Part shown: positions 1 to 64,000 of the stretch, piece by piece | Layout of the letters: every line of letters begins with the position of its first letter | How positions within the stretch are numbered: the stretch's first letter is position 1 | Source of the DNA: Macrostomum lignano | Lineage: Eukaryota | Reading direction: 5' to 3' | Length of the DNA: 64,000 nucleotides | NCBI GenBank assembly: GCA_002269645.1 | Contig: NIVC01000725.1 | Span: forward strand, 582,269-646,268 | Made by a program: the position numbers and the translations under genes | The notes under the pieces: generated by a model | Seen by the model: only the letters and a program-made list of their open reading frames with translations | Told to the model about the DNA's origin: nothing | The model's database searches: none

Positions 1-192
1 TGAGGTAGTGGGCGGAGGTGGTGAGGTAGTGGGCGGAGATGCTGAGGTAGTGGGCGGAGATGCTGAGGTAGTGGGCGGAGGTGGTGAGGTAGTGGGCGGA
101 GATGCTGAGGTAGTGGGCGGAGATGCTGAGGTAGTGGGCGGAGATGCTGAGGTAGTGGGCGGAGATGATGAAGTAGTGGGCGGAGATGCTGA
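1..192. repeat. 21-bp minisatellite (TGAGGTAGTGGGCGGAGATGC), about 9 units, cut by the window edge
   Basis: Unit recurs at 1, 22, 43, 64, 85, 106, 127, 148 and 169. Confidence 0.95.
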
Positions 193-883
193 GAAAGGAA
201 AGGCTGAGTCATGGGCGGATTTTAAGTGCAGTAAAAATGAATATTTTGCATGAAGGCAGTGACAAACATTTTATCCATATTACATAAATGTTAAAATATT
301 GTAAGCATAATTATTATTACAAAGAGGCGATATGGCATTAAGAATTGGCAAAGCATTTGCTTAACAGCTTAGAAAAATTCAAATTAAAGCAGCAACGGAT
401 ATTACATACTCGTAGAATATTTGAATTTCTTGAATATTGTTAAGAGTAAACTTTTAAATCGCAAAAATGACAAATTTACATGTACATTTAGGGTATATAT
501 TCTGAACTATATAAATTTTAATAAGCATCAGCATGCAGAGGAAAAATGATAATTGAAATGATTTGGAAACAAAATCATCTACTTTGTAATTTTAAATCTC
601 AAATAACGATTGCACAGGAACTTACATCTTGCATGTAATGTCACTTTGTATCAGTTTTAGCTTACGTGTTTGTTGGTTATCACAAAAATTATTGTATACA
701 CCGCGTTTTAAAGTGATAGGAATTGTCATGTCTCATAACTTAGAATGCAGCAGACTGCGGATGCATGTTATTGTGAAGTATATCTTGCTGGGTTTCGAGA
801 GAGTTCATTCGAGGTCATCTTCACAATCCTTTCTCCCTGAAAAAGAGCACAGCGTGAGGAAGAATGTAAGACATTACAGTTTG

Positions 884-1425
884 GAGAGGAGGCGCCACTG
901 AGGCATCGGGGAGGGGGAGGCGCCACTGAAGCATCGGGGAGGAGGAGGCGCCCACTGAAGCATCGGGAAGGGGAAGGCGCCACTGAAGCATCGGGGAGGA
1001 GGAGGCGCCCACTGAAGCATCGGGAAGGGGAAGGCGCCCACTGAAGCATCGGGGAGGAGGAGGCGCCACTGAAGCATCGGGGAGGAGGAGGCGCCCACTG
1101 AAGCATCGGGAAGGGGAAGGCGCCCACTGAAGCATCGGGGAGGAGGAGGCGCCACTGAAGCATCGGGGAGGAGGAGGCACCCACTAAAGCATCAGGGAGG
1201 AGGAGGCGCCCACTGAAGCATCGGGGAGGAGGAGGCGCCCACTGAAGCATCGGGAAGGGGGAGGCGCCCACTGAAGCATCGGGGAGAAGGAGGCGCCCAC
1301 TGAAGCATCGCGGAGGAGGAGGTGCCCACTGAAGCATCGGGGGGGGGGGAGGCGCCCACTGAAGCATCGGGGAGGAGGAGGCGCCCACTGAAGCATCGCG
1401 GAGGAGGAGGTGCCCACTGAAGCAT

Positions 1426-1469
<44 letters not shown>

Positions 1470-1565
1470 GGAGGCGGCCACTGAAGCATCGCGGAGGAGG
1501 CGCCCACTGAAGCATCGGGGAGGGGGAGGCGTCACTGAAGCATCGGGGAGGCACCCGCTGAAGCA
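884..1565. repeat. 26-28-bp G-rich minisatellite (GAGGAGGCGCCCACTGAAGCATCGGG) with a poly-G run of about 40 nt
   Basis: About 24 tandem units; G run at about 1427-1468; explains the overlapping Pro-rich ORFs. Confidence 0.95.
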
Positions 1566-1599
1566 TCAGGGAGCCGCTGGCACAGAACGGGCGGGTCAC

Positions 1600-4500
1600 C
1601 TGGCAAACAGCTCCTTGAGCTCCTGCTCAGAGCACAGCTGTCCCAGGTTGGTGAAGAACAGAGCCTGCGGTTGCATCCCCTGTGCAGCGGCGGCGGCGGC
1701 TACGGCGGCGGCCGACACCGGCGTGTGAAAGCCGCCACCAGCACCGCTGACGCCACCTCCGCCCCCTGCGCCGCCGCTCACGTGACCTCCGTGGCCGCCG
1801 CCAGCGCCGCCGCCAGCTGATGAAGCGGCAGCTGCGGCGGCTGCGGCGGCAGCGGCGGCGGCTGCTGCAGCAAACTGGTTGCCACCGTGCTGCGCCGAAC
1901 CCAGCATGGCCGGCATGAATGCCTGCTGGCATGAGGGCGGGGTTGCGGGGCTGGAGCTAGAGGGTTGCTTTCGCATGGGGGTCAATGACCCCTCTCTATG
2001 TCAAAATGTTTTGAAAAAATTATTGGCGAAGTAACTGACATTTTTATAAAAGCTAATGCTAGGGGTGGTCACTTGACCCCATTCTATGACAGCTACTATG
2101 AGGGGTGGTCACTTGACCCCATTCTATGACAGCTACTATGAGGGGTGGTCACTTGACCTCATTCTATGACAGCTGCTATGAGGGGTGGTCACTTGACCTC
2201 ATTCTATGACAGCTGCTATGAGGGGTGGTCACTTGACCTCATTCTATGACAGCTACTATGAGGGGTGGTCACTTGACCTCATTCTATGACAGCTACTATG
2301 AGGGGTGGTCACTTGACCCCATTCTATGACAGCTGCTGAGAGGGGTGGTCACTTGATCTCATTCCATGACAGCTGCTGAGAAGGGTGGTCACTTGACCCC
2401 ATTCTATGACAGCTGCTGAGAGGGGTGGTCACTTGATCTCATTCCATGACAGCTGCTGAGAGGGGTGGTCACTTGACCTCATTCTATGACCGCTGCTGAG
2501 AGGGGTGGTCACTTGACCTCATTCTATGACCGCTGCTGAGAGGGGTGGTCACTTGACCTCATTCTACGACAGCTGCTGAGAGGGGTGGTCAATTGACCTC
2601 ATTCTATGACAGCTGCTGAGAGGGGTGGTCAATTGACCTCATTCTATGACCGCTGCTGAGAGGGGTGGTCACTTGACCCCATTCTATGACAGCTGCTGAG
2701 AGGGGTGGTCAATTGACCTCATTCTATGACAGCTGCTGAGAGGGGTGGTCAATTGACCTCGTTTCTAGAAAAGGTACCTTCGGTAGAGAGTGGTCATACT
2801 GACCCCTTTTGTAATAAAGCTAAAAGCTACATTTATGTTCCCTTATCTAGGAAAGCTACAGAGGCGATGGTGTGGTCACTGACCCCCTTTCAACGAAAGC
2901 TACATTTACTGCAAGGGGAGGTCACAGAAAATTTTAATTATCAAAATCGAAGCGGAGAATTTTGTCCTCCATACAACAGAGAATCTGTTCTCACAGCTCT
3001 CATGGGCATCTGCGACATCGGGGGCAGCGGCGCCGACGGAAAGATTGCCGCTGGGCCGGCGGCCGCAGCAGCGGCGGCCAAATCCGCGTAGGAAAAGGCC
3101 GGATATCCCGGCCAGGCCTCAGAGCCCGGCATGATGGCAGCCAGCTCGTCTGTGGGTTAAAAATTACAGTTTTTTACGTTCGTGTCTGCATTAGCCTACT
3201 TGTTTGAACGAGTAGAAAGCAAGATTTTTAAAAAGAATAATTAGAGAGAAAAATTGATCAGCTGCGACGATATTTAGTGTAAGTCGTATTTTAACAAAGC
3301 GAACTTTGACCACTGAGTAAATGCTTCTTCATTCTCATTCGCCTTGGCCTACTTATTAGTAGAAAGTAGGATTTTTAGTTAAAAAATTTAATAGCCGATA
3401 TGTTGCGTAAATTGTTTTTTAAAGCTGAAATTTATATCACAGGCTGAAGTCTAATTATATATGTTTCAAATATGTTCAACCGTATCAAAACTTACGGCCA
3501 GACATGGGCAGCATAGCCTGGTGGTGACCGCCGACTCCTTGGCCCAGCTTCGGCTTGGCCACTTTGGTGTTGGTCTTGGCGAACTCCAGGCGCAGAGTCT
3601 GCGGCAGCTCCATATCAAATTTTACGCCCTGATAGAATTTTGAAGGCCGAAGAATTAAATTTTGTTTTATTGCTCGGGAGATGAAAATTAACTATAAATT
3701 TAAATAGTCAAAACTGCAATGCATATGGAGATGAAAAGGCATTACATTAAACTTTCCCAAAGTTTGATGATAAGCTAGCCAGTTTCTAAAATCCTTCTCA
3801 AATTTTTCACAAATTGGCACCAACTGACACAAATTGGCACCAACTGACACAAATTGGCATTAACTGACACAAATTGGCACCAACTGACACAAATTGGCAC
3901 CAACTGACACAAATTGGCACCAACTGACACAAATTGGCATTAACTGACACAAATTGGCACCAACTGACACAAATTGGCACCAACTGACACAAATTGGCAC
4001 CAACTGACACAAATTGGCATTAACTGACACAAATTGGCATTAACTGACACAAATTGGCACCAACTGACACACATTGGCACCAACTGACACAATTGGCATT
4101 AACTGACACAAATTGGCACCAACTGACACAAATTGGCATTAACTGACACAAATTGGCACCAACTGACACAAATTGGCATTAACTAACACAAATTGGCCCC
4201 AACTGACACAAATTGGCACCAACTGACACAAATTGGCACCAACTGACACAAATTGGCACCAACTGACACAAATTGGCACCAACTGACACAAATTGGCACC
4301 AACTGACACAAATTAGCATTAACTGACACAAATTGGCACCAACTGACACAATTGGCATTAACTGACACAAATTGGCACCAACTGACACAAATTGGCACCA
4401 ACTGACACAAATTGGCACCAACTGACACAAATTGGTGGCACCAACTGACACAAATTGGCACCAACTGACACAAATTGGCACCAACTGACACAAATTGGTG

Positions 4501-6192
4501 GCACCAACTGACACAAATTGGCACCAACTGACACAAATTGGCACCAACTGACACAAATTGGTACCAACTGACACAAATTGGCACCAACTGACACAAATTG
4601 GCATTAACTGACACAAATTGGCACCAACTGACACAAATTGGCACCAACTGACACAAATTGGCACCAACTGACACAATTGGCATTAACTGACACAAATTGG
4701 CACCAACTGACACAAATTGGCACCAACTGACACAAATTGGCACCAACTGACACAAATTGGTACCACCTAGCTGACACAAACTGATACACAATTTCAGTTA
4801 CCTGCAATTCCTGTTTTGCAACCTCAGCGTCCACCCGACTCTTGAAAGTGACAAAACCGACTGGCTGGAAAAAATTGAATGATTATTTTACAAAACTATA
4901 ACAAAAAGCTACATGAAATGTACATACATATGCATCCCATGCACAGATTACTCACACACATGAGTTTGCCCAATTTTTGAGCAAAACTTTTCAACTGAGC
5001 ATTTTCAAAGCCCTGAAATTTTATGGATAGATTTTTGGAGAAAAATTGCATTGGAACCGTATAATGTATAATATTTGAAATTCGGTGACTCACATTGAAA
5101 GCTCGAAACAACAGGTACAGCTCTCGAGGCTTCGTGTCCATTGGCAGCCCGCTGACGAACAGGGTTCGCACCTGATATTTAAAAGCAACAATTATAGAAA
5201 TTTACCAATTTCTGTTTTAATGAATTAACTTTGCTAGAAGCAAGAAGTGTTCTGCCAATGCTACTTAAAAGTAGGATGACCGGTTTCAGAGATTCGTAAT
5301 CGTAGTTTTAATCTGCAAGGAAAAATCTAATTTAAGAAGCAACAATTTACAAACAAATTTACAGACTCATAAAACCTAACTTACTTAGCTTAACCTAAAT
5401 GTAATTTCATAAACCAAGTGATCGGGATCAAGAACTGTCTAATTTATATAGTTGCGTCTGCTATGAGTGTGGTTTATTGAACTCCTTTCTAGGAATGCAT
5501 TTCCAAGAATCGATGTTCAACACTAACATTTCAAGTTATTCAAATTTTAAACCAAAATTTTCAATAAAATGATTATATTGGATTTGTTTAATATGGAGTC
5601 TTCAAATTAATTTTAGAAATCCGCCCAACAATATGCCGATATAACATTCGCATTTTTACCAAGCATTCATCCTGAGAAATAGAACAAAGCCGCAACTATA
5701 TTATTAAGACAATTACTAATTTAGTAATTACTTGTAAATTTGAATTTCTTGTTAGTAATTTGTAAATTTTTGACAGAGAAACGGTGAGAAAAATAATGTA
5801 CGAATACGCGACAGTCTTCCCTAAATATAGTTATTATCGGTACAATTGTTTGTTAATTTGAATCAAACTCAAATTAGCGCCAAAATTATTTGCGTTATGA
5901 AAACTCAAAGTTTAAAAACAACTAAAACAACTTATCGATTCAACTTCAAGACAGAATTTTAATGTTTCTACTTTTTCGTTTGATAAACTTTTTGGCGCGG
6001 ATTTAAATTAGATAGAAATTCAACAAATTAAAGAAGACTGCCGAGTACATGTCAGCTCGTGATTAAATGAATTTTTTGACTCTCAATCCGTCTCACCTCG
6101 TCGTCCACACAGGCATTGACGCTATCCATGCTCTGGCTAAGCGCCATGCTGGTCTCGCTGTTTAGTGCACCGGGTGACACCATGTCTCTCAT
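1600..6192 (-). CDS. cpo: RNA-binding protein of the couch potato / RBPMS / MEC-8 family (RRM1 complete, start of RRM2), multi-exon, probably 3'-partial
   Basis: Exons with GT-AG ends: 6192/6183-6097 (..[18 protein letters not shown]), 5171-5094 ([26 protein letters not shown]), 5012-4956, 4864-4802 ([21 protein letters not shown]), 3628-3496 ([27 protein letters not shown]..), 3149-2995 ([16 protein letters not shown]..), about 1967-1600 (poly-Ala/Gly, then [22 protein letters not shown]). These motifs match cpo/RBPMS as I recall them. The junction between the last two exons is uncertain. Confidence 0.92.
2063..2762. repeat. 40-bp intronic minisatellite (GGGGTGGTCACTTGACCCCATTCTATGACAGCTGCTGAGA), about 17 units
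   Basis: Direct reading; each unit holds a GGTCA-NN-TGACC palindrome. Confidence 0.95.
3808..4785. repeat. 20-bp intronic minisatellite (ACAAATTGGCACCAACTGAC), about 48 units
   Basis: Direct reading; source of the [10 protein letters not shown] pseudo-ORFs. Confidence 0.95.
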
Positions 6193-7002
6193 TCAATTAT
6201 GCTTTCTTAGTTGAATTGCTAGGATTCTGTGTGGCGGTACGTGATATTGTGGCGGCTGTTAGTGCGTGAGCGCGGATTCATCGTAAATTGATTGGAATTT
6301 TATAGTGAAATTGAAGCTGCAGGTTTAACGCGTACAGTAAAAATCGTCATTTTGTAATTGATTACGTTCCAAATAAATGCTTGCAGGCATGTAATAGCAA
6401 AATGCATCATGGATGAAGGATGTACAATTGATGTCTTGTTTGGCTTAATAGACAGAGTATTTGACACCTACATGTATTTTAAAACCATGTATTCGATGGA
6501 GCCCCTGGGTGTTTTAGATTCACTTCCTTCATCCATGAGAGCAAGTGCTACATGAAGTAACAGTGTAGTGAACCAATCAGTCAGTCATTAATATGAAACA
6601 GTAGTAGTTTTAATTTATTGAACAAATCCAAATTGTAATGTATGGGGGCAGACAATGGGCCGTGATTGATCTGAATTTGTCATTTTGTCAATATGGCAAA
6701 GTAAAGCATGAGCTGCACATTTTGTTTTAGTATAATTGCATGTAACGAACATGAGCATTTACATTAGCTAGGTAATTGCGTGAATTGAATTGTGATTCAG
6801 AATCGATTTTATTACTAAACCGTAACCAATCAGGAAGAGCCCCACTGTACAATACACGATAGCATATCATGATGTGTAACACTGTTCTCAACTCTATTCG
6901 GGTCGTTCTGCGTTCAATCTTTCAGAATCACTTGGTCAAAGACAGCTGTATAATAAAATTTTATAAAACTTCCTCCTAAATTCCTGTCTTCGATCCTGCT
7001 TC

Positions 7003-10000
7003 CCTGGTGCTAAAGCCCCTGGTGCTAAATCCCCTGATGCTAAATCCCCTGGTGCTAAATCCCCTGTTGCTAAATCCCCTGGTGCTAAATCCCCTGGTGC
7101 TAAAGCCCCTGGTGCTAAATCCCCTGATGCTAAATCCCCTGGTGCTAAATCCCCTGTTGCTAAATCCCCTGGTGCTAAATCCCCTGGTGCTAAAGCCCCT
7201 GGTGCTAAATCCCCTGGTGCTAAATCCTTTGGTCCTAAATCCCCTGATGCTAAATCCCCTGGTGCTAAATCCCCTGGTGCTAAATCCTTTGGTGCTAAAG
7301 CCCCTGGTGCTAAATCCCCTGGTGCTAAATCCCCTGGTGCTAAATCCCCTGGTGCTAAATCCCCTGGTGCTAAATCCCCTGGTGCTAAAGCCCCTGGTGC
7401 TAAATCCCCTGGTGCTAAATCCCCTGGTGCTAAAGCCCCTGGTGCTAAATCCTTTGGTGCTAAATCTCCTGGTGCTAAATCCCCTGGTGCTAAATCCTCT
7501 GGTGCTAAAGCCACTGGTGCTAAAGCCACTGGTGCTAAATCTCCTGGTGCTAAAGCCCCTGGTGCTAAATCCGCTGGTGCTAAATCTCCTGGTGCTAAAG
7601 CCACTGGTGCTAAATCTCCTGGTGCTAAAGCCTCTGGTGCTAAATCCGCTGGTGCTAAATCTCCTGGTGCTAAAGCCACTGGTGCTAAATCTCCTGGTGC
7701 TAAAGCCCCTGGTGCTAAATCCGCTGGTGCTAAATCTCCTGGTGCTAAAGCCCCTGGTGCTAAATCCGCTGGTGCTAAATCTCCTGGTGCTAAAGCCACT
7801 GGTGCTAAATCTCCTGGTGCTAAAGCCCCTGGTGCTAAATCCGCTGGTGCTAAATCTCCTGGTGCTAAAGACCCTAATGCTAAATCCTTTGGTGCTAAAT
7901 CCGCTGGTGCTAAATCTCCTGGTGCTAAAGCCACTGGTGCTAAATCTCCTGGTGCTAAATCCCCTGGTGCTAAAGCCCCTGGTGCTAAATCCCCTGATGC
8001 TAAATCCCCTGGTGCTAAATCCCCTGTTGCTAAATCCCCTGGTGCTAAATCCCCTGGTGCTAAAGCCCCTGGTGCTAAATCCCCTGATGCTAAATCCCCT
8101 GGTGCTAAATCCCCTGGTGCTAAATCCCCTGTTGCTAAATCCCCTGGTGCTAAAGCCCCTGGTGCTAAATCCCCTGGTGCTAAATCCTTTGGTCCTAAAT
8201 CCCCTGATGCTAAATCCCCTGGTGCTAAATCCCCTGGTGCTAAATCCTTTGGTGCTAAAGCCCCTGGTGCTAAATCCCCTGGTGCTAAATCCCCTGGTGC
8301 TAAATCCCCTGGTGCTAAATCCCCTGGTGCTAAATCCCCTGGTGCTAAAGCCCCTGGTGCTAAATCCCCTGGTGCTAAATCCCCTGGTGCTAAAGCCCCT
8401 GGTGCTAAATCCTTTGGTGCTAAATCTCCTGGTGCTAAATCCCCTGGTGCTAAATCCTCTGGTGCTAAAGCCACTGGTGCTAAAGCCACTGGTGCTAAAT
8501 CTCCTGGTGCTAAAGCCCCTGGTGCTAAATCCGCTGGTGCTAAATCTCCTGGTGCTAAAGCCACTGGTGCTAAATCTCCTGGTGCTAAAGCCCCTGGTGC
8601 TAAATCCGCTGGTGCTAAATCTCCTGGTGCTAAAGCCACTGGTGCTAAATCTCCTGGTGCTAAAGCCCCTGGTGCTAAATCCGCTGGTGCTAAATCTCCT
8701 GGTGCTAAAGCCCCTGGTGCTAAATCCGCTGGTGCTAAATCTCCTGGTGCTAAAGCCACTGGTGCTAAATCTCCTGGTGCTAAAGCCCCTGGTGCTAAAT
8801 CCGCTGGTGCTAAATCTCCTGGTGCTAAAGCCCCTAATGCTAAATCCTTTGGTGCTAAATCCGCTGGTGCTAAATCTCCTGGTGCTAAAGCCACTGGTGC
8901 TAAATCTCCTGGTGCTAAATCCCCTGGTGCTAAATCCCCTGGTGCTAAATCCCCTGGTGCTAAATCCCCTGGTGCTAAATCCCCTGGTGCTAAATCCCCT
9001 GGTGCTAAATCCCCTGGTGCTAAATCCCCTGGTGCTAAATCCTCTGGTGCTAAAGGCCCTGTGTGCTAAATCCCCTGGTGCTAAATCCCCTGGTGCTAAA
9101 GCCACTGGTGCTAAAGCCCCTGGTGCTAAAGCCCCTGGTGCTAAAGCCCCTGGTGCTAAAGCCCCTGGTGCTAAATCCCCTGGTGCTAAAGCCCCTGGTG
9201 CTAAATCCCCTGGTGCTAAAGCCCCTGGTGCTAAAGCCCCTGGTGCTAAATCCCCTGGTGCTAAAGCCCCTGGTGCTAAATCCGCTGGTGCTAAATCTCC
9301 TGGTGCTAAAGCCACTGGTGCTAAATCTCCTGGTGCTAAAGCCCCTGGTGCTAAAGCCCCTGGTGCTAAATCCGCTGGTGCTAAATCTCCTGGTGCTAAA
9401 GCCCCTAATGCTAAATCCTTTGGTGCTAAATCCGCTGGTGCTAAATCTCCTGGTGCTAAAGCCACTGGTGCTAAATCTCCTGGTGCTAAAGCCCCTGGTG
9501 CTAAATCCGCTGGTGCTAAATCTCCTGGTGCTAAAGCCACTGGTGCTAAATCTCCTGGTGCTAAAGCCCCTGGTGCTAAATCCGCTGGTGCTAAATCTCC
9601 TGGTGCTAAAGCCCCTGGTGCTAAATCCGCTGGTGCTAAATCTCCTGGTGCTAAAGCCACTGGTGCTAAATCTCCTGGTGCTAAAGCCCCTGGTGCTAAA
9701 TCCGCTGGTGCTAAATCTCCTGGTGCTAAAGCCCCTAATGCTAAATCCTTTGGTGCTAAATCCGCTGGTGCTAAATCTCCTGGTGCTAAAGCCACTGGTG
9801 CTAAATCTCCTGGTGCTAAATCCCCTGGTGCTAAATCCCCTGGTGCTAAATCCCCTGGTGCTAAATCCCCTGGTGCTAAATCCCCTGGTGCTAAATCCCC
9901 TGGTGCTAAATCCCCTGGTGCTAAATCCCCTCGTGCTAAATCCTCTGGTGCTAAAGGCCCTGTGTGCTAAATCCCCTGGTGCTAAATCCCCTGGTGCTAA

Positions 10001-10500
10001 AGCCACTGGTGCTAAAGCCCCTGGTGCTAAAGCCCCTGGTGCTAAAGCCCCTGGTGCTAAAGCCCCTGGTGCTAAATCCCCTGGTGCTAAAGCCCCTGGT
10101 GCTAAATCCCCTGGTGCTAAAGCCCCTGGTGCTAAATCCGCTGGTGCTAAATCCTCTGGTGCTAAAGCCCCTGGTGCTAAATCCCCTGGTGCTAAAGCCC
10201 CTGGTGCTAAAGCCCCTGGTGCTAAATCCCCTGGTGCTAAAGCCCCTGGTGCTAAATCCCCTGGTGCTAAAGCCCCTGGTGCTAAATCCCCTGGTGCTAA
10301 ATCCTCTGGTGCTAAAGCCCCTGGTGCTAAATCTCCTGGTGCTAAAGCCCCTGGTGCTAAAGCCCCTGGTGCTAAATCCGCTGGTGCTAAATCTCCTGGT
10401 GCTAAAGCCCCTAATGCTAAATCCTTTGGTGCTAAAGGCCCTGTGTGCTAAATCCGCTGGTGCTAAAGGCCCTGTGTGCTAAATCCCCTCTTGCTAAAAG
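7003..10500. repeat. 15-bp satellite (GGTGCTAAATCCCCT), about 230 units, with higher-order blocks
   Basis: Unit variants GCC/TCT/ACT/GCT. Lines 7021 and 7981, and 7201 and 8161, are identical (960-bp period). 16-bp units at about 9047, 9947, 10427 and 10458. Confidence 0.97.
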
Positions 10501-11464
10501 CCCCACAAACGAACCATTTAGAAATCAACGGCTGCCTACACAACCAAGTGATTCCGTCTCATCATTTATAATCGAACACAAAACAGCTAGGCTTTAAGGA
10601 GCGCCAATATCTTTCTTTCTCGAATGACTATGATAGAAAATACAATATTGAAACATTCGATAGTTACTCACCCCGCAGCTGCGACAATGGGCTCATTCAA
10701 GTTCTTATACTTCAGAGTGGCTCTGATCGAAACAGTAAACTTGGCTCAGAAAGAATTAAGTCTTATATACCGGTGACCAGATCAAGGGACGACCCCCCCC
10801 CGCAGCCACCGAGTGAGTGTTAAATGATTAATGAGAGCGCACAGCCAATGATGAGATGACCCTTGCTCATCAGTGACAGAAACAGAAAGACAGGCATTCA
10901 TTGCCCGCCCGTTGTGTCATACAGCAGCCTCCATGCTGTGTTTCGCAATTCTACCACCGCAGCGAAAGTGAATTATTTATTAGAAGTGACGATCCCCCTA
11001 CAAGCCGTGTTCTCAAGCAGTTGCCAATCTGCACTGCGGGGCACTCATTAATTGTGTAGTAAGATTGCCAGACCACACACACGCATGCGCGCTCTTGGAC
11101 ACAACTGGCAGAAGTAGGTAGGTAAGTAGCTAGAGACAACGCTGGAATACAAATTACCTTGCTGAAGTTGTGCGGCCTATAATAAAAAATAGCATTAATT
11201 ACAGGCGACCTACCACGACATCAAAAATTACATTTAAAAAGGTGGAAACCCTTAAAATCAACGTAGATTACCCCGAAGCTCTAATTGCAGTATAAAATTA
11301 ATAATTAATGAGCCATCTACATCAAAATAACTGTGAACTGGTGAATTCTACTGTGGTCTTGAGATCGCAATAAACTTGAAGAACTATAAATTATTAATGA
11401 GAATTGCATTAAAGTTTCCTGTGCTCAAAGATGAGGATAGAAAAACAGAGGTTTGTGATAAAGT

Positions 11465-12068
11465 GAGCGCTGGATGGAAGTGAGCACTCCTAAAAAGGGA
11501 GTAAGCACTCTGAAGATCACTCTTGATCTCCTCTTGAGAGTGAGCACTCTGAAGAAAAAGGACTGAGCACTCCTCTTGAGAGTGAGCACTCTGCAGAGAA
11601 TTGATTGAGCACTCCTCTTGAGAGTGAGCACTCTGAAGGAAGAGAGTGAGCAGTCTGAGGAAAGAGAGTGAGCACTCTGAAGGAAGAGAGTGAGCAGTCT
11701 GAGGAAAGAGAGTGAGCAGTCTGAGGAAAGAGAGTGAGCAATCTGAGGAAAGAGAGTGAGCAGTCTCAGGAAAGAGAGTGAGCAGTCTGAGGAAAGAGAG
11801 TGAGCAATCTGAGGAAAGAGAGTGAGCAGTCTGAGGAAAGAGAGTGAGCAATCTGAGGAAAGAGAGTGAGCAGTCTGAGGAAAGAGAGTGAGCAGTCTGA
11901 GGAAAGAGAGTGAGCAGTCTGAGGAAAGAGAGTGAGCAATCTGAGGAAAGAGAGTGAGCAGTCTGAGGAAAGAGAGTGAGCAATCTGAGGAAAGAGAGTG
12001 AGCAGTCTGAGGAAAGAGAGTGAGCAGTCTGAGGAAAAAGAGTGAGCAGTTTGAGGAAAGAGTGAGCT
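11465..12068. repeat. 22-bp minisatellite (GAGTGAGCAGTCTGAGGAAAGA) with degenerate left units
   Basis: Direct reading. Confidence 0.92.
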
Positions 12069-12729
12069 GTCTCCCTAAAATAGTTAAAAAAGAAATTAAA
12101 ACCACTTTTTTCAGAATGGAATATTTATGAGTAACTTAATTGGCAGCAGCAAAAATCAAAAAGATTTTATTTTCATTTCGCTCTCAAGTAATATTTAGTA
12201 TTATAACTATTTTTACTACTGTTATAGATATTATACAAACCTTCCATTAGCATAATAATGGCCACAGCTTACTGTGAGATACTATTAGCATTAAAAATAT
12301 TACTAAACGACAATTATGACTAAAACATCGCTGATACAGTACTTGTAAGTCAGTAGTAGCATTGGAAAATATCGTATCATGCAGTATGGCAACAAATCTA
12401 TTCTAGCTCTTAATAAGACTAATAACGAAAACTAATCATAAGCAATTTACTAAGACACACACCTACTACTGTATGAATGTCAGTAGTATATAGAAATTTA
12501 TCGACTAAGTTCAAAATGATGGAAGGAATAGGGGTGGCTGAACACTGATAAGTTTGAAATGGGAGTCAAGCTGGTTGCACAACTGGCACCAAAAATATAA
12601 ATCAACTGAGTCTGAGAATTTAAATCGCTGAGTCTACAGGCACCCAATCTAACCTCGAATTGCAAACGGATTCGTAAAAAATTACGCTATTTCAGCAACA
12701 ACAGCATTGGCAAAGATAAGAAGATAGAA

Positions 12730-12802
12730 TGGACAGACAGACACTAATTCGGACAGGCAGACAGATACTAAGACAGACAGACAGACAGACACTTAGACAG
12801 AC

Positions 12803-12847
<45 letters not shown>

Positions 12848-13026
12848 CTTAGACAGACAGACAGACAGATAGACAGACACTAAGACAGACAGACAGACAG
12901 ACACTTAGACAGACAGACAGACAGACAGACAGACACTTAGACAGACAGACAGACAGATAGACAGACACTAAGACAGACAGACAGACAGACAGACAGACAG
13001 GCAGACAGACAGATAGACAGACACTA

Positions 13027-13071
<45 letters not shown>

Positions 13072-13094
13072 CTTAGACAGACAGATAGACAGAC

Positions 13095-13139
<45 letters not shown>

Positions 13140-13140
13140 C
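12730..13140. repeat. (AGAC)n microsatellite with CACTAA/CACTTA interruptions
   Basis: Direct reading. Confidence 0.95.
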
Positions 13141-13292
13141 GTAAAGGTCAAACGTGAGCAAATCTACCACAGAGAAGCACAAAAATCAGGAAACGAACGC
13201 CGGCAGTGAAATACTGGATCCTGGCTCTGGCAACTAAGCGCGCAATCAGTCAGTCCATAGTCCAAGTGACCCAGAGTAGGAAATTTAATAAA

Positions 13293-13472
13293 CTACTTCC
13301 AAAGCTTGTTAAACAGCTCCATAAAGCTGTCATAAATCATAAACGTGATGGCAACGTCCAGGCAGACTCGGCTGAGACGAGGCACCGTGCCCTTGTAGAA
13401 TCTGCAATGTTAACATTTTAAAGCCGTAAGACTACAGTAGTGTTAGTAGTAGTAGTAGTAGTAGTAGTAGTT

Positions 13473-13505
<33 letters not shown>

Positions 13506-15050
13506 CTAGTAGTACTAGTAGTAGTAGTGCACATTGCTTACGCAAGCGGCCCCTCCTCCCGCCAGATCTTGACGAAGCAGTGCGCGGTGCTGCGGTACTT
13601 GTGCGCCTCCAGGCCCTGCATTCGAGTCTTCACCACATCGATCGGCGTGTTGCCGAACACGGAAGCCGCCCCGGCCACTGCGCCAAACATGCCAGTCAGC
13701 AGCTTCGGGATCGGCCTCGTGTTGTCCGTGTCACCGCGGTAGCCCCTGTACCAGTCCTTCAGCGACTCCACCACCAGGAACCGGATGGCCTGGTTCGAGC
13801 CCTGCTTCATCATCGTGGCCGTCAAGCCCTGGTAGCAGCCCCGAAGCCCCTGCTCGCGCACAATCTCCCGGACACCGTGGAAGAAGCCGCGGAACTTTGG
13901 GTTCGCCGAGTTCTGGTCGTTGATGAACTTCACCTTCACCGTCTCCATGGGCGTCACGGCGAAGATCGCCTCGCAGATGCCGGCGCCGAGGCCGCACAGA
14001 AACTTCCGGCCGGTGCTCAGGTTGCCCTGCGCGTCCGAGTTGCGCTTCTTGAACTCCTCGAATGCGCCGAACCTTTGGCGGGGTTGTTAGATGGCGAGGC
14101 TTTTGGCTGGCTCAGCGCACGCATACTTACTCCTGCTGACTACCCTAACCATCTATGTAGAAAGCTAACAAGCTGGCGAGGCATTTCGCTAGCAAAAGCT
14201 GGTAAAGTTACTCCTGCTGACTACCCGCATAACACCAGAGACGATCAGTTAAAACTCAAGTAAGTATCAATAAACTTCGAAGAATCGTGACTTGCAGATC
14301 CTAACCTACAGAACCCTATTTGCAATTCCTAACTAACGAATATCTAATCTAAAAATCACAACCCACAAATCCCAACCTAAAAATCCCAATCTACAAATCC
14401 CAAAGCTCAAATCCCAAAACGCCCCGCGCGTCCGAGGTGCGCTTCTTGAACTCCTCGAATGCGCCAAACTTTTGGCGGGGTTGTTAGATGGCGAGGCTTT
14501 TGGCAGCCTAAGCGCACGCATAGTTACTCTTGCTGACTACCCGATAAACATCAAAATCTATGATGCGAAACCCTCAACCAAATCGCAACTTACTAATTAA
14601 CCTACAAATCCCAAAGCCCAAATCCCATCAACAAGCCCCTCTCTCACCTCACAGCGGACTTGGGAATCGAGCCATACAGCAGCACACTCAGGCCTCGGTA
14701 CAAGCCGAAGAAGCCCCGCTCCCTGACCGTCACCTTCACGCAGTCGATCGGCCCCTTGTACCGCTTCTGGGCGCCCACCTTCTCGTCCAACTGCAGCTGG
14801 GTCTTCACGTACTCTGTTGGGAATGTGATGCAGATCTCCATGCCTCCCGTGATGCCGCCTGAGGGACAGAGTTTGGCGTGGCTTTCTGGCTTGGCCTCTT
14901 AATATAAACATTTTCCATTTCATAAATCCATCTCTCACCTGCAATAATGCCTTTAAGGCTCTTGTTGCTGCTTCCAGAAGCAGCTGCTGCAGCTGCAGAC
15001 ACTCTCTGGTTTGGTCTGCCAGCGCTGAACACCAGGCCACGGTCTGACAT
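13293..15050 (-). CDS. SLC25A1: Mitochondrial tricarboxylate (citrate) carrier, copy A, 4 exons, 320 aa
   Basis: Exons 15050-14939, 14858-14648, 14072-13542 and 13401-13293 (112+211+531+109 = 963 nt), GT-AG. Carrier signatures [24 protein letters not shown] and [12 protein letters not shown]; ends [35 protein letters not shown]. An optional in-frame ATG lies at 15113. Confidence 0.93.
13435..13528. repeat. (GTA)n microsatellite in intron 3 of SLC25A1 copy A
   Basis: Direct reading. Confidence 0.95.
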
Positions 15051-16928
15051 GACGAGAGCTGCAGGTGCATGCAAATAAAATTCGCATGCTGGCTTTAATG
15101 CTACATAATTCATTGGTGATTTTTAAAACAAATTAAACTGTAACTACATAACTTTCTTCTGCAATAAAAGCTAGCAGTCATATTGTTGGAAGAAAAATGG
15201 CAAGCAATAGTAGGTAATTATTGTCATACTGTCACAGGCAATAAAATTTGGTAGTCAAATGTTTTAAACACTGTTTTCATTTTGGTTGCTACCACAAATG
15301 CCTTGGTATATTTTCTACTTAAAGAATTTTATAAAAAATTACAAATATTTTTATTTATATAAATGGCAAATATACTAAACCTAAGGCTAAACTTGATTAG
15401 TTTTTTTGCAAACAATGGATATTATACTAATATACTATACTATAAAATTTAAAATCGCATGCACTATACAGGATTCAATATATAATATAAGGCCAAGGCT
15501 CATCATGTTTTAATTTAAATAGGCATACTAATATTGGGCTTAAAAATTCTTTATGCCAATGCCAAGTAGGCACTTGACTTGAGTCTCGGGGCAAAAGTAT
15601 ACTAATTTTTTTGCAATCAAGGCCACATTCCAGACTATCAAATGTTTAACAGTCAATATGACTATCATAAGACATAGACTATGAAGGGTATATTTTTAGG
15701 CTAAGTGTTTCTAGTTTATAAAAATGCTAAAAATGTTATCAAAACAAGAAAACCTTTAGGTTTTTATCTAGTGTCATAGTGGTTAAAATGATTATTGTTT
15801 TAGATCAAAGTTAATACATACAATAATACAAACTATTGATTTTATTAGATTAGATATTACTAAATTATTCTGTAATGGATGGTAATAAAAACCTAAACCA
15901 TACATTTGCACACAAACCTAGTGTACAAACAAGGTCTCATCATTTTTTCCTGCATTAAACTTGGGCGAACAATAAGACACAATCCAAACGAAACTATGGT
16001 ATGCCAGGAAACCCTGGAGTACATGTTGCCTTCCAAACTATGGCCAAATATGAAGTCTAACTCAAGTATATTAATATTCTTGACTCTAGGCACTAGCAAT
16101 CATCTTTTAACAAGGTTAGCTTTAACCATAATGCAATGACCACCCTTATGATTAAAGTGATATAGTCATGGTCTTATATTTATTTCCATATTTTTGACTG
16201 ACAACCAGTTTACAGTGCAAAACAACTAATTAAAATAGCAAAACACAAGTGTAGAGGGATCTGCAACAAAATAACTAACAATAAACGACACAGATATAAA
16301 GATTTAATATCAAAACTAGATAGTAGACAAATATATTATAAATGAAGACTGCTAGCCTCTACTTCTTTCTTGTCCTAGACCTAAAGTCGTGATTAATTAA
16401 CAGTATCATTATTATTTAGTTCTGCAGTCGCTGATTGTGGTCAACGATTGTGGCGCAGCACGATTTTTGTTGTCCTGCGCCATGCTGCTGCCAGATTAGA
16501 AATTGTTGTCAAAAAAATAAAACACATTTTTATGGCGATCATATTTTTTCATTTGAATCAAAACTAACTCACAAAAAGTTGAAACTAAAAAACCGGTTAT
16601 TAAAAATCTGGAAAACTAGTCCGCTATCGTGTAAATGGGACATTTTAAAAGAAAGAGAAAAATTTGCAATAAAAAAATATAAGTTTTTTAACTTAATCTA
16701 TTTTATATATTAAAATTTTAAAACTGTACACTGTGTACTGTTAAAATACGCGTCAAAAAAACTTTGACGTAAAATGCTTTGTTAAAGTTTGGACAAGAAT
16801 CAACATCAGTATTCAAATGCTTCAATCAGCGATATTTAAACGTGTACACTACTTGACTAGTACGACTTTAATCAAATAGTCAAACAATAGTCAAACATAT
16901 TGTTTCGACTTTATTATGGGCCAGCTCT

Positions 16929-17465
16929 TACCGTCAGCAAGAAACGGCCACTATCCAAAAATTATTAATTAATTTTTTGTTTGTAACATCTGAACTGAAT
17001 ATATATATACCCCTTACTGAGAGAGATTGATTACTTACGACTTTCGTAAGTACCGTCAGCAAGAAACGGCCACTATCCAAAAATTATTAATTAATTTTTT
17101 GTTTGTAACATCTGAACTGAATATATATATACCCCTTACTGAGAGAGATTGATTACTTTCGTAAGTAAAGTACTTTCGTAAGTACCGTCAGCAAGAAACG
17201 GCCACTATCCAAAAATTATTAATTAATTTTTTGTTTGTAACATCTGAACTGAATATATATATACCCCTTACTGAGAGAGATTGATTACTTACGAAAGTTA
17301 CGAAAGTTACGAAAGTTACGAAAGTAATCAATCTCTCTCAGTAAGGGGTATATATATATTCAGTTCAGATGTTACAAACAAAAAATTAATTAATAATTTT
17401 TGGATAGTGGCCGTTTCTTGCTGACGGTACTTACGAAAGTAATCAATCTCTCTCAGTAAGGGGTA
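16929..17465. repeat. Tandem plus inverted repeat (foldback): three direct copies of a ~107-bp unit, (TTACGAAAG)x4, one full inverted copy and one partial inverted copy
   Basis: TACCGTCAGCAAGAAACGG...GAGAGATTGATTAC starts at 16929, 17051 and 17183; its reverse complement lies at about 17325-17430 and, partially, 17439-17465. Confidence 0.95.
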
Positions 17466-19680
17466 ATGTACTTATGTACTAATGTTAAATTTAATCTAGT
17501 AATCTTTAAAATAGTTATGTAGCGTAGGCCATGGCATAGGCTACAAAAAGTTTAAATGCTGATTCAATCCCAAAAATCGTTAAACCCTATATGGTTTACT
17601 AATTTTTACTTGAATCATTTCCCTCCTTTTTAATTTATTTTGCAATCCTAATTTAAGCTGCCAGTGCCACGCCTGCCACTGCCAGTGCCAGCAGCTGTAA
17701 TTTTTATCTCAAGTAAACAATACTTCAAGGATTATTGTTGTCATTAACTTAATGTTTATTGCCAAAATAGTTTAAATTTTATTAGCCTAAATAGCTTATC
17801 TCCTTTAATTTAGGACTTGGCTATAGTAGCTATAGTAGTATCTTGACATATTTATCTTATTTTCTATAGCTACAAAATATTTTATATGCTGTAATATGCA
17901 CTGATCATATTACTAAGTCTTTGATGATGAATGATACTTTGACTGACTAGTGCCTTGACAGCTTAACTCTAAATAATAAGCAAGAACTTCACAAGCATTA
18001 GTCTTTGTAATAAATTTCAGTTTCAACTTAGGCCTAGTAATTTTGTTATAATTTGATTAATGCAAATCACCATAAGATGTAATATACAATTATTATATAT
18101 AGTGTACATTATAGCACCTATTTTTATGTAGCACCTAATATATATTATATATATTATATTTTTATAGTGATTTGCATTAATATATATATACTGTTGCATA
18201 CTAGCCTTAAGTATAAAGGCAGAGTTTTATTTATTATTATTGCTACATACAAATAGCCATGTCAAGCCATAAACTCTAATGAAAAGCTATGGCTATAGGT
18301 CGTGAAGCAATCCAAGTCAATGAGCTTGGGGATAATAAAATGAGAAAGATCAGAGCTGATCATATTTAAGACAAGCCAGACTTGCATACCATTGCTACAA
18401 TAATTGTGTGTGGCTTCTTCAAGACAAAGGGAGCTAGCTAACTAAAAAGTACAAGGCTGAATTGCAAAACAGAAAGTACAAATAATTGGAGGATGGAAAT
18501 CCAACACTAAATAAGTGTTACAGGTATAATTGTTCCTAGTTACTAATGCCACCAAGTTGTAGCAGGCCTATTTACTCCTTGTCTAAATTTCACCATTTTA
18601 ATCACTAGATTGTACTACTAAATCTATTATTTCTAATCCTAAGAATCCCAATAATTAAACCTATATGTACATATATGGGCTATCGTCAGTACGAGTTACC
18701 CTGGTAGCTTCAGTTCCCAAGTGGCAATACATTGCTTACTACTATACTAATAATTACTACTAATTTCTAAATTACTTAGTCTAAACATGGCATTCCACTA
18801 ACCAAGGGGTTTCCAGCTTTAATACTGTCTTTCCCAATTTAATACTATATTATGCTTGTAATAGCCTAGATCTATTCTTAGGGAATCCTCTCTCCTTACT
18901 GGGCAATCCACCTTTTCTGCTTAGCAAAATGCTTGTTTGGCAATCCCTATTTAACTGCACTGGCAAAACGCCCTTTTTATCCAATATGGTCTTTCCAAAC
19001 TTGTAATCCTGCTTAAATAACTAAGAAAGTAAGACCAGAGAAATCTTAATTTCTAGGTTACTGAGTATTGAACCCAACAAAGGAGTTAAGGAAAATGTTT
19101 AGTATTTCACCTTGTATTTATACTAACTGAAACCTCTCTCTATTGGCTTGGGTTACATTTGTTTAAACAACATTTAGTTAAAACAAATATCATCATATTA
19201 AAACAAAATATTTGTATAACTGTTATTTGGCAGGAATTTGACTTACAAACATGTTAATATTTTCTTATAACAAGATATGAGCCCTACTGCATAAGCATTG
19301 TTAATTTTCTATCTAGGCTTTAAAGTTTTAGATTAACTCTATATCTACTAAAACATGGGACAAATGCACAAAAGTAATAAAATATTCTGTATTATATAAT
19401 GATCATACTTAAAAAAACAGTTTTTTGATAGGAGTTTTAGCAAACCTTTCAAGATAATTAATTGTTTTTCAAAAGAATTTTATTCCTTTACTTTAAATCT
19501 AAATCTAAAAAGCACCATTTTAATCTTTTTTTCTTTTAATAAAAAGAGCAGTTAAAAATGCTTCTTCTACTAAATGATAGCACTGAGCTTATAGAATTGT
19601 ACAACCTTAGCCTAATCAATTTATCCAATTTTTTATCGTGAGTTTGGAAATCCCATTTTGCATCTCCTGCAGCTCTCATC

Positions 19681-21618
19681 ATGTCAGACCGTGGCCTGGT
19701 GTTCAGCGCTGGCAGACCAAACCAGAGAGTGTCTGCAGCTGCAGCAGCTGCTTCTGGAAGCAGCAACAAGAGCCTTAAAGGCATTATTGCAGGTGAGAGA
19801 TGGATTTATGAAATGGAAAATGTTTATATTAAGAGGCCAAGCCAGAAAGCCACGCCAAACTCTGTCCCTCAGGCGGCATCACGGGAGGCATGGAGATCTG
19901 CATCACATTCCCAACAGAGTACGTGAAGACCCAGCTGCAGTTGGACGAGAAGGTGGGCGCCCAGAAGCGGTACAAGGGGCCGATCGACTGCGTGAAGGTG
20001 ACGGTCAGGGAGCGGGGCTTCTTCGGCTTGTACCGAGGCCTGAGTGTGCTGCTGTATGGCTCGATTCCCAAGTCCGCTGTGAGGTGAGAGAGGGGCTTGT
20101 TGATGGGATTTGGGCTTTGGGATTTGTAGGTTAATTAGTAAGTTGCAATTTGGTTGAGGGTTTCGCATCATAGATTTTGATGTTAATCGGGTAGTCAGCA
20201 AGAGTAACTATGCGTGCTCTTAAGCTGCCAAAAGCCTCGCCATCTAACAACCCCGCCAAAAGTTTGGCGCATTCGAGGAGTTCAAGAAGCGCACCTCGGA
20301 CGCGCAGGGCGTTTTGGGATTTAGGCTTTGGGATTTGTAGGTTGGGATTTGTGGGTTGGGATTTTTAGATTAGATATTCGTTAGTTAGGAATTGCAAATA
20401 GGGTTCTGTAGGTTAGGATCTGCAAGTCACGATTCTTCGAAGTTTATTGATACTTACTTGAGTTTTAACTGATCGTCTCTGGTGTTATGCGGGTAGTCAG
20501 CAGGAGTAACTTTACCAGCTTTTGCTGGCGAAATGCCTCGCCATCTTGTTAGCTTTCTACATAGATGGTTAGGGTAGTCAGCAGGAGTAAGTATGCGTGC
20601 GCTGAGCCAGCCAAATGCCTCGCCATCTAACAACCCCGCCAAAGGTTCGGCGCATTCGAGGAGTTCAAGAAGCGCAACTCGGACGCGCAGGGCAACCTGA
20701 GCACCGGCCGGAAGTTTCTGTGCGGCCTCGGCGCCGGCATCTGCGAGGCGATCTTCGCCGTGACGCCCATGGAGACGGTGAAGGTGAAGTTCATTAACGA
20801 CCAGAACTCGGCGAACCCGAAGTTCCGCGGCTTCTTCCACGGTGTCCGGGAGATTGTGCGCGAGCAGGGGCTTCGGGGCTGCTACCAGGGCTTGACGGCC
20901 ACGATGATGAAGCAGGGCTCGAACCAGGCCATCCGCTTCCTGGTGGTGGAGTCGCTGAAGGACTGGTACAGGGGCTACCGCGGTGACACGGACAACACGA
21001 GGCCGATCCCGAAGCTGCTGACTGGCGTGTTTGGCGCAGTGGCCGGGGCGGCTTCCGTGTTCGGCAACACGCCGATCGATGTGGTGAAGACTCGAATGCA
21101 GGGCCTGGAGGCGCACAAGTACCGCAGCACCGCGCACTGCTTCGTCAAGATCTGGCGGGAGGAGGGACTCAAGGCGTGAGTGAAGCTTGGGTTTCTTGGA
21201 AATAATTTGTTTGTTTTAAGCTGCTGTACACTCTGTGTGAGCCCTTGTGTGCATCATCAAGGATTCAGACTGCAAGAGCTAACGTGTAGTTCTTTCTGCG
21301 GATTCTACCGGTATATACAGGTCTTCCAAGATAAACAATTTTGCAAATATTCTTACCCTACTTACAGTAGAAATTGCAAAAAATATTGCGCGTATATTAA
21401 CAAGAATGATGCACTTTTAAGTACTCTACTTGCAGTAGAAATACAAAGAAAAAATCGTGAAAATTTAAATGATATTTTTTTAAATGTGTTTTCAATCATC
21501 TCTTTGCAGATTCTACAAGGGCACGGTCCCCAGGCTCAGCCGAGTCTGTCTTGACGTTGGCATCACGTTTATGATTTATGACAGCTTTATGGAGCTGTTT
21601 AACAAAATCTGGAAGTAA
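19681..21618 (+). CDS. SLC25A1: Mitochondrial tricarboxylate (citrate) carrier, copy B, 4 exons, 320 aa
   Basis: Exons 19681-19792, 19873-20083, 20645-21175 and 21510-21618, the same lengths as copy A, GT-AG; ends [35 protein letters not shown]. Confidence 0.93.
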
Positions 21619-23346
21619 AAGGCGCCGTTTAAGTAACTGAACTGGATGATTAAAGTCGCTGATAATTTTTTTACTTTAAGTTTCGCTAGCAACTTTATTT
21701 AGCAGTATCTTGATGGCTCATGCCCAGATATTAATGCTTTTATTCGATTTTAAAATTAAATTTAGATTTTTTTTGTCAGCCATCGTCTTAGATTATTAGA
21801 AAACCTATCGGACTGTAGTTAGAGGTTTTCGCTAATTGTCAGTAGAGGTGTCAGACTTTTCAGACTTGTCAGAATTTTCTCAGGCAAACGTATTCTATTT
21901 GTTTCTGTTGTGCAATGCGGCAGAATCTATGAAGAAACTTATTATTAATAGTAGTTCCCTGAGCGCATAATTTTTTACTTTAAAAAAATGTTTGAACTTA
22001 TCCACTTCCAGGTTGATTATTCCGTTTTTTTATTTTTGTCTACTCATATAAGTAGTTGCACTCGCGCTTTTTAGTCAGTTGCACAAGCTATTGAATTTGC
22101 ATCTAATCTATGTAATTTACACGAAAAGGGTTGTTATAATTTGCCGAAGGTTGTAATACCATTTATAAACGATTACTTTTGCTTTTTTGTAGATTTTTTA
22201 GCCAAACAATACAGTCCATATGATTTATTTAACCTATTTTGTGGTTAAATTACTTTTTATTTTTTATTAACCTTTTGCAACCAGTTTTGTTAAAATTGTT
22301 GACAATAATTTCACTTGCCAGATACGATTGGCCTGCTTTTTGCGGCATTTTGCGTCATAAAACAGTTATTTAAAAAAAAAATCTAAAATATGTGTATGGA
22401 GGCGCGATGGTCACTTTAAAAAAGTAATAATTTGTTTTTAATTTTTTTATGGACTTATTAATTATTTATTTGATTACTTACCAATGAATAAATTCTTTGT
22501 GAAAATTATCACTGTTCTATGCATAATACTTCATATAATAATATTATTTTCATAAATATTCCATTTAGATTCACTTCTAGTTAGATAGTCAATTTAATTT
22601 CGTTGTGCGTTATGTCTTCTTAGCTTTTAATTTTATTATTTTTTGTCTCTGGCTGTTGGTTGAAGTTAAAGTGATATGAACTTTATTTCTAAGAAACACG
22701 AGAAAAAAATATAACGATGAAATTGAGACAGCCATAAATATTTTATTGATTTGCTTATTTGTAGAAGTTTTAGGCCTATTAAAATTTTTAAATATGCTGA
22801 TTGAGAATTTTATTGCTTTTTTTTACTGTAGACACCATTTTTAGCACCTTCAGCGTCACTCCTTAAGATGTCACTCATTGAGTTTCACTCCTTCAGTTTC
22901 ACTATTCAGCATCAATCCTTGAGCGTCACTCGATTAAGTGCCATCCCGAGTTTAAGAAGCTGTGCGCAAAAGCCATGACTTCAACATTTAAGCTTTAGAT
23001 TGAAGCAAGTACGTTCACAGTGAAACAGTGAACTGTCAATGGTTACACGGGCTGAAGTTTATTTTTAAAACAAAATTATTTTGTTTTGCGACGCTTCGAC
23101 AATAAAGAAAAGCAAATTTTCATCTTTGCTAGAGGGACGCAAAATATTGCATTGAAATAAGAATGATTCATACTCGTGCAATTCAATTACTCTGAGTAGT
23201 ATGATTACAGTATTAACCATAATTAGATTTTGAAGAAATTTTCCAGTTTCGAAATTATCAGCGATTTACATTTGTAAATGACGATATAGAGGCTGTTCAT
23301 GGCGGCAAGATAACAATAGGCCAGAGGTGTCAGTATATAAATAGTG

Positions 23347-25335
23347 AGATTTCAGTATAGAGACAGTGGGATGTGAGATTTCAGTATAGAGACAGTGGGA
23401 TGTGAGATTTCAGTATAGAGACAGTGGGATGTGAGATTTCAGTATAGAGACAGTGGGATGTGAGATTTCAGTATAGAGACAGTGGGATGTGAGATTTCAG
23501 TATAGAGACAGTGGGATGTGAGATTTCAGTATAGAGACAGTGGGATGTGAGATTTCAGTATAGAGACAGTGGGATGTGAGATTTCAGTATAGAGACAGTG
23601 GGATGTGAGATTTCAGTATAGAGACAGTGGGATGTGAGATTTCAGTATAGAGACAGTGGGATGTGAGATTTCAGTATAGAGACAGTGGGATGTGAGATTT
23701 CAGTATAGAGACAGTGGGATGTGAGATTTCAGTATAGAGACAGTGGGATGTGAGATTTCAGTATAGAGACAGTGGGATGTGAGATTTCAGTATAGAGACA
23801 GTGGGATGTGAGATTTCAGTATAGAGACAGTGGGATGTGAGATTTCAGTATAGAGACAGTGGGATGTGAGATTTCAGTATAGAGACAGTGGGATGTGAGA
23901 TTTCAGTATAGAGACAGTGGGATGTGAGATTTCAGTATAGAGACAGTGGGATGTGAGATTTCAGTATAGAGACAGTGGGATGTGAGATTTCAGTATAGAG
24001 ACAGTGGGATGTGAGATTTCAGTATAGAGACAGTGGGATGTGAGATTTCAGTATAGAGACAGTGGGATGTGAGATTTCAGTATAGAGACAGTGGGATGTG
24101 AGATTTCAGTATAGAGACAGTGGGATGTGAGATTTCAGTATAGAGACAGTGGGATGTCAGTATAGAGACAGTGGGATGTCAGTAGAGACAGTAGGATGTC
24201 AGTATAGAGACAGTGGGATGTCAGTAGACAGTGGGGTGTCAGTTTAGAGACAGTGGGATGTCAGTAGACAGTGGGATGTCAGTTTAGAGACAGTGGGATG
24301 TCAGTTTAGAGACAGTGGGATGTCAGTAGACAGTGGGATGTCAGTTTAGAGACAGTGGGATGTCAGTATAGAGACAGTGGGATGTCCGTATAGAGACAGT
24401 GGGATGTCCGTATAGAGACAGTGGGATGTCCGTATAGAGACAGTGGGATGTCCGTATAGAGACAGTGGGATGTCAGTATAGAGACAGTGGGATGTCAGTA
24501 GAGACAGTGGGATGTCAGTTTAGAGACAGTGGGATGTCAGTAGACAGTGGGATGTCAGTTTAGAGACAGTGGGATGTCAGTATAGAGACAGTGGGATGTC
24601 CGTATAGAGACAGTGGGATGTCCGTATATAGACAGTGGGATGTCCGTATAGAGACAGTGGGATGTCCGTATAGAGACAGTGGGATGTCCGTATAGAGACA
24701 GTGGGATGTCCGTATATAGACAGTGGGATGTCCGTATAGAGACAGTGGGATGTCCGTATAGAGACAGTGGGATGTCCGTATAGAGACAGTGGGATGTCAG
24801 TATAGAGACAGTGGGATGTCAGTATAGAGACAGTGGGATGTCAGTATAGAGACAGTGGGATGTCAGTATAGAGACAGTGGGATGTCAGTATAGAGACAGT
24901 GGGATGTCAGTATAGAGACAGTGGGATGTCAGTATAGAGGCAGTGGGATGTCAGTATAGAGACAGTGGGATGTCAGTACAGAGACAGTGGGATGTCAGTA
25001 TAGAGGCAGTGGGATGTCAGTATAGAGACAGTGGGATGTCAGTACAGAGACAGTGGGATGTCAGTATAGAGGCAGTGGGATGTCAGTATAGAGACAGTGG
25101 GATGTCAGTACAGAGACAGTGGGATGTCAGTAGACTGGGATGTCAGTTTAGAGACAGTGGGATGTCAGTAGCCAGTGGGATGTCAGTATAGAGAGTGGGG
25201 TGTCAGTAGAGATAGTGGGTGTCAGTAGAGATAGTGGGGTGTCAGTAGAGACAGTGGGGTGTCAGTAGAAATAGTGGGGGTGTCAGTAGAGATCGATAAA
25301 TGTCAGTAGAGATAGAGGTGTCAGTCCAGATTTTT
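23347..25335. repeat. Compound minisatellite: about 28 perfect 29-bp units (GTGAGATTTCAGTATAGAGACAGTGGGAT), then 18-22-bp derivatives (GTCAGTATAGAGACAGTGGGAT)
   Basis: The unit switches at about 24157 by loss of GAGATTT and decays toward 25335. Confidence 0.95.
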
Positions 25336-25467
25336 GGGATGTCAGTAGTTCAGGTTTAGAATGCACGGTACTTTCATTATCTAATGGGAATCTTCAACGG
25401 GCAGAAGCGCTGAAAATATTATTTGAATTTCTGACTATTAAAGTATTAAAAGTCAGTGCTGCGGGTG

Positions 25468-37419
<11,952 letters not shown>

Positions 37420-37639
37420 TCTCAGCGACGCTGCAGGGACATCCGCTGCATTTGAGCATTGGGTTAAATTTGCTATGGAATCTTCTTCAAGCTGGCGTTT
37501 CAAAGTGAAGAATTCGACTGGAAATACTGCTGCCCAATCAGGTTGGCGGAGTGGATTCTGTGCGGTCTGATGGAAATGGCTGATTGGATTCGTGCCAAGC
37601 TGGTGGCTTGCGGCATGGAAACTGCCACTCGCGTCTCAG

Positions 37640-37970
37640 CCCATCCCCCCATCTCATTCCATCTAATCTCATCACCTCCAATCTCATCCCCTTCAAATCT
37701 CATCTCCTTTCAATCTCACCCCTCCGTTCTCATCCCCGCCAATCTCATCCCATCCAATCTTATCCCCTTCCAATCTCATCGCCTCCAAATTCATCCCCAT
37801 CCAATCTCATCCCATCCAATCTCATCTCCTTCCAATCTCACCACTTCAAACTCATCCCTTTCCAATCTCATCCCCATCCAATCTCATCCCATCGATCCCA
37901 TCTCATCCAATCTCATCCCATCCGATCTCATCCCCTTCAATCTCATACTCTCGTATCTCATTCTCTCTTA
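37640..37970. repeat. Low-complexity CCAATCTCATCC repeats
   Basis: Direct reading. Confidence 0.8.
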
Positions 37971-38570
37971 TCTTATCCGCTGTCATATAAAAAGGAAAGA
38001 CGGAGAAAGTTGAAACGTAGAGATAGGGGTTGAGAGGGAGTAGAGATGAGGGAGATGGAAGGTGTAGAAGGGAAGATAGAATTACGAATAGAAACGGAGA
38101 TGATTTTTTTTTATTAGAGACAGGGGGGTTGTGTGCACCCTGGCGCACTTTAAGCGTCTGTGGAGATGATATTTAAGCAATGGAAAAATACCTGGATCTC
38201 GGTAGAAGCAGCAGATAAAAAAGTGCCTCAAGTGAGAAAGTTGCAAAATAATGATCGAACCCGTGTTGAAAACTTAAACAATCAAGACCAGGAAAAAGTA
38301 GCAAAGCAAAGGAGCCAAATCGTTACTTTCATTTTTTCCTTTCAAGCTTCTTGAAGGCTCTGCAGCCAGCTTCTCCGGATTGCTTTAAAAATATCTCAAA
38401 TTTGACCCCGCTGATGCAAAAAAGCCTACATTTTAGCTATTGAATGGCTAACCCATTGGCAACAGTCGTCTGCTGTGACAGGGGGTTTCTGTCTGATCGA
38501 AAATAACCTGTCAACGCATGTGAACTGTACCACTTGCATGTGGTTTTACTTTCAATCTGTAAGGAGGACC

Positions 38571-40332
38571 CCTCTGATCTCCACTCTGTGATCTCCCCTC
38601 TCTGATCTCCACTCTGTGATCTCCCCTCTCTGATCTCCACTCTGTGATCTCCTATCTCCGATCTCCCCTCTCTGATCTCCCCTCTCTGATCTCCCCTCTC
38701 TGATCTCCCCTCTCTGATCTCCCCTCTCTGATCTCCCCTCTCCGATCTCCCCTCTCTGATCTCCCCACTCTGATCTCCCTCTCTGATCTCCCCTCTCTGA
38801 TCTCCCCTCTCTGATCTCCCCTCTCTCATCTTCCCTCTTTGATCTCCCCTCTCTGATCTCTCCTCTCTGATCTCCCCACTCTGATCTCCCTCTCTGATCT
38901 CCCCTCTCTGATCTCCCCTCTCTGATCTCCCTTCTCTGATCTCCCCTCTCTGATCTCCCCTCTCTGATCTCCCCTCTCTGATCTCCCCTCTCTGATCTCC
39001 CTTCCCTGATCTCCCCTCTCTGCTGATCTCCCCTCTCTGATCTCCCTTCTCCGATCTCCCCTCTCTAAACTGTAGAGTATTTCATCTCCTTTAAAAATCT
39101 ATAAACATTGTTAACATGCTACTTATACAGTAGTATAGCAAAGGCACGTACAAAAAAAGTATTGAACCATGGCTACATTTGTATTAACCAATCAGAAATG
39201 CGAAAAGTTGGTCATGCTATTTTTAGTAACCAACCAATCACTCGAGACCCACAATTGTCAAGTTAAATCCCATTTGCGATTCATCATTGGTCACGTGTAA
39301 CCTACGTTTTTCAAATCTAACCCCACCTGCGATTCATCATCTGGCTTGCACCCAGTCTGCACTGAGCGAACCAATCAAACGCGACAGAAAAACACCAGAT
39401 AAGGTAACCAATCATGTGCGTTTTGCAGTAGACTAGTTGCATAACTTTCTGCCCTGTCATGCTTGACAACCACCGAATCGTGACCCTTTGACATTTACGC
39501 AGACAATGATGTACGACCTCGAGAGAGGCCCGAACGCCTATAAATACAAGTGGTCCGGAACGGACCCGGAGCCAAGAATCTCCGAGAGAGAGAAGCTCCG
39601 AAGAGGAAGTCATAGTCGACCTTCCTGGAACCAAGTCGACGAGCCTCGGCTGAGTTCTTGCGGTAAGCCTTACTCATTTGCGCCCGTTGGTTGAGACGTC
39701 TCGCTCAAGTCTAAGAGAGGCTTGAGTTTATTTGAGTCTGTTGAGACTCTTGAGTCTGTTTAGACTCCACTGGCTGCAGTCTCCAGAAGGACTGCCCCTG
39801 ATAGATCTTAGAAGACTATCAGTGGTTCCGGAGCCATACCCAAGAGTGCTGAGAGGCACTGCTAGAAGGAGTAGGCTTATTTGATACCGCAGTTTGGCGC
39901 AATGTACCCATTATTAATTTGGAAGCTTCCCATTGGTCCGAACTACAGCCACCGGCCGGCCAGAGACAAAGGAGAAACCGGACCAGACTTGACAGAAGAA
40001 ACAAAGGCGCCTTATCGAAGAAACCAAGAGATCTACGCGAGATCTACCCAGACGAGATCTACTCAAGGAAGAGATCTACTCAACAGGATTAAAGGTAATT
40101 GAATACCTTCGTTTGACTTACTGGGTTGCCTAGCTACAGAGCTAGAAGTGATTGTTCCTTGATTATCGAAAATCGGGTAATAAGGAACACATCAGAACTC
40201 CCTCTCTGATCTTCCCTCTCTGATCTCCCCTCTCTGATCTCCTATCTCCGATCTCCCCTCTCTGATCTCCTATCTCCGATCTCCCCTCTCTGATCTCCCC
40301 TCTCTGATCTCTCATCCATGATCTCCTCTCTC
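38571..40332. repeat. 14-bp minisatellite (CTCTGATCTCCCCT) split into 38571-39066 and 40198-40332 by an insertion
   Basis: The same unit occurs on both sides of a 1.1-kb unique segment. Confidence 0.9.
39067..40197. mobile_element. Unclassified ~1.1-kb insertion with LTR/promoter-like features
   Basis: Interrupts a satellite. Several CCAATC boxes (39188-39415), TATAAATA at about 39540, GAGATCTAC x4 (40028-40080) and a terminal TGTTCCTT..AAGGAACA hairpin. No TSD found. Confidence 0.4.
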
Positions 40333-40393
40333 AAAGCTATATTATAATATATCACAATGCGAAAAAAATTTTCCAAGCCAATAAGAATCAAGC

Positions 40394-41338
40394 TATTGCT
40401 ACACGATGAAAGCGGTCTTTCGCGTCCCTGAGATTTCCCTACTGAATCCCGGAATTACACTGCGATTTATATTGTCTATGGTCGCTTTGAAGCTCAACAG
40501 GAAGCAAGACATATATTTGTTGTATATTACTTTTTAAAATCCAAAGATTAACATAAACAACGATAGAACAAGCCGAGAGAAAAAATACAATGCAGCCAAT
40601 AACAATAAACTTTATAGGTCACTAATAATGCACTACTGCTGTTCTACGCAACATATTGTCACCATGTTTCAAATTAGAATTCTCACTTCAGAACGCCTGA
40701 TAGAACCATACGCGATCCGGATACAGGCCGCCAGTCGCTCCTCTGAGCACTTTTCAATATCAACATCAATTTTCAGGGACTCCATGGTCGATTGAAATTT
40801 TTCCAGAGCCCATTTCTATTGCTGACCAGCAAGCACTTGGTGGTTCACACGCTTTCTCTACCAGATCCAGGTCACGCATAATAATCTCGATGTCTTCGTT
40901 GGTCATAGATCTGGAGTCCAACAGTTCGGAGATCGTCGAATCCTCAATCCTCGAGGCGAATCCGGAAGCCATGTCTTCCAGACTGTTGGCGTCCATTTCC
41001 AAGGCGAATAGAATGTTGTCGGCTTCCATTCGTGCTGCTAATTCGGCCTTTGTCAGTCCGACGATGTCACCATATTCAATGTGCAGTAGACCGGTGGGAT
41101 ATGATGAATCGTCCTCCATTTTATCGCCAGTGAATGTCTATTGGCGCCCTCTCTGATGGCTCTGACTCTCGCGTCCCTCTCTTTCCAATTCTGTGGGTTT
41201 TGGCCACAGACATAAGAAAAATCGACATTGGTCATTAATGCGTGATTCCCAGTTAAGAGGTCTTTCGCGTCCTCGGACCGATCCGTTTTTAGGTCTATTT
41301 TTAAAAATAGCTATGAAAACTATCATCGTGTAGCAATA
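40394..41338. mobile_element. Non-autonomous TIR element with perfect 16-bp terminal inverted repeats (TATTGCTACACGATGA)
   Basis: 40394-40409 is the exact reverse complement of 41323-41338. Contains the 117-aa acidic ORF 41119-40766. Confidence 0.65.
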
Positions 41339-42653
41339 ACCATGTATAGCGTGGTTTCCTCGATATTTAATGTCTATGGCCTCGAGGCGCTTCGCCTAAA
41401 GACTTGCTTTTCCATTGTCTATTGCCCAAAAAGGGGTCTATGGAGCAACCAGTTTGAGAATCTGGGCGCGCAATTAATCCTTTCCATAGTGCTCGTGTAT
41501 CCTTCACGAATAACTTCACTGAAATAGCGTCTGCAAATAGATGGCACATCAAAAAACGAGTGACATTAACACTTTGATTTCAGAGAAACCAATCAAAACA
41601 GGCAAAGGCAAAACCATGGCATACAGTATAAGCCATGGCATACAGTGTTGGACAGATTGAAATCAAACCCGATCAATGTTCAGAGTATTTCTTCCTCATT
41701 TAAGCAGCGCGGGATGAAGCGAAGCATCTGCCGAAACCAGCGACCGCATTTGGCTACTGTGATCTCAGCCGTTGCCTCTTCCGCAATCCGATGAAGAAGG
41801 AATACGCGCTACTCTAGCAGTGTTGTCTCTGGAGGTGGATTGTCCAATTCGATTTGCACCTGTGGCTGCGCAAGTTGCCGCTTGATGGTCACCTTAAAAC
41901 AGGAATGCGCACACTCGGTCGGGTTCAGAAATGGAGAATATGGAGGCAGTACTACAACCTGCCAGTTCAGCTCAAACTGCTGGGGGATCCTCAGCCCGTT
42001 ATGGAAGCGAGCTCCATCAATGATGACTAAGAAGCTGTCGGCATTGTCTACATCATCTCGATTGTTGACAGCATGGAGCAGCTCCTCGACAAATGCTTGA
42101 AATACGTTTGCAGTCAGTGTGTGACCGACAATCTTGTGGTGTACCAAGCCGAGATTTGGTGCCACTGCCTGCGGGACATTGACCTGAACCCCACGCTCCG
42201 TGTGCAAAACACGTCGGACTCGCTGGCCACGTCTGCTGCGTCCTCGGGACCGGCGAGTCCAAATGTTGAAACCGGTCTCATCAACATAGATGAGGTGACG
42301 TTCAGGTGGAACACCAGTGAGCCAGTGAGCAAATTTTCGTCGGCGTGCCCGGTTTTCAGGACTATTCCTGACCACTGGCACATCGGCGTCTCGACCAAGG
42401 CACTTCAATGTAATCAGCTGTTTGTCCAAGGTCCGGCTTACAGTTGTAGTACTCACTTCGAGGCCTGAATAGGTGTCAGTCAGCTTGCTTCGCAACTCTT
42501 CAACGTCATTAGAGGATTGCTATCTAGTGATGAAAGAAGCAGTTGGATGCGTTGCTCTTCCAGTTTCGATGCTCGATCTCCACCCGTGGTGCGCGGTCCC
42601 GGCGTTCCGTGATCTCATAGCGACGCCTGATAGAATACACTGTTTTTCTCTTT

Positions 42654-43251
42654 GTTGTTGTTAAACGAGGGTGGGAAGCAGTGCTACCCGCGGATCAGCC
42701 CAGGGAAGGGCTCTGCCGCTGTAGTTAAGGGGCTAATCTACCAGGGGCATATAGCCCGAGTAGCCCAGATTGAGACCAGGACTCATGGCCTGGCGAGAGC
42801 CTTATTGGGTGCTACTAACCCAAGCCTATGGACTAAGACACTGCCAATCCAACTGTAGAATCAGGGCCGGTGCAAGGACCGAGTCCACCCAATCCACCCA
42901 TAATAACAAAACCCGAGTGGGCGCGAAAGATTTTGGAGTTTTCGAAAAGCGATCCGAGAGTGGGAATACCCAAGTCTGCGGAAGAATGCTTTAGATTGGA
43001 GTGAGACTGGGCAGCTTATAGCGATGGGCGACGAGGCTTTTTTACCACCCAGCTCTAAGAGATTTGGAATTACTAAGTAGCAGTCCGAGAGCGGAAAGAC
43101 CCGAGTCTACGGAAAAGGCTAAATTATTGGAGCGAGTCTGGAAGCTTTTTGCAATTGGGCGAGTCTCCTGTCAGGCAGGGACTATCAGTATAGGGTACTT
43201 GCGAGCCTCAAGGCTTTTTCGCTATCCAGCTCTAATAAGGCCAGGCCAAGG
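42654..43251 (-). mobile_element. 5'-truncated non-LTR retrotransposon fragment inserted in the Tc1 transposase
   Basis: 12-bp TSD GTTTTTCTCTTT at 42642-42653 and 43252-43263, and an (AAC)n 3' tail. Removing the insert rejoins LDVKRKT-VYSIRRRY in frame. Confidence 0.85.
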
Positions 43252-43700
43252 GTTTTTCTCTTTACGTCCAGCCATCGCGAAATGTGCTCAGCACTATCAC
43301 CTCTCTCGATGGCAGCGACAATCAGGTCGTACTTTTCGTTGCTTATCTTGCAATAGGGTTCTCGCCCTGCAGGATTCTGCTCATCCACTGCGTCTTGGGC
43401 TGTAGCAAAACTTTCGTCACTGCTCTGCTCGCTAAACTCTTTGTCTGTCAAGATCCATGTTTGTCTGATGAAATATGTTCTTTTTTATGGTCTAAGGCTT
43501 GCACAACTGTGAAAATAATTAATAGCGCGCCCAAATTCTCAAATTGGTTGCTCCATACAGAACCCCCTTTAGGGCCATAGACAATGAAAAGCAAGTCTTC
43601 AATAGCTTGATTTTCCCACTAAGGATTAAATTGCTTGTTCCTAGGCTCAATTGGCTTGAAAAATGCTATATTAAGCAGTAAACGAAGACGCTATTGTGCC

Positions 43701-43766
43701 CACAGATTCTATATTCTATATAGAATCTATATAGAATCTATATAGATATTCTATATAGAATCTGTG
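43701..43766. mobile_element. 66-bp palindromic hAT-like MITE
   Basis: TIR CACAGATTCTA/TAGAATCTGTG; 8-bp TSD ATTGTGCC at 43693-43700 and 43767-43774. Confidence 0.75.
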
Positions 43767-45229
43767 ATTGTGCCAATGCTCTTAGAATATGCCCAGCCAG
43801 TTTTGAGCAAGACTTGTAAAAACTGCTAAAAATAGATATGTGCAGTAGAAGTGCATGAACTAGTGCGTACAAACAAATCCAAAATGAGTGCCATTTTGCT
43901 TTTACTGCCTGTGAAAAGGCTCTGTATAATTAATACTCAAAGAAATGGATTAACTGATGAATAGCAGAACTAGTAGGAGTATCTGGAAACAAAACATTGT
44001 TAAAAGTTTTTTTAGAAAGTTATTAAAAAATTAATTATAACACCTCCTAAACAGCACAAGCATGCCTCAGAATAAAATTATTTACAATGCACAACGTAAT
44101 GATCGAATATTGTTTTCAATTAACTCATAATACAATGAAAAGATCGAAAAACGCTGAATAGACAATTAGACACGCTTCATACTACTCGTACTTATTAATA
44201 AGTAGTTTAGTGATACGCTCGTATTAGAAATTTCAAATTACGGCGTTGTATCGTGGTAGAAAATAGCTGTGTGGTTTACCATCCAGCGTCCATCAGCAGC
44301 TTCTCCCGCTGTTTCTTGATCAATCAGAATTCTCATCTTATTCCACACTGGTCTATTCAGTACGGTGCAGCTGCTGAAATGCATGAGTTTAGTTTGGAAC
44401 GAATTGAAAGAGCTTATCCGACAAATGAAGATACCAGACATGTTAAAGCTGCAGGTCCTACTCAACATATCGGAACTCGGGATCGACAGGTAATAAAAAT
44501 ATAAAAGGTATAGTATATTTTACCTTTGATCTGTGCTTTGCTCATTTGTGGAATTGGAGCTCGGCTGAGCTGTAGTGCTCATGGCAATTGTTTTTTTTTC
44601 GTCAGTAAGATTCCAATGGTTTTGAGTTCTGTTGCCTCTTAATGCCTTTCTACTGATTCCAATTCTGTACAACATTATATAGTTCTTTACTAAAATGCCC
44701 TTCAATCATTTACCAAAAAAACTTCATAACTTGCAATGTCAAGACTCAACTTTACATCACTTTTTCTATAAATGGTCGACATTCGACCCTTCTTTAAGGA
44801 AGGATGATCGTTTTGAATATTTTGATCTCAAGGTATGAGGTAGTACCGTGGTGTATCATTTTTGAAGAGATCTGAGTTTGCGCACAGTCTCAAAAGTGTT
44901 TGATTAAGTGTAAAATGGCCGATTGAACAAATGAATCTTGCGGATTTTTAATTATGGAGCTATACGATGCTCAGTCTTTTTAATTATTCATTCACCTGTG
45001 TACATAAAAAATCACAGAATAACTTCATACCACCTTTGAGAACGAATGCCTGACAAGATTTTTTACCCGTGTGCAGAAAAACAAAAAAACGCAAAAGTCT
45101 ATTTTTATCTAATACGAGCTAAACAAGAACATAGCGCAGCGTAAAACACCGTACCGCTAGAGGTACATATACTCTGCTTTCACACTGACCGATAGACTTG
45201 ATAGATTCGAGTGGTGAATTATCGATGAC

Positions 45230-46610
45230 ACCCACCCACATGCAGAACACGCACTCATCCACATGCAGGCTGCACGCATTCACCCACATGCAGAACACGC
45301 ATTCACCCACATGCAGGCTGCACGCATTCACCCACATGCAGAACACGCATTCACCCACATGCAGGCTGCACGCATTCACCCACATGCAGAACACGCATTC
45401 ACCCACATGCAGGCTGCACGCATTCACCCACATGCAGGCCACGCACTCACCCACATGCAGGCCACGCACTCACCCACATGCAGGCCACGCACTCACCCAC
45501 AAGCAGACACGCATGCACTCACCCACTTGACTTACTTGACTTAACTGCAGGCTAGGGGCTCCGTGCGTCCGGGAAACAGCGAGGAGCTGCGTTGCCGCCC
45601 ATTTCGCTAACCCCTGGCAACCACGGGCTGCGGTGTCGCGCAGGGAGTTCTGGTGGTGCCGGTGTCCGCAGCGCGGTCCCCCTCCGGAGAGTCCCAGGAG
45701 GTGGATTGTCGCTCGCCCGGTAGCCCTTAGGTAACGGACGAGCTGGCAGAGATTCTCGGGCCTGAAAACGTTGAAGAGGTCCGGGTTTGGGCCGAGGTAG
45801 GTGAGCCTGTCCTGAGTAAAGGCGGGGCATTCACAGATGAAGTGCTCCGCATTCTCGACACCGGAGAGGCAGAAAGGGCATTCCTCACTGTGGATTTTTT
45901 CCTGGAGGTGACGATGCCTGGCCAAACAGTAAAAGAACCGATCGAGCCAGCCAATTGGTCAGGCCATCGGCCAGCTCGTTGCCGGAGTGTCCCGAGTGCC
46001 CAGGGATCCAACCTTAGGGACCACCTTGTTAGAGGCGCCTAAGCGGTTGAGCTGCTCGATGCAGTCGAGGACTGTATGCGATCAGGTGGTGGTGCGTTCA
46101 AGGGCGTGGAGCGCCGCTTGACTGTCCTAGGAGGGTAATCTCCTTCGCCCAGACGCGTTGATTGTACAGCTCCATGGCGCAGCTAGGAGGTGATGGCAAG
46201 AACTTCTTTCTGGAAGACGGTGGAGCAGGTGCCGGTACATGAATTGGGAGAAGGTCGCCACAGTTCTCCCCCCCCCTGACACGATGCAGTGCTCGTAGCC
46301 GTAGCCAGAGGCGGAGTTGATTTGGGACCCATCAGTGAAGCAGTGGATTTCATGGGGTTTCCAGTTGTCTCTTGCTTCATGACGTGTGGAATGCTGGTTT
46401 TGAAGTTGAGCGGAGGGCAGAGCGTACGCGGGATACCAGGCCTCTCAGCGGGTCAGCAGGCCTCTCGCTGCTTTCAGGTCTCGCAGGCTGAGGTCGCCGT
46501 GCGGCCGGAGGTTCCGCTTTCTGAAGGCGAACTGCTTCTGGATTAGGAACACATGCAGCTGGGCCACGCACTCACCCACATGCAGGCCATACGCACCCAC
46601 ATGCAGACAC
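45230..46610. repeat. CACCCACATGCAG-based minisatellite (24/48-bp period), split by a LINE
   Basis: Units at 45230-45525 and 46548-46610. Confidence 0.85.
45526..46547 (-). mobile_element. 5'-truncated, degenerate non-LTR retrotransposon with RNase H and a C-terminal CCHC motif (I/R1/LOA-like group)
   Basis: The - strand frames give FTDGSQINSASGYG, TVFQKEVLAI, DSQAALHAL, WIPGHSGHSGNELADGL and [28 protein letters not shown] tail; stops and frameshifts present. Confidence 0.88.
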
Positions 46611-47204
46611 TGAGTGGCGGAATTTAAATTACGGAGTGCAATTCCTATAAGCTTTAGGGTCTTTTTTCGTGGGCGCTAATTGTGCCAAATTTGCTGATTT
46701 AAAACTGAAGTCTTGAATATACAGAATGTCTGTACATGCATGTACTTCGATCTGTATTTTGATTAATAACTTTTTAAAAAGTAAATTACTACCGTATTGG
46801 CTCGTATATACCGGCCCTATCTCTTTTCATTTGGGCGCCCCGTCTTTTGGTGAGCGCCCGTCTCTCAGCTAAGGTGCATGGGCGCCCCTATGCCCGTCAT
46901 CCATTGGACATGTGGATACTACTATACGTATGCATATGTACATGTACACTGTGTAGTAGGTAGTGGAAATAATGCCGCGTCGGGAACGTCCAATCGTTCG
47001 TCAAACATGCATCATGTATGGTACATGCGTACCATGTACATGTAGTACTAGCATATATGTACTTGTGAGGATAACGCACTGCCTTTAATGGCTTCAAGAG
47101 CTTTCCCGCTTCAAGTGAAAGTATTTTTTTTGAAGTACATGCAGTACATGTACATGTATAAGAATTGATCGTGATGCGTATGCAATTTTGTTCAGCTTTG
47201 AACC

Positions 47205-47760
47205 AAGGACCACTAGAAGTTACCGGTGTATCAGGACGCAACACTCGTAAATATTGTAAAATTATTTGAAGGCCCGCTTGTTTACGTGTATTTATCGGTA
47301 CTTGCCTTCAAAAAAGCATCTACTTGACTTGAGTCGACTGTTTTAAAGAATCGTACACTACATTTGAGCCTCAGAAGCTTCATGTAATATAATATAATAC
47401 TCGTTTTAAATATTTCCTAAGGTTTTATGCAGACAGCAGATACTGCTAGTCATAGTACTAAGAATTCAACAAAGCTTGAGAGAAGGTCAAAGGATCAGAA
47501 GGGATTCTAACTTTACTGTACGCCCGCCGCTCCTACATGTAGATATAGCGCCAGATCAGATATAGCATGTAGATATATCATGTTAAAGAAAACAAAATTT
47601 CGAGCAACCTGGCGAAAAAATTATCTTTCTAAGTGCAACCAGTCCGGAGTTATGAGCATTTAAAGTTTAGCTGCAATGCTAACAAGCGGGCCTTCAAATA
47701 ATTTTGCAATATTTACGAGTGTTGCGTCCTGATACAACGGTAACTTCTAGTGGTGCCCTT
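47205..47760. mobile_element. MITE with TIRs of about 74 bp
   Basis: ACCACTAGAAGTTACC..GAAGGCCCGCTTGTT (47209-47282) is inverted at 47681-47754 with about 2 mismatches; TSD not evident. Confidence 0.8.
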
Positions 47761-48644
47761 GCTTTGAACAGCAGATTTTAAAAAATGTGGGTAAAATGGA
47801 CATGCCCCATTTTTTTAGATAAAAAAGGACACTGCCCCATATAAATGGACTGCATTTTTAGCAATAGAAAAATGATAAAATTCGGCAGATTGAGATCGAA
47901 TATAGTCTGGATTCGAACTCTGGTCTCGATGCATTTGATACATGTATGTATTCAAGAAATCACATGTGCATGTATCTCCAGTGATTAATTTTCAGTGAGT
48001 ATTATTAGTTAAAATTCAATGATTTGTTTAGTTGGTAAATATTCTTACTTGTATTTCGGCGTTTAAATTTGTTATTTGCAGCACTTTTTAAACCGATTTC
48101 AAAATAAATAAGTCTTGCACATTTGCTGCATGATCGAGTACATAAGTACGTAATATGTCGTCGCTTTCCAGATTCCGACGATGATGATGTGACTAATGAC
48201 TTGCTATTGTCTAAATTGTGGTCTTGGTTCAAGTTTTTTATACTGTTACTACCGCCATGCCGTTGTTTATCAGGTGTGCACAATGCAAATTCGGAGTGAC
48301 AATGATGCAGCATCTAGAGAAGTTGCCCTGCCCCTGATCACAGATCAGTCATCTGGGTATGGGTTGGTTTGTCCAGTTATGAGATCGGCCTTGAAACCTA
48401 GTGTGATCTATCAGACTAAATGTATACTCTATGTTCTGATTGCTATCCAATTTAGAACTTTTTATTGATTTTAACACATTAAATGTCAAGTTTGCTTTAT
48501 AAGTAGGCCTACATAAAATGGGTAGTCCAGTCTGGTAAATTAGCAAATATCAAAATGACATTAGTCTGGGTCCGAGTCCGAGTCCATGAATTAGTTAGCC
48601 TATACTAGAGAATTTGCTGAAATGGCCACATGGCCTGAAATGGC

Positions 48645-49041
48645 TAGAGTTTGGATGGGATTGAAATCTACGAGTGGAATCGGGATTGGGAAAAATTATT
48701 TTCTCAGGATTTGGGAATCGGGATCAGGTCTTTTAGTGTATTGTAGCTTGTAGGTCCATATAAAGTTAAACAAAATTGAGCTAAAAATGTCAAGATCAAA
48801 AAGTAGAATACAACAAAATTGTCATTGATGCAAAGTTTTGTAGGCCCTAACCAAAAAATATAAAAATGTAATGAGTACAAGGTAAAACAAAATACTATTC
48901 AAGTAATCACTAATTCTATAAATTTTTAATCAAAATACCTGTTCCCAATTCTCGTGTTTTTTAGGGTTGGCATTCAAGAATCAAGTCCCATGGGAATCCA
49001 ATTTTCCTTGGGATCAGGATTGGGATCCCATTTGACCTCTA
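48645..49041. mobile_element. hAT-like MITE
   Basis: TAGAG..CTCTA termini with an imperfect TIR and subterminal GGGAT motifs; 8-bp TSD GAAATGGC at 48637-48644 and 49042-49049. Confidence 0.75.
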
Positions 49042-49137
49042 GAAATGGCTGAAATACACAGTAAATTTTTATGCCATACTTGCTTTGCTTTGAAGGGCAA
49101 ATATACTGCTTGAATTTGACTCTGCTCTTATAGAGGA

Positions 49138-49431
49138 CTAGAGTCTCATCCATAGATTGTTTCTAATGGGGCATATAGTTCTCCTTGCATAACAAGTTAA
49201 CAACTGTACTTGCTTCAGAAAGAGACATATTTTTGCTAGTGGCTTATCACTAATAGGTTGATCTAAGTTATAGAAGCACAGGCAGGACAATATTTGTTTG
49301 AATTTATCCCTTGACAGAGAGAATAGTTGCATCAGAAAGTCATAGTAGTATACAGAATCACCTGACCAGTAATAGGCCAGCTTTGGCTTCTTGTCAACAC
49401 CTATCAAAATTATAGGCCTAATGACAATCAC
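49138..49431 (-). pseudogene. piggyBac-type transposase fragment
   Basis: IGVDKKPKLAYYWS..SRDKFKQILSCLCFY..DKPLAKI matches the PGBD pattern GxxxxPxxxxYWS..MSRxRFxxIxxxLHF..DxLxK; frameshifted near the first catalytic D. Confidence 0.75.
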
Positions 49432-50583
49432 CTTAGGGGCCTATAAATCTCATTGGCCATGCAGTCTTTCTAGCTCATGATAATTTTAGAAATAGCTTGA
49501 ATGGCTTCACATTATTCATGTCTTCCATGCCTTGCTATTGGTCCATCTACGTATGTTCTTTCAAATAGTCTAGGCCTATTCCATTGGCAGTATTGGGCAT
49601 AGGCCTATTGTCTAGCAGATATAGCTTAAAGAAGGCTGACTTGTTTCCATTGGTAGTTTCAGGTGGCTGCCCTGATTGCAGCGCATGGGCATTTTGGCGG
49701 ACGGCGTCCGGCGCAGATCTAATACGGTGTGGCGCGGCGCGTATGGCGCGCGGCGATTAGTATGGCGCGGCGCGGAACTAATTAGATGCCGAGGCATTTA
49801 GGCTTGATAAGACAGTCATAGTTACTCCTGCCGTTTACCCAAAACTGCGTTAATTTTGCTTTAGGGTATCTTTCACAGGTAAGTCATTTCACAGCATGGC
49901 GCAGGTTGTGTAGGCGTCTGGCGTACTTAAGCCATGCGCTGCAATAGGGGTGGCTGCCAGTCAGGTCAAACTCTAGGTGACCCTAGAAGGTTGGGCATTG
50001 GGGATGGTCTGTTGTTTGCCCTTTTTTGTATAAGCACCCAATTGCCAGGTAGAGCCACAAGGTTCTATTCTTCATGTATGTCTAGATACAGCTCTTCATA
50101 GTTGCTTAGAGACTTGTCATCAATAACTATTGAGGACTCTGTTGCATTGTTGGTCTCCAAATCAGACTCAGAGCTTATGATTTAATTTATACTATGCTTG
50201 TCTAAATACAACACTGCTAGTAATATTATCCTTTAAGGCTTAAGGCAAGTCTGACTGCACCAGTAGGACAGAGCAGTTTGACTGCTCTAATCTACATGAG
50301 AATATATCTATAGCTATTACTATAGTCAGTATTCTATAGCCATAGCTAATTGAAATAAAACCATACAAGTACAACTGCTAGCCAACCTGGTTGATATAAA
50401 CTGGGGCACACCAAAGGCAAGGAACAAAATTGAAACCAATTTGACAACTTTAGAATATTGTTTATCTCTTTGAGAAAACTTGCTGATGAATTGAAGAATT
50501 TTTACTTTGCATTTTTAGTCAGAACATGGCTGCTATCATTTCAATAATCAATATTTAGTATTAATGGTACAAAAAAATTCCAG

Positions 50584-53376
50584 CTGGAGCTAAAGCAGCA
50601 GCAAAGTGCAGCACTTGCTGCTAGTCAGCTGCTGCAACTTCGCTGCAAGCATCCTGTCAGAGCTCAGCAAGTTCAACAGTCCAATGTTATCAGTAGTCAA
50701 CTAGATTCCTTAGACCAGGTAGAATCACTTCGCAGTGAGATTGCAACATTGCGGGCTAATTGCAGTGAACTCACTCACAAGTTAGGCCAACTAGAAGCGT
50801 CATCAGCTATTGTTAATGAGACTGCGCATTGTCTTGACAACGACTTAGCAACGGTTAAGGCCGCTACAGATGCTGAACTAGCTCGAGTGTCTCAGTTGGA
50901 CAGAGAGAAATCCTTGGCCACCGCTGCAGTCAACAGTGCCGCCTGGCTGAGAGGCGAATTGCAGAGGCTGCGCAGTCGGTTGGCAAAGACTGAGTCTGTT
51001 GAACAAGAACTGAAGACGCTCAGAATCGAGGTTGGTTGGTCTTACAAAATGTATATATTTATATAACATTATAAATATTGTTATATTATATATATATATA
51101 TATAGAATATATAGAATATATAGAATATAGAATATATATAGAATATATATATATATATATATATATAATGTTTTATTTTTTGAGTAGTTGTCATTATAAT
51201 CCCTTACATTAAATATTGCTAATCCCCTACATAAAGAGTCGCTAATCCCCCTCATTAAATATTGCTAATCCCCTACATTAAGAGTTACTAATCCCCTACA
51301 TTAGGAGTTGCTAATCCCCTACATTAAGAATCGCTAATCCCACTACATTAATAAGAATCGCTAATCCCCTAAATTAAGAATCGCTAATCCCATAAATTAA
51401 GAATCGCTAATCCCCTACATTAAAAATCGCTAATCCCCTGCATTAAGAGTCGCTAATCCCCTGCATTAAGGGTCACTAATCCCCTGCATTAAGAGTCGCT
51501 AATCCCCTGCATTAAGAGTCACTAATCCCCTGCATTAAGAGTTGTTAATCCCCTGCATTAAGAGTCACTAATCCCCTGCATTACGAGTCACTAATCCCCT
51601 ACATTAAAAGTCGCTAATCCCCTACATTAAGAGTCACTAATCCCCTACATTAAAAGTCGCTAATCTCCTACATTAAGAGTCACTAATCCTACATTAAGAG
51701 TCGCTAATCCCCTGCATTAAGAGTCACTAATCCCCTGCATTACGAGTCACTAATCCCCTACATTAAAAGTCGCTAATCCCCTACATTAAGAGTCACTAAT
51801 CCTACATTAAAAGTCGCTAATCCCCTACATTAAGGGTCACTAATCCCCTACATTAAAAGTCGTTAATCCCCTACATTAAGAATCGCCTCAGTCCTCTACA
51901 TTAGGAATCGCTAATCCCCTGCATTAAGAATCGCCCCAGTAAAGCCATTAATAAAGTCCTGGCAATCCCGCAGGCTTCCGAGTCGGGCAGCCTTCGCCGC
52001 CAGCTCAGTCACGCTGTTGAGTCAGTCAACGCTGAGCAAACTCGATGTCGCAGATTAGAAGCTGATCGAACTCGGTTGCTAGGCGACAGTGCGGATAGCT
52101 CAGAGTCGATTGATAATCTGAAGCGGAGTTTGGAGTCTACTCAATCAATGCTCAGCGAGCAGCGTCGATTGACTTGTCGAACTCAACTTGAGGCTCAACA
52201 GCTGACTATTCGTCTAGCGGAGTCTGTCGAACCGGAAGTTCAGAAGCTGCGCTCGGATATGCGCAGGTTGAGGGAACGGCGAGACGAACTGCTGGTTAGT
52301 GAGAGATGGCCGGTGAACCGGTTTGAGAACTGATGGTCTTACTTTGATTAGAATCAGCATCTTGAAAATCATCTAAACGTCACTTATTGCTTAAGTTGAC
52401 ATCTAGAAAATTACATATCTGGAATCTAGAATCAACTATCTGGCATCTAGACAATCAGTTATTTGGCATCTAGAGATCAACTATTTGGCATCTAGAGATC
52501 AACTATTTGGCATCTAGACAATCACTATTTGAGATCTAGAGATCAGTTATTTTACATCTAGAGAATCAACTATTTGGGATCTAGAGAATCAGTATGTGGC
52601 ATCTAGAGAATCAGTATCTGGCATCTAGAGAATCAGTATCTGGCATCTAAAGAATCACTATCTGGCATCTAGAGATCAGTTATTTGGCATCTAGAGAATC
52701 AATTATTTGGTATCTACAGATTCAACTATTTGGGATCTATAAAATCAACTATCTGGCATTTAGAGAATCAACTCACTAACCTCTGGAAAATCGCCGGTGA
52801 ATATTCAAAACTGAGTGAATATTTCATCTAATATTTTTTTAATATGCATATTAAAAAATCTTTAAAAAAATATTCGCGCGTCTCGAATAAAATTGACATT
52901 TATAGGCTGAACAGCAGCAGGCTCAAATACTGTCCAACATGGCTGCTGCCGATTCCAATGCTACGCCGTATTCGTCTGACATATCTATTGCTGCTTCTAC
53001 AGCTGCCCAGCAACAAGCTGAAGCAGAGCCGGCTGCAGTTTCCAACGAAGAATTGGAACGCGATATTCTGCAAACTAAACTTCGCTGCGATCAACTGGAA
53101 GCATCTGTTGCTGATTCGGATTCTGCAACAAAAACTTTGTGCTGTACTTTAGATCAATTGGACGCCGTTATTAAGCGACTGCGCTTGACAACGCCTGCTG
53201 ATAATATTTCAGTCAGCTTGCGTACTAATTCGAGTACAGCTTTGGGCAGGCGTTGGACGCCCACCGTGTTGCTAGGCGGTAACTGGGGCGGCGTTGCCGA
53301 CGGCCGGGACACGCCTGGTAGCAGGTTTATGGCCCGGCAGCGGCAGAGGCAGCGGGTTGATGGTGGCGCCAAGTAG
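50584..53376 (+). CDS. Coiled-coil protein of unknown family, 3 exons, 5'-partial
   Basis: Open phase-0 exons 50584-51030, 51974-52294 and 52906-53376 (TAG), all AG/GT-flanked, with heptad-rich translation (LRGELQRLRSRLAKTESVEQELKTLRIE). The first exon was not located; 44380-44489 is a weak candidate. Confidence 0.7.
51058..51170. repeat. (TA)n/TATAGAA microsatellite
   Basis: Direct reading. Confidence 0.9.
51215..51938. repeat. 23-bp intronic minisatellite (GCTAATCCCCTACATTAAGAGTC)
   Basis: Direct reading; about 30 units. Confidence 0.92.
52370..52775. repeat. 22-23-bp intronic minisatellite (GGCATCTAGAGAATCAACTATTT)
   Basis: Direct reading. Confidence 0.85.
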
Positions 53377-53387
53377 GTTGATGAAAA

Positions 53388-54520
53388 AGACCTGAAGGAG
53401 TAGCTGTGAGTCTGGATCAGGCTGAGGACAAAGACCTAAAGGAGTAGCTGTGAGCCTAGATCAGGCTGAGGACAAAGACCTAAAGGAGTAGCTGTGAGCC
53501 TAGATCAGGCTGAGGACAAAGACCTAAAGGAGTAGCTGTGAGCCTAGATCAGGCTGAGGACAAAGACCTAAAGGAGTAGCTGTGAGCCTAGATCAGGCTG
53601 AGGACAAAGACCTAAAGGAGTAGCTGTGAGCCTAGATCAGGCTGAGGACAAAGACCTAAAGGAGTAGCTGTGAGCCTAGATCAGGCTGAGGACAAAGACC
53701 CAAAGGATTAGCTGTAAGCCTAGATCAGTCTGAGGATAAAGACCCAAAGGATTAGCTGTAAGCCTAGATCAGCTGAGGATAAAGACCCGAAGGAGTAGCT
53801 GTAAGCCTAGATCAGCTGAGGACAAAGACCTAAAGGAGTAGCTGTGAGCCTAGATCAGGCTGAGGACAAAGACCTAAAGGAGTAGCTGTAAGCCTAGATC
53901 AGTCTGAGGATAAAGACCTAAAGGAGTAGCTGTAAGCCTAGATCAGTCTGAGGATAAAGACCCGAAGGAGTAGCTGTAAGCCTAGATCAGTCTGAGGATA
54001 AAGACCCGAAGGAGTAGCTGTAAGCCTAGATCAGTCTGAGGATAAAGACCCGAAGGAGTAGCTGTAAGCCTAGATCAGTCTGAGGATAAAGACCCGAAGG
54101 AGTAGCTGTAAGCCTAGATCAGCTGAGGATAAAGACCCGAAGGAGTAGCTGTAAGCCTAGATCAGTCTGAGGATAAAGACCCGAAGGAGTAGCTGTAAGC
54201 CTAGATCAGCTGAGGATAAAGACCCGAAGGAGTAGCTGTAAGCCTAGATCAGTCTGAGGATAAAGACCCGAAGGAGTAGCTGTAAGCCTAGATCAGTCTG
54301 AGGATAAAGACCCGAAGGAGTAGCTGTAAGCCTAGATCAGTCTGAGGATAAAGACCCGAAGGAGTAGCTGTAAGCCTAGATCAGCTGAGGATAAAGACCC
54401 GAAGGAGTAGCTGTAAGCCTAGATCAGTCTGAGGATAAGACCCGAAGGAGTAGCTGTAAGCCTAGATCAGTCTGAGGATAAAGACCCGAAGGAGTAGCTG
54501 TAAGCCTAGATCAGTCTGTG
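53388..54520. repeat. 43-44-bp minisatellite (AAGACCTAAAGGAGTAGCTGTGAGCCTAGATCAGGCTGAGGACA), about 25 units
   Basis: Direct reading; begins just after the stop codon of the coiled-coil gene. Confidence 0.95.
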
Positions 54521-56607
54521 GAAAAGTATTGGGAAGTAGTCATGACACTTAAAAGTGCAGTGCACTTAAACAGTAACTCGCTGAGTATAATTAACACATT
54601 TAATAGCTTTTGTTTTATAAAATCAAAACTTTAATTCATATCTATAACAATTATATTGGTGATTTATACTTTTATTCTAGTTTCATCACTGTTGAACAGT
54701 TCGTTTTATGTATTTTAGTATTTTTGGCCACAGTTCTACATAACCGCCATTTTATTATTTTTATAACTAATAATGTGTTCCATAACCAGTGCCAACTTCT
54801 CAATGAAGACACTATATAGATATTGAGACAATTTTTTTTTTGTTTTCCAACTTGCATTATTTGGGTCTTTCAAAAAACCTAAAGAAGCTTCTAGCGTTTG
54901 TAGACCATCGTGTGTTTGCTGTGATATGCATTAGAAAATTATCACTATTATTCAGTAGCTTTTGACGTTGTTGAGAAGAAACTTTTTAGCGCGTTTCGCA
55001 TTCCACTACATTATTGAATCATAATTAATTTATTCTGGAAGTTAAGAGTTACATTCTACTCGACTTCAATATCTTTTCAAACTTTGAAGAAAATGCTGAT
55101 ATGCAGATATACAGTTGTACGAGTAGATCTGCTGCTTTAGCTTTAATTTGTCTTCAAAACAAACCATAAAAGCTGTGTACTTTTACTACAACGAAATATA
55201 CTTCCTCGATACTAATTCCAGATTTTTAAATTATACGTACTTTGATTCCTAATTTTCGACAATTGACAATCGGGTAAATCCCACCCTTTTAAAAGCAATA
55301 GCAAGTTTAAGGTTTTTCTGTCAGCTTCAGCATTCTGTACTTGCTTTGTCTTGCTTCAGCTGTAGGAAGGAGGATTGTCGTAGGATTGCCCGTGGTAAAA
55401 CCATGGGCAAACCAGAAACTTTGTGCTTGCTTATAAAAGAATGCTGCAAAGACTGAAATAATAGGTGAACCAAAAAGCGATTTGAGAAAAGCACAATCTC
55501 AACCCCATCACGCTTTCTGAGACCAATAGAATTTTTTTCAAATTTGTTGAAATTGCAACAATGGTATTTTCAAAAGGTAAGAATCATACCTCTCCATGGT
55601 AATTTGTTCGTTTTTTAGCAGCAAATTTTATCCCCTACGGTATAGGCTACTTCAGCCAGGTGTGAGGTAATTTGGTAACTGCAGGTATAAAAATTGAGGA
55701 ATAGATATAGATAGAACTACCATTGCCATTTTTTGAATCGATATTAAAAAAGAACCAGTGACTGCTATAAATTTAATAGGGTTGTCCAAATTCATTTTTC
55801 GGGGAAATTGCGCTCCCTACCCTTGCCCCTGTTTCTTTGGTGATAGCCACCACCGTTAAAATCCAACAAATTTGGTAGATTTTTAGGACTGTCGCAGTAA
55901 TGCAAATTCTTCTACTTAAGCAAACTAGTTTTACGATGTATGCTACTTTAAAAATGTAACTTTACAACATCTCAAAATAATACAAATGTAAAATGTTTTC
56001 GCAAAGGCATTTCTAAAATGGGAGCAAGTGTCGTAAGATCTAAATATATCAGTCCATTTTTTCGTCTAGGGACTCCCAAGGACTAACCGTGAACATTCCG
56101 TGGCCATTCCAAGGCCATTCCGTGGCTGCCCGGGGAATCTTCGTGTGCATGTGTACATTTAGTGTGGAAGTGCTATTTATAGGCATGAACAAGTACACTC
56201 TTCAACACTGTATTCCTATTCTAGTTGCTGTATTTCTTTCCAGTTCGTATCAAGTACAGTTGTTTAGGATGCAATAGCTCAAAATAAAAGTAGTTGATCT
56301 ATTGTTATTGCGTTATTTCTACTTTCGAACAAAAATATATCAATATATGAATATTCCATATACTAAAAATGGTTTCTCGTAATCTTCTATAAATCCAAGC
56401 AATTTCGAATGCGCAAATGCGTTTATGCACAAAACCTACAAGGTACTACCTACTAGAACTAGGTACTACCTAGCAAATAAATTTATTCATTCTCAATGTT
56501 CCTTATCAGACTAAACTAAAACGTTTTGCTTGAAATCTTCATGAAATTCTCAACTCATTTCGGAAAATCCAAGTCAATTCCACGGCTTCTCCGCTCTCCA
56601 GCTGCCA

Positions 56608-58256
56608 ATGTCGACCCCCGGACTGTCCGAGAAGGCTTCGCTGGCCCAGCCGGCTGACGAGAAAGCCGTGCCGCCCCATCTGCGCTGCAACAGCTGCTCC
56701 AAGCCGGTGTTCAACGCCTTCCAGACTCCTCACGGCTGCCGCATCTGCCAGTCCTGCGTGCAGGCCAAGCTGCACCCCACCGAGAGGCGCCTCTGCCCGG
56801 AACCACCGAGGCCTGCAAGGATGAGGATGAGGAGATCCGCATCTGCCAGTCCAGCTGCGTGCCCGACATCGCCACGAGACGGGAGATCAGCAAGCTGACC
56901 GTGTTCTGCCCCAACCGGGACGGAGGCTGTAAGGACCAGATGAAGTGGAGGGAGGTGGACACTCACCTGGAAAAGTGCGAATACGAGAAGGTCAGCTGCG
57001 AGTTGTGCCGGGACTCGATACTGAAGAAAAGACTCAAGTCCCACCTCAGTGACGAGTGTCGGCAACGACGGGTGACCTGCGGTTTGTGCCAGCAGTCGGT
57101 GGTGCACAGCGAGATGGAGAAGAGCCACAGGAACCTGGACTCGGCCACATGCTGTCCGAGATACACAGACTACTGTCCGTTCTGCAAGGACAAGTCCAGG
57201 AAGCTGAACCGCAAGGACTTTGTTGAACACCTAAAAACTTGTCCAGACAAACCGAACGAGTGCAAGTACGGCCACCTGGGCTGCGAGAGAAAAGCCAGAA
57301 AGTCGGACCTTGAGAAGCACTACAGAGACGAAGTCGACCACCATTTGACGCTGCTGGACTCGAAGCTGAGGCAGGTGGCGTCCGGTTCGAGCTTTGCACC
57401 ACCGACTGCTGCGACTGCTGCAGCCACCGTCGTTCCCGCCGGAGGCTCCAGAGAGGTGGAGGAGGTGAAGCGGAAGGTGGCCAACATTCATGACCACTTC
57501 AAGAAGCTGCAGGTGAACGTAGCCAACTGGGCTCACACCACGCTTGAGTTTGAGCAGATGGCTGACAAATTCGGGGGCATCTCGCAGATGCGACAGTTCT
57601 TGAAGAATTTGGATGAGAAAATCAGACAGATGGACAGCTCGGGAGTTGAGACAGGGCGACGGACTGGAGTCGACCAGGATGCAATGATGCTGGACTCGAA
57701 CTCTTCATTGGTGCAGCAGAAGCTGAATGAGATCGAGTTCCGACTGCTGAATCTTGAAAGCACGAACTATGACGGGTTTCTGGTGTGGAAGGTGAGCAAC
57801 CTCACCAAAAGGCGGCGGGAGGCCATCGACAAGCGGGTGATCAGCATTTTCTCCCAGCCCTTCTTTACTCGCCATTTCGGCTTCATGTTCAGAGTTCGCC
57901 TGTTCCTCAACGGCAACGAGTCCGGAGAAGGAACTCACGTGTCGGTGTACCTGGTGCTCATGCAGCACGAGTTCGATGACATCCAGGAGTGGCCGCTGAA
58001 GGCGAGCGTCTCCTTCAAGATGGTCAACCTGAAGAATCGCGCTGACGATGTGGCCAAGACCGTGAGATTCGACTCGGGCAATCAGAGACCGTCTGGCCGG
58101 GAGGACCTGTCGGTGTGCTGCGGTGAAGCCAAGTTCATGAGCATCAGCCAGTTCGAGAACTCGGACCGGTTCGTCAAGAATGACAGCTTCTACCTGGAGG
58201 TTGACGTAGCCGTGGATGGCGAGAGCAGTCAGGGGCGCAGGGGCAGGAGGAAGTAG
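56608..58256 (+). CDS. TNF receptor-associated factor (TRAF2/3/5-like): RING, TRAF zinc fingers, coiled coil and MATH; intronless; one frameshift at about 56800
   Basis: RING (CNSC..HGCRICQSC..CP), ISKLTVFCPNRDGGC, zinc fingers and MATH (DGFLVWKVSN..SQPFFT..FRVRLFLNG..GTHVSVYLVLM..EWP). The span is 1649 nt; one extra base would give 549 aa. Confidence 0.9.
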
Positions 58257-59859
58257 CCTATTGTTTAGTCAGGCTTTATCCAACATTATGCCGACGATTG
58301 GCTACTCGTATCAAATAATGCTTTCTTTAGTTAAATTTCTAGTAGATTTGTCATACTTTTAAATTTTACTATGTGTATAATTCATTATTCTTCTGTTTGA
58401 TTTGCTAATGCTAGTTTAATTAATTACTTACTTCAGCTTTGCATGGCGTCTTATTCCGGAACTTATTTCATTATACATCAACATTTATCGTTGTATACTC
58501 GTATGCTTCGTTAATCATTATTTATTATTGAAGATAGCAGTGATTCGCTATTGCACTCAAAATTCAGAATTACAGATAAAAGCGGTGTCCGTCGGGTTTC
58601 CAGCAAGACAGCAGGTCGTTAAAAAACTTGATTTATTTTCGGACATTGTTATGGTTAAATGGGTAGCATTGCTGTACAAATTTATTCATGCTTTTCCTTC
58701 AAATTACTTACTTAGTTTCCTTTCACTTGTGTACTCTTTGTCTGGTATGAAAACTAAAGTAATAAACTTACCTACTTCTCCTATGGTGCTATTGTGTTAT
58801 CTACTAAAAAAGACATGAACAGACAAAAAAATCATAATTTAGTTTGCTGTACGAGTATATGCCTTGGTTATTTACATAAATCATAATAACATTGCATTCG
58901 ATACTAGTAATTGAAATGTTGCTAATAAATATTTGATTTGCTTACGGATGGGCTATGCGGACATTTTTTATTTTTATCTCTGGCGCTATACTTGATTAGC
59001 TAGTCAATATCCGCAAAGTTACTTAGGCTTATAAATGACAATTACATGTATATAGTTACATTACTGTAATGCCTATTTACACTTACATTTTAATCTCAAG
59101 TATCTCAGATATACATGTACATACGGTAAGCGCAATTACGAGTATATATGCGTAGCTGTTAGGTGATGCAGTGTCAGCTGCTATCGGAGTAGTGAGTGTT
59201 GTATACTTTCCTTGCATCTAATGTAAAATCGCTCGTAGTTAGCATTGTATAAATCAGTGTATATTAGTGAGTTTAGTGAGAAGGAAAATCTGATCAATAT
59301 ATTTTAATTCAGTAGTCCGTGGTGAGCAGTCGATTACATGTACCTGCATTGAATCAATTGAACTAATTATTACAAACAAGTGCAATTTTCCAAGTATAAT
59401 GTCACGTTTAGTCAATTCCTACTTTCCAAGTATGCTCGTATTACCTGCAAACGTTTTTATCGGCTTACTTCAATAGTGTGCCTTCAATATTGACAGAAAA
59501 GACACCACTTGGCAGGTCAGTTCAGAGCCGCGCTTCTAATCGGTAGTTCGATTTCTAGACGGCCGCATGGCTTGGTGCCAGTTCACAGGGAATTTGGTTA
59601 GCGGTCTCTGGAAAAGCTAATTTCTTTACCTCTTCAATTCTCTCTCCTTGTTTCTCGCGGTCTTCTCTTAATTACATATCAGACTCTGCTGCTCGCCACA
59701 TCTATGCTACCTGGTGGCTGACCATTTGTCAGGAGATGGGGAGGCCAGAGCGGTAGCTAAATAAACGCGATTATAGTTACTATACTGTATACACTGATGC
59801 CCGAAAGCTTCCGATTAATGTTTTTAAAAAATGCCTTATTCCCGCCCTACCCATTAAAG

Positions 59860-62800
59860 TTCTTAATAAACACTCCTCTCATTAAAATCTTCTCCAAATG
59901 CCCATTTGATGCAGCCGCGCGTTGCCATCTAAAGCGATCTGTGGGACGCTCAGGGGTCAGGAGTTTATAGGGAGAGGCTGACTGATTCCATGTATATATA
60001 TGTTTAGTGCCCCCCCCAAAGCAAATACAAAGACGCGACGTTGGCGAAAGCGATCGAAAGCAGCAGCGGAAACCTCCAAAGCCAAAGCAACGAAGCGGAG
60101 AGAAAGCGAGCAAAAGAAAAAAGGAATTTAGAAAAGCTCAAGGTCAACCGTCAAATGAGAGTTCCTACACCACTAGCAAACGCGAAGTAAGCCGCCTGCA
60201 AGCCCTGCTGCGACTGCGGGAGATACATTGTACCACTGCACTGCGTCACTCTTCCAGTCCCCGATCCTCATGATGTCAGGCACCGGCACACCCACAACAC
60301 CGAGGCCCCATTGAGTTGCCTGCCCGTCAGCAGCCGCTGGTTGCCTCCGGCGTCGCGATAAGTGAAAAGGGGTGCATCCGACGATTGCAGATTATTGAAT
60401 CTTGCGTGCTGCTCGATTGTCAACACCGGGCACAGCGACGTCCGCCTCGCTAGCCTCGGTAGATCGAAGCGCCTGGTGTACTCGTTCTTTGAACTACTGG
60501 AGAGTCTTTCCGTGCTCCAGGCGCAAGATCAGACCTCGCGGATGTCGAAGGATGTCAGCGCAGCGCTCACGTGCCGGACCTTTTCCCGAAGCTGGCAGCA
60601 CACTAGATTTTCGAAGCATGTCCCACCAACAGCAGATGTGACTTCCCAGCATATGCAAGCTGAAAACTTTCAGAACTACTGACTCGCTGATGAATCTCCC
60701 GCAACATGATCAGCGACACCTCGCTTGGCACCTCGCAGGAGGAGAGTGGTGGCGGCATGCTTTGTCAGATCTGTTGCAGAGTTGACGCGAAACCATACGG
60801 ACAGGGAGCTGGCGACAGAAGCAACGCTGCCGTACGCACGCAAACGCGTCCCGACTAGGCTGGCCAGGTAGTCGAGCAGGCTGTTCAGCGGACAGGATAC
60901 AGGACTGCAGCTGATCTGGTTGCAGTAAGCTTGCCACTCACGGATGTGCCTTGCCACCGCCTGTCTCGACCATGGTGCAAAGGAGACGCCTAGCAGCGAC
61001 GCGGCCCGGCGGCTGAGAAAGTCTGGCGCATCTGGACGGCCTGAAAATGAAGAAAGTGGGCAGAGGCAGGGCAGAAAGCATGCCGGTACATTGATTGCAA
61101 AGCAAGCGGGCACAAGTAGACATAGCAGCGAAAGAAAAAATAATCAACTGACTGCTCTCGTGCAACCGAGACGCTGCATCAACGAGAATTTGAAACTCTC
61201 CCGGCACATGAAAGGCTCGCACACTTAGACCATGTCGTAAGGACATCATCGCAATCGTCTGCAGCTAGTAACCTATACACAACGGGACACTTCGAAGTTC
61301 CATTGTTTATAGTATGGCACGCCGCCATGTCATAACAATAAACGCTTACATTAGAGCCCTCCAGCGCAGGATTGACAGCAGAAGAGCCACCGCCTCTTTA
61401 TAGTTGATGGGCAGATCAGCGAACACTCCGGCCGCGTCCTGGCTCCAATTGACGTAGCACCAGTCGCAACTGCCATCCGACCTTCGAAGCACCGCTGCCC
61501 TGCCTCTTCTACACGCATCAGACTCGATTGCAGTTCATGGTTCTTGAAGACGGGCCAGAGCTCCACCCACCAGGCTGACTCCAGCGCCACAATCCACCAG
61601 CTGAATTGGTCACATAACTGTAGGCTGACTTTAATTCTCTCGTCAGGTCGCATAGCGTTGCACACTTCAATCAGATCACGCAGAAAGGTTTTCCCTTTGC
61701 AAATCACTTGCGCTGCCCAGCCAAGCTTGCCAATCAAGCGTTGCAAAGCCAACTCAGCCAGGTTCCTCGCTTTCTCATCGGGCAACCTCTTGATGCCGGC
61801 CACCGTATCGAACTCGACACTAAGGAAAATCATACGCTGAGTTGGTGCCTGACACTTTGCCCAGTTCACGGTGAAGCCCAGCCGCGTCAACAGGCACCAT
61901 CATTTATTGCACAGCGTTGCAAAGATGGTGAAAACAGGTAACAATGGCGGCGGTACCGAACGGCAAGCGGGTGTCGTACATGTAGGTGGCTGCCTTGGAC
62001 TCGCCGAAGCGGAACTTAATCCCTGTCTGACTGAAATCATCGGGTAGAACACCACAGGCGCGGTATGCTTCTCTGAGATCCACCTTAGTCATAAAGCAGC
62101 CTCTGGACAGCTTTCTCGCAAAGTTGTCGGCGCACGTGAACCGCAGCCTCTCCTGGCTGACCCATCTAGAGTTTACAGAGTTATTCACAGGCCGACTGCA
62201 GTCGTGAATCAGGCGCACACGGCAAACTAACCTAGGGCAGGGCTCCGAGAGCACTGACCACTTGCGGACGCCAGCCGGTCGGGCACTCGCGATACCTGCC
62301 ACACCCGAGCTCCTTCTTAATCTGCTTTTCGACAGCCTCGAAATGAACAAGGACAGATGGTAGTTGTTATTATCAATTGGCTTGCAGTCAGAACACTTTT
62401 GTTAGTTGTACGAAAACCATACGCGACACCATCGAGAATAAACTTCTTCCGATTCATAGGCAAATCAATAAACATCAGCTCCTTCTCCCACTCCACGAAC
62501 CTCAAGTCTGTAGATAAAACGGGGACGTTAAAATCACTACGGGCACTCAGTCAGTGCGATGGTCTGGCCGTCTCGATGCCCACGCCATCCCGGTGGGCAG
62601 CCGCTTCTGAGTGGCTTAGACCGCACCTCCGGCATTGATGAGCGAACTTGCAGTTTCTTCTGCTGCAACCGGCTTCCTTATTGAAATCAAAGCACACAGG
62701 CTGCTGGCTCCGCTTCGACTGTCTCTCTGAAGCAGTCGGTCCTCTCTGCGGTGCCATCAGGTAGGCGGCAACCAGGCCCATGTCGGAGGCTCTGGATTCC

Positions 62801-63271
62801 AAGAGGTAGTAGCCGTCTGGCTACATTAAAACACAGGTAATCTCGGAGCTCAGAAACATCAGGACATCCTCCTTCACCGCTCTTAACTAGAGCTCCATCA
62901 TCCAGCATCTTCAGCATTATGCGCGCATTGCCAGCAATCCAGTCGCCAAAGGTCAGAGATTCCAACGCTGCCTCCTTCACCTTGTAGACAACTCTACCTG
63001 TCCGATCAACAGACTGGATGATACCCGCTTCCTGCTGCTTGCGTTTACAGATGAATTCGGGTATGCGGTAGGTACCATGCTGGATTGCTGGTCTAGCCGA
63101 CTCACTCCCTGATCATGTGACCAAACAACTCACCATGGTTAGTTGAGGGAGCCTGTTGCCGCTGCAATAGGTTAACCTCGGCCTGCAGCTCGGCTTCTTC
63201 CTTGCGCAGCTTCAGCAGCCGGATACGCTGCTCGACTTCCGGCAGCTCGTCGTTCGCTGCAGCCTCACTGC

Positions 63272-63304
<33 letters not shown>

Positions 63305-63503
63305 GCAGATCTTAGATGTTCTTCGAGCGAGTTGTCTCCGGGGTCTGTGAAGGCGATCTGCAATCATCGCCGTCCTGCAGTCCTGTTAGGCTATCGATGT
63401 GTGCAGACAGCCTCTCCAATAGCTCCATTTTGTTTCCGTGGGTTGGCAGGCCTAGGCCTTGCAACCTCTCGCGCAGTGACTTGATAGTGTCAGTGCTAGT
63501 CAT
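59860..63503 (-). mobile_element. Degenerate tyrosine-recombinase retrotransposon (DIRS order, Ngaro-like): gag, RT, RNase H and YR
   Basis: gag 63503-62551 (SAP-like helix pair, LTFGDWIAG, CFDFNKEAGC..C..H.C..C..H). RT 62505-61904 (FILDGVAYGF, VRLIHDCSRP, KVDLREAYR, DTRLPFG). RNase H 61890-61150 (LQRLIGKLGWAAQV, HVPGEFQILVDAASR). YR 61113-59860 (LLDYLASL, LLLRGAKR, LCPV). Many stops and frameshifts; ends not defined. Confidence 0.85.
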
Positions 63504-64000
63504 GATTCAGCGATTGGCTTTAGAGTTAAAAAATAACTGCGCGAAAACACTGCTTGCTCAGAAGCGCGGCTGGAATAAAATACCCCCAGCCGGCGGAGGG
63601 GCCCACCCAACCAACACGAGACAATGTAATTGCCTCTCCCCCAAATTGCGACATCTTCAATTCCCCACCGAGCTAGTGACGTCATTAAGTTCGAAGCCAT
63701 CATCTTCGGCGTTAACTGCTAGAACTTCTTCGAAGAGTCAGCTTTTCCTGAGAGCTTGAGTATTTGATTGGTTAGGTGAGAGCCTACTTGAACCTGCTTA
63801 GCTGGGATGGTCGTCAATGTTATCCAGACCCACCAGCAGCGTCCCTTTTATCGGCTTAAACGCAGTGTATGACTTCAAGATCGTGGGACTGCAGCTCGTC
63901 TAGCAAATAATAAGAAAACAATTGCTAACAGATATGTACATATACTGTACTCAGCAACATTGAAAAGTCGCCAGCCTTTGTCCCAGTGAGCAGTGTCTTT

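Follow-up and report, generated by a model that had tools for sequence, protein, structure and literature searches.

Partial homogenisation of a head-to-head pair of citrate-carrier genes in Macrostomum lignano, probably by ectopic gene conversion

The window analyzed here, a stretch of 64,000 nucleotides from Macrostomum lignano (assembly Mlig_3_7), contains two genes for the same carrier protein that are nearly identical, introns included, over their first 1.5 kb and differ clearly in the remainder. The locus thus raises the question of how two such levels of divergence, separated by a sharp boundary inside the coding region, came to coexist in one pair of genes. We consider it probable that the genes are an old inverted duplicate pair whose 5′ 1.5 kb was homogenised by ectopic gene conversion.

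The two genes, referred to as A and B, are arranged head-to-head and are divergently oriented, with a 4.6-kb spacer between them.

13293..15050, minus strand: gene A (A-type citrate carrier, 320 aa; gene model and translation), exons 15050-14939, 14858-14648, 14072-13542 and 13401-13293
19681..21618, plus strand: gene B (B-type citrate carrier, 320 aa; gene model and translation), exons 19681-19792, 19873-20083, 20645-21175 and 21510-21618
15068..19663, no strand: spacer, 4.6 kb, 30% GC

Global alignment and the gene models give each copy four exons of 112, 211, 531 and 109 nt, GT-AG introns and 320 codons; both are intact, as a preliminary description of this DNA had stated. The gene A protein is identical to UniProt A0A1I8IU50 and to NCBI PAA77768, save for five additional N-terminal residues in the PAA77768 model, while the gene B protein matches NCBI PAA77769. 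The C-terminal sequences define two types, ...EEGPLAFYKG...DVAITF...NKLWK in gene A and ...EEGLKAFYKG...DVGITF...NKIWK in gene B. No ORF with a family match was found in the spacer, whose halves are unrelated save for central 130-nt units.

The protein contains three Mito_carr domains (Pfam PF00153, E = 6.2e-70, 320 aa) and is 73–82% identical to invertebrate proteins named citrate transport protein, SLC25A1 or scheggia. Among the top 120 matches, leaving aside generic labels (hypothetical, unnamed protein, mitochondrial substrate/solute carrier), all named proteins are citrate/tricarboxylate transport proteins, SLC25A1 or scheggia (59–82% identity), and the only M. lignano proteins among the hits are those of the A/B cluster. 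Mitochondrial carriers are characterized by a PX[DE]XX[KR]X[KR] signature in each repeat, together with [DE]GXXXX[FYW][KR]G. The translation reads PTEYVKTQ (51–58), PMETVKVK (149–156) and PIDVVKTR (251–258) for the former and E281-G282-(PL/LK)-A-F-Y-K-G289 for the latter, such that the PL/LK difference between the two types occupies two of the X positions. Both genes are predicted to encode SLC25A1-type mitochondrial citrate carriers, orthologues of scheggia. They share with SLC25A1/CIC/Drosophila scheggia (sea) the length of 320 aa, the three Mito_carr repeats and the PX[DE]XX[KR]X[KR/Q] motifs. The difference is that each of the three M. lignano subgenomes has an inverted pair, which brings the number of copies to six.

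Comparison of A and B separates a tract of ∼1.5 kb, which comprises exons 1–2, introns 1–2 and most of exon 3, from the segments outside it.

13552..15067, no strand: left arm of the tract (gene A), starting near −17 relative to the ATG and stopping 10 nt short of the exon 3 donor (repeat finder, alignment)
19664..21166, no strand: right arm of the tract, gene B (repeat finder, alignment)
14024..14542, minus strand: internal 397-nt tandem duplication, intron 2 of gene A (repeat finder)
13402..13541, minus strand: intron 3 of gene A, 140 nt, largely a TAC/AGT microsatellite
21176..21509, plus strand: intron 3 of gene B, 334 nt, 34% GC
13293..13401, minus strand: exon 4 of gene A, old-divergence segment
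21510..21618, plus strand: exon 4 of gene B

The repeat finder detects the tract as two inverted matches, 13551-14404/20313-21166 (854 nt, 98%) and 14360-15065/19666-20371 (706 nt, 98%), which are offset by one 14-nt indel. When the arms are aligned (A 15067-13552 versus B 19664-21166), 17 substitutions are found in 1502 aligned nt (98.9% identity), in addition to the 14-nt indel. Introns 1 (80 nt) and 2 (561–575 nt), ∼650 nt together, are ∼98% identical, in agreement with the earlier estimate of ∼98% for the arms with these introns included. The first 521 nt of exon 3 contain four differences (CDS nt 474, 498, 615 and 706), the same number that had been counted over the first ∼517 nt. The duplication in intron 2 holds a decayed second intron 2 acceptor and the first ∼50 nt of exon 3; its copies are located at 14024-14145 and 14421-14542 in gene A and at 20189-20310 and 20572-20693 in gene B, and it is present in all three loci compared below. 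The GC content is 42–46% in the introns within the tract, 34–35% in intron 3 and 30% in the spacer. This contrast is compatible with GC-biased conversion, as a weak additional hint, and an inconsistent one because exon 1, which lies inside the tract, has a GC3 of only 46%.

Outside the tract, 11 of the 109 nt of exon 4 differ, exactly as previously counted, and this exon is detected as a separate inverted match (13294-13422/21489-21617, 129 nt, 87%). Intron 3 (140 versus 334 nt), the upstream DNA and the 3′ flanks cannot be aligned between A and B, which bears out the earlier view that the third introns are unrelated. Synonymous divergence is far from uniform along the genes, with a dS of 0.015 for codons 1–281 and of ∼0.5 (0.52) for the last 39 codons (282–320), where dN/dS is ∼0.15. 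The contrast is significant both between the tract and exon 4 (Fisher p = 7e-7) and between CDS 1–845 and 846–963 (Fisher p = 4e-13). One could attribute it to stronger constraint on the 5′ 1.5 kb, by purifying selection and codon bias, with no exchange of DNA at all; the protein is highly conserved (73–82% identity across phyla) and the GC3 of exons 2–3 is ∼90%. However, constraint does not explain why introns 1 and 2 are ∼98% identical next to an unalignable intron 3, nor a 35-fold gap in synonymous divergence when exon 4 codes for a part of the protein that is equally conserved. The identity of the two introns refutes this explanation, to which we assign practically no probability.

Both ends of the tract are sharp.

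13542..13551, minus strand: gene A side of the 3′ boundary, formed by the final 10 nt of exon 3, G CCG CTT GC (gene models, six-gene comparison)
21166..21175, plus strand: gene B side of the 3′ boundary, formed by the final 10 nt of exon 3, A CTC AAG GC (gene models, six-gene comparison)
15059..15064, minus strand: CTGCAG at the 5′ tract edge, with the gene A start codon 8 nt downstream (sequence)
19667..19672, plus strand: CTGCAG, with the gene B start codon 8 nt downstream (sequence)

Just before the donor, 6 of 7 nt differ at CDS 846–852 (GGG CCG CTT versus GGA CTC AAG), which places the collapse of identity ∼10 nt before the end of exon 3, where the preliminary description had put it. Six of the last 10 positions of exon 3 are fixed A/B differences in all three loci. 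Near the 5′ limit, only positions −3 and −16 relative to the ATG are fixed differences, and no homology remains ∼40 nt upstream. The NCBI B-type models (LIMSD...) begin directly after CTGCAG 19667..19672. The trans-splice acceptor motif of M. lignano is [T/C]TNCAG (PMC8629364); CTGCAG fits it upstream of both genes, and both sites are likely used as trans-splice acceptors.

To place these differences in a wider context, the window was compared with two further loci of the same assembly, L001 and L002, giving six genes in which the “alleles” are the three subgenome copies. Such extra copies are expected in M. lignano, a neopolyploid with three subgenomes (PMC10733133). L001 and L002 carry the head-to-head pair with boundaries identical to those of the window. 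The gene structures, the two levels of divergence and the boundaries are common to the three homeologous loci; the A/B pair and its boundaries therefore predate the subgenome split. In the tract (from the ATG onward), there are no fixed A/B differences, 14 shared polymorphisms and 6 private sites, compared to 10 fixed differences (of the 11 in the window) and no shared polymorphisms in exon 4. Of 91 informative site pairs, 17 violate the four-gamete test. Polymorphism shared between paralogues is a standard signature of ectopic conversion (PMC3924832). Together with the dS and dN/dS values, the three loci support the earlier proposal of an old duplicate pair, maintained by purifying selection, with a homogenised 5′ part.

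The proposal that the residual protein differences mark functional divergence fares less well. The M/V difference (codon 236) falls within the tract and is a private variant of copy B of the window. PL/LK, A/G and L/I are fixed by type but mild, with only P283L affecting a residue that is nearly invariant in orthologues; functional divergence of A and B is at best weakly suggested.

The age of the homogenisation can be judged from the same comparison. The arms of one locus differ at 17 (window), 18 (L001) and 9 (L002) sites, whereas the closest pairs between loci differ at 4–7. Among the three homeologous loci, paralogues of one lineage are thus not more alike than orthologues, the opposite of simple locus-by-locus concerted evolution, which implies that homogenisation is slow or old. 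Within-locus arm divergence is 1.1–1.2% overall and ∼2% in introns; the subgenome copies differ by ∼1% at this locus and by 1.4–2.4% genome-wide (PMC10733133). As the two divergences match, the last complete homogenisation is about as old as the subgenome split, or older. The homogenisation described earlier as recent is recent only in a relative sense, since the arms (1.1%) have diverged as much as the subgenomes.

Differences limited to the arms suggest some arm-to-arm exchange after the split, to the extent that a repeat-prone assembly can be relied upon. On the two sides of the A arm, L001 and L002 are identical over 1867 nt of flank, yet the 1473-nt arm itself shows 14 substitutions between them, plus indels (p = 1e-5 versus flanks), and the A arm of L001 matches the B arm of the window (6 differences). 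Between the window and L001, the B arms differ at 21 of 1486 sites and the flanks at 5 of 938 (p = 0.04). These patches would correspond to a partial A-to-B conversion in L002 and to an apparent reciprocal arm swap in L001. The fine haplotype pattern is less secure because it depends on Mlig_3_7, which Canu assembled from noisy PacBio reads and which was polished with short reads that map to multiple places; 36% of its length is in chimeric scaffolds (PMC5730564, PMC10733133). Short-read polishing could have placed arm haplotypes on the wrong arm. The ML2 gene model P0126 crosses gene A in antisense and then gene B in sense, so that gene order and orientation are reproduced by a second assembler, although ML2 was built from the same PacBio reads and does not constitute independent data.

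These properties of the assembly bear on the alternatives to different degrees. The palindrome as a whole might be an artefact, a fold-back chimeric read or a mis-join of a single gene, as PacBio libraries yield some fold-back chimeras and the assembly is redundant and partly chimeric. A fold-back, however, could not create distinct upstream DNA, two different third introns, distinct 3′ flanks or the 10 positions of exon 4 that differ by type. The spacer is not symmetric, the structure recurs in three contigs and in ML2, and both protein types have transcript-based NCBI models. An artefact is effectively refuted by these type-specific parts and the recurrence, and is highly improbable. A more serious possibility, though still clearly the less likely one, is that a single old conversion shortly before the subgenome split was followed by nothing, and that the sharing of variants between A and B, including the L001 “swap”, reflects haplotype switching during assembly or polishing of arms repeated six-fold. 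In favour of such a history, arm divergence within loci is as large as that between subgenomes. Moreover, exchanging the two arms of L001 would turn it into an ordinary recombinant, L002 on the left and the window on the right, as its flanks indicate, and most sites of one arm haplotype (termed beta) would then become near-fixed B-type differences. Consecutive diagnostic sites are <200 nt apart, within reach of read pairs, so polishing of an assembly known to be chimeric and treated with Pilon could mis-sort haplotypes. On the other hand, the L002 B arm resembles another haplotype (gamma) over its 5′ two-thirds and beta at two 3′ sites, which requires either A-to-B exchange or a second error. 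The haplotypes are also long and fully linked (10 sites and the 14-nt indel over ∼800 nt), in contigs with otherwise consistent flanks.

It is also conceivable, but unlikely, that exchange occurred chiefly by reciprocal crossovers between the inverted arms, with flip-flop inversion of the spacer and varying breakpoints. From its flanks, L001 would be expected to have A = gamma and B = beta, and its arms show precisely the reverse (A = beta, B = gamma). Stretches of 566 nt (proximal) and 139 nt (distal) identical in all copies could host both breakpoints, and spacer inversion by inverted repeats is known (PMC3723533). However, the spacer and the type-specific upstream regions have a constant orientation in all three loci, such that an even number of crossovers would be needed each time. 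Reciprocal exchange does not homogenise and would leave the low A/B divergence of the tract unexplained, and the L001 arm configuration itself comes from an assembly that may mis-assign haplotypes.

Conversion between the arms thus remains the preferred explanation. An ancient head-to-head inverted tandem duplication of a single mitochondrial citrate-carrier gene would have given rise to paralogues A and B, both of which would have remained functional under purifying selection. Outside the 1.5-kb block, the copies would then have diverged independently, in their upstream DNA as well as in intron 3, the final 39 codons and the 3′ flanks, while the block itself, introns 1 and 2 included, was presumably overwritten between the copies by non-allelic (ectopic) conversion within the inverted repeat. 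The ends of the block are likely set by the limits of homology: unrelated upstream sequence just ahead of the putative trans-splice-type acceptor on the 5′ side and, on the 3′ side, the stretch of 7 nt with 6 mismatches, beyond which lies an intron that cannot be aligned. As the block ends where usable homology ends, heteroduplex or synthesis tracts would have been unable to run further. By itself, exon 4, isolated and only 109 nt long, may have too little length and too many mismatches for an exchange to begin there.

Comparable systems are known. Drosophila Hsp70Aa/Hsp70Ab and Amy-p/Amy-d are inverted (“palindromic”) pairs with ectopic gene conversion (PMC3924832), likewise tightly linked, divergent paralogues of a conserved gene with a spacer of a few kb, high identity limited to a block, independently evolving flanks and paralogue-shared polymorphisms. 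The M. lignano pair shows the same close inverted linkage, a low-divergence block with discrete boundaries and, with the proviso that the assembly may mis-assign arm haplotypes, shared polymorphisms without fixed differences in the block. It differs in that the block contains two introns and ends inside the coding region, 10 nt short of the exon 3 donor, leaving the last 39 codons type-specific, whereas the homogenised block of Amy is described as the coding region. In addition, the identity (98.9%) is no higher than between homeologues, and the replication comes from the three subgenomes of a single neopolyploid and not from separate species.

The preliminary description had drawn a parallel to Y-chromosome palindromes, which holds for the mechanism but not for membership. 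Primate Y and X palindromes (PMC3723533, PMC8600007, PMC8327919) likewise have inverted arms around a unique spacer and intrachromosomal arm-to-arm conversion, with occasional spacer inversion and GC bias as possibilities. Their arms measure ∼9 kb to >1 Mb, are >99.9% identical and contain whole, mostly testis-expressed gene families. The arms in M. lignano are 1.5 kb long, 98.9% identical and part of one housekeeping-type gene, on chromosomes without known non-recombining status, and so fall outside the class of large sex-chromosome-type palindromes (many kb to Mb, >99.9%, whole genes; PMC3723533). The Hsp70Aa/Ab and Amy-p/Amy-d pairs are the closer counterparts. The A/B pair would be a clear but unremarkable example of inverted paralogues that undergo gene conversion, of a kind that is already known.

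The two SLC25A1-type citrate-carrier genes at this locus share one exon structure. Both strands were read and the two regions were aligned in gene orientation, giving the following gene models.

Gene A, minus strand: exons 15050-14939, 14858-14648, 14072-13542 and 13401-13293 (alignment and gene model)
Gene B, plus strand: exons 19681-19792, 19873-20083, 20645-21175 and 21510-21618 (alignment and gene model)

Exon lengths (112, 211, 531 and 109 nt) are equal in the two genes, the introns are GT-AG, and each reading frame is open over 320 codons. The 5' ends face one another with 4.6 kb between them, and the pair is thus head-to-head with both copies intact, as the preliminary description stated. 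A repeat finder reports two long inverted matches, 13551-14404/20313-21166 (854 nt, 98%) and 14360-15065/19666-20371 (706 nt, 98%), which are shifted against each other by one indel, and a further match at 13294-13422/21489-21617 (129 nt, 87%).

The encoded protein contains three Mito_carr repeats (PF00153, E = 6e-70) and three carrier motifs, the third being PIDVVKTR. A Macrostomum lignano protein with 100% identity is its top database match; the remaining informatively named matches among those listed (59-82% identity) are citrate/tricarboxylate transport proteins, SLC25A1 or scheggia. The closest matches from outside the species are 77-82% identical with unrelated N-termini and, thus, are not from Macrostomum. 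The 90% cluster holds M. lignano entries only: five UniProt entries from the older ML2 assembly and six NCBI proteins encoded as adjacent pairs on three contigs of GCA_002269645.1 (Mlig_3_7), with PAA77768 and PAA77769 the products of genes A and B. The NCBI models are flagged partial, the A-type starting 5 and the B-type 2 codons upstream of the ATG. The ML2-era models are faulty: P0126 runs the translation of a tandem repeat and gene A in antisense into gene B, P0127 contains one extra W, and P0128 has a changed C-terminus.

The pair combines two very different levels of divergence. Across the tract (13552-15067 in gene A, 19664-21166 in gene B), the copies differ by 17 substitutions in 1502 nt and one 14-nt indel, located in intron 2 within a GGGATTT-like microsatellite. 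Exon 3 has four differences in its first 521 nt, three synonymous and one M/V change at codon 236. Shortly before the exon 3 donor, 6 of 7 nt differ (GGG CCG CTT vs GGA CTC AAG); intron 3 (140 vs 334 nt) cannot be aligned, and exon 4 differs at 11 of 109 nt, with two amino-acid changes (A/G at 302, L/I at 318) and TAG in one copy vs TAA in the other. These values bear out all counts of the preliminary description. The 5' limit is as sharp as the 3' limit: the only nearby type-specific differences (fixed between A and B copies) lie at -3 and -16 from the ATG, and the alignment is gone within ∼40 nt upstream. Synonymous divergence is far from uniform. By the Nei-Gojobori method, dS is 0.015 and dN 0.0016 for codons 1-281, vs a dS of 0.52 and a dN of 0.076 (omega ∼0.15) for codons 282-320, where the estimate is imprecise with ∼25 synonymous sites. 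The heterogeneity is significant for the tract vs exon 4 (p = 7e-7) and for coding positions 1-845 vs 846-963 (p = 4e-13).

Protein constraint cannot explain this pattern, since introns 1 and 2 are highly identical and intron 3 is unalignable. Judging from the sequences, DNA must have been copied between gene A and gene B. An RNA-mediated conversion is ruled out by the presence of introns 1 and 2 within the tract and the retention of intron 3 in both copies. Structured RNA or tRNA was also considered as a cause of intron conservation, and Rfam and ARAGORN gave nothing in the window. As a test for GC-biased conversion, intron GC is higher inside the tract, but exon 1 GC3 is low. That the palindrome is a fold-back assembly artefact is excluded: the copies differ in upstream DNA, intron 3 and 3' flanks and have a diverged exon 4, the two spacer halves are unrelated to each other, and three contigs agree. 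In addition, P0126, from an assembly made with a different assembler from the same PacBio reads, maps from the 15-nt repeat array left of gene A through antisense exons 3 and 2 of A into sense gene B.

Two other contigs of the assembly, L001 and L002, each carry an identical head-to-head arrangement. M. lignano is a neopolyploid whose inbred line contains three subgenomes (S, L1, L2) with 1.4-2.4% SNP difference, most of the assembly being present in three copies (PMC10733133); the spacer (15068-19663) differs by ∼1% among the three loci, consistent with this picture. We aligned all six genes. Outside the tract, the upstream regions, intron 3 and 3' flanks are type-specific at all three loci, so that the duplication and both boundaries are older than the subgenome split. 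The last 10 nt of exon 3 contain 6 fixed A/B differences, and exon 4 contains 10 fixed differences and no shared polymorphism. The stretch from the ATG to 11 nt short of the exon 3 end has no fixed differences, 14 shared polymorphisms and 6 private ones; the four-gamete test is failed by 17 of 91 informative pairs of sites. On this alignment, the A/B distinction is erased inside the tract. Shared polymorphism without fixed differences is an accepted population-genetic signature of ectopic gene conversion (PMC3924832). The earlier reading of the pair as old duplicates with a 5' part homogenised arm-to-arm is borne out by the intron identity, the dS contrast and the type-specific flanks.

Both tract boundaries may be explained by limits of homology. 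On the 3' side, exchange would meet 6 mismatches in 7 nt and then a non-homologous intron, and exon 4, with just 109 nt at 90% identity, would offer too little for efficient homologous exchange. On the 5' side, the tract starts at CTGCAG, 8 nt before each ATG, and the sequences further upstream are unrelated. CTGCAG conforms to [T/C]TNCAG, the trans-splice acceptor motif of M. lignano (PMC8629364), and the NCBI B-type models start directly after it. Selection for different C-termini might additionally maintain the 3' limit, on slender evidence.

On the minus strand, directly before the start of the gene A mRNA (15065-15085), the sequence is TTTTATTTGCATG, similar to the M. lignano spliced leader at its 3' end (…AATTTATTGCATG); at the same spot, L002 has TTTTGCAG, a proper acceptor. 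A relict spliced leader upstream of gene A finds no support, with 2 ungapped matches of this quality found in the window vs 2.7 expected by chance, and a search for the full spliced leader found it absent. Intron 2 of both genes contains a tandem duplication of 383-397 nt at all three loci (14024-14542 and 20189-20693 in the window), which includes a decayed intron 2 acceptor and the first ∼50 nt of exon 3. Being out of frame and lacking a usable donor, the duplicate is a pseudo-exon relic that predates homogenisation.

The arms fall into three haplotypes: alpha (window A), beta (L001 A and window B, 6 sites apart) and gamma (L002 A and L001 B, 4 sites apart). The B copy of L002 is gamma over its 5' two-thirds and has the beta state at two 3' sites. 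In gene A coordinates, beta is marked by a 14-nt deletion at 14380-14393 and by sites 14584, 14546, 14408/7, 14358, 14101 and 13922. Arm pairs within a locus are the most divergent (17, 18 and 9 substitutions), and the two arms of the window differ as much as homeologues do. Rapid concerted evolution within each locus is not what the arms show. Beyond the arms, L001 is identical to L002 between 13000 and ∼18950 and nearly identical to the window between ∼19250 and 21640; this contig either arose by recombination between subgenomes or is haplotype-switched, the switch lying in the spacer ∼450-700 nt upstream of gene B. L001 and L002 have no differences in 1867 nt on both sides of the A arm and 14 substitutions within its 1473 nt (p = 1e-5). 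In the B arm, the window differs from L001 at 21 of 1486 nt, and in the flanks of that arm at 5 of 938 nt (p = 0.04).

In the simplest history, the ancestral A copy would be of alpha/gamma type and the B copy of beta type, an arrangement kept in the window; L002 would have undergone partial A-to-B conversion, and the arms of L001 would have been reciprocally exchanged, for which the inverted arms must have crossed over twice. The three loci are collinear, with no spacer inversion seen between them. Arm haplotypes may also have been assigned to the wrong arm during assembly. Mlig_3_7 was built by Canu from noisy PacBio reads and polished by Pilon with short reads, both genomic and RNA-seq (PMC5730564); multi-mapping affects 93% of read pairs, and chimeric scaffolds make up 36% of the assembly length (PMC10733133). 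The arm is the only six-fold ambiguous sequence at the locus, and neighbouring diagnostic sites are <200 nt apart. If the L001 arms were swapped by error, just one post-split event would be left. The main conclusion is independent of this caveat, as it rests on the within-locus contrast and the type-specific flanks. We consider it rather unlikely that the full scenario holds jointly, namely that post-WGD arm exchanges are real (a reciprocal swap via two crossovers, equivalent to flip-flop spacer inversion, in one subgenome and partial A-to-B conversion in a second) and that selection preserves the difference between the two types in the last 39 codons (PL..A..L vs LK..G..I) and in the regulatory flanks.

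Residual differences between the copies had been proposed as marks of functional divergence. The PL/LK, A/G and L/I differences are type-specific; M/V at 236 is private to window B, the L001 and L002 B copies having M. PL/LK occupies the first two variable positions of an E-G-x-x-x-x-Y-K-G motif. P283 is nearly invariant in orthologues and, thus, L283 of the B-type is derived; positions 284, 302 and 318 are variable, with both states found at each. The nearest solved structures (UCP1, UCP2 and the ADP/ATP carrier) have low identity and allow the four type-specific residues to be judged no further than motif position.

The spacer was examined as a decayed continuation of the palindrome and rejected as such: sensitive blastn of its left half against the reverse-complemented right half matched only central 130-nt units. 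A unit of ∼125-132 nt occurs at 16918-17441 in three direct copies and then an inverted one, which creates a small near-perfect palindrome (arms 17171-17305 and 17307-17441, 96%, 1 nt between). The unit is single-copy in L001 and L002, so that its amplification and inversion are specific to the window locus. The centre of the small palindrome (17306) lies ∼55 nt from that of the large one, which may be coincidence. A scan of the spacer for bacterial promoters and terminators gave no enrichment and has no bearing on a eukaryote.

Long tandem arrays are exceptionally dense at 1-13200 and 22000-39100, yielding long spurious ORFs of up to 987 aa, and GC and AT skews are strong at 24-32 kb. Two ORFs outside the pair have domain matches.

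7002-10498: array of a 15-nt unit (3.5 kb)
23344-25267: arrays of 29/22-nt units
26239-28115: array of a 20-nt unit
28737-29698: array of a 23-nt unit
30320-31000: (GTCT)n
31422-32908: array of a 31-nt unit
41809-42495, minus strand: 228-aa ORF, DDE_3 superfamily endonuclease (PF13358, E = 1e-17), probably a DNA-transposon transposase fragment
56859-58256, plus strand: uninterrupted 465-aa ORF with TRAF-type zinc fingers (PF02176, E = 1.4e-14) and a C-terminal MATH domain (PF22486, E = 8.5e-25), probably a TRAF-like gene

The proposed likeness to Y-chromosome palindromes stands in part: as described in PMC3723533 and PMC8600007, the arm-to-arm conversion mechanism of sex-chromosome palindromes is alike, but their defining scale and identity do not extend to the citrate-carrier pair. 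Nearest among known cases are the small inverted Drosophila pairs Hsp70Aa/Ab and Amy-p/Amy-d, in which the genes are homogenised by ectopic conversion and the flanks diverge (PMC3924832). In contrast to these, the M. lignano tract includes introns and ends within the coding sequence, so that a type-specific tail remains, and subgenomes serve as the replicates. A full-text literature search found no paper on gene conversion at any locus in M. lignano. The pair is a further example of a well-known kind, with no new mechanism indicated; what might stand out is solely the putative exchange between arms after the genome duplication, with its reciprocal swap.

The locus is a clear textbook case, with introns converted and a stop inside an exon, and its three subgenome copies are built-in replicates for old, stable boundaries. 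The citrate carrier of M. lignano is encoded by six near-identical genes with two C-terminal types and, therefore, probes for knock-down, knock-out or expression must target exon 4 or the 3' UTR; short-read mapping is six-fold ambiguous within the 1.5-kb block. Should the arm-limited patches be genuine, the locus could serve to calibrate how fast ectopic exchange proceeds against post-duplication divergence in a neopolyploid. If the joint exchange reading is true, the pair would have a shared body and a private tail, and would be a natural system for comparing ectopic exchange rates with subgenome divergence in a neopolyploid animal.
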